Shown here: one piece after another, positions 1 to 36,374 of the stretch
How positions within the stretch are numbered: position 1 is the first letter of the stretch
Layout of the letters: every line of letters begins with the position of its first letter
NCBI GenBank assembly: GCA_938023835.1
Contig: CALJDF010000145.1
Coordinates: 1-36,374, forward strand
Direction: 5' to 3'
From: an uncultured Alphaproteobacteria bacterium
GTDB lineage: Bacteria > Pseudomonadota > Alphaproteobacteria > SHVP01
DNA: 36,374 bases
Notes under the pieces: generated by a model
What the model saw: only the letters and a program-made list of their open reading frames with translations
Told to the model about the DNA's origin: nothing
Database searches by the model: none
Program-made: the position numbers and the translations under genes

Positions 1-316
1 TGTTGAAAAGGCGATTACCGAGACTGACATCGATTCGCAGCGCTGTTCGCTGCATCAGTCGACTGCGGGTTTGCTTCAAAATCAGATCGAAGGCCACCAC
101 GCAGATCATGCCGATGACGAACCCCGTTAACGTAATGACCCCTTCCGAGTTGATCACCCGGTCGTAGGTCTGCATGGTGAAGATCGGCACCGCGAGGGCT
201 AGCAAGTTGATCAAAAGTGACATCATGAACACTTCGCGATAGCTCGAGCGAAGCGGCTTCAGGAGATCCTTGAGCCAAGCTTGCTTGTCGTCGTCTTCTT
301 CAACAGGCTCAGACAT
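1..316 (-). CDS. Type I secretion system ABC transporter permease/ATPase (HlyB/LapB-like), 5' part only; runs off the window edge
   Basis: Not in the ORF track. Manual translation from the ATG at 316 gives MSEPVEEDDDKQAWLKDLLKPLRSSYREVFMMSLLINLLALAVPIFTMQTYDRVINSEGVITLTGFVIGM..., open to position 1. 'INLLALAVPIFTMQTYDRVI' is the T1SS ABC TM1 signature. There is no N-terminal C39 domain. Confidence 0.85.
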   Translation of the reverse strand, partial: MSEPVEEDDDKQAWLKDLLKPLRSSYREVFMMSLLINLLALAVPIFTMQTYDRVINSEGVITLTGFVIGMICVVAFDLILKQTRSRLMQRTALRIDVSLGNRLFN

Positions 317-496
317 CGTGTTATCTATTAGGCCTAACACACGGATTAATTGAGGAATTCTAGGCAAAAATAAGGCGAAATGACAGCGGTCTGCGGCCCC
401 TCGCGTCAGGTCGCGCCCCATCGCGTCACCACCTATATACTGCGAGCGCCCCTTGACGGCGCACGATGCCGCGCGAAACATGAATGTGGAGAGCCC

Positions 497-1396
497 ATGA
501 GCCCCAACTTGCTGCGCACCCCGGAAGAACGTTTCACTGACCTGCCGGGCTACCCATTTGAGCCGAACTACCTGGAAGACATCGTCGGAATCGAGGGAAC
601 GCGGCTCCATTACGTCGATGAGGGGTCGGCCGATGCCAAAGATTTGTTCCTCTGCCTACACGGGAATCCGTCCTGGTCGTATCTCTACCGAAAGATGATC
701 CCGGTGTTTGCCGCGGCCGGTCGCCGCGTCGTGGCGCCGGATCTGCCGGGGTTCGGCAAATCCGATAAACCGGCCGATGACGCTGTCCACACCTTCTCCT
801 ACCATCGTGACGTGCTGCGCGCCTTCATCGAAAGGCTCGACCTCAAGAACATCACTCTTGTTTGCCAGGATTGGGGCGGCTTGCTGGGCCTTACCTTGCC
901 GATGGATCTGCCAGGACGGTTCACCCGACTGCTGGTCATGAACACCGCGCTCACAACTGGTGATGAGCCGTTGAGCAAAGGGTTCGTTGCATGGCGCGAC
1001 TGGTCGAACACCCAAGATGACCTCCATGTGCCAAAGCTCTTCACCCGCATGGCGCCGCACCTAAGCCAAGCGGAATACGATGCCTACGGCGCGCCCTTCC
1101 CCGACAAGACCTACAAAGGCGTTCTGCGCCGCTTCCCCAACATTGTCCCCGAGAAGCCCGACGACGATGGGGCCGCCGTGTCGCGCCAAGCCCGCGCGTT
1201 TTGGAAGAACGACTGGTCGGGCGAAACCTTCATGGCAGTCGGCATGCAAGACCCCGTGATGGGACCAGCCACCATGAACAAATTGCAGGCGCTCATTCGC
1301 AATTGCCCGCCGGCTTATGAAATCGCCGATGGGGGCCACATGGTTCCCGAGTGGGGCGAAGAAATCGCGAAGAAAGCGCTCGCGGCGTTCGGCTAA
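497..1396 (+). CDS. Haloalkane dehalogenase, DhlA-like (subfamily HLD-I) alpha/beta hydrolase
   Basis: Motifs LCLHGNPSWSYLYRKMIP, PDLPGFGKSDKP, nucleophile QDWGG, GF.AW, GMQD (catalytic acid) and GGH (catalytic base). Start moved to ATG 497, which follows GGAGAG. Confidence 0.9.
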   Translation: MSPNLLRTPEERFTDLPGYPFEPNYLEDIVGIEGTRLHYVDEGSADAKDLFLCLHGNPSWSYLYRKMIPVFAAAGRRVVAPDLPGFGKSDKPADDAVHTFSYHRDVLRAFIERLDLKNITLVCQDWGGLLGLTLPMDLPGRFTRLLVMNTALTTGDEPLSKGFVAWRDWSNTQDDLHVPKLFTRMAPHLSQAEYDAYGAPFPDKTYKGVLRRFPNIVPEKPDDDGAAVSRQARAFWKNDWSGETFMAVGMQDPVMGPATMNKLQALIRNCPPAYEIADGGHMVPEWGEEIAKKALAAFG

Positions 1397-1419
1397 GATC
1401 CACAACCACACAGCCCATC

Positions 1420-1845
1420 ATGCCTAGCCCACCCCCGGGATTCGGGGCGCGCGCCCCCGACGATAGTTTCAACGACACCATGGGTCCGGTCTACGCCAGC
1501 GAGTCGGGACCGCCGTGGCGGCTCGGGCTGTGGGCCGCGCCCAAACATCAAAATCCACATGGGTTGGTTGACGGTGGTTTGATCATGGCCCTGACGGATC
1601 ACGCCATTGGCTTCAATATCTTTCGAAGCGTCGACGGCGGGACATCCTTCGTCACGGTCAGTTTGAACGTCGACTTCATCGCCGGCGGCCGTCTGGGCGA
1701 GTGGATCGAAGCGGTCCCAGAGATCGTCCGAAAGACCCGCACCTTAGTGTTCGCAAGAGCGCAGATCTTGGCAGAGGGCGATCGGCTGATCGCGACGGCA
1801 AGCGGTGTGTGGAAGTTCGTCGAGACGCGAAAAGTCGCGCGCTAA
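1420..1845 (+). CDS. PaaI-family (hotdog-fold) thioesterase
   Basis: HQNPHGLVDGGLIMALTDH, VTVSLNVDFI, IATASGVWK. Start taken as ATG 1420 to avoid overlapping the upstream gene. Confidence 0.85.
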   Translation: MPSPPPGFGARAPDDSFNDTMGPVYASESGPPWRLGLWAAPKHQNPHGLVDGGLIMALTDHAIGFNIFRSVDGGTSFVTVSLNVDFIAGGRLGEWIEAVPEIVRKTRTLVFARAQILAEGDRLIATASGVWKFVETRKVAR

Positions 1846-2141
1846 CCCAGCAGCGACTGCAGCTTCATTGCGATTCCCATACTGCCGTCGATCTTGAGTT
1901 TCCCCATCATAAATGCAGTGGTCGGGTTGAGATCGCCATCGACAAGTTTCAAGAAATTATCCAGCGTTATAGTAATCGTGCAGTCCGCTTCGCGATCTTC
2001 GTTCGTGACGGTGTTCGGCGTGCTTTCGCCATCGAAGAAGATGATGCCGTCGTCGCCAAAGTCGAACTTGATCGTGGCATCGATGCCAGCATCATCACCG
2101 ACCCGGGTACGAAGACCTTCGGTTACCTGATCCAAATCCAT
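1842..2141 (-). CDS. SCP2 sterol/lipid-binding domain protein (99 aa)
   Basis: ADCTITITLDNFLKLVDGDLNPTTAFMMGKLKIDGSMGIAMKL; strong RBS AAGGAG upstream of ATG 2141. Confidence 0.92.
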   Translation of the reverse strand: MDLDQVTEGLRTRVGDDAGIDATIKFDFGDDGIIFFDGESTPNTVTNEDREADCTITITLDNFLKLVDGDLNPTTAFMMGKLKIDGSMGIAMKLQSLLG

Positions 2142-2223
2142 AGTATTCTCCTTGCCCGGATAGTGCGGTGCGACGTGCCAAGGTAGCAAACCGTGCGTAA
2201 TCAAACTACGGCGAGGTAATGAG

Positions 2224-3045
2224 ATGACGACCACCCTTCCCGAGTGCACGTGGTTGACCTTGCGGCAAGAGGGTTTCCACCTGACGATCACGCTCAACCG
2301 ACCTGATGCGCGCAACGCGATGAGTGCGGCGATGGCGTTGGAGCTGGCGGACGTCTTCAACGCCGTATCCACGCATCGCGAGATCGCAGCCATCGTCCTG
2401 CGCGGCGCCGGTAAGCACTTCTGCGCGGGCGGTGACCTAAAAGATATGACGGACGCGATCGACCCACCGCCGCCAGGCGCACCGGACCCTCTCTACGAGG
2501 TCAATCGGCGCTTCGGTGATCTGTTGACCATGGTCGACCGGGTACCGCAGGCCGTGGTTGCTGTCGTGCACGGGGCGGCGCGGGGCGGCGGGTTTGGACT
2601 GATTTGCGCCGCCGATGTCGTGATCGCCCAGAAGGACTCGACCTACGCCATGCCCGAAACCGGCTTCGGATTACCCGGCGCGCAGATCATCCCCTTTGTC
2701 TCGCAACGTCTGGGCGCCCACTACGCGCGCCGCCTTGTGGTCACCGGGGACGCCGTCGACGGTACGGAAATGCACCGCGCAGGGCTCGTGTCCCATCTTT
2801 GTGACGATGAAGAACAAGCAGAGGCAGCCCTTCGGGCCGTCTTGGATCAAATCAAAGGACGCTCGCCAACGGCGATCGCGCAGTCCAAAGCGCTCATCGG
2901 CAAGGTCGGCCAGGTTCCATTGTCGCTACTGTTGGACGAAGGCGGTCGCCTCGTCGCCGAAGGCACCCGCGACGGCGACGGTCGCGAAGGGCTCAACGCG
3001 TTCTTCGACAAGCGAAAGCCAAGTTGGACCCAACGCGAGGGCTAG
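2224..3045 (+). CDS. Enoyl-CoA hydratase/isomerase, AtuE/LiuC-like (isohexenylglutaconyl- or methylglutaconyl-CoA hydratase type)
   Basis: TLNRPDARNAMS, FCAGGDL, GGGFGL, MPETGFG..AQIIPFV, EGLNAFFDKRKPSW; RBS GAGG. Recalled resemblance to Pseudomonas AtuE. Confidence 0.85.
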   Translation: MTTTLPECTWLTLRQEGFHLTITLNRPDARNAMSAAMALELADVFNAVSTHREIAAIVLRGAGKHFCAGGDLKDMTDAIDPPPPGAPDPLYEVNRRFGDLLTMVDRVPQAVVAVVHGAARGGGFGLICAADVVIAQKDSTYAMPETGFGLPGAQIIPFVSQRLGAHYARRLVVTGDAVDGTEMHRAGLVSHLCDDEEQAEAALRAVLDQIKGRSPTAIAQSKALIGKVGQVPLSLLLDEGGRLVAEGTRDGDGREGLNAFFDKRKPSWTQREG

Positions 3046-3057
3046 GCCGCGTTTTGC

Positions 3058-4848
3058 CTAGAACGCCTCTTCGTCGAACGACATAAGCGGGTCAGCCCCC
3101 GACATGATCTTGGACAAAAGAGAGGACGTGTCAGGCATGACTTTCGTCATGTAGTAACGCGCGAGCTTGATTTTGTTTTCATGGAACGCCTTGTCACCTT
3201 CGCCTTCAGCGATTTTTCCGGCACTGACCTTCGCCATTCGCGCCCACATGAACCCAAGTGCGACCAAGCCGAACATCTTCAGATAGTCGGATGACGCGGC
3301 GCCGGCTTGCATTGGATCCTTGAGGCCATTCTCTGCGATCCATGCGGTCGCCTGTTGAAGACGCGCGAACGATTTTGCCAAGTTCATGACGAGATCGCCG
3401 AGCTCTTTATCTTCAGCGTTTTCTTGAATGAACTGATCGACCGGATGGAAGAACTGGCGCAGCAATCGGCCCGTACCCTGGGGTAGCTTCCGTCCGACGA
3501 GATCTAGCGCCTGGATTCCGCTGGTGCCTTCATATAGCTGCGTAATGCGCGCATCGCGAACGAACTGCTCCATGCCATGCTCGCGGATGTAGCCGTGCCC
3601 GCCAAAGCATTGAAGCGCCAGATTGACGGTCTCAAAGCCGGTATCCGTGAGAAACGCCTTCAGCACCGGCATGATCAATCCGACCAAATCGTCCGCGTCC
3701 TTGCGAACGGATTCATCGGGGTGTCTTTCCGACAGGTCGATATGTAGCGCCGTCCACATCGCGAGAGCGCGGGCCCCTTCGTTAAAGGCCCGCGCATTCA
3801 ACAACATCCGTCGAACGTCGGGATGCACAATGATCGGGTCGGCCGCTTTGTCCGGATACACGGCCCCCGAAAGCGAGCGCCCCTGAATCCGTTCCTTCGC
3901 GTACGTTGCCGCGTTCTGATAGGCGACCTCGGACAACCCCAAGCCTTGCACGCCGACGCCGAGCCGCGCCTCGTTCATCATTACAAACATCGCGCGCATA
4001 CCCTTGTTGGGTTCGCCGATAAGGTAGCCGGTCGCGCCGTCGTAGTTCATAACGCACGTCGCCGACGCCTTGAGCCCCATCTTGTGCTCAATTGATCCGC
4101 AAGTGACGCCGTTTCGGGCGCCAAGCGATCCGTCCTCGTTTACTAAGACTTTGGGCACGATAAAGAGGCTAATGCCGCGAATGCCGTCCGGCGCGTCGGG
4201 CAGACGGGCCAGAACGAGATGAATAATGTTTTCGGTGAGGTCGTGCTCCCCGGCCGAAATGAAGATCTTGGTCCCTGTAATCTTGTAGCTGCCATCGCTC
4301 TGCGGTTCGGCTTTTGTGCGCAGCAGCCCAAGATCGGTCCCGCAATGGGGTTCGGTCAAATTCATCGTGCCGCCCCATTCGCCGCTTGCGAGCTTGGGGA
4401 GGTAGAGCGCTTTTTGTGCCTCAGAGCCGGTCTTGTTGATGGCCTGGTAAGCACCACGGGCCAACCCGGGATAAGTCCCAAACGACATGTTGGCCGAGAT
4501 GATCATTTCGGAGAACGCAATGCCGAGGACATTCGGTAGGCCCTGACCCCCATGCTCCGGATCGCAGGTCAGCGACGGCCAACCGCCCTCGACAAAGGTC
4601 TGGTAGGCTTCCTCGAACCCTTTCGGGGTTGTCACCCCTTCTTTGGTCCAATGGCACCCTTCCTCGTCGGCCGGCTGGTTTAGGGGATGTAAAACCTCCT
4701 GAGTCAGGCGCGCACCCTCTTCGAGAATCGCATCGACAATGTCGTCGCTTGCCTCGGCGAAGCCAGGGAGGTTGTCGTAACGACCGATCTCTAGGACATC
4801 GTTCAACAAATATCGCATGTCGGAAAGTGGCGCTTGATAGGTCGGCAT
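3058..4848 (-). CDS. Acyl-CoA dehydrogenase, ~600-aa DmdC/FadE5-like subfamily
   Basis: MPTYQAPL start, GTMNLTEPHCGTDLG, IEHKMG, FGGHGYI, LYEGTSGIQALDLVGRK; RBS GAGGA before ATG 4848. Confidence 0.93.
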   Translation of the reverse strand: MPTYQAPLSDMRYLLNDVLEIGRYDNLPGFAEASDDIVDAILEEGARLTQEVLHPLNQPADEEGCHWTKEGVTTPKGFEEAYQTFVEGGWPSLTCDPEHGGQGLPNVLGIAFSEMIISANMSFGTYPGLARGAYQAINKTGSEAQKALYLPKLASGEWGGTMNLTEPHCGTDLGLLRTKAEPQSDGSYKITGTKIFISAGEHDLTENIIHLVLARLPDAPDGIRGISLFIVPKVLVNEDGSLGARNGVTCGSIEHKMGLKASATCVMNYDGATGYLIGEPNKGMRAMFVMMNEARLGVGVQGLGLSEVAYQNAATYAKERIQGRSLSGAVYPDKAADPIIVHPDVRRMLLNARAFNEGARALAMWTALHIDLSERHPDESVRKDADDLVGLIMPVLKAFLTDTGFETVNLALQCFGGHGYIREHGMEQFVRDARITQLYEGTSGIQALDLVGRKLPQGTGRLLRQFFHPVDQFIQENAEDKELGDLVMNLAKSFARLQQATAWIAENGLKDPMQAGAASSDYLKMFGLVALGFMWARMAKVSAGKIAEGEGDKAFHENKIKLARYYMTKVMPDTSSLLSKIMSGADPLMSFDEEAF

Positions 4849-4867
4849 GGCGTTTGTCCTCGTGGGA

Positions 4868-7207
4868 TCAATTGCGGAGAGGCTTGCCGGTGGCGAGCAT
4901 GTGCTCAATCCGGTCGAGCGTCGGCGGCATTCGGAATAGTCGCGCCATCGCGGCGCGCTCAAGGTCGAGCAGGTCCTTCTCGGTGACGATGTCGGTCACA
5001 TCCGTTTCGCCACCCGACAACACCGTTGCGAGTTCGTGAGATACGGTGACGTCATGCGGCGTCGCCTTACCGGCTTTTGCGAGATCGGATACCGCCATAT
5101 CCAGGGCAACACGTGCCGTCGGCCCCGGCAGATTCAACTCGATGTCTTTTTCGGGCGGCACGTAGTCCGCAGCAAGCGACAGCGCCTTTGCTTTGGCGTC
5201 CGACAGCACGCGCCGCCGGTTCATCGTGACGGCATCGCTGTCGCGAAGGAACAAGAGGTCGCGCGCCTCTGCCGCAGACTTCGAGACCTTGGCCAGTCCA
5301 ATCGTCTGAAAGGCCTCAGCAACAGGCGGCATCGGGCCACCTGGGCGCTTCTTGTTGGCGAAATTTCGCAAGACCAGTTCCTTCGAGCCGCCCCATCCGG
5401 GGATCAGACCTACGCCGACCTCAACAAGCCCCATATAAAGTTCGGCATGTGCTTGAACGGCGTCGGCATGAAGGCAAATCTCGCAGCCACCGCCGAGTGC
5501 CATGCCGGCCGGCGCAGCCACCACGGGAAACGCGGCATACTTGAGTGCCATGTACGCGTCTTGACCTTCTTTGATGCTCATCTCGAGGACAGGCCACATC
5601 GCGGTATTCGCAGCAAACAACCCAAGACCAACATTGGCACCGACCGAGAAATTGTCGGCGTCATTATTGATCACCAAGGCTTTGAAACCTTTCTTGTCAA
5701 TCTTCGCGGCCTTCTTGACCATCTCGATCGTGCCCGAGTCGATCGAGTTCATCTTGCTGTGGAACTCTAGGCACGCAACCCCGTCGCCGAGGTCCCAAAG
5801 GCTGGCCGAGCCGTTGCCGTCGATGCGGTCCTTGCCACGCTTGATGTCAGCCAACATCCAGGCCCCATCGGGGATTTCGATATCACGATAGGTACCATCA
5901 AGGTCGAGGAACTGGCGGGCTGTCCCCTCCTCACGGTAAAGCGGCCGCCCGGCCGCGGTCTTGATGAGCGCAGGGACTTCAAGCCCGTCCCTCTCAAGCC
6001 GTTCCGCGAAATACGCGGTACCAAGCTGGTCGATCTGTTCGAAGGGCCCGAACTTCCAGGCGTATCCAGCCTTCATCGCGTTATCGACAGATACGATATT
6101 GTCGGCGATCTCCGGGATGAGATCGGCCGCATATTTCAGAACATGCGAGAGGACGGCCCAGGCGTATGCGCCGCCCCGGTCATCAAATTCAACCAAGGAC
6201 CGAAGCCCTTTTCGTCCGGCTTCGACACTTCCAAGTCGTGCTTTGACGCTGTCGCGATATTCCCCGGTCTTGAGATCTAGACCCTCTTTTTTCTTAGACG
6301 CCCCATTACGCACCAACCGGTAGAAGCCGCCCTTGCCTTTGCGGCCCGTATAGCCGTCGGCGACCATCTTGTCGGTCAACGTGTTGAGCGGATGGCTGGT
6401 GTCGAATTGACCGTGAAAAGCATCGGTGTTCGGCAAAAGGGACGCCATCGAACCCAGCACATGGTCTTTGAGATCGATCCCGGTGAGATCCATCAAGCCG
6501 AAGATACCGGTCTTGGGAATACCCATCGGACGCCCCACGATGGCATCGGCTTCTTCGACGGTGAGCCCGATGTCGTAGGCCTGCTGGGTCGCCACCATGC
6601 TCCAGAAGATGCCGAGCCGGTTGGCGATAAATCCCGGCGTGTCGTTACAATCGATAACCTCTTTGCCGAGGCGGACATCACCAAACGCGCGCAGCGTCTC
6701 GATCGCATCGGGGCGGGTCTTGGATCCAGCGACGACCTCCAGCAGCCGCATGTAGCGCGGTGGGTTGAAAAAGTGTGTCACGGCGAAGTCCACCGCAAAC
6801 GTTTCGGGCATTCCCTCGAGCAGATTGGCCAAAGGAATCGTCGAGGTGTTAGAGGTGACGATGGCGCCCTTCTTTCGATGGTCGTCAACCTTGCGGTAGA
6901 CATCGTGCTTGATATCGACGTTCTCTAGAACGGCTTCGCAAATCCAATCGCAATCGGCCAGGAGTTCAAGGTCGTCCTCGAGATTGCCCGGCGTGATGTT
7001 CTTCGCATTACGCCGATGCATCAGCGGCGCGGGGCTCGTCTTCAACAACTTTGCGATTGCGCCCTTGGCTATCGCGCTGCGATCCGTCGCCCCTTCGGGG
7101 ACGATGTCGAGAAGCACCACAGGGATACCCGCGTTGGCCACTTGTGCTGCGATGCCGGCACCCATGACGCCGGACCCAACCACCGCAACTTTCTTGATCT
7201 CACTCAT
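4868..7207 (-). CDS. fadN: 3-hydroxyacyl-CoA dehydrogenase / enoyl-CoA hydratase fusion (FadN type)
   Basis: N-terminal GSGVMGAGIA Rossmann motif, SNTSTIP, HFFNPPRYMRLLE, PGFIANR; C-terminal crotonase region FSVGAN and ALGGGCE; ends GKPLRN. Confidence 0.92.
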   Translation of the reverse strand: MSEIKKVAVVGSGVMGAGIAAQVANAGIPVVLLDIVPEGATDRSAIAKGAIAKLLKTSPAPLMHRRNAKNITPGNLEDDLELLADCDWICEAVLENVDIKHDVYRKVDDHRKKGAIVTSNTSTIPLANLLEGMPETFAVDFAVTHFFNPPRYMRLLEVVAGSKTRPDAIETLRAFGDVRLGKEVIDCNDTPGFIANRLGIFWSMVATQQAYDIGLTVEEADAIVGRPMGIPKTGIFGLMDLTGIDLKDHVLGSMASLLPNTDAFHGQFDTSHPLNTLTDKMVADGYTGRKGKGGFYRLVRNGASKKKEGLDLKTGEYRDSVKARLGSVEAGRKGLRSLVEFDDRGGAYAWAVLSHVLKYAADLIPEIADNIVSVDNAMKAGYAWKFGPFEQIDQLGTAYFAERLERDGLEVPALIKTAAGRPLYREEGTARQFLDLDGTYRDIEIPDGAWMLADIKRGKDRIDGNGSASLWDLGDGVACLEFHSKMNSIDSGTIEMVKKAAKIDKKGFKALVINNDADNFSVGANVGLGLFAANTAMWPVLEMSIKEGQDAYMALKYAAFPVVAAPAGMALGGGCEICLHADAVQAHAELYMGLVEVGVGLIPGWGGSKELVLRNFANKKRPGGPMPPVAEAFQTIGLAKVSKSAAEARDLLFLRDSDAVTMNRRRVLSDAKAKALSLAADYVPPEKDIELNLPGPTARVALDMAVSDLAKAGKATPHDVTVSHELATVLSGGETDVTDIVTEKDLLDLERAAMARLFRMPPTLDRIEHMLATGKPLRN

Positions 7208-7256
7208 AAATCCACCCTGCCGCTATAGCGGCCATTTAGTCGCACGTGATTGATTG

Positions 7257-8393
7257 CTACGCGGCTTCAAGAACGGTGGCGATCCCTTGTCCGCCACCGA
7301 TGCATTGCGTTGCTAGTCCCAGGTTTTTACCCTCGCGCTTCATCAAGCTCGCGACCTTCCCGGTGATCCGAGCGCCCGTCGCACCGAGCGGATGCCCCAG
7401 GGCGATCGCGCCGCCATCCAAATTGACTTTGGCCAGGTCCATTTCGGCTTTGTCGATTACCCCAAGGGCTTGCGCGGCAAATGCTTCGTTGAGCTCGATG
7501 ACATCAATGTCCTTGATGGTGACGCCTGCACGGTCCAAGGCCTTTTTAGTGGCCCCAACAGGACCCATGCCCATCGTTTCCGGCGCACAACCGTAAACGG
7601 CAATGCTGCGAATCCGAGCGATCGCATCGAGGCCGTTGGCCTTGGCGTAATCCTCGCTGCAGACCAAAACAGCAGAAGCCCCATCGGTGAGAGGCGAAGA
7701 CGTACCGGCCGTCACCGTACCGTTCTCGTCGAAGGCTGGATTGAGCCCGGCGAGCACGGCCGTTGTGGTCTCGGGTCGGATGCACCCATCCTCCTCGACG
7801 CGCAGACTGCCTTGCTCGATGGCAACGATTTCGTCCTTCAGTTTTCCGGCTTCGCGAGCAGAGGCTGCCTTGTTCTGGCTTTGCACCGCAAATTCTTCCT
7901 GACGCGCGCGATCGATTTTGTATTTGCGCGCCACGTTTTCTGCTGTCTCACCCATCGAAATATAGACTTCGGGATGCTCCGCGTAGAGCTTCGGACTAGG
8001 CGACGGGTTGAACCCGGCCATGGGGACACGTGACATCGATTCAATCCCCGCGCAGACAAAGGCCTCACCCGCATTCATCTGAATGGCACCCGCAGCCATG
8101 TGGATCGATTGCATGGACGAGCCGCAGAACCGGTTTACTGTTGTGCCTGCGACCGTGATCGGCAGGTCGGCGAGGAAATCGACGATGCGCGCAACGTTGA
8201 ACCCCTGCTCGCCCTCGGGAAACGCGCAGCCCATGATCAAATCCTCGATGTCCTCGGGGTTGACGCCAGACCGCTCGATCAGCGCCTTAACTACCTGCCC
8301 AGCCATTTCGTCCGGTCGCACCTTCGCAAGATCACCCTTGCGCGCGAGGTGAAACGGTGAACGCACATAGCCTGCAATCACGACATTCTTCAT
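7257..8393 (-). CDS. Acetyl-CoA C-acyltransferase (3-ketoacyl-CoA thiolase)
   Basis: NRFCGSS, ELNEAFAAQ, GGAIALGHPLGATG, CIGGGQG; RBS AAGGAG before ATG 8393. Confidence 0.96.
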   Translation of the reverse strand: MKNVVIAGYVRSPFHLARKGDLAKVRPDEMAGQVVKALIERSGVNPEDIEDLIMGCAFPEGEQGFNVARIVDFLADLPITVAGTTVNRFCGSSMQSIHMAAGAIQMNAGEAFVCAGIESMSRVPMAGFNPSPSPKLYAEHPEVYISMGETAENVARKYKIDRARQEEFAVQSQNKAASAREAGKLKDEIVAIEQGSLRVEEDGCIRPETTTAVLAGLNPAFDENGTVTAGTSSPLTDGASAVLVCSEDYAKANGLDAIARIRSIAVYGCAPETMGMGPVGATKKALDRAGVTIKDIDVIELNEAFAAQALGVIDKAEMDLAKVNLDGGAIALGHPLGATGARITGKVASLMKREGKNLGLATQCIGGGQGIATVLEAA

Positions 8394-8421
8394 CGAGGTT
8401 CTCCTTGTGTGTATGCCACGG

Positions 8422-10140
8422 CTAGCCGACCGCGCGCAGTAGATGACGATCGGCATCGATCGACTGGTATTCGATCAACGCATTAAAGTGGCGTAGCGCC
8501 CAATCACGACCTGGTCCGATGCCGCGGCCGGTCGTTTCGGGAAAGCGTTTGTCCATGAATAGGCGCGTGATCAGCGATTTACGCGCATCACCTTGGGCGA
8601 GATCGTAAACCGCTTCATTCAGCAGTAACGCACCACCCAACGTGTCACTGAGCAAAACCATCAGGCGACGGGCATGACGCTGCGCCTCTGCCGGGTCGCT
8701 CTGTACATAAGCGACCGCATCACGACAATCCTGCAGCGCATTTTCAAGGCGCTGCGCAATATCGGCGAGTGATCTAGGTGCCGCACCAGCAGCCGCCACA
8801 ACCCGCTTGGCCATCTCCTCGAAACCCGGCGCACGGTTTCCGAGCATGCGTAGGACCTCCAGGGCCTGAATGTTTGCCGGCCCCTCCCACACGGTCAGGA
8901 CTTGGGCATCACGCAAAAGGCGTGGTGTGACGTGGTCATAGGTATAGGCGTTGCCACCGATCAGTTCGATGGCGGCACGGGCCAAGACGTTTGCATCATC
9001 GGCCGTCTGGTATTTGGCCAACGCCGTTGTCAGACGAAGCCAGGCCCGCGCCGAAGTCTCATCATCAAGATCGGTAACGTGTGCGGCATCAAACGCCTCG
9101 GCAGCAGCGAACGCCATCGCGGTCCCGGATTCCAGACGCACCAGCATCTCAAGAATCTCATCCTGCATCATCGGATAGCGCAGCACGTTCTGTCCGAATG
9201 CGTCGCGATGACTGAGGTATGAAACGGCCTCAAGAAATGCACGTCTACCAACACCGGCGGCGGCAACGGCGTTGTGGATGCGGCTAAACCCTAATGCCTC
9301 CATCATTAACTTGAACCCCAGGGGCGGAGGCGCAACTTCCAGCGCCCACGCGTCCAGCAAGTCAACCTCGCCGGTCGGCACGCCGATCGTGCCCAACTTG
9401 TCCTTCAGGCGACGAATGCGAAAAGCGTTGGGCGCGTCGTCAACATGGGTCGGGACAAGGTAGAGTCCAAGTCCTTTCGAGCCGCCGGGCGCGCCGGGTG
9501 GCCGTGCGGTCGCCAACGCCACCCCCCCATTTGTATTGCTTACGAACCATTTTAGACCGGTCAGGCGAACGTGATCGCCTTCGGTGCGGGCGACGGTGGT
9601 CGTCGCGCCAACATCGCTACCACCATGTAGTTCGGTGGCCCAAGTACCACCCGTAAGGGCGTGGCCGTCCATACGGACGAGGTCGGCGAGGTACCGATTA
9701 CGAACGGCCGCTGGCGCGAACCGATCCAGCACATAGGCGACCGCTCCGGTCATGGTCACCGGGCAGTGCAGAGACACATCTGCCTGCGACAGCAAATACC
9801 CGATCGCAAACGTGACCGTGTAGGGCGCCGGTTTGTCGCCGTAGTTGAGGCCAATGGCTCCACGTTCGTAGACCTCGGTCGCCACCCGATCCCAAAGCGA
9901 ATTGTGGCGGATATGGTTCGTGAGCTGACCGCTCGAGTCATATGGTTCTAGAACGGGAGGCGCGTGCCGGTGGGTGTGCTCTGCCTGGACATCGACGTCG
10001 TCACCGACCCAGTCGCCGAACGACTCTAACGTCGTGACCCACCGATCGAGATCATGACCGAGAGCCCGCCGCAGAACGCTCTGAAGGTTGGTGTCGAGCC
10101 GGTAAAAGTTCTGCCCGCGAACCGATTGGCGATATGTCAC
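8422..10140 (-). CDS. Acyl-CoA dehydrogenase, AidB-like subfamily
   Basis: HCPVTMT, ATELHGGSDV, RRLKDKLG...PTGEV, SRIHNA, RDAQVLTVWEGPANI. The GTG start overlaps the MerR stop (GTGA). Confidence 0.9.
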   Translation of the reverse strand: MTYRQSVRGQNFYRLDTNLQSVLRRALGHDLDRWVTTLESFGDWVGDDVDVQAEHTHRHAPPVLEPYDSSGQLTNHIRHNSLWDRVATEVYERGAIGLNYGDKPAPYTVTFAIGYLLSQADVSLHCPVTMTGAVAYVLDRFAPAAVRNRYLADLVRMDGHALTGGTWATELHGGSDVGATTTVARTEGDHVRLTGLKWFVSNTNGGVALATARPPGAPGGSKGLGLYLVPTHVDDAPNAFRIRRLKDKLGTIGVPTGEVDLLDAWALEVAPPPLGFKLMMEALGFSRIHNAVAAAGVGRRAFLEAVSYLSHRDAFGQNVLRYPMMQDEILEMLVRLESGTAMAFAAAEAFDAAHVTDLDDETSARAWLRLTTALAKYQTADDANVLARAAIELIGGNAYTYDHVTPRLLRDAQVLTVWEGPANIQALEVLRMLGNRAPGFEEMAKRVVAAAGAAPRSLADIAQRLENALQDCRDAVAYVQSDPAEAQRHARRLMVLLSDTLGGALLLNEAVYDLAQGDARKSLITRLFMDKRFPETTGRGIGPGRDWALRHFNALIEYQSIDADRHLLRAVG

Positions 10141-10538
10141 TCTGCGGCCACCCTCGCGTCGACACCCTTTTCGGCAAGCAGACTTTCAATCTGGCGACAC
10201 CCATCCTGCAGTTCAGTCACTGCCGCATCGACGTCCTCCCGCTGGGATTCGAGCTCTCGGATTCGACGCCTCGCCTTTTCGAGAGTCACTCGAAGCTGCT
10301 CGACCCCGCCGTCGCCGAGCTCGTAGAGATCCAACATCTCCTTGATTTCGGCGAGGCTGAAACCAAGCCGCTTTCCGCGCAGGATAAGAATCAACCGACC
10401 CCGATCCCGGTGGCTGAAAACACGGTTCATCCCAACTCGGGTGGGGTGCAAGAGATCCTTGGATTCGTAGAAGCGAAGCGTCCGAGACGTGACCCGGAAT
10501 TCCTTGGCAAGCCGTTGGATTGTGTATGTTTCTTCCAT
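10137..10538 (-). CDS. liuR: MerR-family transcriptional regulator, LiuR-like
   Basis: TYTIQRLAKEFRVTSRTLRFYE, RLILILRGKRLGFSLAEI. It heads an acyl-CoA catabolic operon and has an upstream LiuR-type palindrome. Confidence 0.85.
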   Translation of the reverse strand: MEETYTIQRLAKEFRVTSRTLRFYESKDLLHPTRVGMNRVFSHRDRGRLILILRGKRLGFSLAEIKEMLDLYELGDGGVEQLRVTLEKARRRIRELESQREDVDAAVTELQDGCRQIESLLAEKGVDARVAAE

Positions 10539-10544
10539 CGCCGA

Positions 10545-10573
10545 AACCTAGGTTCCCTTGACGTAAACGTCAA
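10545..10573 (-). promoter_or_regulatory. Sigma70-type promoter for the liuR operon, probably leaderless
   Basis: Minus strand reads TTGACG (10573-10568), 17 nt, TAGGTT (10550-10545), 6 nt, ATG (10538). No Shine-Dalgarno. Confidence 0.7.
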
Positions 10574-10575
10574 GG
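10556..10575. promoter_or_regulatory. LiuR-type operator palindrome CCTTGACGT-AA-ACGTCAAGG
   Basis: Perfect 9-bp inverted repeat with a 2-bp spacer, 17 nt upstream of the liuR ATG. Matches the TT(G/T)ACGTwwACGT(C/A)AA LiuR box pattern. Confidence 0.85.
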
Positions 10576-10926
10576 TTCTGATGGGATCGAGGATTTCTCA
10601 TGACCGTCAGTTTTTCGAGGTTTCTGCCGTTTTTCGTGCCTTTGCAGTTTTCCCATTGCCTCGCTGGCTCCGGTAACGACTTTGTTTCCTCGGGACCTCG
10701 CTCGGTTCGGCCCAGTGGCAACGAATGAAGCGGGATTTTTTGCCGCACGTGGCAGTGGCCCGGGGTAGGAGGGGATGCGAAGGCGCCCTTGCGCGCCGCA
10801 GCCAATCCGACGAACCGTCAAGAGCTGCTTGCTATCGAATTGACTCTGATATGAAATGTGCTGACGGGCGGGTTTCGTGACATAACCGGGTCGCGAAACG
10901 ACATTTGTACCAAGGCGCTCTCACGC

Positions 10927-12279
10927 ATGCATTCTTTCGTTTTTCGAGCGCTTCGCTTCGTTGCGCTCCTTTTTATCGGGTTCACGCTGTCCTGGGGCGC
11001 GCTGGCGCAGCAAACCACGGTCTCCGACGCCGACCTCGAGGCGGCCTACGACAAGGCGTTTCAAGAGTTATTCCGGGATCCTGGAAATCTCGACAAATCA
11101 TTCCGATTTGCCGAACTTGCGGTGCGGAAGGGCAATTTTGAGGCGGCCATCAGCGCGCTCGAGCGCATGTTGCTGATCAATCCTGATCTGCCTCGTGTGC
11201 GGCTCGAACTTGGCGTCCTCTATTTTCGAATCGGCTCGTTTGCGATTGCGCGGAGCTACCTAACCCGGGTTCTCCAGAGCCCGGACGCTCCACAGGAGGT
11301 TCAAGATCGTGTGCAAGTGTTTTTGGCGGAGATCGACAGTCGCCTAACCCGGAGCAGCCTTAGCGGCTCGGTATTCCTTGGTGCAAGGTTTTCAGACAAT
11401 GCCAACGCCGGTCCAAACAGCCCCAATGTTCTGGCAAACGGCAACGCCGCGACCCTGGACGACGAATTCACCAACAAGTCCGACCGCAACTACTTCGTCT
11501 CGGCCCAGCTGAACCACAGCTACGACCTGCTCACGCAACGGAGCGAGCTAATCGAAAGTTCGGGCACACTCTACGTGTCGGAACAAGATCGCCAAAAACA
11601 GCTTGATATTGTGTTTTTGGAAGCGCAATCGGGGATTCGAGGGCCGTTCCTTCAGGACGCCATCCCCGGTACAACACTAAAGCCCTACGTACTCGGGAAC
11701 ATGGTTTATCTCCAGGACTCTTGGTACCAGTTCAGTGTCGGATTGGGGGCCAACATGGTTCTCCCGCTTACCCAGCGTTTGCGTGCGACGATCAACCTAG
11801 AACGCAAATCTGAACACTTCCGGAATGATTCCAACCGGCTGAACGCATCACAACAAACGGGCGTCGAAAACTCACTGCGCGCCAATGCCACATACGTCCT
11901 TACCGAAACACAGCAAGTCGCGCTTCGTCTTTCTGCCACGAGCCAAGAAGCCAAAGAAACATTCAATGCCTTTCGCGAGTACCAGATCGGCACGAGTTTC
12001 ACACAGTTGGTTTCCTTTGAATCGCTTGATGCCGGCCCGGCGAGCGTCACCGCCAGCATTACCCGCTCGATGAGCCGATACAACTCGCCGAACCCGACGG
12101 TCGATCCGAACCGGAAGCGACAAGACCAGGAATGGAACTGGTCGATCACTGGCGCCGTTCCGGCATCCAAAGACTGGACAATCGTTAGCACCTTCCAGCG
12201 CTCCACCATCGACAGTTCGCTACCGAACTTCGAAAACCACTCTGCGGCAATAACGCTTGGCGCTTCACGCCGATTCTAG
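10927..12279 (+). CDS. TPR plus C-terminal beta-barrel outer-membrane protein, Slam/DUF560-like (type XI secretion translocon)
   Basis: Sec signal ending ALAQQ; TPR-like helices (AAISALERMLLINPDLPRVRLELGVLYFRIG); 'GARFSDNANAGP' barrel-start motif; amphipathic strands; terminal Phe (ITLGASRRF, BAM signal). Confidence 0.78.
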   Translation: MHSFVFRALRFVALLFIGFTLSWGALAQQTTVSDADLEAAYDKAFQELFRDPGNLDKSFRFAELAVRKGNFEAAISALERMLLINPDLPRVRLELGVLYFRIGSFAIARSYLTRVLQSPDAPQEVQDRVQVFLAEIDSRLTRSSLSGSVFLGARFSDNANAGPNSPNVLANGNAATLDDEFTNKSDRNYFVSAQLNHSYDLLTQRSELIESSGTLYVSEQDRQKQLDIVFLEAQSGIRGPFLQDAIPGTTLKPYVLGNMVYLQDSWYQFSVGLGANMVLPLTQRLRATINLERKSEHFRNDSNRLNASQQTGVENSLRANATYVLTETQQVALRLSATSQEAKETFNAFREYQIGTSFTQLVSFESLDAGPASVTASITRSMSRYNSPNPTVDPNRKRQDQEWNWSITGAVPASKDWTIVSTFQRSTIDSSLPNFENHSAAITLGASRRF

Positions 12280-12302
12280 GAAACCTTCAGGAGGCCAATA
12301 CT

Positions 12303-15074
12303 ATGGGCGGCACCACACGAATTGGATTGGCGGCGCTTTCGGTATTCTTCATCGCGCACGCAACGATCGCGCTCGCTCAGTCAAGCAAAGAAATCGGCGT
12401 CGCCGCGGCGGTCAACCCGCAAGCGCAGGGCACGCCGCCGTCATCGAAACCTCGCACCCTCAACGTCGGTGTCAACGTTCAGACCAACGAACGCATCGTC
12501 ACGTCCGAAGGCGGGCAAGCCCAAATGCTTTTCCTCGACGAGAGCGCATTTACGGTGGGCCCCAATTCGGACGTTGTCCTCGACGAGTTCGTTTTCGACC
12601 CTGATACCGGGACCGGGCGGATAGCCTTGACCGCCGCGAAAGGCGTCTTTCGCTTAGTCGGCGGCAAGATCAGCAAACGCACGCCCGTAACGCTAAAGAC
12701 ACCGACCGCCGTCATCGGCATTCGTGGCGGGATCGCGCTGGTGAACGTCGCACCCAACGGTGCGACACAAGCGACCTTCTTGTTCGGCGACCAAATGACC
12801 GTTGGCACGGCCGGCGGCAACCGCGAGGTCTCCAGGCCAGGATTCACCGTTTCTGCCGACGATCCCGACGCCCCGCCCTCTAATCCTACCCCTGCAACGC
12901 CCGCGCAATTGAATGCTGCCCTCGGTGGGCTTGAGGGTAGTGCGCCGCCGCCCGCGGATGGTGGTGATGGTGGCGGGGGCGGACAGGCGGCCGGGGGCGG
13001 CCAGGTACCCACCGACCAAAATGTTGCTGACTCCGGCATCGGTGAGTTGGGCTCGAACAACAATCCGGACGCCCTAGCGGGTGCCCCACCGCCACCGCCC
13101 GGACCGGTTGCCGGTGGTGCCCCCGGCGGAGCCCAAGACACGACCCAAGACGCCCAGCAAAACAACCAGCTTCAGAGCAGCGACAACCTGGGAACCAGCA
13201 TCGCCGGCAATTTCGTTGGGCGGATCACCCACGCCACACGCCTTGCGGGTCCAACCTCTCCCTTTGGTCTTGATTTGGAACAGAGCGGTCTCGATAAGCC
13301 GTTTCAAACCGCGTCGGTTTCGGGCGGCACGTTCACGGCGACCCCTGGATCGTCTAGCACGTTCAGTGCGCCGATCAGTTCAGGAACGACGACCGGAATC
13401 ACTGCCACTACTAACCCATTTGGTAGCGGCACCCTGACGGGCACCAGCGTTCTGTTTTCCGACAACGAGTATATTCTCTATGAACTCACCGACAACGGCG
13501 ACGGGCACAGAGTCCTCGCCTTTGCGGGCATTCCCACGACGACATTCCCGACGACCGGCGCGACATTCTATGCAGCCCGAGACGACTTCATCCTGGGCTC
13601 AAAGGTATTGGGTATTCCCGCCGCAGATGGCGGCAACCTGTCCATATCGCAAAGCGGCCCGGACGCCGCAATCTATTGGGATACTTCGCTCTCGAGCACG
13701 GCACAACGTCCCTTCGCCGCCATTTCGGGCGGCGTGAGCGGGACTGGCTCGTCACAGCAGATTGCGTTCTCCTTCTTCGTTGGCCAGGTTGTGTTCGAGT
13801 CCAACGGCGAGAAGGTCATCGAGGGTGATTTTGGCGGGTTCTCACTTCTGAACGGCGACGGCACCTCGCCACGTTTCTTTGACGGGATCTTTGGATCGGC
13901 TTGTAACTGTGACGATTCAATTTCGACCGAAACGGAGTACGACTTCTACGGCAAGGACGAACCCGATCATTTTATCCTGACTAGCGGTGAGGTAACCCAG
14001 TTCAGTTCGATCTCGCCTTTCGAACGTCGGCGCGGGATCGAAACCGTCCAGACCTATAACCCCGCCATCAATTTCAACAAGACGACCGATACGTTAGGTA
14101 CTCGAAGCGCCCATTTGGCATCTACGACGGGTACCAGCTTCAACCGCCAACTCACGGGCTGGTCGGCCGGCGTCGGTGTGGCGGTAACAAAATCGAGTGG
14201 TGCACTGGCGCCGTTCTCGTTTACGAACCGCCTCGGTGATCCGAACGGCGTCAAGATCCAGACAGACCCCAACACCAACAAAGTTGCGGCAACGTTTGAC
14301 TTGACGAAATCGAGCGGTGGCAGCGATCTCCTCTTCGTGACCCTGGGTGACAAGGACACACGCTTTGGAACGTCCCCCGCAACAAACGGCCACAGCGCAT
14401 TCTTTGACGACAAAGATTTTGCCTCGACGGTCGATTGCACCAGCTCTGCCTGCGAGAGCACCGTAACCTTCAACAGCACCACCGCCTCGGACGGTGTGGT
14501 CGGCATGGCCTCCTTAGAAGATATTCCCGGGCTGAGCGGCACCTACGCCAGTTGCAGTTATTGCTCATGGGGCATCATCGCCGGCGAAATCGAGCCGAGT
14601 TCGCCATCAACACACGAGCGCTTCATGGGCTTTTGGACCACTGGTGCCGTCCAGGACTTCGCGCAAATCCCAACGTCGGGATCAGCCTCTTACGGCGGGC
14701 ATATGGTGGCGTTTGTGGAAAACAATGGAGCTCAATACATCGAGCACGGCGACGCGACCTTTAGCGTCAATTTCGCCGGCGCAACAAGCAATGGAACCTT
14801 GACGGTCACCAATTTCGACGGGGGTGGCTTGACCGGATCGTTTAGCGCCATTGGGTCAAACGCCCCGGGTCATTCGTTCACCGGTTCGGTGACCGGAACC
14901 GGTGCTCTTTCTGGCGTGAGCGGCAGTCACGCGGGTTCGTTCTACACCAATCAGGCCGGGAACGCGGTTGCAGGCGTCGGCGGCAAGGTCTTCGGGTCTG
15001 GAACGGTGGGCGGAAACGCTTATCGATTTGCCGGCGTACACGTGCAAACCTGTTCTACGGGCGCTTGCCAGTAG
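12303..15074 (+). CDS. Exported FecR-domain protein with a Pro/Gly linker and a C-terminal TbpB-like beta-barrel (candidate T11SS cargo)
   Basis: Signal peptide (..ATIALAQ) with no lipobox; FecR-like motifs ERIVT..GQAQMLFLDES.FTVGPNS..TPTAVIGIRG; low-complexity linker; C-terminal IPTSGSASYGG..ATFSVNF..GSFY..AGVGG pattern; RBS AGGAGG. Confidence 0.75.
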   Translation: MGGTTRIGLAALSVFFIAHATIALAQSSKEIGVAAAVNPQAQGTPPSSKPRTLNVGVNVQTNERIVTSEGGQAQMLFLDESAFTVGPNSDVVLDEFVFDPDTGTGRIALTAAKGVFRLVGGKISKRTPVTLKTPTAVIGIRGGIALVNVAPNGATQATFLFGDQMTVGTAGGNREVSRPGFTVSADDPDAPPSNPTPATPAQLNAALGGLEGSAPPPADGGDGGGGGQAAGGGQVPTDQNVADSGIGELGSNNNPDALAGAPPPPPGPVAGGAPGGAQDTTQDAQQNNQLQSSDNLGTSIAGNFVGRITHATRLAGPTSPFGLDLEQSGLDKPFQTASVSGGTFTATPGSSSTFSAPISSGTTTGITATTNPFGSGTLTGTSVLFSDNEYILYELTDNGDGHRVLAFAGIPTTTFPTTGATFYAARDDFILGSKVLGIPAADGGNLSISQSGPDAAIYWDTSLSSTAQRPFAAISGGVSGTGSSQQIAFSFFVGQVVFESNGEKVIEGDFGGFSLLNGDGTSPRFFDGIFGSACNCDDSISTETEYDFYGKDEPDHFILTSGEVTQFSSISPFERRRGIETVQTYNPAINFNKTTDTLGTRSAHLASTTGTSFNRQLTGWSAGVGVAVTKSSGALAPFSFTNRLGDPNGVKIQTDPNTNKVAATFDLTKSSGGSDLLFVTLGDKDTRFGTSPATNGHSAFFDDKDFASTVDCTSSACESTVTFNSTTASDGVVGMASLEDIPGLSGTYASCSYCSWGIIAGEIEPSSPSTHERFMGFWTTGAVQDFAQIPTSGSASYGGHMVAFVENNGAQYIEHGDATFSVNFAGATSNGTLTVTNFDGGGLTGSFSAIGSNAPGHSFTGSVTGTGALSGVSGSHAGSFYTNQAGNAVAGVGGKVFGSGTVGGNAYRFAGVHVQTCSTGACQ

Positions 15075-15110
15075 CTCACTGGTTGCAACCGCTAACTCCC
15101 TGCGAGCGCT

Positions 15111-16070
15111 CTAAACTGATTCGGCACCGTAATAGAGTGTGACTGTGTGAGTCGCCTCAGCGAAAAACAGCCAGCGCTCGACGACAATGCCGAGGTGACC
15201 GGACACGGCAGCAATGACGGCCGCCACAATCGCCGCGCCGCCTCCAGATCCCAATCCGACGATCAGCGCGAGTACCGGCACGCCTAACCCTGCGACGTAC
15301 GACACTCGTCGCAATTTGTCTCCGTGTTTTCGGGCGACGTGATAGCCCATTTCCTTTTGCAAGTAGTTTGGTTCGGTGTGGGGAAGATCGAGAGACCGTA
15401 CACGAGCGCCTTGGTCCATGCCCGTTGCTGACGCGGCCGTCACGGTCGGCAAGGCATTGCGAATACCCCGCCAGTACCGAGCCTTGATGACAAACGCGAC
15501 AATCAACCCGACCAACGCGACAGCAGAAACGAAACCTGCGGTCGCCCCTGTGATTGCTCCGATAGCGCCGAGCAGGAGAGCGCCACTTGCAAAAGACAAT
15601 GACAGATACCCTGTCGACACATCGCGTCGAAACCACTGAGGAATAGGTTTGAGACTGGCGTAGATCATCGACGTCGAGAACACGGTCGCGATGCAAAGGA
15701 GGCCCGTTGCCACCGCAAGAAGGCCTACGATCGGGCCGGGGTTCTGTGCGTCCGTCACGAAGAACAACCAGCCCAAAGCGAAAAGACCGGATGGGCCGTA
15801 CGTCGCGATCGCCAAAACGCCTTCGCGCGACAACCAAGACGACCGCCATTGGGTCAAGGCCTTGAGAAATCGTTCCGGATGACCGAGGTGCAGCAACGAA
15901 GAAAGCAACCCCAAGGTAACCAAGCCGAATGCAATGACGAACGAGGGCCACGTGAACCATGGATCAACGGATAAACGACCGATCAAGGCGAGAACCGACA
16001 TGAGAAAAAGCATGCCGTAGCCGGTCCCCGATGAAACCGTGAAGAAGATGACGGAATAAGCCGGATGCAC
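15111..16070 (-). CDS. soeC: DmsC/NrfD-like membrane anchor of the sulfite:quinone oxidoreductase
   Basis: HPAYSVIFFT, SLLHLGHPERF, SSWLSREG, ERWLFFAEA; multiple TM helices; GTG start. Confidence 0.9.
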   Translation of the reverse strand: MHPAYSVIFFTVSSGTGYGMLFLMSVLALIGRLSVDPWFTWPSFVIAFGLVTLGLLSSLLHLGHPERFLKALTQWRSSWLSREGVLAIATYGPSGLFALGWLFFVTDAQNPGPIVGLLAVATGLLCIATVFSTSMIYASLKPIPQWFRRDVSTGYLSLSFASGALLLGAIGAITGATAGFVSAVALVGLIVAFVIKARYWRGIRNALPTVTAASATGMDQGARVRSLDLPHTEPNYLQKEMGYHVARKHGDKLRRVSYVAGLGVPVLALIVGLGSGGGAAIVAAVIAAVSGHLGIVVERWLFFAEATHTVTLYYGAESV

Positions 16071-16088
16071 GTTGCGTCCCGAAACTAC

Positions 16089-16814
16089 TTAGGAGAGGAG
16101 ACGATCAACCCACTGGAGGAACTTGCCCTCCACCGAGTCGGCCGTTGCGTTGAGGGGGCTTTGTTGCGACCGATAAGTTCGCGGCGGCAGGTACCGATTG
16201 ACGGGCGCATAGTCTAACTCAGGCATCAAAGGCCGCCCGCCCCGATCAGCGACCAAACGACTGACATCGGACTCCGGGTCGGCTAGGTCACCGAAATGCC
16301 GGGCACTCACCGGGCACGTCGAAACGCACGCCGGCACACGCTGCGCCTCCTCCAGATTCTGATTGTAGATTCGGTCAATGCACAGGGTGCATTTCTTCAT
16401 CACACCTTCGTTCGCATCGTACTCCCGCGCCCCGTAGGGACATGCCCAAGAGCACAACTTGCACCCGATGCATTTGTCCTCGTCGACAAGAACAATGCCG
16501 TCTTCTTCGCGTTTATACGATGCGCCCGTGGGGCAAACCGTAACGCAAAGGGCGTTGTCACAGTGGAGACACGACCTCGGAAAGTGTACCGTTCTTCCCT
16601 TACCGTGGGTGTCCGCTTCAAAGCTATGAACCCGGTTGAACCAGACGCCGTCGGGTTCCGCGCCGTAAGGATCTGTATCGGTCAGCGGCGCCGCAAATCC
16701 GCCACTGTTCCATTCCTTACAATTGACGGCACAGGCGTGACACCCGACGCAGGTATCCAAATCGATCACGAGACCCAACTTGCGGGCCGGCGCTTTGCTC
16801 GGAAGGTCGGTCAT
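16089..16814 (-). CDS. soeB: 4Fe-4S iron-sulfur subunit of the sulfite dehydrogenase
   Basis: IDLDTCVGCHAC, CLHCDNALCVTVCP, CIGCKLCSWACP, KCTLC..PACVSTCP. Its ATG overlaps the soeA stop (ATGA). Confidence 0.92.
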   Translation of the reverse strand: MTDLPSKAPARKLGLVIDLDTCVGCHACAVNCKEWNSGGFAAPLTDTDPYGAEPDGVWFNRVHSFEADTHGKGRTVHFPRSCLHCDNALCVTVCPTGASYKREEDGIVLVDEDKCIGCKLCSWACPYGAREYDANEGVMKKCTLCIDRIYNQNLEEAQRVPACVSTCPVSARHFGDLADPESDVSRLVADRGGRPLMPELDYAPVNRYLPPRTYRSQQSPLNATADSVEGKFLQWVDRLLS

Positions 16815-19654
16815 GAATCGCCTCGAAAGTCCGCACCGTATCTCAACACCGCGGGTGCCCCGCCGTGCAACGTGTTGGTGGGCAAGGGATCAAATTGCGG
16901 CCAGCTTTCTGCCGCGTCGCCAGGAGAAGCCTTTTCAATTCGGACGCGCAAGTCGTACCAAGCCGCCTGACCGGTGACGGGATCAGCATTTGAATGCGCA
17001 TCGTTCGGCAAGGTATCGCCGATCAAATGATTCAGCAGGAACCCTTGGGTCGCCTCGTGGACGTCGGTGTCGAGCCCCCAGGCGCCCCGTCGCTTGCCAA
17101 TGGCATTCCACGTCCAGACCGTGTCGGGATTGACGCCGTCCATCAGTCGCACCTGCCCCCGAATACGACCCTGGTGGCTATAAACCCATACCCAATCGTC
17201 ATCGCCAATATCCTGGCGCGCTGCCAGCGACCGCGCCATATAGAGCCTGTTGCTCCCGAGGATCTGCCGCTGCCACGCGTTCTGAGAGTCCCAGGAGTGG
17301 TACATCACCATCGGCCGCTGCGTCAGTGCATGAAGCGGAAACGCGTCGCGATCGATCACTGACTCTTCGAACGGCATGTACCACATCGGGAGTGGATCAA
17401 AATACGCCGCAACTCGGTCTCGCTCGCTGGCCGGCGGCTGAACCGCACCGTGACCCTGGGCAGCAAGTCGAAATTTCTGAAGTACTTCCGAATAGAGCTG
17501 CACGATGACGGGGTCCGGCGTATCGAGAAAACCCATTGCCTCGCCATAAGTGCGATAGGCCTGGTTCACGTTGCGAAAGTAGACGGCATCCTCGGGGATC
17601 GCGTCGGTCCAAAAGCATCCGTTGGCAATGTAGCGGTCGATTTGGTCAGGATTAGGGGCGCCGATCCCTTTGGAGGTTCCTTCCGCGCCACGCCAGCCAG
17701 CCAACATCCCGACACCGGGCTTGCGTTCGTGTCTGAGCATGTAATCAGGCAAGCCGCCCGGATAGAGAGCGTCGCCGCGATCGTCAACCATCCCGGGCAG
17801 ACCGAGGCGCGCGCCAAGGTCCAAGAGAACATCTTGAAAGGGCCGGACGTCACGATCTGGCGTCAATACGGGTTGGCGAATTGAGTCGGCCGGACCGCCG
17901 ATCTCGGAAATCGGTCGGTCGAGGAGTGAGATACAGTCCCAGCGTTCGAGATAGGTCGTGTCGGGCAATACCAAATCGGCATAGGCCACCATCTCCGAGT
18001 CGAATGCATCCGAGTAAATGATGTGGGGAATTTTGTATTCGCCGGTGCTCGGATCTTTGTCCGTAAGCATCTGCATCGTCTCGGTGGTGTTCATCGACGA
18101 ATTCCAGCTCATGTTGGCCATGAACATGAAAAGCGTATCGATCGGATAGGGGTCCCCCGCCCAGGCATTGCGAATGACCATGTGCATCATGCCATGGGCT
18201 GCCAGCGGTGCTTCCCAGGAAAACGCCTTGTCGATCCGTTGCGCCGCGCCGACCTCATCGACCAAAAGGTCTTCCGGCCCGCGCGGGAATCCGAGCGGCG
18301 GACCAGCTAACGGGTCACCCGGAGCCGACACCGGCCCAGTCGGTAAAACGGCCGGAGGCGCTGCTTTGGGGTATGGCGGACGGTAACGCCAGCCACCCGG
18401 GCAATCGATGCTGCCAAGCAAAGCCTGAAGCACATGTAGCGCCCGGCACGTATGAAATCCGTTGGAGTGCGCCGAGATGCCCCGCATGGCGTGAAAACTG
18501 ACCGGCCGGCCGATCATGTGATCATGGTGACGACCGGCAAAGTCGGTCCAAGGCAGATCAAGTTTGATTTCTTCTTGAAATGCCGCATGGGCTAACTCGG
18601 CAGCCAAACGCCGGATCGTATCCGCTGCCAGGCCGGTTCGTTCCGCGACGGCCTCGGGCGCGTAGGCGGGATCAAGGAAACGTCGCGCCAATAGTTCAAA
18701 TGCTGGTACCGCACGACGCCCATCTGCCAACGTCCGTGCGCCAATGAGCGCGGGATTGGCGTTTTTGTCGAGTGCTGGGCCGAGCCCATCGAGGGCCTTG
18801 TCCCAGCACTGCGGGTTGCCGGCTTCATCGCGAACGAACAAGCCGTGATCTGCCGCGCCATCGTCCTGGATGACGAGCCAGCCGGCGTTGGTGTAGCGCG
18901 CGAGATATCCAAAATCGACTTGGTCCGCGAGGAGGAGTTCGCGAATGAGCGAAAACACCAAGAGCCCGTCGGTGCCGGGGCGAATGCCAACCCATTCGTC
19001 GGCGATCGCGGAATACCCGGTACGGACGGGATTGACCGAAACACATTTTGCCCCGTTCGCCTTAACCTTGCCGAGCCCGATTTTGATGGGATTGGAGGCG
19101 TGATCCTCGGCCACGCCGAACATCATGAAATACCGGGTGCGATCCCAATCGGGCTCGCCGAACTCCCAAAACGACCCGCCCATCGTGTAGAGGCCTGCCG
19201 CCGCCATATTGACTGAGCAAAACCCCCCATGGGCTGCATAGTTCGGCGTGCCGAATTGGGTGGCCCACCACCCGGTTAGCGCCTGACTCTGGTCCCGCCC
19301 CGTAAAGAAGGCGAGCTTTTTGGGATCGGTCTCCCGGATCTTGCCCAGCCATTCGGTCGCGATTTCTAGTGCTTCGTCCCACTCGATTTCAACGAAGGCG
19401 CCACGGCCTCGCTCGCCGACGCGCTTTAGCGGCTTGCGCAGCTTTGCCGGAGAGTGCTGCTTCATGATGCCGGCAGCGCCCTTGGCGCATAAGACCCCGC
19501 GGTTCACCGGATGCTTCGGATTGCCCTCGATATAGCGCAATGCGCCATCCCGCAAATGCACCCGAATCCCGCACCGGCAGGCGCACATGTAGCAGGTCGT
19601 TTCCTTGACTTCGTCGGAAACCGGTGGCGAGGTATCGATGGGGGTTGGACGCAC
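16811..19654 (-). CDS. soeA: Molybdopterin catalytic subunit of the cytoplasmic sulfite dehydrogenase (DMSO reductase family)
   Basis: TTCYMCACRCG..C Fe-S motif, FFTGRDQSQ, HGGFCSVNM, MYHSW, SNADPVTGQAAWYD; no Tat RR leader. Start placed at GTG 19654 and is uncertain by a few codons. Confidence 0.9.
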   Translation of the reverse strand: MRPTPIDTSPPVSDEVKETTCYMCACRCGIRVHLRDGALRYIEGNPKHPVNRGVLCAKGAAGIMKQHSPAKLRKPLKRVGERGRGAFVEIEWDEALEIATEWLGKIRETDPKKLAFFTGRDQSQALTGWWATQFGTPNYAAHGGFCSVNMAAAGLYTMGGSFWEFGEPDWDRTRYFMMFGVAEDHASNPIKIGLGKVKANGAKCVSVNPVRTGYSAIADEWVGIRPGTDGLLVFSLIRELLLADQVDFGYLARYTNAGWLVIQDDGAADHGLFVRDEAGNPQCWDKALDGLGPALDKNANPALIGARTLADGRRAVPAFELLARRFLDPAYAPEAVAERTGLAADTIRRLAAELAHAAFQEEIKLDLPWTDFAGRHHDHMIGRPVSFHAMRGISAHSNGFHTCRALHVLQALLGSIDCPGGWRYRPPYPKAAPPAVLPTGPVSAPGDPLAGPPLGFPRGPEDLLVDEVGAAQRIDKAFSWEAPLAAHGMMHMVIRNAWAGDPYPIDTLFMFMANMSWNSSMNTTETMQMLTDKDPSTGEYKIPHIIYSDAFDSEMVAYADLVLPDTTYLERWDCISLLDRPISEIGGPADSIRQPVLTPDRDVRPFQDVLLDLGARLGLPGMVDDRGDALYPGGLPDYMLRHERKPGVGMLAGWRGAEGTSKGIGAPNPDQIDRYIANGCFWTDAIPEDAVYFRNVNQAYRTYGEAMGFLDTPDPVIVQLYSEVLQKFRLAAQGHGAVQPPASERDRVAAYFDPLPMWYMPFEESVIDRDAFPLHALTQRPMVMYHSWDSQNAWQRQILGSNRLYMARSLAARQDIGDDDWVWVYSHQGRIRGQVRLMDGVNPDTVWTWNAIGKRRGAWGLDTDVHEATQGFLLNHLIGDTLPNDAHSNADPVTGQAAWYDLRVRIEKASPGDAAESWPQFDPLPTNTLHGGAPAVLRYGADFRGDS

Positions 19655-19721
19655 AAAAACCTGAAGAAGCGAGGAGGTGCGCGCGGTAGAAACGCGCGAT
19701 GCTGGAAGGGTCTGCCCTTTT

Positions 19722-19746
19722 ATTATGCGTCGCTCCAGCGCATAAT
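19722..19746. promoter_or_regulatory. Inverted repeat ATTATGCG-N9-CGCATAAT in the divergent soeA/tauE promoter region (candidate operator)
   Basis: Perfect 8-bp AT-rich arms lying near the middle of the ~155-bp divergent intergenic region. Confidence 0.5.
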
Positions 19747-19810
19747 CCAAATCCAGCTTGTAGTTCCTCGTAGCCCTGCGTCCGGCCTGGGACGTCCGGC
19801 AGGCTTGCCG

Positions 19811-20728
19811 ATGCAAATCTATTTTCCGATCGCCGAGATCTCTCTCAACATCTTCCTGGTCTTGGGGATGGGCGGCGGAGTCGGTTTTCTTTCGGGCCTG
19901 TTTGGGGTCGGCGGCGGGTTCTTGATGACACCGCTGCTGATCTTCATCGGAGTGCCACCCGCTGTCGCTGTGGCCACCGAAGCCAACCAAATTGTGGCCG
20001 CGTCGGTGTCTGGGGTTATCGCCCATTGGCGACGTAGCAACGTCGACATCAAGATGGGCCTCATCTTGGTGATCGGTGGCTTTGCTGGCTCCACCGTCGG
20101 GTCGTTCCTATTCAAACTGCTGCGCGAAATGGGCCAGATTGACCTGGTGATTTCGCTGTCCTTTGTCCTTTTCCTCGGCGTGGTGGGATCGCTCATGGTG
20201 GTCGAGAGCGTCCGACTCATCATGCGCTCCCGCAAGGGCGGTTATCGCAAAAAGGCCCATCAGCACTACTGGGCTCACGGCTTGCCCTTCAAGATGCGAT
20301 TCCAGAGGTCCAAGCTCTACATAAGCATCATTCCGCCCATTTTGGTCGGGTTCTTCGTCGGACTCTTGGCCGCGATCATGGGTGTCGGCGGCGGCTTCAT
20401 CATGATCCCGGCAATGATCTACCTCCTGGGTATGCCGACCTCGGTGGTCGTTGGCACCTCGCTCTTTCAGATCATTTTCGTGACCGCCAACGTCACGTTC
20501 TTCCACTCGATTAACACGCAAACGGTGGATGTCGTGCTGGCCGTCCTCCTGCTGGCCGGTGCGGTCATCGGCGCGCAGTTCGGCGCGCGGGTCAGCGGTA
20601 TGTTGCGAGGCGAGCAACTACGCGCCCTCTTGGGCGTGATCGTCCTGGCGGTATGCGCCAAGCTGATCGTCGATCTTATTTTTGAACCCGAAGACCTATT
20701 CTCAATCGGTCGGGCAATCGCAGAATGA
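19811..20728 (+). CDS. TauE/SafE (TSUP) family membrane transporter, putative sulfite/sulfur-compound exporter
   Basis: MQIYFPIAE start; duplicated GxxGVGGGF motifs (GLFGVGGGFLMTP and AIMGVGGGFIMIP); VVVGTSLFQ. Confidence 0.9.
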   Translation: MQIYFPIAEISLNIFLVLGMGGGVGFLSGLFGVGGGFLMTPLLIFIGVPPAVAVATEANQIVAASVSGVIAHWRRSNVDIKMGLILVIGGFAGSTVGSFLFKLLREMGQIDLVISLSFVLFLGVVGSLMVVESVRLIMRSRKGGYRKKAHQHYWAHGLPFKMRFQRSKLYISIIPPILVGFFVGLLAAIMGVGGGFIMIPAMIYLLGMPTSVVVGTSLFQIIFVTANVTFFHSINTQTVDVVLAVLLLAGAVIGAQFGARVSGMLRGEQLRALLGVIVLAVCAKLIVDLIFEPEDLFSIGRAIAE

Positions 20729-21471
20729 ACCGCCCCGCCTTTTTCCTCGCGCTCGGATTGGCCGCTACTGCTGTGTTACCTGCGACGGCTCAATCGTTGG
20801 TCGCCGACATGTCGGAAAGTTCGATATCGATCACGTCGAATTTCACCGGAAAAGACATTCTCTTGTTCGGCGCAGTGGACGAACCGAGTGACGTTGTGGT
20901 GGTGGTTCAGGGCCCACGTGAGGAATTGGTTGTCCGGCGCAAGGCCAAGGTTAGTGGCATCTGGATGAACCGCCGATCCGTTACCTTCCAGGGGGTGCCG
21001 GCTTACTATGCGGTGGCGTCGAACCGCCCCCTTGAAGGCATCGCCTCGCAGACCGTTCGGGCCCAATTTCGCATGGGGGGCGCCTTCCTCGACTTTGCGG
21101 TCGCAGCCAGTACCCGCCACCTCGCCGGCGCGGAACTCTTGGAGTTTCGCGAAGCCATCCTGCGCAACAAGCGGCGCGACCTGCTCTACTTCGATGTCGA
21201 GAACAGTGTCCAGTTTCGCGAGCGGCTATTCCGCACCTCGATCGTCTTCCCGGCCAGCGCACCCGAGGGCGACTATACGGTGACGACCTATTTGCTACGC
21301 GACGGTAGAGTGGTTGCCGAGCAGTCGACGCCCCTTCAAATCCGCAAAGCCGGCATCGAACGCATGATTTTCGATCTCGCAAACCAACGGCCCGCGCTCT
21401 ACGGCATCATCGCGATCCTGATCGCATTAGCCAGCGGCTGGGTTGCAGCGGCGGCATTTCGGCGCGCGTAG
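20725..21471 (+). CDS. Conserved alphaproteobacterial membrane-anchored protein, TIGR02186-like
   Basis: Signal peptide, ISITSNFTG.DILLFGAV, VRRK...GIWMN, C-terminal TM helix (PALYGIIAIL..GW). ATGA overlap with tauE, its usual partner. Confidence 0.82.
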   Translation: MNRPAFFLALGLAATAVLPATAQSLVADMSESSISITSNFTGKDILLFGAVDEPSDVVVVVQGPREELVVRRKAKVSGIWMNRRSVTFQGVPAYYAVASNRPLEGIASQTVRAQFRMGGAFLDFAVAASTRHLAGAELLEFREAILRNKRRDLLYFDVENSVQFRERLFRTSIVFPASAPEGDYTVTTYLLRDGRVVAEQSTPLQIRKAGIERMIFDLANQRPALYGIIAILIALASGWVAAAAFRRA

Positions 21472-21474
21472 GGC

Positions 21475-21699
21475 TTAGGATTTCTTGCGCAGCGAATAGG
21501 TGAAGACGCCGTCCGATTCGGCCCAAGACACCAATTCGTTGCCAGTCGTCTCGCAAAAGGCCTGGAAGTCTTTGACCGAACCGGGGTCAGTCGCCAGTAC
21601 CCTAAGCATGGCGCCAGGCGCCAAAGCCTTGAGCGCTTTTTTGGCACGCAGAACGGGCAGTGGGCACTTCAAGCCCTTGAGGTCGAGGGTTTCTGCCAT
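21475..21699 (-). CDS. tusA: TusA-family sulfur carrier protein
   Basis: LDLKGLKCPLP and VLATDPGSVKDF..FC motifs; 74 aa. Confidence 0.92.
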   Translation of the reverse strand: MAETLDLKGLKCPLPVLRAKKALKALAPGAMLRVLATDPGSVKDFQAFCETTGNELVSWAESDGVFTYSLRKKS

Positions 21700-21737
21700 G
21701 CGCCGATTCTAGCGACGCAAGAGACCTGACAACAGGG

Positions 21738-22310
21738 CTAGCCGGAATTGTTGATAAACCACCGGAGGAGGGCCAGCGCCTCTGGCGAGTCCCATTCGGC
21801 ACCACCTTCAAGGCGCCCTACTTCTTGTCCCTGCCGATCATAGACAACCGTGGTCGGCATCACGTTGACGCCCATCGCGCGACTGGCAGATCCCCGCGGA
21901 TCGAGATAGAGGTCGAGATCGTCGATCTCCAGCCGCTTGGCAAACGGCGCGGCGACGGCTTTGCCGCCCGTATCGATGTTGATCGCGACGACAGTAAAAT
22001 CCTCGCCGCCGAGCGTTGCTTGCAAGCGATTGATCGATGGGAGTTCCCGAATGCATGGCGCGCACCAAGTCGCCCAGAAATTTACCATCACGACCTTGCC
22101 GCTAAAGTCGGCAAGAGAAACCTTGCCGCCATCGCCCGTTCGCCATTCGGTGTCAGGGCCAGGTCGATCACCAACTGCAAAGTTCTGTACCTGCCCTTCG
22201 ATCTTCAAACCTGCGGCGTCATCCCCACCGGGCAGTCCGACCAAGAGGACAACGACTACCGCTGCAACGAGGATTCCAGCTGCGGGAAGTGCAAGTTTCT
22301 TGATCGTCAT
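21738..22310 (-). CDS. TlpA/ResA-family thiol:disulfide oxidoreductase
   Basis: N-terminal TM helix; VMVNFWATWCAPCIRELP; MPTT cis-Pro loop; G.AEWDS. Confidence 0.92.
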   Translation of the reverse strand: MTIKKLALPAAGILVAAVVVVLLVGLPGGDDAAGLKIEGQVQNFAVGDRPGPDTEWRTGDGGKVSLADFSGKVVMVNFWATWCAPCIRELPSINRLQATLGGEDFTVVAINIDTGGKAVAAPFAKRLEIDDLDLYLDPRGSASRAMGVNVMPTTVVYDRQGQEVGRLEGGAEWDSPEALALLRWFINNSG

Positions 22311-22324
22311 GGTCCGTCTCCCTC

Positions 22325-24490
22325 CTAGGAGTCATTGGCCAGCAAGTCGCTTCCGGCAGCTTGTCGAAAGGTGTCGATAACAACCCGCTCCTTGAGCAAC
22401 TCGGGGAGCGACAGGCCATTCGGTGCCACAGGCCCATAGACCACGTTGAACGGAATACCGAAGCGGCCAAAACTGGCCAGATATCGCGCAATGCCCTCAT
22501 CCGGGCTTGTCCAATCCGCCCGCATGGCGACGACGTTAGGGCTGGCAAGAAGGGTCCGCGACGCACCACGGGTTAGGACGAGTTTCTTATTCACTTGGCA
22601 GGTAATGCACCATTCGGCCGTAACGTCGACAAAAACGACTTTTCCATCTGCAACCAATTGCGGAATTGCATCGGGTTCGAAGGGTTGCCAGATGGATTCG
22701 TCACCGGCAGCTTCCTGCGATACCGCCTGGCCCAGCTGCGGCGCCGCAAATGAGCCTACGGCCAGCAAAACAACAGCTGCAACCGCCACCGGTCGAACCC
22801 GCGCCGGCAATCGGGGACGTACAAAAAGCACGGCCACGACAACCACCATCATCGCGGCCAGGAAATAGGCGGCCTCAAGACTAACCTGGAATGCAAACAC
22901 CGAGAGCAACCACACGGCGGTCCCCACGAGCGCTAGGGCAAGGACCTTCTTCACGACCAGCATCCAACGACCGGGCCGTGGCAGTTTTGTTGCCAAGTGC
23001 GGAATAGCTGCGACCAACAGAAAGGGCGCGGCCATCCCGAGGCCAAGCGCCAGAAAAATCGAGAATATCTCAACAGGTCCGCGCGCCAGAGCGAACCCAA
23101 TCGCCGTACCCAGGAAAGGCGCCGAACACGGCGTCGCCAGAATCGTCGCGAACACCCCGCTTGCAAATGACCCACTCGCACTATGGGGGTTATTCGAGAC
23201 ACCGCCCACACCACCGCCAAGCCAAGCCGGCAATCGAATCTCGAACAATCCCCACATATTTGCAGCGAACAGGGTTATGAGGACTGTCATGACGACAATG
23301 AACAACGGTTGCTGGAATTGGATACCCCAGCCCACCGCAGCGCCGCCCGCGCGAAAACCCGCCAATGCACCGGCCAATACAAGAAAGGCAAAGACAATAC
23401 CCGCGGCAGAGGCCAGGAAACTGCGTCGGACCGGTCCCCGCTCCCCGCCACCATGACTAACCACGCCCAGCAACTTGATTGAAAGGACCGGAAGAACGCA
23501 CGGCATCACGTTCAAGATGAGACCGCCGAGTAATGCAAGCGCAAGAATAGCGGCAAACGGCAAGAACGCGGCCGACTCGGCCTGGCCGAGCGTGGTGGCC
23601 AAAGTCTGTTCAACCGCCCGCTCGCCGTCGACGAGCGTGAGCGTAAGGTCACTTCCCAGGAGGACGGGCCCATCGTTCCCTGCGAGCGCGGTTCGCGATA
23701 CGGATGCCTGCAAGACCGCTCGACGACCGTTTTCTGATAGACGGAAAGTCGGCGCGGCAAATGAGAAGACATCGGGACCTTCGACATAGACGTCGGGGGC
23801 GCTGAAGGGCACATCCGAACGCGCCACAACCTGCAGAAGCTGCCCACCATTGGCATTCACCACCTCGGCACGCTCGACGGTGAGACCACGGCCCCCATCG
23901 CGTGGCGGAATTTGCGCGCGATAGGTGTTTATCAGCGGCGCGAACTCGGAAATCACCGGACCATCGGTTCCGGCCGCAGGCAAATCAAACGCCATCGAAA
24001 GCGTGTGTGGGACGCAGATTTCTCGGCAGGTTAGGAAATTGACCGCGGCCCGTAGTGCCACGGCCTCGTCTTGACGCGCTTGACGCGCAGCAATAGGCAA
24101 CACGACTTCGTCTTGGTACCCAAAGGTCTCTATTTCAAATATCTGAAACCGGTGCGGGCGCGGCCATTGCAGGATGGGCTCGTCAAGGTTTTCGGAACCC
24201 GTCCAATCTATTGTCGTTGGGAATCCCGCATCGCCCGGCGAGCGCCAGTAGACTTCCCATCCTGGCGCGATTTGGTATTGCAGGCCGAGGAGGAGATCGC
24301 CCGCCGCGTTCTGGGTAGCGGAAACGAGCCGGGCCCGACCCTGGTCGTATGTGACCCACGGCGATGCCGCGTCCTGGGCACTTGCCGGCGAGGACAGAAT
24401 CGACGCGCCCACGACGCCTGCCGACAACGTTCGCAGCGCGGGCGACAACGCCCACCGACCCCAACGGAGGATGCTCGATTCGGTCTTCAT
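22325..24490 (-). CDS. DsbD/ScsB-family thiol:disulfide interchange protein
   Basis: Signal peptide; GWEVYWRSPGDAG and CREICVP (N-domain); LNVMPCVLP and ATPCSAPF (TM Cys pair); TAEWCITC thioredoxin domain. Confidence 0.92.
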   Translation of the reverse strand: MKTESSILRWGRWALSPALRTLSAGVVGASILSSPASAQDAASPWVTYDQGRARLVSATQNAAGDLLLGLQYQIAPGWEVYWRSPGDAGFPTTIDWTGSENLDEPILQWPRPHRFQIFEIETFGYQDEVVLPIAARQARQDEAVALRAAVNFLTCREICVPHTLSMAFDLPAAGTDGPVISEFAPLINTYRAQIPPRDGGRGLTVERAEVVNANGGQLLQVVARSDVPFSAPDVYVEGPDVFSFAAPTFRLSENGRRAVLQASVSRTALAGNDGPVLLGSDLTLTLVDGERAVEQTLATTLGQAESAAFLPFAAILALALLGGLILNVMPCVLPVLSIKLLGVVSHGGGERGPVRRSFLASAAGIVFAFLVLAGALAGFRAGGAAVGWGIQFQQPLFIVVMTVLITLFAANMWGLFEIRLPAWLGGGVGGVSNNPHSASGSFASGVFATILATPCSAPFLGTAIGFALARGPVEIFSIFLALGLGMAAPFLLVAAIPHLATKLPRPGRWMLVVKKVLALALVGTAVWLLSVFAFQVSLEAAYFLAAMMVVVVAVLFVRPRLPARVRPVAVAAVVLLAVGSFAAPQLGQAVSQEAAGDESIWQPFEPDAIPQLVADGKVVFVDVTAEWCITCQVNKKLVLTRGASRTLLASPNVVAMRADWTSPDEGIARYLASFGRFGIPFNVVYGPVAPNGLSLPELLKERVVIDTFRQAAGSDLLANDS

Positions 24491-24576
24491 AGCTCTTTTT
24501 ATATGGGAATTGAGGAGCGTCGTCCCACGCTACCAGCCTCACGCGGCGGTCACATTACTGTGCCGAAACCCGCGTT

Positions 24577-26214
24577 TCAGCCGCGCCTAAAGGGCATAAG
24601 AACGGCGTCGACGGCGTCCAGATCGACCTGCCAGGGCTCCAGAAACTTCTCGGCAAACCGAAGGTGGACCGACGAGTCGATAAACAAGCGGAACAGGTCC
24701 GGGTCGATATGCTGGTTGCGCACCATATCCGCCATGATGGCCATGGTCTCACTAAGTTTCTTGGCCTGCTTGTAGGGCCGGTCGGGAGAGGTCAACGCTT
24801 CAAATATGTCGGCGATCGCCATCATCCGTGCCGGCACAGACATTTCGTCGCGCTTCAAACCGCGCGGATATCCGGTGCCGTCCATTTTTTCGTGATGGCC
24901 GCCAGCGTATTCCGGCACACGCGCCAACTCCGCCGGGAACGGAAGATTGTCGAGCATATCGATCGTAACCACGATGTGGTTATTGATCATTTCCCGTTCC
25001 TCGGGCAGCAGATTACCGCGGCGGATGGTCAAATTGCGCACCTCGTCTTCGCTCAGTACCGGTCGTTGAACCCCGCTGCCATCAGTCCAGGTGCGCTCTT
25101 TCGCAATATCATGGATTCGCGCGATGTCCTCGTCAGGCATATCTTCGACGCCAAGATTCGACTGCATGACAATACGGAAATCGTCCTCGATCGCCGCTAG
25201 TTCGGCATTCAGATCTTGTTGGTAGGTTTGGGGGTCAATCCCTTCTGCGCAGGCGCGCCGTAGGAACTCAATTTCGACGTCACGCTTGATGACTTCGAAC
25301 CGCATCCGCACCGTCTCAATGCGATCATAGAGCGTGTGAAGCTTGGTTGCCTTGTCGACGACGTACTCCGGCACGGTCACCTTGCCGCAATCGTGTAGCC
25401 AGGAGGCGATATGGAGCTCGTAGCGTTCTTCTTGGGTTAGGTCGAAGTCCTCGAATGGACCGTCGGTTTGGTCACAGGCCGCATCAGCAAACAGCTCCAT
25501 GATCGCCGGCACCCGCTGACAGTGCTCGCCCGTAAATGGGGACTTTTCGTCAATGGCGGCGGCGATCAGCCGGATAAAGGAGTCAAGGAGACGTCTTTGC
25601 GCCTCCAAGAGAAGTCGGTTTTCAAGCGCTACCGCTGCTTGCGAGGCTAGCGCTTCGGCAAGAGGTTCAATATCGCTCGGGAACGCGACCACATTGCCTT
25701 GCAGGTCTTGTGCATTGATGAGCTGCAGCACACCGATCACTTCGGCCCGGCTGTCCTTGAGCGGCAACGTCAGGAAGGACACCGAGCGGTAGCCATTCTC
25801 GGCATCGAAGGCACGTGTCCCGGAAAAATCAAACGTCGTCGCACGCGCAATATCGGGAATGTTCATTGTCCGACCGCTCAACGCGACATGGCTGACGACT
25901 GTCGCGTGATTTTCGTTGCCGTCGTGGTCGCGAAGTGGGATCGCAGCGAAACCCGCTTTGACCCCGGTCGAACCACCGACGGCCGTACCGAGGGAGTTCG
26001 TGCGAACAATGGCGAAGTCGAGTTTGTCGTCTTCCGTGCGTAGGTAGAGCGTGCCACCGTCGGCGCCGCAGAAATGCATCGCCTCCAAGAGAATGCGCTC
26101 GAACAAACGGTCGCGGTTGCGCTCCGAGGAAAGCGCCGCGCCGATATCGATCAGCTTCTCAAGAAGCCCCGCACGGTCATGGCCAACCGCGGCCTGTCGG
26201 ACGTACTTGTCCAT
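24577..26214 (-). CDS. GAF plus HD-GYP domain cyclic-dinucleotide phosphodiesterase
   Basis: GAF (ADGGTLYL..VIGVLQLINA); HCQRV, LHDCGK, HHEKMDGTGYPRG, ADIFEALT..RPYK. Confidence 0.92.
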   Translation of the reverse strand: MDKYVRQAAVGHDRAGLLEKLIDIGAALSSERNRDRLFERILLEAMHFCGADGGTLYLRTEDDKLDFAIVRTNSLGTAVGGSTGVKAGFAAIPLRDHDGNENHATVVSHVALSGRTMNIPDIARATTFDFSGTRAFDAENGYRSVSFLTLPLKDSRAEVIGVLQLINAQDLQGNVVAFPSDIEPLAEALASQAAVALENRLLLEAQRRLLDSFIRLIAAAIDEKSPFTGEHCQRVPAIMELFADAACDQTDGPFEDFDLTQEERYELHIASWLHDCGKVTVPEYVVDKATKLHTLYDRIETVRMRFEVIKRDVEIEFLRRACAEGIDPQTYQQDLNAELAAIEDDFRIVMQSNLGVEDMPDEDIARIHDIAKERTWTDGSGVQRPVLSEDEVRNLTIRRGNLLPEEREMINNHIVVTIDMLDNLPFPAELARVPEYAGGHHEKMDGTGYPRGLKRDEMSVPARMMAIADIFEALTSPDRPYKQAKKLSETMAIMADMVRNQHIDPDLFRLFIDSSVHLRFAEKFLEPWQVDLDAVDAVLMPFRRG

Positions 26215-26296
26215 CAGGCAAAAATCCCCCTATCGGATTTCCGCACACGTCACTGGCCCAGGCGGAAGTCTACCCGGTATCTCACGCGCCGTTTAG

Positions 26297-26328
26297 AAAA
26301 AAGGCGCCGCTCGAGATGAGCGGCGCCT
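26297..26328 (-). terminator. Rho-independent terminator downstream of the 26356-26601 gene
   Basis: Perfect 11-bp stem AGGCGCCGCTC/GAGCGGCGCCT with a 5-nt loop; the adjacent A6 run reads as a U-tract on the minus strand. Confidence 0.85.
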
Positions 26329-26355
26329 GAGGAGAGGATGAGTAATGAGAGAGGG

Positions 26356-26601
26356 TTACACGGTCAGATCGACGAATTGGCCCAAACCAGGCGGTGCAGA
26401 TCGTTCGTCACCCGGCCGGTCGAAGGATCGCCCAGCGTTTTGCTCAGCGGCCTCTCCGGTCTGATGACGATTCTGCGACGCCAGAAGGTCGGCCGTTTGC
26501 CGAACTTCAGCAGCTGCCTTGAGAGAGCTATCAAATCCGCCAGGCTGCGATGCTTGCTTTAGCATCGCAGTAGCCAACTCAAGAGCAGGCACGCTTTCCA
26601 T
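26356..26601 (-). CDS. Small protein (81 aa), YjfB-like putative motility-associated protein
   Basis: RBS GAAAGAGG, its own terminator, N-terminal 'ATAMLKQA' helix and C-terminal G.G..VD.. motif (GLGQFVDLTV). Confidence 0.6.
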   Translation of the reverse strand: MESVPALELATAMLKQASQPGGFDSSLKAAAEVRQTADLLASQNRHQTGEAAEQNAGRSFDRPGDERSAPPGLGQFVDLTV

Positions 26602-26681
26602 CTAATCCAACCTCTTTCACGAGCGAACGCGGATGAATTCCGCAAACCCGTTCTAGCGAGAGAGAGGATAGGGCCTGGCCT

Positions 26682-26697
26682 GTTAAGGAATGGTAAA
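26682..26697 (-). promoter_or_regulatory. CtrA-like binding site
   Basis: Minus strand TTTA-CCATTCC-TTAAC, one mismatch from TTAA-N7-TTAAC, about 80 nt upstream of the small gene. Confidence 0.5.
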
Positions 26698-26710
26698 CGC
26701 CGAAAACGGC

Positions 26711-27982
26711 TCAATCCGTGGCTTGGCGAGCCACGTCGTCGCTGGGCCGAACGTCCCGAGCCCGACGGTAAATAAGAAGCGCCACAATCTGAAGGGCTGC
26801 CAGAAAGCCGAACATCGCCCGATAGGCGGCCTCAGGCGTTTCACCGGATTCGGTCATAAAGCTACCGATGATGGCGCCGGTCGCCCCCTGAATGATCGCG
26901 GCGCCTAGAAAAACGGAGGTGTTGTTGGTGGTCATGCCGCGACCAACCAAGTGTTCTGGAAAAATGGCCCGCCCGTGGGTCGTAATAATGACCGTGTACC
27001 CACTGATGAAACCAAAGCTGATAAAAACTGTTGTAACGACCCCCAACGACAGGTCTGGCACAAGCGCGACCACCAAGAGGAGCGCGATCGATGTTGCCAC
27101 ACCGAACACAATCAAGCCTTTGCGGGTGTCCAGAATGCGGTCCAGGCGCCCATAGGTTAGATGACCCAAGACCTGACCCAGGGTCATCAATAGCAATATG
27201 TTGCCGCGCCCAACCGGGCCAAGCCCATGGACCTCGGCGAGATAGGGACCGCCCCAAAGCGCCGTGATCGCGAGGACGGCGCCATAGCCCACCGAGTTCA
27301 CCGCAACGATAAACTTGAGCTGCGGATTGCGCATAACATCGCCTAGCCCTTTGAAGACCTGACGCAATCCTTCCGGCCTTCGAGCGTAATAGGCATGGCC
27401 GGGCGGGGCATCGCGGACAACCCAAAAAGCGGCTACTCCGAAGAGCAGCGTTACCCCTGCCATCAGAAAGAACGCGCTACGCCACCCTACGGCTTCCGAT
27501 ACCGCGGCAAGCGGCGTTGTCGCCAACAAAGCGCCCAACGTTCCCATCGCCACAAAGAACGAAGCAATTGCGGCGAAGCGGTCTGGTGGAAACCATCGTG
27601 TCGCAACGACCAATGACCCCATCAGGATGCTCGCCGTGCCCATCCCCATCATGGCGCGCCCGATCGTTAGCCCGACAACGGTATCGGATGCGGCAAAAAC
27701 AAAAGCCCCGGCAACAGCAAACACCAGGAGCGCTGGCACGACTTGGCGCGGGCCGAAACGGTCCAGCAAAATGCCGACCGGGATTTGAAACAATGCGAAA
27801 GAGAAGAAGAAGGCGCTAGAAAGCGCGCCCATGGACTCCGGCCCGATGCCGGTTTCGGCCATGATATCTGGCGCGATCACGCCGGTTGAAACGCGATAGA
27901 AGTGGGCCAGCACATAGATCGCGCATAAGCCGGCGATGATCGGCACCGCGCGACGCAGATTTGACGAGGACGGCGTCACCAC
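26711..27982 (-). CDS. Major facilitator superfamily transporter
   Basis: About 12 hydrophobic helices; motif A GILLDRFGPR; RWFPPDRFA; GWRSAFF. Confidence 0.92.
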   Translation of the reverse strand: MVTPSSSNLRRAVPIIAGLCAIYVLAHFYRVSTGVIAPDIMAETGIGPESMGALSSAFFFSFALFQIPVGILLDRFGPRQVVPALLVFAVAGAFVFAASDTVVGLTIGRAMMGMGTASILMGSLVVATRWFPPDRFAAIASFFVAMGTLGALLATTPLAAVSEAVGWRSAFFLMAGVTLLFGVAAFWVVRDAPPGHAYYARRPEGLRQVFKGLGDVMRNPQLKFIVAVNSVGYGAVLAITALWGGPYLAEVHGLGPVGRGNILLLMTLGQVLGHLTYGRLDRILDTRKGLIVFGVATSIALLLVVALVPDLSLGVVTTVFISFGFISGYTVIITTHGRAIFPEHLVGRGMTTNNTSVFLGAAIIQGATGAIIGSFMTESGETPEAAYRAMFGFLAALQIVALLIYRRARDVRPSDDVARQATD

Positions 27983-28034
27983 GCTGGCGTCTTCTTTCTT
28001 GCCGCGAATAAGCGCCGCGGCGACCGTTGGGTTG

Positions 28035-29633
28035 CTAGTCGAGGCCGAGCGAGCCCGGGTTCATCAATCGGGCCGGATCAACATAGTCTTTGATCGCTTC
28101 GAGAAGCGCGTAGGTATCGGGGTTGCGCCCTTCTTTGTATCGATAGGCCTTGCCGATCTGGAAATGTACCGCACCGAGTTCTTTGAACAGATCCGCGAGG
28201 CCGCTCCTGAGTTGGGTGACCGCGCGTCGTGCGGCTTCATCCGTGGGGAAGACTTTGAGCTTCGCGACGTAATCGTCTTCAAGGTAGCGCTCGTGATAGA
28301 GGTGGCGTGAGTCTTCCCAGAAGAAAACGGGCTCCATCAAAAAGGTTTGCTGGGCCACGGCGCACATCAGATAGCCCCATTCGATGCCATGCTGATCGAC
28401 CAACTCGGCGTGTTCTTCGAAATAATCATGAACTGACTGAATCAGGTTCGCAGCGCGGGAATGCGGCACCAGCGCATGAATCGGCACCCAACGCTGCCCC
28501 TCGGGGCCCAACATACTGTTCGGCGGGACGAAAGGTGTGGCGCGCATGATCTGCGGCAGACTCGCCTGGATCTCACGACCCTTGGCGTCGGCACAAATGC
28601 CCTTGGCTTCGGCAACAACCGACTCGACCGTTTTCGCATCGTAGCCGTCGATCACCAGGTGGACCGAGTACTCGACCCCCTCGAACATCCGCCGACCACT
28701 TGCGGCAACCTTGGCCGCTCCCTTGACCCCGTCGAGAATCGATTTGCCGGACCGGGCCACGTTGGCAAGCCGCTTGATATCGGTGAGCAGCCCCTCGCGC
28801 TTCAGGCGTTGGCCCTGGAGGTAGGGATCGAACGCAAAACACTCCGCCGCCAACCCGCGGCGCGAGACTTCGGACATTGCGGCTGTCACCCCATCGTAGT
28901 CGTCAAACGCGAACGATAGGTAGCGGGTCTCGGTCGGGAACGGGATGAGACGCAACACAACTTTGGTTTTGAAGCCGAGCGCGCCCGCGTCCGAAAGAAA
29001 TAGCCCGGTTAGGTCCGGACCGTAGCTGCGAAAGAAGGGTGAAGGATTGAATGGTGTTGCCCAAGAACCGGTCTTAAGAATCCGGCCATCGGCCAAAACA
29101 ACTTCAAGTCCGAGACAGCTGTCGGCGGCTGTGCCGTGGATGCCGGATCCAAAAAAGATGCTGTTCTGCGACATTGCACCGCCAACGGTGGAGTACATGC
29201 CGGACAGAGCGCCAAAGTACGGCGCCCGCAAGCCCTTTTCCTTTAGCGCATCATATACCTGTAGCCAGGTGCAGCCACTTTCGACGACGGCGTACATGTC
29301 TTCGGCGTTAATTTCGACAATGCGATTGAGGCGCTGCAGGTCGGCAACAATCGATTTCGGGGATACCGGCAGGTAACCGTCGGTGTAGGACAACCCGCCG
29401 CCACGCGGAATAACAGCGTAGCCCTCGCTCGTTGCCGCCTTCGCGGCTTCAGCAAGTTCTTCCGGTGTGCCAGGCTGAATGACGAACGCTGCCGGGTCGG
29501 CCTCCCGAAACACGTCGCTCGAGAAAAACTGACGATCCTCAAGATCAGTCAAGACATGGTCGTTACCCAAAACCTGGCGCAGACGGGCCTCAAGGGCGGT
29601 GGCCGATCCATCGGCTTCAGCGACGTTACTCAT
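28035..29633 (-). CDS. FAD-binding oxidoreductase, VAO/GlcD/D-lactate dehydrogenase (type 4) family
   Basis: VIPRGGGLS, STVGG, GPDLTGLF..GALG, terminal DPARLMNPG; RBS GGAGAGAGG. Confidence 0.88.
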   Translation of the reverse strand: MSNVAEADGSATALEARLRQVLGNDHVLTDLEDRQFFSSDVFREADPAAFVIQPGTPEELAEAAKAATSEGYAVIPRGGGLSYTDGYLPVSPKSIVADLQRLNRIVEINAEDMYAVVESGCTWLQVYDALKEKGLRAPYFGALSGMYSTVGGAMSQNSIFFGSGIHGTAADSCLGLEVVLADGRILKTGSWATPFNPSPFFRSYGPDLTGLFLSDAGALGFKTKVVLRLIPFPTETRYLSFAFDDYDGVTAAMSEVSRRGLAAECFAFDPYLQGQRLKREGLLTDIKRLANVARSGKSILDGVKGAAKVAASGRRMFEGVEYSVHLVIDGYDAKTVESVVAEAKGICADAKGREIQASLPQIMRATPFVPPNSMLGPEGQRWVPIHALVPHSRAANLIQSVHDYFEEHAELVDQHGIEWGYLMCAVAQQTFLMEPVFFWEDSRHLYHERYLEDDYVAKLKVFPTDEAARRAVTQLRSGLADLFKELGAVHFQIGKAYRYKEGRNPDTYALLEAIKDYVDPARLMNPGSLGLD

Positions 29634-29721
29634 ATCGGGCCTCTCTCCGGCGCGCTTGGCGCCAACTCCATTCGTATTCGTTGTGCCAGACCGCGGCGGC
29701 GCGCAGCCGTTCTAGGTGACG

Positions 29722-31275
29722 CTACAACGCACCTTTTTTTGCGCGGTCCCGCAACTCGGTCTTGAGTATCTTGCCGCCGGCATTCCGCGGCAAAACATCC
29801 AAGTAGGCATAAGACTTGGGAATCTTGTACTTGGCCAAATTCTCACGGCAGTAGGCGTCGAGATCAGCTTCGGTGACCTCACTGCTTGTCACCACGATGG
29901 CTTTGACAGCCTCACCCCATTGCTCGTCTGGGACTCCGATCACGCTCGCTTCGGCAACGGCCGGATGCGCCACCAAGACCTCTTCGATTTCACGGGGGAA
30001 GACGTTGACCCCGCCCGTAATGATCAGGTCTTTCTTGCGGTCCACCAGATAGAGATAGCCCTCGTCGTCGTGGCGGCCCATGTCGCCCACCGTGCACCAA
30101 CCGTCGTCGGTCAACGCTTCGGCTGTCGCCTCGGGGTTTTCCCAATAGCCGTTGAACAAGAGCGGCGAGCGACAAAACAACTCCCCGACATCCCCTTGCT
30201 GGACTTCAGCACCCTTTTCGTCGCGCAAGGAGACTTCAACCGTGGCATAGGGCAATCCAACGCATTGCTGTTTTCGTAGCTGATCGGGCGGTCTCAGGCT
30301 GGTAACGAATCCGCCTTCGGTCGATCCATACGTCTCATGCAAGAGCCCCTCGCCAAAGTAATCGACGATCTTTTCTTTGGTGTCCTGCAGCAACGGCGCG
30401 GCGTTCGAAATGATGGCCCGCAGCGTGTCCGGCCGATGCTTGTCGAGGACCTTTTTTTCCAGTGCGAACATCCGATGGAAATGCGTCGGCACAAAGAACG
30501 TGTTTGTCAGGTGCATCTCGGAGATTTTTCGAAGTACCACCTCGGGCTCGTACTTCGGCAATATTTCACAGAAGCCGCCAAAAAAGATCGGTGCCATCGC
30601 AAACGCAAATCCCGCACCGTGGAATAGCGGCGCGAGCGCCAACGCGCGATCATCCGGCCCGTAGCACCCGAACTCGACGCCCATCGTGTAGAAGGCAAGG
30701 GTTCGCGATCGATGCGACAACAGGCATCCCTTGGGCTTGCCCGTCGTGCCGGAGGTGTAGGGAATGCAGAAGACATCCCACTCCTCGAGCGGCACAGTCG
30801 GTTGTTCCGGTTTGGCGCCGGCGATCCAATCGTCATAGTCCTTGCCAATGACGATGATGCGCTCCACGGTTTCGAGCTTTGCCGCTCGGGCAACATCTTC
30901 GACACTCTCGTGGACAAACAACACTTTGGCCCCGGAGTCATTGCAAATATGCTCAACCTCGGGCGGCGTTACCGACGGCGGCACCATCGCAGCCGCGACA
31001 CCGGCATCGGCCAGCCCCGCGACAATCTCAAGAAACTCGATACAGTTGGGCGCGAATAGCGCGGCGTGATCGCCCTTCTTCAGCCCAAGGCCATGAATTG
31101 CCGCAGTTGCAACCCGGTTGAACCGTTCAACGAGGGCTGTGTATGTGAACTGACGTGGTCCCTGCGCCAAGGCCACCTTGTTCGGCGTCCGGCGCGCGGA
31201 CGATCGCACGCCGGTGGAGAGCAGAATGGGCCGGAAGTTATCGGGACGTCCCGAGATCTGGCCCTCAAGCGACAT
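29722..31275 (-). CDS. ANL-family AMP-forming acyl-CoA synthetase
   Basis: [42 protein letters not shown]. Confidence 0.94.
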
Positions 31276-31894
31276 TGCTGAGTTCGACCTTCCATGAGTC
31301 CAATACTTCGTCGGTGGTCAGGACGCGGGCGAAAAAGAACCCCATGGTCATCAGCGCGACCTCGGAACGGTCATCCTCAACCTCACCCACCGCATCACTG
31401 ACGACGAAGCAGCGGAAATCCCGCTGGCAAGCATCGCGAACCGTGGTCTCGACGCACATGTTGGTGGTCACACCGCAAAACACGAGGCTCTTGATCTTCA
31501 TCGCCGCAAGAACGGACTCAAGCTGCGTTGAGTAGAACGCACTCGGTCGGTTCTTTTGGATAACGGCATCGCCCGGCTGTGGCGTCAGGCTATCGATGAT
31601 CTCGGCGTCCCAGGTGCCAAGCGCGCATAAACCAACATCTTTCAACGCCGGCATGATCTCATTGACGATAAACCCGCCATCTTTGAAATCAGGCTGATAG
31701 ACGAACTGGGTATAGATGACCGGTACGCTGGCTTTGCGCGCCGCCGCCACCATGGTCTTGCACCCTGGCTCCGCTGCCGCCAACCGCTCCCACGGAAAGC
31801 CAAGCTTTTCCATCCGCCCGCCGGACCGACAGTAGCTGTTCTGCATATCCACGACGACGAGGGCGGTTTTGTCGGTGCCCAATTGCATTGTCAT
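31265..31894 (-). CDS. Isochorismatase-family cysteine hydrolase (RutB/NicF-like amidase), copy 2
   Basis: Asp-Lys-Cys triad: [25 protein letters not shown]. Confidence 0.92.
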
Positions 31895-31906
31895 TTCTGT
31901 ATCCCC

Positions 31907-32536
31907 CTAGGCCGCGTTGCTCAGCTCGACACCCCATTCGTCGAGCACGTCGTTGACGTTCATCACTCGGGCAAAGAGATACTCCATCGCCTTCAGTGCG
32001 GTTTGGCCACGGAAATCATCAACCTCGCCCACCGCATCACGCACGACAAAGGTACGGAAGTCGCGCTGCGACGCGTCCCGGACGGTCGTTTCCACGCAGA
32101 TGTTGGTCGTGACCCCACAGACCACGACATTTTCGATGTCCTGCGATCGGAGGTAGGATTCCAGCCGCGTCGAATAGAAAGAACTTGGCCGATTCTTTTC
32201 GATGATGATGTCGGTGTCTTCAGGCTTCATATCGGGATGCAGTTCGGCATCCCACGTGCCTGAGACACAAAGGTTCACTTCCTTGAGGCCAGGCATGATC
32301 TCTTCGATCTGTACGCCACCGTCGCGAAAGTCCGGCTCGTAAACATACTGGGTCCAAAACACAGGTACGTCGGCCTTGCGCGCGCCGGCAACAAGACGTT
32401 GCACACCGGGCGACGCAGCGGCGAGTTTCTCCCAGTCGAATCCCGATTGGGCCATTGACCCCTTTGCGTCGAGGAAGCCGTTTTGCATGTCTACAACGAT
32501 GAGGGCGCAGTTCTCTTTTTGGAGTTGGATCGTCAT
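31907..32536 (-). CDS. Isochorismatase-family cysteine hydrolase (RutB/NicF-like amidase), copy 1
   Basis: VVDMQN, EKNRPSSF, GVTTNICVETT; RBS AGGGAG. Confidence 0.92.
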   Translation of the reverse strand: MTIQLQKENCALIVVDMQNGFLDAKGSMAQSGFDWEKLAAASPGVQRLVAGARKADVPVFWTQYVYEPDFRDGGVQIEEIMPGLKEVNLCVSGTWDAELHPDMKPEDTDIIIEKNRPSSFYSTRLESYLRSQDIENVVVCGVTTNICVETTVRDASQRDFRTFVVRDAVGEVDDFRGQTALKAMEYLFARVMNVNDVLDEWGVELSNAA

Positions 32537-32559
32537 CGTGTTCTCCCTGGAGGTGTCGG

Positions 32560-33537
32560 TTAGCGCGTCTTCCGCTTCTTCGCCGTCTTGCGCTTCGCTG
32601 GTGTGCGCTTGGCCGGCTTGGCCTTCGATGTCCGTTTTTTGACGGTTGCACTCAATCGCCGTAGCGACTTCATCTTTGACCGCTCGTCGAGTTTGAAAAT
32701 GCGAATAGCGTTGTCGCGCATGATCTTTTGGTAAGACTCGGGGCGGAAGTTCAGGTCGCCGACCTCCCTCACCGCACGGATGGGGTCGATCACCGGCCAG
32801 TCCGTCCCGAACAGGAACTTATGCGAGCCGTAGCTATTGGCGTAGTGCACCATTTGCTTAGGCCAGTGCTTCGGCGCATAGGCGTCGCCGCCGATAAAGA
32901 TGTTCTCGTGTTTCCACGCCATCGAGATCATCTCGTCGGTCCACGGCACGCCCAAGTGGATGCCGAGCAAACGAAGTTCCGGATAAAGAATCGATATGCG
33001 ATCAAGGGTGATCGGACGACCGACAGACGGTAGCCGGCGATCCCGCTGATACACCAAGTTGTGGCCGACCTGCATCATGATCGGAATATCGAGCTCGATG
33101 CATTTCGAATAGATCGGGAAAACGTACGGATGGTCGGGCGCCAGGTCGAACCAGTGCGGATAATAATGCGCACCGACAAACCCGAGTTCGTTTACCGCGT
33201 ATTCCAACTCGGCAAGCTGCTGCATGCCAAGAGTCGGGTCGACGCCGGCCAGGCCCGAAAAGCGATCCGGGTAGCGCTGGCACACCTGGTGAACGCGCTC
33301 ATAGGAAATGTGAAAGGAGCCTTTCACGTTCATATCGCCGGCGCGCGTGGCGATCAGGAGAGCGTGTTCAATGCCCGCCTCGTCCATCATGCGAAGATAC
33401 TCAGGCACCCCAATGCCTTTGCGCATCTTGGGGCTCATCCGGACTTGTTTCTTGAAGTGGTTATCGATCCCGGTCTGGTCGTTGCGAACTTCGACCGGCG
33501 TGTAGAGATTACAAACGATATCGATATGGCCCGACAT
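32560..33537 (-). CDS. Amidohydrolase_2 family protein with a basic C-terminal tail
   Basis: YPDRFSGLAGVDP, ELGFVGAH, IHLGVPW, FLFGTDWP, IMRDNA; RBS GGAAGG. Confidence 0.88.
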   Translation of the reverse strand: MSGHIDIVCNLYTPVEVRNDQTGIDNHFKKQVRMSPKMRKGIGVPEYLRMMDEAGIEHALLIATRAGDMNVKGSFHISYERVHQVCQRYPDRFSGLAGVDPTLGMQQLAELEYAVNELGFVGAHYYPHWFDLAPDHPYVFPIYSKCIELDIPIMMQVGHNLVYQRDRRLPSVGRPITLDRISILYPELRLLGIHLGVPWTDEMISMAWKHENIFIGGDAYAPKHWPKQMVHYANSYGSHKFLFGTDWPVIDPIRAVREVGDLNFRPESYQKIMRDNAIRIFKLDERSKMKSLRRLSATVKKRTSKAKPAKRTPAKRKTAKKRKTR

Positions 33538-33699
33538 GCCTTCCCCTTCCCTAGATGGCGTCCGGTTTTGCGTCCCGGAACCTGTTCGTTATTGTCCGGT
33601 TAATCTACCGACTGGCCCCGCGCCAAGCAACGCGTCTTCTCTTGCCCCGGCACCCCGATATGACAGAATGCGGGAACTTTTCCCTATGAATTGGACCGT

Positions 33700-35115
33700 A
33701 TGAGCGACCTGCGAACATTTCTCAATGACGAGGCGCCGCATGTTTGGCGGCCGGAGGGCGCCGTGTCGCTGGTGCAAGAGATCACGGCGCTGCAGCAGGC
33801 GCTGGATGCGCGCCAGCAGTTCCCGGTCATCGAGATCGCCCAGCCACAGGCAGCCGACGGTGCGATCAATCCGATTTCCGTGGTGTGCAACCTCACCGCG
33901 AGTCGGGAACTCACCGCGCGAGCGCTTGGCATCCAAGACCACCGCGACTTTGCCGCGACCTACGCGCAGCGGACGGCCAATCCGATCGCACCGATAAGCG
34001 TCACCCGTGACGACGCGCCGGTGCAACAAATTGTTCTGCAAGGCGACGAGTCGTCTCTCCTCGATCTTCCGGTCTTGACGCAACACGCGCTTGATCCCGG
34101 CCCTTATCTCACCGCCGCTCATGCGACCACCTATGATCCGGACACCGGCGTCGACAACACGGCCATTCAGCGTTGCTGGGTCAAGGCGCCACGGCGGATG
34201 TCGTATTACCCCTATCCCGCGTCGCACAACACGCGAAACCTGCGCAAGTTCTGGGGCAAGGGCGAAGCCTGTCCCGTGGCGTTCTGGATCGGGCACCACC
34301 CCAAGGTTCTTCTCGGCACCCAAGCCAAACTGGCTTACCCGGAGAGCCATTGGTCAGCGTGCGGCGGCCTCCTCGGTGAACCGCTGCGTTTGGTACCGAG
34401 CATCACGCATGGCGACAAGATCATGGTCCCGGCCGACGCCGAAATCGTCATCGAAGGCTGGGCTCCTGCGGACATTTGGGAGGCCGACGGTCCATTCGGC
34501 GAATACACCGGTTACATGGGCGCCCAAGTTGCCGCCCCGGTGTGCGAGGTGACCTGTATCACCCGACGCGAGAAGGCGATCTATCACGACTACGGATCGG
34601 GCCACGCCGACATGCTGGTGCCCGACAACATGGTCATGGAGGGCAAGATCTACGGCATGATGAAGCCAATTGCACCGTCTGTGCGGCGGGTTCACGTGCC
34701 GGTATCGGGCCGTCGTTTCCACGCTTATGTCTCGTTCGAAAACCCCGGTATCGGCGAGGTGCGCGATGCCTTGATGGCCGCGTTGGCATACCGGCGAACC
34801 AAAGCGATCATTGCCGTCGACGACGATATCGACTTGTTCTCCGACAGCGACATTATGTTTGCCCTGGCCACCCGCGTGCAGTGGGAACGTGACGTCATCA
34901 CGGCCTCGGGCCTGCAAGGCTCCCTAATGGACCCCTCGTTGGCGCGCGGCGCCAAGACGGTCCAAAAAGCCGGGATCGACGCGACCCTAGCGCCCTCCGA
35001 AGTGCCGGGCGCGCCACGGCCCGTCGCCCCGCGCAATAGTGTTGGCGAGGCTGCACTCGACGCCGCGATCGCACGCCTCACCGGGCTCGACACCACCGGC
35101 TGGCCGGAACTTTGA
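33700..35115 (+). CDS. UbiD-family (prFMN-dependent) (de)carboxylase
   Basis: LPVLTQH..DPGPY, N....R (NTAIQR), VPADAEIVIEG, GPFGEYTGY, VDDDID...FALATR, K.GIDAT. Start is ATG 33700, or possibly TTG 33691. Confidence 0.92.
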   Translation: MSDLRTFLNDEAPHVWRPEGAVSLVQEITALQQALDARQQFPVIEIAQPQAADGAINPISVVCNLTASRELTARALGIQDHRDFAATYAQRTANPIAPISVTRDDAPVQQIVLQGDESSLLDLPVLTQHALDPGPYLTAAHATTYDPDTGVDNTAIQRCWVKAPRRMSYYPYPASHNTRNLRKFWGKGEACPVAFWIGHHPKVLLGTQAKLAYPESHWSACGGLLGEPLRLVPSITHGDKIMVPADAEIVIEGWAPADIWEADGPFGEYTGYMGAQVAAPVCEVTCITRREKAIYHDYGSGHADMLVPDNMVMEGKIYGMMKPIAPSVRRVHVPVSGRRFHAYVSFENPGIGEVRDALMAALAYRRTKAIIAVDDDIDLFSDSDIMFALATRVQWERDVITASGLQGSLMDPSLARGAKTVQKAGIDATLAPSEVPGAPRPVAPRNSVGEAALDAAIARLTGLDTTGWPEL

Positions 35116-35116
35116 G

Positions 35117-35323
35117 ATGAGTAGCGACAACACCATTCGGCTTCGCACTCATTCGCCCGCCGGCGAAAAACGCGGCAACACATCGTGGGTCCAGTGCGCC
35201 GCCTGCGAGGGCTGGTTCCATGCGACCGAAGACATCATCAATCGTGCCGTCGTGACGCTGCACTGCAACCATTGCCACACCGAATTCCTACCGGCGGACG
35301 CGAAGAAGATCGTTCTCGCCTAG
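35117..35323 (+). CDS. Small zinc-ribbon protein (68 aa)
   Basis: ATG 1 nt after the UbiD stop; WVQCAACEGWFH...LHCNHC with two CxxC knuckles. Confidence 0.75.
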   Translation: MSSDNTIRLRTHSPAGEKRGNTSWVQCAACEGWFHATEDIINRAVVTLHCNHCHTEFLPADAKKIVLA

Positions 35324-35393
35324 CGACCTCGTTCGCCAAACGCCGCGCCGCCGGATACCCTAGCTCTTGCGAAGAGAAGAACTGGGTAACAGC

Positions 35394-36014
35394 ATGAAGA
35401 TCCTCTACACGCCGATGCCCGGGTTGGTGCACCGGGTCGAAGTCGTCGCCCGCGAGTTGGGGCTCTATGACGCGATTACATGGGAGCGGGCCATGCCCTA
35501 TGACCGGCCCAGCCATCTGACCGACCAGAACCCCTTGAGCAAAGTGCCGACCCTGATCACCGACGACGGGGTCGCCCTGTTCCCCGGCATGGTGATCTAC
35601 GAGTATTTGGAATCACTGGCTGGACCGAAGCTCTACCCCACGAAACCCGCCGAACGCTGGCCCGCGATGCACCTGCTCAGCCTCGGCGAAGGCCTATGGG
35701 ACATGACGGTGCAGTGGAACAACGAGCGCAAGCGGCCGGAGGCCGAGCAATCCCCCGAACAACGCGCACGCTATCTCGCGGCGATCGAACGGGTTCTTGA
35801 TCGCCTTGAAGCGCTCGCGCCGTCGTTTTCCGGATTTCACATCGGCCACATCGCCGTTGCAGGCTGTTTCAGCTTTTTCGACTTCCGCCGCGCACGCGAC
35901 CTTGAGACCAACGAGTTTGGCAGCGTGATGCCCGACTTCTACGAAGGCCGCCCCACCCTGACCAACTGGCTCACCGAGGTGCGCAAGCGTCCCTCTTTTG
36001 CGCCGACCGACTAG
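35394..36014 (+). CDS. Glutathione S-transferase fold protein (atypical active site)
   Basis: QNPLSKVPTLITDDG cis-Pro loop, VIYEYLE, helical C-domain, ends RKRPSF..T. Confidence 0.8.
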   Translation: MKILYTPMPGLVHRVEVVARELGLYDAITWERAMPYDRPSHLTDQNPLSKVPTLITDDGVALFPGMVIYEYLESLAGPKLYPTKPAERWPAMHLLSLGEGLWDMTVQWNNERKRPEAEQSPEQRARYLAAIERVLDRLEALAPSFSGFHIGHIAVAGCFSFFDFRRARDLETNEFGSVMPDFYEGRPTLTNWLTEVRKRPSFAPTD

Positions 36015-36026
36015 GAGATCAGACGC

Positions 36027-36374
36027 ATGAGAAAAATCCTTGTCCTCGTCCCCTTTCCGATGACGCCCGAGGAACTGGCCAATCGTCAGGCCCAGTCCAA
36101 AGCGGTCAAACTCTCGCCCGATATCGAGATCGACTACCGCCCGGTTCGCGCCGCGCCGCGTACCTATACGAGCCAGCAAGATTACGTGCTGGCCGACATG
36201 TCTTTGCTTGAGGCGGGCCGCTCGGCCCAGGAAGACGGCTATGGCGCGGTATGCATCGACACGGTGAGCGACTCCGGCGTGTCAGCGCTGCGGTCGGTCC
36301 TCGACATTCCGGTCATTGGCCCGGGCCGCACCATGTCCACGACCGCGCTGATGCTGGGCGACCGTTTCTCGATG
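36027..36374 (+). CDS. Asp/Glu/hydantoin racemase family protein, 5' part only
   Basis: Not in the ORF track. Manual translation gives MRKILVLVPFP...AQEDGYGAVCIDTVSDSGVSALRSVLDIPVIGPG..., open to the window end; RBS AGGAG. Confidence 0.85.
   Translation, partial: MRKILVLVPFPMTPEELANRQAQSKAVKLSPDIEIDYRPVRAAPRTYTSQQDYVLADMSLLEAGRSAQEDGYGAVCIDTVSDSGVSALRSVLDIPVIGPGRTMSTTALMLGDRFSM

Follow-up and report, generated by a model that had tools for sequence, protein, structure and literature searches.

Two adjacent genes from an uncultured alphaproteobacterium resemble a Slam (type 11 secretion) pair in which the putative cargo combines a FecR-fold head with a TbpB-type terminal barrel. An earlier note on this DNA had proposed such a pair, and profile–profile homology, predicted folds and conserved synteny agree in supporting it. 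As to how the pair works, we tentatively favor type 11 secretion of a non-lipidated cargo that stays tethered through the pore by a folded periplasmic head. A literature search found no paper describing this type of cargo, and the best reading is that it forms an undescribed, non-lipidated class.

The window (the whole stretch of DNA analysed, 36 kb from an 87%-complete genome) carries both genes on the forward strand. The longest frame of ORF1 spans 10858..12279 (+); the ATG at 10927, chosen on the basis of 450-aa homologues with 100% coverage, gives a protein of 450 aa (10927..12279, +). ORF2 (12303..15074, +; 234 homologues), a candidate exported and non-lipidated cargo of 923 aa, follows after a spacer of 23 nt, within which a Shine-Dalgarno sequence, AGGAGG (12289..12294, +), lies 8 nt ahead of the ORF2 ATG. 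Open reading frames, Pfam matches and models bear out the layout first described for this locus: a TPR and beta-barrel protein and, 23 nt later, a 923-aa exported multi-domain protein. The ORFs of the window include no ECF sigma factor and no TonB-dependent receptor, as had been remarked in the earlier note; CHASE2, cyclase, anti-sigma factor and polysaccharide synthase genes were likewise not found in the window.

Type 11 secretion in Neisseria pairs Slam1 and Slam2 (DUF560/SlipAM, PF04575) with TbpB, LbpB, fHbp and HpuA. ORF1 is like Slam1 and Slam2 in its predicted architecture, an N-terminal TPR region followed by a 14-stranded barrel, and in profile homology over its full length. The putative periplasmic TPR region (aa 34–140; 11026..11346, +) exceeds Pfam cut-offs for TPR_19 (40.9 bits) and TPR_9 (37.6 bits) at aa 60–122, and scores 18.5 bits with TPR_Slam, under the cut-off of 35.2. 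In the AlphaFold2 model (pLDDT 89.3) helices occupy residues 34–140 and 14 long strands residues 143–449; the predicted beta-barrel (aa 143–450; 11353..12276, +) ends in Phe, the terminal residue in 52 of 53 members of the family.

Unlike Slam, ORF1 falls under the Pfam SlipAM threshold: PF04575 gives no match to ORF1 itself, even at E<=10. The family profile (A1) is a different matter. Compared by hhalign to 15 bona fide SlipAM proteins, every one of which carries PF04575, it gave an E-value of 9.2e-39 and a probability of 100% over 387 columns, with the alignment running end to end as far as the C-terminal Phe. PF04575 matches 10 of the 53 family members at E<=0.01, and members at equivalent genomic places score above the Pfam cut-off (24.8 bits in G009, 32.9 in G034, 36.8 in G238 and 53.4 in G101). 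On this profile evidence ORF1 is DUF560-like, as had been suspected, and we assign it to the Slam/DUF560 superfamily as a divergent member lying below the SlipAM threshold. The best Foldseek matches to the barrel are the 14-stranded CymA, OmpG and FadL, along with two proteins of TPR-barrel build, BcsC and PelB (PelBC); no Slam chain is among the matches listed, and BcsC and PelB are therefore top-ranked by default.

The distal two-thirds of ORF2 resemble the proteins that Slam channels export. The model of ORF2 (pLDDT 80.9) has confident beta structure from residue 300 to 923, which Foldseek aligned with full-length TbpB and LbpB over 586–775 columns. The C-lobe (14100..15071, +) is predicted to consist of a handle and an 8-stranded barrel of TbpB/fHbp/NHBA type. 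Superposed by VIA, it matched the TbpB C-lobe 5kkx_B (Z 15.1, 201 aa) and fHbp 9mrj (Z 15.2); the terminal barrel itself (aa 781–921; nt 14643–15065, +) matched the C-barrel of fHbp (4ayn_A, Z 14.9), with an rmsd of 2.1 A over 120 residues, and also NHBA 6cuj_A (Z 14.6). Pfam TbpB_B_D scores 20.2 bits on ORF2, under the cut-off of 26, and FHBP_C is also under its cut-off; across 54 C-termini of the family, one or other model is found at E<=0.01 in 11, and above a cut-off in just one. Yet hhalign of the C-terminus to 11 bona fide TbpB_B_D domains gave E 3.5e-11, and the ORF2 family profile (A2) matches NHBA at E 3e-5. Together with the Z-scores of about 15, this points to a TbpB-type fold for the C-terminus, as the earlier note had supposed. 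The solved proteins that best match the body in structure (TbpB, LbpB, fHbp, HpuA, NHBA and HphA) are all Slam-dependent or related surface proteins.

Between linker and C-lobe lies a region (aa 301–599; 13203..14099, +) previously described as Gly/Ser/Thr beta-rich. Beta-rich it is according to the model strands, but it is not a featureless spacer: the Foldseek alignments of the body make it part of the TbpB-like whole. Its ESM features score 0.87–0.90 to clusters with TbpB_B_D, HpuA or fHbp families. No Pfam family matches the region, nor does its profile resemble that of the C-lobe; judged by the model of the whole protein, it is possibly a module like the TbpB N-lobe.

The N-terminal third is where ORF2 departs from the Slam cargoes, which it resembles in its position beside the channel gene and in its predicted body and barrel. 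It has no lipobox or lipid anchor; in their place are a FecR-fold head of 170 aa and a disordered linker. The signal peptide (aa 1–25, ...ALA|QSS; 12303..12377, +) was read by eye and coincides with a model helix at 6–20; the first 40 residues of the translation lack Cys. The head (aa 30–200; 12390..12902, +) passes Pfam FecR at aa 64–155 (31.7 bits, cut-off 24), in keeping with the domain call made earlier, and its model superposes by VIA on the PupR CCSSD 6ovk_R (Z 15.4, rmsd 2.6 A, 139 residues) and on the anti-sigma protein 4m0n (Z 15.4). It is also the most conserved part of ORF2, with column identity of 0.75–0.86 at aa 76–150 compared to 0.31–0.58 elsewhere. The linker (aa 201–300; 12903..13202, +), rich in Pro, Gly and Ala and with a poly-Gly run, spans some 85–100 residues and is predicted to be disordered (pLDDT <50 at 213–240 and 247–296). 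It is present in 58 of 58 family members, with a length of 86–145 aa and a content of P/G/A/S/T/Q/D/E/N of 70–91%.

To assess conservation of the pair, 29 ORF1-family loci were drawn from a class sample of 301 genomes. At 22 of these loci, spread across Alphaproteobacteria, a FecR-headed ORF2-like gene lies directly downstream on the same strand; at the other seven it is absent. The adjacency persists where ORF1 identity drops to 24–26%. Conversely, a full ORF1 homologue is located directly upstream at 22 of 69 assessable ORF2-family loci (gaps of 9–158 nt), and 45 of the 69 have no ORF1 homologue nearby. The pairing is thus frequent, but not obligatory. A1-positive genomes number 52 of the 301, and they include all 22 sampled genomes in which the A2 match reaches the C-terminal barrel. 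Unlike the Neisseria Slam systems, these pairs come from environmental Alphaproteobacteria, and the window has no TonB-dependent receptor. We consider ORF2 to be probably the cargo of ORF1. Because the genome under study has four ORF2-family matches but just one gene of the ORF1 family, a single channel probably serves several dispersed cargoes, apparently as in Slam systems.

How might such a cargo be handled? In the direction of transport that we infer, Sec would export ORF2, signal peptidase I would cleave the signal peptide, and no lipid anchor would be added. The C-terminal TbpB-type barrel would be the targeting element recognised by ORF1, and the unfolded TbpB-like body would cross the 14-stranded barrel C-terminus first, then fold on the surface. 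A published model, as set out in part of PMC9090332, similarly has Slam1 move unfolded cargo that is recognised at the cargo C-terminus. If the N-terminal head folds in the periplasm it would be unable to follow, and the linker of ~85–100 residues would therefore be left threaded in the pore: the body would be displayed on the surface, perhaps for ligand capture or for adhesion, with the periplasmic plug as its tether. The principle would be that of the LapA/MpIBP retention module held in a TolC-like pore, here in a Sec-dependent setting.

Retention of the head in the periplasm is a possibility to which we give slightly less than even weight. Like LapA/MpIBP, ORF2 has a conserved N-terminal beta-rich domain and after it a flexible Gly-rich linker, which in ORF2 directly follows the head, is of conserved length and includes a poly-Gly run; and, as proposed for ORF2, export of those proteins is led by a C-terminal signal. 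The sole PDB sequence match of the head profile is 5ix9_A (E 8.1e-4), which in a portion of 10.1101/198937 serves as the modelling template for the LapA retention module; the same portion describes a flexible poly-Gly linker that comes after the module and is threaded through LapE. The head profile also matches the N-termini of ORFs of 2000–5800 aa. In all six of these giant ORFs that were fetched, Pfam FecR (34.7–42.2 bits) overlaps NCBIfam retention_LapA (28.8–48.0 bits); the retention_LapA scores, including the 21.9 bits of the ORF2 head, are all under the curated cut-off of 50. LapA and MpIBP are type 1 secretion adhesins, exported by an ABC transporter and TolC, whereas the proposed route for ORF2 is Sec plus a Slam-type barrel. 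ORF2 carries a signal peptide, no RTX-repeat family matches it, and no LapG-type protease was found in the 87%-complete genome. Moreover, a plug cannot be read from the fold by itself, since anti-sigma FecR/PupR domains superpose on the head equally well. Of the two roles raised in the earlier note, plug or signalling handle, the first gains real, if indirect, support from conservation of the head, its retention-like homologues and 5ix9.

A less likely account, though one of some standing, is that the whole protein is translocated, with the FecR head an exported N-terminal "effector", such as a module for protein binding or adhesion, and with ORF2 released or held non-covalently at the surface. 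Passages of PMC12282271 and PMC8406197 present schemes in which the effector is N-terminal and the targeting barrel C-terminal, and soluble cargoes such as hemophilins that are released whole. Like the hemophilins (Hpl/HphA/HrpC), ORF2 is non-lipidated, apparently Sec-dependent and equipped with a C-terminal barrel (HphA 8glo, VIA Z 12.5); hemophilins, however, are small handle-plus-barrel proteins released to the medium. FecR does occur near hemophilin-type loci, but in the sections concerned (10.1101/2023.03.15.532718, 10.1101/2023.03.29.534853) as a co-occurring regulator gene rather than a cargo domain. Strong conservation of the head would also fit a functional effector, and in NCBIfam the head weakly matches two proteins of Leptospira, Lsa33 ("surface adhesin") and LipL45 (25–29 bits, far below cut-offs). 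Against this, the characterised settings of the FecR fold that we considered are all periplasmic (PupR/FecR signalling, the LapA retention module, LysM-FecR and SMc02177-type proteins). A conserved head, then a disordered linker that is long and keeps its length across the family, then a more variable distal body is also what one would expect of an anchor, not of a surface effector.

It is distinctly improbable that ORF2 is a trans-envelope sensor, its surface body binding a ligand and its FecR head signalling to an inner-membrane or periplasmic partner in the manner of FecR domains with TonB-dependent transducers or CHASE2 proteins. Periplasmic protein–protein signalling by FecR-fold domains is described for the PupR complex 6ovk and in parts of PMC5498481 and PMC5192318, and the head shares with FecR/PupR anti-sigma factors (PF04773, cell-surface signalling domain) both its fold and its above-cut-off Pfam match. 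But their FecR domain is C-terminal, whereas that of ORF2 is N-terminal on a predicted secreted TbpB-like protein, which lacks a cytoplasmic anti-sigma domain and, the signal peptide aside, any transmembrane helix. Potential partners are missing from the window, as noted above, and representatives of the 20 largest neighbor clusters at 71 related loci include no CHASE2, cyclase, sigma, anti-sigma or TonB gene; these clusters comprise metabolic genes, a PAS histidine kinase 3–4 genes away and type II secretion genes. The idea of a signalling handle accordingly finds no backing in this lineage.

Least probable is that ORF1 does not handle ORF2, which is instead a periplasmic protein or is exported otherwise, for instance by type II secretion, and that ORF1 is an unrelated TPR-barrel channel, for instance an exopolysaccharide porin of BcsC/PelB/PgaA type: the Foldseek matches to BcsC and PelBC, the position of an ORF2-family gene beside GspD/GspM genes at six related loci and the location of most ORF2-family paralogues away from any ORF1 homologue would suit it, but they are set against full-length SlipAM homology, a modelled barrel of 14 strands where PgaA-type porins have 16 (PMC8406197, in part), gene order conserved across distant families, the 22/22 co-occurrence in genomes and a window devoid of polysaccharide synthase genes.

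The two genes at issue lie side by side on the forward strand. The longest open reading frame for the first (ORF1) runs from 10858 to 12279; we place its start at the ATG at 10927, because homologues of 450 aa give 100% query coverage, and it ends with a TAG codon at 12277–12279. The second (ORF2) occupies 12303–15074, also on the forward strand, and the 23-nt spacer between the two holds an AGGAGG 8 nt 5' of the ORF2 ATG. Both flanks lie on the reverse strand and are unrelated to the pair: beta-oxidation genes and a MerR regulator upstream, and downstream the genes for a molybdopterin oxidoreductase and for its Fe-S and membrane-anchor subunits. The earlier note had found no ECF sigma factor and no TonB-dependent receptor beside the pair; none is encoded in the whole window, nor is a CHASE2 protein. 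A promoter and terminator scan gave 1 and 6 sites, respectively, not above shuffled sequence. The window is contig C145 of G000, a metagenome-assembled genome of 2.53 Mb in 303 contigs, 87% complete, whose relatives bear the names Alphaproteobacteria or Rhodospirillaceae bacterium.

In the downstream flank, the longest frame of the molybdopterin oxidoreductase (16811–20026, reverse strand, 1071 aa) has its Fe4S4 domain beginning only at aa 140, and it shares about 500 nt with the longest frame of a TauE/SafE-family gene (19511–20728, forward strand); at least one of the two genes must therefore start further in.

The identification of ORF1 as a Slam/DUF560 protein, proposed from the sequence, depends on whether one protein or its family is searched. 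On its own, ORF1 gives no match to PF04575 (SlipAM; gathering score 22 bits) at E≤0.01, its barrel part gives none at E≤10, and a genome-wide search of G000 finds no PF04575; ORF1 alone matches TPR families only, with TPR_Slam at 18.5 bits, under the cut-off of 35.2. Among 53 members of its family, SlipAM is matched by 10 at E≤0.01 and TPR_Slam by 24, and in the 301-genome class sample PF04575 passes its cut-off at places where the ORF1-family profile is also strong (G009, 24.8 bits; G034, 32.9; G265, 32.4; G238, 36.8; G101, 53.4). The ORF1-family profile was then compared by hhalign with 15 SlipAM proteins (PF04575 in 15/15) chosen from places without an ORF1-profile match at E≤1e-10. The two align with a probability of 100% (E 9.2e-39); the 387 aligned columns begin in the TPR region and run through to the terminal Phe, the last residue. 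Thus the single protein lacks the expected SlipAM match, but its family is homologous to SlipAM proteins over the whole length. An AlphaFold2 model (pLDDT 89.3) has TPR helices at residues 34–140 and 14 long strands at 143–449; Foldseek against the PDB places TPR-barrel channels (BcsC, PelBC) and 14-stranded barrels (CymA, OmpG, FadL) at the top, and its listing contains no solved Slam chain, so that the fold is compared with other barrels only. On these profile comparisons ORF1 is a divergent Slam/DUF560 protein, with translocation as its predicted function. We weighed the Sinorhizobium system NsrA/CyaK as a possible relative and set it aside: according to published descriptions NsrA is about 1200 aa long and has its barrel at 600–1200 (PMC7529298), unlike ORF1.

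The domain layout claimed for ORF2 is reproduced by Pfam and by a structural model (pLDDT 80.9), in which a beta-rich head (residues 30–200) is followed by a linker with pLDDT <50 at 213–296 and then, starting at 300 and reaching the C-terminus at 923, by confidently modelled beta structure. Read by eye, the N-terminus is a hydrophobic helix with a candidate cleavage site, ALA/Q. No Cys occurs in the first 40 residues; 25 of 58 relatives have one there, without a conserved lipobox position.

The C-terminal part of ORF2 is a TbpB-type eight-stranded barrel, as had been supposed, and the case is made by profile and structure together. Aligned by hhalign to 11 bona fide TbpB_B_D domains, the family C-terminus gives E 3.5e-11, the head and the middle region serving as controls (probability 0.2% and 1.3%). 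By superposition, residues 600–923 match fHbp (Z 15.2), the TbpB C-lobe 5kkx_B (Z 15.1, 201 residues) and NHBA 6cuj_A (Z 14.6, 22% identity); HpuA and HphA also superpose, and residues 781–921 match the fHbp C-barrel 4ayn_A at Z 14.9 and rmsd 2.1 Å. The ORF2-family profile matches the NHBA barrel at E 3e-5. Foldseek ranks 1–28 are all full-length TbpB or LbpB (586–775 columns, TM 0.15–0.28). Single-sequence Pfam scores are weak: ORF2 reaches 20.2 bits for TbpB_B_D, under the cut-off of 26, and of 54 C-terminal segments from the family 11 match TbpB_B_D (6) or FHBP_C (6) at E≤0.01, one over a cut-off, with neither family found at that threshold in the remaining 43. The Pfam genome search gives 39.8 bits for one member of the family, in G034.

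Residues 301–700 match no Pfam family at E≤10. A profile comparison of the middle region with the C-lobe, made as a test for an internal repeat, gave E 0.56, and a second TbpB-like lobe or barrel at 301–599 is only a lead. Of 1.84 billion cluster representatives, 307 match the non-FecR part of ORF2 at E≤1e-3; in most of these the match starts around residue 300 of a protein about 900 aa long.

One subfamily of ORF2 relatives (L020, L023, L026, L027, L035 and L037), flanked by a gene for an AMP-binding enzyme, has C-terminal 230-aa segments that weakly match PF21930, a beta-helical trimerisation domain, at 17.5–27.4 bits (cut-off 27, attained by one of them); TbpB_B_D is not matched.

The head belongs to the FecR fold. 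Pfam FecR covers residues 64–155 at 31.7 bits (cut-off 24); column identity within the family is 0.75–0.86 at residues 76–150 and 0.31–0.58 elsewhere. By superposition the head matches the cell-surface signalling domain of PupR (6ovk_R) and the anti-sigma factor 4m0n (Z 15.4, rmsd 2.6–2.7 Å, 138–139 residues). ORF2 does not have the layout of an anti-sigma factor, in which a cytoplasmic anti-sigma domain and a transmembrane helix go with a partner ECF sigma factor and a TonB-dependent transducer: its FecR domain stands directly after the candidate signal peptide, and neither a sigma factor nor a TonB-dependent receptor gene is present in the window. A profile of 32 FecR-type heads searched against the PDB retrieved no anti-sigma chain at E≤10. 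[quoted passage not shown]

A likeness to adhesin retention modules appears in other searches as well. The NCBIfam model retention_LapA (NF033682) matches the N-terminal 266 aa of ORF2 at 21.9 bits (E 1.6e-4), below its curated cut-off of 50. Giant ORFs of 2000–5800 aa are matched by the ORF2-family profile too, at their N-termini; in all six that were fetched (L150–L155, from G281, G264, G127, G147, G293 and G144) FecR (34.7–42.2 bits) overlaps retention_LapA (28.8–48.0 bits, all under the cut-off of 50), and in four the overlap is preceded by a BapA prefix domain. This suggests that adhesin retention modules are FecR-fold domains; a full-text literature search found no paper that joins 'retention module' and FecR. 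As to a type 1 secretion context, ORF2 has no Pfam family for RTX repeats or a C-terminal signal. The LapG protease family, PF06035, was not found in G000 (87% complete). The linker behind the head measures 86–145 residues in all 58 members and consists to 70–91% of small or polar residues or Pro.

The pairing of the two genes recurs. From public genomes we collected 79 ORF2-family loci, 69 of which carry sufficient upstream sequence; a full ORF1 homologue stands directly upstream on the same strand in 22 of the 69 (estimated gaps 9–158 nt), at two others the homologue is partial or lies further away, and the rest lie among unrelated metabolic genes. From the other side, the ORF1-family profile matches 52 of 301 sampled same-class genomes at E≤1e-10, a count that takes in other DUF560 subfamilies. 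An ORF2-like gene lies directly downstream in 22 of 29 fetched loci, including one (L104) where the match covers only the C-terminal part on a broken gene, and is absent in seven. Among 150 matches listed of 200, the ORF2-family profile reaches the C-terminal barrel in 22 genomes, and all 22 are positive for the ORF1 profile; related genomes are not independent, and this is a pattern, not a statistic. Shorter FecR-headed ORFs (410–633 aa) adjoin weaker ORF1-profile matches in several other families. G000 itself has four ORF2-family matches and one ORF1-family gene. Cultured carriers of the adjacent pair are Oceanibacterium hippocampi, Enhydrobacter aerosaccus, Virgifigura deserti and Marinibaculum pumilum (L019, L067, L075 and L077). 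Six ORF2-family paralogues that lack an adjoining Slam-like gene (L001, L017, L032, L036, L049 and L059) have upstream neighbours from the type II secretion system (the secretin GspD, GspM), encoded on the other strand.

The Slam-like pair with a FecR-domain cargo is thus real, as first observed, and we conclude that it is a predicted, divergent type 11 secretion system whose cargo class we have not found in print. What the FecR head does there is approached through two published models. The retention module of LapA is described as stalling export, with the result that a flexible stretch containing poly-Gly remains threaded in the TolC-like pore (10.1101/198937); for Slam1, Huynh and colleagues propose that a C-terminal motif of the unfolded cargo is recognised, and that channel passage and folding outside follow (PMC9090332). 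With the head and linker data and both models, a folded periplasmic head unable to follow the rest of ORF2 is a reasonable mechanism, and retention of the FecR head as a periplasmic plug is, by inference, the likeliest of the mechanisms considered. The wider reading, of a type 11 cargo class that dispenses with a lipid anchor and instead spans the outer membrane, secured by a folded periplasmic FecR or retention-module domain with its linker left in the Slam-type pore, we put forward tentatively, as somewhat short of an even chance.

To our knowledge, nearly all characterised type 11 secretion comes from host-associated bacteria, where the cargo is a lipoprotein or a small soluble protein. The remaining DUF560 clusters belong to water and soil organisms and are described as having no characterised proteins (PMC8406197). 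A cargo survey (PMC12282271) reports about ten architectures in cluster 1, and DUF1194 in the marine cluster 3; FecR-headed cargo is absent from the architectures in its abstract and sections 15 and 18, and supplementary tables of type 11 secretion papers might list such proteins. FecR near hemophilin loci is treated as a co-occurring regulator gene (10.1101/2023.03.15.532718, 10.1101/2023.03.29.534853), and a full-text search found no paper joining DUF560 and FecR. The pair gives one environmental DUF560 branch a concrete and recurrent type of cargo and raises a testable question, namely by what means a non-lipidated protein could remain at the cell surface. If the head is indeed a plug, then Slam translocons, FecR signalling domains and adhesin retention modules, so far studied separately, become linked, and a Sec-dependent pathway would share the way in which giant type 1 adhesins are anchored. 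ORF2 would then span the outer membrane, with a periplasmic head that could be cut, bound or sensed, controlling surface display or relaying surface events inward.

Some copies of both genes appear damaged. ORF1 homologues at three loci adjoining ORF2-like genes (L100, G155:C3; L102, G191:C4; L104, G099:C75) are cut off or interrupted, by a TGA within the match or by splitting of the ORF, and may be decayed copies of the pair. In-frame stops occur in ORF2 paralogues at L080 (G000:C219, nt 1207 and 2362), L082 (G000:C31), L156 (G208:C9), L158 (G006:C1) and L159 (G300:C4). Comparison of five copies gave six internal stops in four of them, every one a TAG; L157 has none. The residue aligned opposite TAG is Gln three times and a conserved Trp twice (a single column, shared by two unrelated genomes); the sixth stop falls in the signal-peptide region. 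Recoding of TAG was considered for these codons, but there is no CUA-anticodon tRNA among the 35 tRNAs found in G000 and pseudogenes are the likelier explanation. The stop-bearing paralogues have most likely been pseudogenised by changes of CAG or TGG to TAG, the shared Trp column being an oddity.

What the first reader, a model, noticed from the sequence alone, without database searches (positions are those of the whole stretch)
26711..36374. Unassigned divergent catabolic cluster centred on a UbiD, possibly for an N-heterocyclic or amide-bearing acid
Seen in the sequence: the left arm has amidohydrolase_2, two cysteine amidases, a CoA ligase, an FAD oxidase and an MFS transporter. The right arm has UbiD, a Zn-ribbon protein, a GST-fold protein and a racemase-fold protein. 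The arms share a ~160-bp divergent promoter region with no regulator between them. Established: pyridine pathways use several of the same families (PicC amidohydrolase_2 decarboxylase, NicF/PicF isochorismatase amidase, NicE/PicG racemase-fold maleate isomerase), and some UbiD enzymes act on CoA-activated substrates (phthaloyl-CoA decarboxylase). Inference: I do not recognise this combination as a named pathway. It may activate, decarboxylate, oxidise and doubly de-amidate an unknown heteroaromatic or xenobiotic acid. No ring-cleaving oxygenase and no ubiX are visible in the window.
Basis: partly seen in the sequence, partly recalled or inferred. Interest (0 to 1): 0.8.

Follow-up and report, generated by a model that had tools for sequence, protein, structure and literature searches.

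The report
Orphan aromatic-acid breakdown cluster around UbiD
This is a real, conserved and still unassigned gene cluster of uncultured aquatic bacteria, built around a two-part decarboxylase and an iron oxidase, that probably breaks down a nitrogen-bearing aromatic acid whose identity is unknown.

Summary

The window is a whole contig, and the cluster runs on over two more contigs of the same genome. These add a second racemase-fold gene, a membrane protein, a LysR regulator, a heme-oxygenase-like diiron oxidase (HDO), an SDR and a DOPA-dioxygenase-family protein.

The gene set is syntenic in relatives with 69-97% UbiD identity. 16 of 17 genomes of the order hold the UbiD, against 1 of 401 sampled from the phylum, the window's own.

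Across more distant loci the steady partners of the UbiD are a 68-aa four-cysteine protein and an HDO-SDR pair. A second lineage joins UbiD and the small protein to amidohydrolase_2, isochorismatases and a CoA ligase.

A complex model puts the small protein on the UbiD catalytic loop, as in the solved VdcCD enzyme (score 0.75, best control 0.07).

The cluster is no orthologue of the furan (HmfF), lumazine (XCDC/DHLI) or Nic/Pic pathways. Their defining residues are missing.

The substrate is unknown. My best reading is a nitrogen-bearing (hetero)aromatic acid.

The parts
26711..27982 (-). MFS transporter, the last gene of the left arm
   Evidence: PF07690 at 157.5 bits. Only weak matches to anion:cation symporter subfamilies. 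Found in close relatives, but absent from L014, L015 and L018.
28035..29633 (-). VAO/PCMH-superfamily FAD flavoprotein
   Evidence: PF01565 at 120.6 bits and PF02913 at 27.5 bits. Solved relatives align only over the FAD domain, residues 9-251. Present in 9 of 9 close loci with both flanks.
29722..31275 (-). AMP-forming acyl-CoA ligase
   Evidence: PF00501 at 256.8 bits and PF13193. No NCBIfam model reaches its cut-off. Best solved relatives are a fatty-acyl/feruloyl-CoA synthetase at 253 bits and malonyl-CoA synthetase. Present in 9 of 9 close loci.
31265..31894 (-). Isochorismatase-family cysteine hydrolase 1
   Evidence: PF00857 at 155 bits. RutB 132 bits and BiuH 110 bits, both below cut-off. 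Best solved relative is RutB at 102.6 bits. Asp, Lys and Cys motifs are present.
31907..32536 (-). Isochorismatase-family cysteine hydrolase 2
   Evidence: PF00857 at 159 bits. RutB 114 bits, below cut-off. Asp, Lys and Cys motifs are present.
32560..33537 (-). Amidohydrolase_2 protein without the H-x-H metal motif
   Evidence: PF04909 at 113 bits, with the match starting at profile position 65. Best solved relative is the uncharacterised BB4693, 3IRS, at 69 bits. The N-terminus reads I-D-I-V-C-N where the family has H-x-H, and the strand-8 Asp (F-G-T-D-W-P) is kept. Homologues at 48-49% identity lie in type D loci.
33538..33699 (.). Divergent intergenic region with conserved blocks, a candidate promoter and operator
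   Evidence: An alignment of 7 close loci shows invariant blocks between the two start codons. The sigma-70 consensus scan found nothing there: 1 site in the whole region against 2.6 expected.
33700..35115 (+). UbiD-family (prFMN-dependent) decarboxylase of a distinct clade
   Evidence: PF01977, PF20696 and PF20695. TIGR00148 at 209.8 bits against a cut-off of 244.85, and no equivalog reached. Best solved relative is HmfF, 6H6V, at 200 bits. It is the only UbiD found in this incomplete genome. Relatives carry it beside a canonical UbiD. The start at ATG 33700 comes from the alignment with relatives.
35117..35323 (+). 68-aa four-cysteine zinc-ribbon-like protein, the predicted small subunit of the UbiD
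   Evidence: C27, C30, C50 and C53 are invariant, as are K18, G20, N21, W24 and W33, in 22 sequences. No Pfam, NCBIfam or solved-structure match by sequence. Complex model: 0.75 against a best control of 0.07.
35367..36014 (+). GST-fold protein, an optional member
   Evidence: GST_N_2, GST_N_3, GST_N and GST_C_2. Present in 4 of 9 close loci with both flanks, and in no distant locus.
36027..36374 (+). N-terminal 116 aa of racemase-fold protein 1, cut by the contig end
   Evidence: PF01177. The full 262-aa form is on C13, followed by a paralogue. The closest solved relatives are hydantoin and allantoin racemases. Thr and Ser stand at the two catalytic Cys positions.

Best explanation
This is one catabolic island for a carboxylated (hetero)aromatic compound that carries amide or ureide nitrogen.

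The enzymatic core is a two-subunit prFMN decarboxylase: the UbiD plus a 68-aa zinc-ribbon protein that sits on the catalytic loop, as VdcD does on VdcC. The cofactor comes from a ubiX gene elsewhere in the genome.

Proposed order of steps. Only the family assignments and the gene linkage are shown. The order and the substrates are inferred.
1. The MFS transporter takes up the anionic substrate.
2. The metal-motif-less amidohydrolase_2 protein and the two RutB/BiuH-like cysteine hydrolases open or trim an amide or ureide function. This releases ammonia and CO2 and exposes a ring carboxylate. It is the logic of the published lumazine route, where an amidohydrolase_2 enzyme makes xanthine-8-carboxylate for a UbiD.
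3. The UbiD with its small subunit removes the ring carboxylate.
4. The diiron HDO and the adjacent SDR oxidise the decarboxylated ring.
5. The DOPA-dioxygenase-family protein cleaves the ring.
6. The CoA ligase, the VAO-type flavoprotein, the GST-fold protein and the cysteine-less racemase-fold pair handle side chains or ring-opened products.

A LysR regulator divergent from the HDO gene controls at least that part.
For: Families.

One unit rather than neighbours by chance:
- In close loci with both flanks, HDO, amidohydrolase_2, isochorismatase, CoA ligase, flavoprotein and racemase-fold genes are each present in 9 of 9.
- In a separate UbiD lineage with another gene order (type D; L071, L093, L094, L100), the UbiD and small protein again stand with the amidohydrolase_2 homologue (48-49% identity) and a CoA ligase. 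L100 also holds two isochorismatases.
- Of 31 distant loci with at least 3.5 kb downstream, 26 hold the HDO and 26 the SDR.

Small subunit: the four cysteines are invariant in 22 sequences, and the gene starts 2 nt after the UbiD stop. The complex score was 0.75, 0.75 and 0.77 in three runs, against a best control of 0.07. Partner pLDDT was at least 86 and the runs agreed in their contacts. The tool's mark was reached by 58 of 80 solved complexes and 2 of 110 mismatched pairs. The interface covers UbiD residues 263-268 and 276-281, which flank the G-P-F-G-E loop. VdcD is a zinc ribbon with two CXXC motifs that binds the loops carrying VdcC's catalytic residues (PMC8379154, passages).

HDO: the carboxylate and histidine positions that align with CADD's motifs are invariant in 12 sequences.

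Precedent for amidohydrolase_2 followed by UbiD/UbiX on an N-heterocycle: PMC12391406, sections 7, 8, 9 and 12 read.

Catabolic setting: transporters and LysR or GntR regulators are in every context.

Presence in RNA libraries: contigs of 148-250 nt lie on MFS, flavoprotein, CoA ligase, isochorismatase, amidohydrolase_2, UbiD and GST/racemase genes. All but one differ by 0-4 letters. They come from 4 runs of 3 studies.
Against: - No enzyme was assayed and no cultured carrier was found, so the substrate is a guess.
- Several parts fit a plain phenolic acid just as well. These are the VdcD-like subunit, the flavoprotein whose nearest solved relatives oxidise phenols (FAD domain only), the CoA ligase nearest a feruloyl-CoA synthetase, the DOPA-dioxygenase-family protein, and the HpaE-like aldehyde dehydrogenases of distant loci.
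- Distant loci keep UbiD, HDO and SDR without any amidase. Nitrogen may therefore belong only to this lineage's feed-in steps.
- The amidohydrolase_2 protein lacks the usual metal ligands, and the racemase-fold proteins lack the catalytic cysteines. Their chemistry cannot be read from their families.
- A like complex (VdcCD) is solved, so the complex model's pass may reflect likeness, not proof.
- RNA libraries can contain DNA.
Confidence: 0.45

Rival explanations
1. The substrate is a nitrogen-free phenolic acid, of the hydroxy- or methoxybenzoate or phenylpropanoid kind. The UbiD and small subunit act like VdcCD. The HDO and SDR turn the resulting phenol into a catechol. An extradiol-type dioxygenase cleaves it. 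The amidases serve only conjugates or side reactions.
For: - The zinc-ribbon subunit is a trait of phenolic acid decarboxylases.
- The flavoprotein's nearest solved relatives are 4-phenol oxidases and p-cresol methylhydroxylase.
- The CoA ligase is nearest a feruloyl-CoA synthetase.
- A DOPA-dioxygenase-family gene lies downstream.
- Distant loci carry HpaE-like aldehyde dehydrogenases, VOC-fold proteins, dienelactone hydrolases, a tannase/feruloyl esterase and a curcumin-reductase-like protein.
Against: - By sequence the UbiD is much nearer HmfF (200 bits) than VdcC (84 bits) or AroY (98 bits). The VdcC model scores 170 bits against a cut-off of 650.
- Five genes of this lineage's cluster belong to amide, ureide or hydantoin families.
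- Type C loci carry an allantoinase/hydantoinase-like amidohydrolase and HutC-like regulators.
- The flavoprotein matches phenol oxidases only in the FAD domain.
Confidence: 0.22
2. The two arms are separate operons with unrelated tasks that are merely inherited side by side in this order.
For: - The full combination is seen only in one UbiD clade: 18 rows, SH-aLRT 99, in a quick tree.
- Those loci come from one uncultured order, so synteny among them could be shared ancestry alone.
- Distant loci keep the UbiD without the left-arm genes.
Against: - Type D loci, in another UbiD clade and another gene order, again join UbiD and the small protein to the amidohydrolase_2 homologue and a CoA ligase. 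L100 adds two isochorismatases.
- The arms share one short intergenic region with conserved blocks.
Confidence: 0.12
3. It is a furan pathway. The UbiD is a 2,5-furandicarboxylate decarboxylase, as one source's automatic names say.
For: - One source names many homologues '2,5-furandicarboxylate decarboxylase 1'.
- HmfF is the nearest solved structure.
- A CoA ligase is present, as in the Hmf route. That feature of the Hmf route is recalled, not taken from a call.
Against: - The histidine reported as key for furan specificity in HmfF (PMC7976604, passage) aligns with Met308 here, next to an invariant Asp307.
- No furoyl-CoA dehydrogenase-like molybdenum enzyme genes stand in the cluster.
- Another UbiD outside the known groups proved inactive on furan acids (PMC12391406, section 9).
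Confidence: 0.04
4. UbiD, the small protein, HDO and SDR form a biosynthetic or housekeeping module, for instance for a quinone or cofactor precursor, not a catabolic one.
For: - The UbiD is nearly universal in the order: 16 of 17 genomes.
- The HDO's nearest solved relatives are biosynthetic: CADD 4-aminobenzoate synthase and PqqC.
Against: - Complete relatives also carry a canonical UbiD.
- The module always stands among transporters, LysR or GntR/UTRA regulators and hydrolases.
- The UbiD was found in no other of the 401 genomes sampled across the phylum.
Confidence: 0.07

Closest known systems
VdcCD / ShdCD vanillate and 4-hydroxybenzoate decarboxylase (UbiD-type VdcC plus zinc-ribbon VdcD; PMC8379154)
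   Same: A UbiD gene is followed at once by a gene for a small protein with two C-x-x-C motifs. The model places that protein on the loops around the catalytic glutamate.
   Different: The small proteins show no sequence similarity: the best solved-structure match has E = 0.1 and is unrelated. The VdcC model scores 170 bits against a cut-off of 650. No ubiX gene lies beside the UbiD in this genome.
HmfF, 2,5-furandicarboxylate decarboxylase (PDB 6H6V/6H6X)
   Same: It is the nearest solved UbiD, at 200 bits over residues 62-440. The G-P-F-G-E loop and the arginine of the I-x-R motif are shared.
   Different: The furan-specificity histidine is replaced (Met308, beside an invariant Asp307). There are no other hmf-like genes. 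This clade has a small subunit and an HDO-SDR partner.
Lumazine/pterin degradation cluster I of Cupriavidus sp. LA-1 (DHLI amidohydrolase_2 isomerase, XCDC UbiD, UbiX; PMC12391406)
   Same: The logic is the same: an amidohydrolase_2 enzyme works on an N-heterocycle and a UbiD then removes the ring carboxylate. One DHLI subunit also lacks the two metal histidines. The like cluster on a Burkholderia plasmid also holds an Asp/Glu-racemase-family gene.
   Different: Against that plasmid cluster the UbiD is 33% identical and the amidohydrolase_2 protein 22-24%. The racemase-family proteins are unrelated in sequence. No molybdenum dehydrogenase, GTP-binding helper, pterin deaminase or adjacent ubiX is present here.
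Nicotinate and picolinate pathways (PicC, NicF/PicF, NicE/PicG)
   Same: The same three superfamilies occur: amidohydrolase_2, isochorismatase-like amidase and racemase fold. An entry I recall as NicF (3UAO, listed only as 'putative isochorismatase') scores 79 bits with hydrolase 1.
   Different: The amidohydrolase_2 protein lacks H-x-H. The racemase-fold proteins lack both cysteines and are nearer hydantoin and allantoin racemases. RutB scores higher than that entry. These pathways have no UbiD, which is recalled knowledge.
Heme-oxygenase-like diiron oxidases (CADD, BesC, and the metal-free PqqC)
   Same: The same fold family (PF14518/PF03070). The Glu/His, Glu and His/Asp/His positions that align with CADD are conserved.
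   Different: Similarity is only 52 bits to CADD, and the CADD model scores 92.7 bits against a cut-off of 200. The known members I recall are biosynthetic. This one stands in a catabolic-looking cluster, always with an SDR and usually with a UbiD.

Membership tests
UbiD family (prFMN-dependent decarboxylases) | The three UbiD domains (N-terminal, Rift-related, C-terminal) | tested here: met
   PF20695, PF01977 and PF20696 all match. The N-terminal domain scores 21.4 bits, just under its cut-off of 24.3.
UbiD family (prFMN-dependent decarboxylases) | A UbiX flavin prenyltransferase is available | tested here: met
   TIGR00421 at 233 bits at C135:1954-2499, not linked to the cluster. In type B loci ubiX lies divergent from the UbiD.
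UbiD family (prFMN-dependent decarboxylases) | Catalytic Arg and Glu residues | tested here: inconclusive
   R161 and E271 are invariant in 21 sequences and align with the same residues of HmfF. The third residue of the classical motif was not mapped.
HmfF (2,5-furandicarboxylate decarboxylase) | The histidine that sets furan specificity (H296/H297) | tested here: not met
   It aligns with Met308. My count along the printed alignment puts the HmfF histidine at chain position 296.
HmfF (2,5-furandicarboxylate decarboxylase) | Company of hmf genes (furoyl-CoA dehydrogenase, adjacent ubiX-type hmfG) | tested here: not met
   None is in the cluster. The rest of the genome was not searched for them.
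VdcCD-type phenolic acid decarboxylase | VdcC orthology | tested here: not met
   NF041204 scores 170 bits against a cut-off of 650. PDB 7AE4 scores 84 bits.
VdcCD-type phenolic acid decarboxylase | A small zinc-ribbon subunit bound at the catalytic loops | tested here: met
   By analogy only. Two invariant C-x-x-C motifs. Complex score 0.75 against a best control of 0.07, with the interface at residues 263-281. No sequence similarity to any solved chain. Zinc binding was not tested.
Lumazine pathway (XCDC and DHLI) | Orthology to the cluster's UbiD and amidohydrolase_2 pair, with a molybdenum dehydrogenase and a GTP-binding helper | tested here: not met
   33% and 22-24% identity to the proteins of the like cluster on a Burkholderia plasmid. 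The partner genes are absent here. The LA-1 sequences themselves were not at hand.
ACMSD/PicC-type metal-dependent amidohydrolase_2 decarboxylases | N-terminal H-x-H (or E-x-H) metal ligands | tested here: not met
   The site reads I-D-I-V-C-N, or I-D-A-V-V-N in type D. None of the 19 N-termini that could be read among 21 family ORFs has the motif. All 21 keep the F-G-T-D motif.
Hydantoin/allantoin racemase and maleate isomerase (two-cysteine Asp/Glu racemase superfamily) | The two catalytic cysteines | tested here: not met
   Against 3QVJ, the first Cys aligns with Thr (D-T-x-S-D-S-G) and the second with Ser (L-G-S-T-T-M). The Ser motif is in 29 of 29 family ORFs. My pattern for the Thr motif matched 18 of 29. 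The misses include the window's own protein, which shows the motif on inspection.
Isochorismatase-like cysteine hydrolases (RutB, BiuH, NicF, CSHase) | The Asp-Lys-Cys triad | tested here: met
   The motifs V-D-M-Q, K-N-R-P-S and T-T-N-x-C are in both proteins. No equivalog cut-off is reached: RutB 132 and 114 bits against 378.
Heme-oxygenase-like diiron oxidases (HDO) | Three-helix set of carboxylate and histidine metal ligands | tested here: met
   E84/E85, H90, E149, H179, D183 and H186 are invariant in 12 sequences and align with CADD's E-E...H, E-S-Q and E-A-D..H motifs. Metal content was not tested.

The most novel reading that the evidence does not exclude
UbiD with its zinc-ribbon subunit, plus an HDO and an SDR, form a previously unrecognised module that is widespread in aquatic bacteria. 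In it a heme-oxygenase-like diiron enzyme takes the ring-activating role usually played by Rieske or flavin oxygenases. This would be the first catabolic HDO.

In this order the module is fed by a metal-motif-less amidohydrolase_2 enzyme, two cysteine hydrolases and a cysteine-less racemase-fold pair. Together they dismantle an abundant plankton-derived N-heterocycle, for example an acid derived from pterin, lumazine, flavin or purine.
Probability: 0.2. Interest if true: 0.8.

Novelty: new variant of a known kind. Interest (0 to 1): 0.58.

Why it matters
UbiD enzymes are sought as reversible (de)carboxylation catalysts, and few have known substrates. This clade is common in marine and freshwater metagenomes but was found here only in uncultured bacteria.

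It offers three things to test:
- a second, sequence-unrelated family of zinc-ribbon activator subunits;
- a fixed partnership between a UbiD and a heme-oxygenase-like diiron oxidase, for which my one full-text search found no paper;
- enzyme variants whose family chemistry cannot apply, namely a racemase fold without cysteines and an amidohydrolase_2 protein without H-x-H.

If the substrate is a common plankton metabolite, the cluster marks an unrecognised route of dissolved organic nitrogen and carbon turnover. It would also give a testable function to a trait held by 16 of 17 genomes of an uncultured alphaproteobacterial order.

Tried and rejected
- Ubiquinone decarboxylase. Rejected: the equivalog model scores 90 bits against a cut-off of 788, and 4 of 5 complete relatives also hold a canonical-type UbiD.
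- Orthology to the lumazine cluster. Rejected on identity and missing partner genes.
- Furan pathway. Rejected on the specificity residue and gene content.
- Nic/Pic analogies. Rejected on catalytic residues.
- Cultured carriers. None was found. The twelve genome loci all come from metagenome-assembled genomes. All 113 plasmid records with a match are below 60% identity, and the best listed are 32-36%.
- Small protein against solved structures by sequence. Nothing meaningful: best E = 0.1, a PHD finger.
- ESM Atlas look-up of the HDO. It returned only PqqC/HDO-type clusters.
- Literature. UbiD with isochorismatase or hydantoin racemase gave 2 irrelevant papers. Of the 20 papers listed out of 48 for UbiD, heme-oxygenase-like and diiron, none holds both UbiD and heme-oxygenase-like. 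A search for 3IRS/BB4693 found nothing relevant. A search for furandicarboxylate decarboxylase in marine metatranscriptomes found nothing useful.
- Promoter scan. It gave 1 site in the region against 2.6 expected and none in the divergent gap. Terminator-like sites numbered 20 against 10.5 expected and were not interpreted.
- Earlier notes of this scan. No look-alike of the UbiD or the HDO, and no note with these words.
- RNA contigs. Bins of the stretch without cover are not read as silence. Pieces at 30728-30760 and 34427-34461 are short conserved motifs on other organisms' contigs and were ignored.
- Tree. One row (L094) sits on a branch of length 5.84, probably the paralogous second UbiD of that locus. 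It was disregarded.

Full report
**What is there.** The window is a complete 36,374-bp contig (C145) of a metagenome-assembled genome of 2.53 Mb in 303 contigs, 87% complete.

From 26711 to the contig end lie ten genes in two divergent arms. The left arm, on the minus strand, holds:
- an MFS transporter;
- a VAO/PCMH-type FAD flavoprotein;
- an AMP-forming CoA ligase;
- two isochorismatase-family proteins;
- an amidohydrolase_2 protein.

The right arm, on the plus strand, holds a UbiD, a small cysteine-rich protein, a GST-fold protein and the first 116 residues of an Asp/Glu/hydantoin-racemase-fold protein. Genes within each arm are 1-88 bp apart or overlap. The arms are separated by 153-162 bp. 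G+C content is even across the window, at 0.55-0.63.

Two details change. The conserved small protein is 68 aa (35117-35323), not the 94-aa ORF. The UbiD probably starts at the ATG at 33700.

**Beyond the window.** Contig C13 overlaps the last 390 bp of the window at 97% identity. It carries the full racemase-fold gene, a paralogue, a 236-aa membrane protein without a family, a LysR regulator on the other strand and, divergent from it, a heme-oxygenase-like protein (PF14518/PF03070).

A same-genus relative, L008, is colinear with C145, then C13, then C176 in reverse. C176 adds an SDR and a DOPA-dioxygenase-family protein (PF08883), followed by a second MFS transporter, a metallo-beta-lactamase-fold protein and another SDR.

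ubiX lies on C135 beside a TauD-family gene. The cluster's UbiD is the only UbiD-family gene found in this incomplete genome. Four of five near-complete relatives hold two, a canonical-type one at about 265 bits and this one. It is therefore an extra, specialised enzyme.

**Is it a unit?** A scan of species genomes gave 12 loci, all from uncultured Alphaproteobacteria, with 70-97% UbiD identity. In these loci:
- the amidohydrolase_2 gene is divergent from the UbiD in 11 of 12;
- the racemase-fold genes follow in 11 of 12;
- the flavoprotein and the CoA ligase are each present in 10 of 12;
- the heme-oxygenase-like gene is present in 9 of 12.

The misses are contigs that end too early. The UbiD is in 16 of 17 genomes of the order, 10 of 11 among the high-quality ones. 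In a sample of 401 genomes of the phylum only the window's own genome holds it at E <= 1e-100.

A metagenome scan with a 21-sequence alignment gave 80 more loci at 57-96% identity. I counted over 91 loci. L019 was dropped because its UbiD is split, and the loci were not de-duplicated.
- Close loci (UbiD at least 69% identical) with both flanks, n = 9: HDO, amidohydrolase_2, isochorismatase, CoA ligase, flavoprotein and racemase fold 9 of 9 each; SDR 8; small protein 7 (short, and under-detected by my filter); DOPA-dioxygenase family 5; GST 4; LysR 3.
- Distant loci (below 69%) with at least 3.5 kb downstream, n = 31: HDO 26; SDR 26; GntR/UTRA regulator 23; small protein 22; aldehyde dehydrogenase 15; methyltransferase 11; cyclic amidohydrolase 11; UbiX 6; amidohydrolase_2 4; CoA ligase 4; racemase fold 0; flavoprotein 0.

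Pfam and NCBIfam scans of neighbours show three other contexts. The type labels are mine; type A is the window's own arrangement, seen in the close loci.
- Type B: ubiX and DUF2390 divergent from UbiD, small protein, SDR, HpaE-like aldehyde dehydrogenase, HDO, SDR, GntR and dienelactone hydrolase.
- Type C: VOC-fold protein, aldehyde dehydrogenase, a methyltransferase of about 375 aa and a TonB receptor, divergent from UbiD, HDO, SDR, GntR, a PvdO/EgtB-like FGE-sulfatase-domain protein, an allantoinase/hydantoinase-like amidohydrolase and a redoxin.
- Type D (L071, L093, L094, L100): UbiD, small protein, a second UbiD, a TRAP transporter, a TPP enzyme, the amidohydrolase_2 homologue (48-49% identical), a CoA ligase and GntR. 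L100 also has two isochorismatases.

A quick tree of 73 UbiD rows was built after dropping 4 identical sequences and any ORF outside 400-560 aa. It puts type A in one clade (18 rows, SH-aLRT 99), B with D in another (88) and C in a third (90).

Two conclusions follow. The steady partners of this UbiD clade are the small protein and the HDO-SDR pair. The left-arm genes are tied to the UbiD in two separate lineages, which argues against mere adjacency.

**The small protein.** Twenty-two family members share invariant C27, C30, C50 and C53, and also K18, G20, N21, W24 and W33. No Pfam, NCBIfam or solved-structure match exists by sequence.

The published VdcCD structure shows VdcD as a zinc ribbon with two CXXC motifs. 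It binds the loops that carry VdcC's catalytic residues and is needed for activity (PMC8379154, passages).

A complex prediction with both alignments scored 0.75, 0.75 and 0.77, against a best control of 0.07. Partner pLDDT was at least 86 and the runs agreed in their contacts. The tool's mark was reached by 58 of 80 solved complexes and 2 of 110 mismatched pairs, and these counts hold only roughly with my own alignments. The interface lies at UbiD residues 134-137, 263-268, 276-281 and 415-421, around the G-P-F-G-E271 loop. The model supports binding but does not show it. Because VdcCD is solved, the pass may partly reflect likeness.

**The UbiD.** The nearest solved structure is HmfF (6H6V, 200 bits). 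Next come indole-3-carboxylate decarboxylase (102), AroY (98), E. coli UbiD (92), VdcC (84) and phthaloyl-CoA decarboxylase (63). No NCBIfam equivalog is reached. One source names homologues after the furan enzyme.

The histidine reported as key to furan specificity in HmfF (PMC7976604, passage) aligns with Met308. The neighbouring Asp307 is invariant in the clade. The enzyme is thus not an HmfF by that test.

**The published parallel.** Cupriavidus sp. LA-1 degrades lumazine in three steps. A molybdenum dehydrogenase acts first. A heteromeric amidohydrolase_2 isomerase then makes xanthine-8-carboxylate; one of its subunits lacks the two metal histidines. A UbiD/UbiX pair then yields xanthine. 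That UbiD was inactive on furan acids (PMC12391406, sections 7, 8, 9 and 12).

A Burkholderia plasmid carries such a cluster. Its UbiD is 33% identical to ours, its two amidohydrolases 22-24%, and its racemase-family protein is unrelated. The logic is shared, but membership is not.

**Odd family members.**
- The amidohydrolase_2 protein reads I-D-I-V-C-N where the family has H-x-H, and keeps the strand-8 aspartate. None of the 19 readable N-termini among 21 family ORFs has the histidines.
- Both racemase-fold proteins align best with hydantoin and allantoin racemases. They have Thr and Ser at the two catalytic cysteine positions. The Ser motif is in 29 of 29 family ORFs.
- The two isochorismatase proteins keep the Asp-Lys-Cys motifs. 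They score best with RutB and BiuH but far below the cut-offs.
- The heme-oxygenase-like protein keeps the carboxylate and histidine positions that align with CADD's metal motifs, invariant in 12 sequences. I therefore call it an HDO.
- The flavoprotein matches solved enzymes only in its FAD domain. The top hits are lignin-phenol oxidising flavoenzymes (PMC7617285, search listing and start of abstract only).
- The CoA ligase is generic.

**How it most likely works.** The proposed order is uptake, hydrolytic opening or trimming of an amide or ureide function, prFMN-dependent decarboxylation by the two-subunit enzyme, oxidation by the HDO and SDR, ring cleavage by the DOPA-dioxygenase-family protein, and handling of the products by the CoA ligase, flavoprotein, GST-fold protein and racemase-fold pair.

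Shown: the families, the linkage, and the conservation of the key residues. Supported by a model: binding of the subunit. Inferred: the order of the steps, every substrate, and the roles of the unusual variants.

The main rival is a nitrogen-free phenolic acid route, which several components fit equally well. I put 0.45 on the main reading and 0.22 on the phenolic one.

**Occurrence and expression.** At least 14 DNA runs hold half or more of the sampled words of the stretch. The 20 runs that hold at least part of it, RNA runs included, come from 12 studies of seawater, marine and other aquatic metagenomes.

Contigs of four metatranscriptome runs from three studies, 148-250 nt long, lie on the MFS, flavoprotein, CoA ligase, isochorismatase, amidohydrolase_2, UbiD and GST/racemase genes. 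All but one differ by 0-4 letters. This shows presence in RNA libraries. Such libraries can contain DNA, so it is only a weak sign of transcription.

**Novelty.** A full-text search listed 20 of 48 papers for UbiD, heme-oxygenase-like and diiron, and none of the 20 holds both UbiD and heme-oxygenase-like. A search for UbiD with isochorismatase or hydantoin racemase gave nothing relevant. The scan's own notes hold no look-alike.

The cluster uses known enzyme families in a catabolic layout of a known general kind, so I class it as a new variant of a known kind. The UbiD-small subunit-HDO-SDR module and the two residue-variant enzymes are the parts most likely to yield new chemistry.

Noticed in passing
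G000 contigs C195, C289, C93, C268, C91, C237 and others; L113:6248-7372: The methyltransferase of about 375 aa that stands beside the UbiD in type C loci belongs to a family with 32 tblastn matches in this genome, the six best at 40-48% identity.
   Followed up: partly
window 35985-36374 and C13:1-390: The contig end overlaps the start of another contig at 97% identity, with differences clustered in the middle of the overlap. This looks like an assembly break at a strain variant, so the continuation may come from a close strain and not from the same cell line.
   Followed up: partly
window 32560-32640 (C-terminus of the amidohydrolase_2 protein): The protein ends in a tail of about 25 residues rich in Lys, Arg and Pro. 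Relatives differ in its length (299-330 aa in all), and the type D homologues (291 aa) lack it.
   Followed up: no
window 33538-33699: Three invariant sequence blocks stand in the divergent gap in 7 close loci. One pair looks like an imperfect inverted repeat. They are candidate regulator sites.
   Followed up: partly
window 15111-20026: Genes for a DMSO-reductase-family molybdoenzyme: a 1071-aa catalytic subunit, a four-cluster ferredoxin subunit and a DmsC-like anchor. They are unrelated to the cluster.
   Followed up: no
window 380-10140: A run of fatty-acid beta-oxidation-type genes: alpha/beta hydrolase, thioesterase, enoyl-CoA hydratase, two acyl-CoA dehydrogenases, a FadB-like fusion protein and a thiolase.
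   Followed up: no
window 26356-26601: An 81-aa ORF without any family lies between the GAF/HD-domain gene and the MFS gene. It is conserved at 78-91% identity in the closest relatives.
   Followed up: no
L069:4426-8601 and L049:80-4111: Five SDR genes stand in a row upstream of ubiX and DUF2390 in type B loci. Three more SDR genes stand downstream of the cluster in L008 (17536-19845).
   Followed up: no
L019 (whole locus): In this polished long-read contig the UbiD, the CoA ligase and one isochorismatase gene are each split into two frames. Assembly indels look more likely than decay, because a sister locus (L008) is intact.
   Followed up: no
L009:4229-6035, L010:4244-5983, L011:2515-4245: Three close relatives carry an extra gene of about 578 aa with two alpha/beta-hydrolase domains, between the flavoprotein and the CoA ligase. 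The window lacks it.
   Followed up: partly
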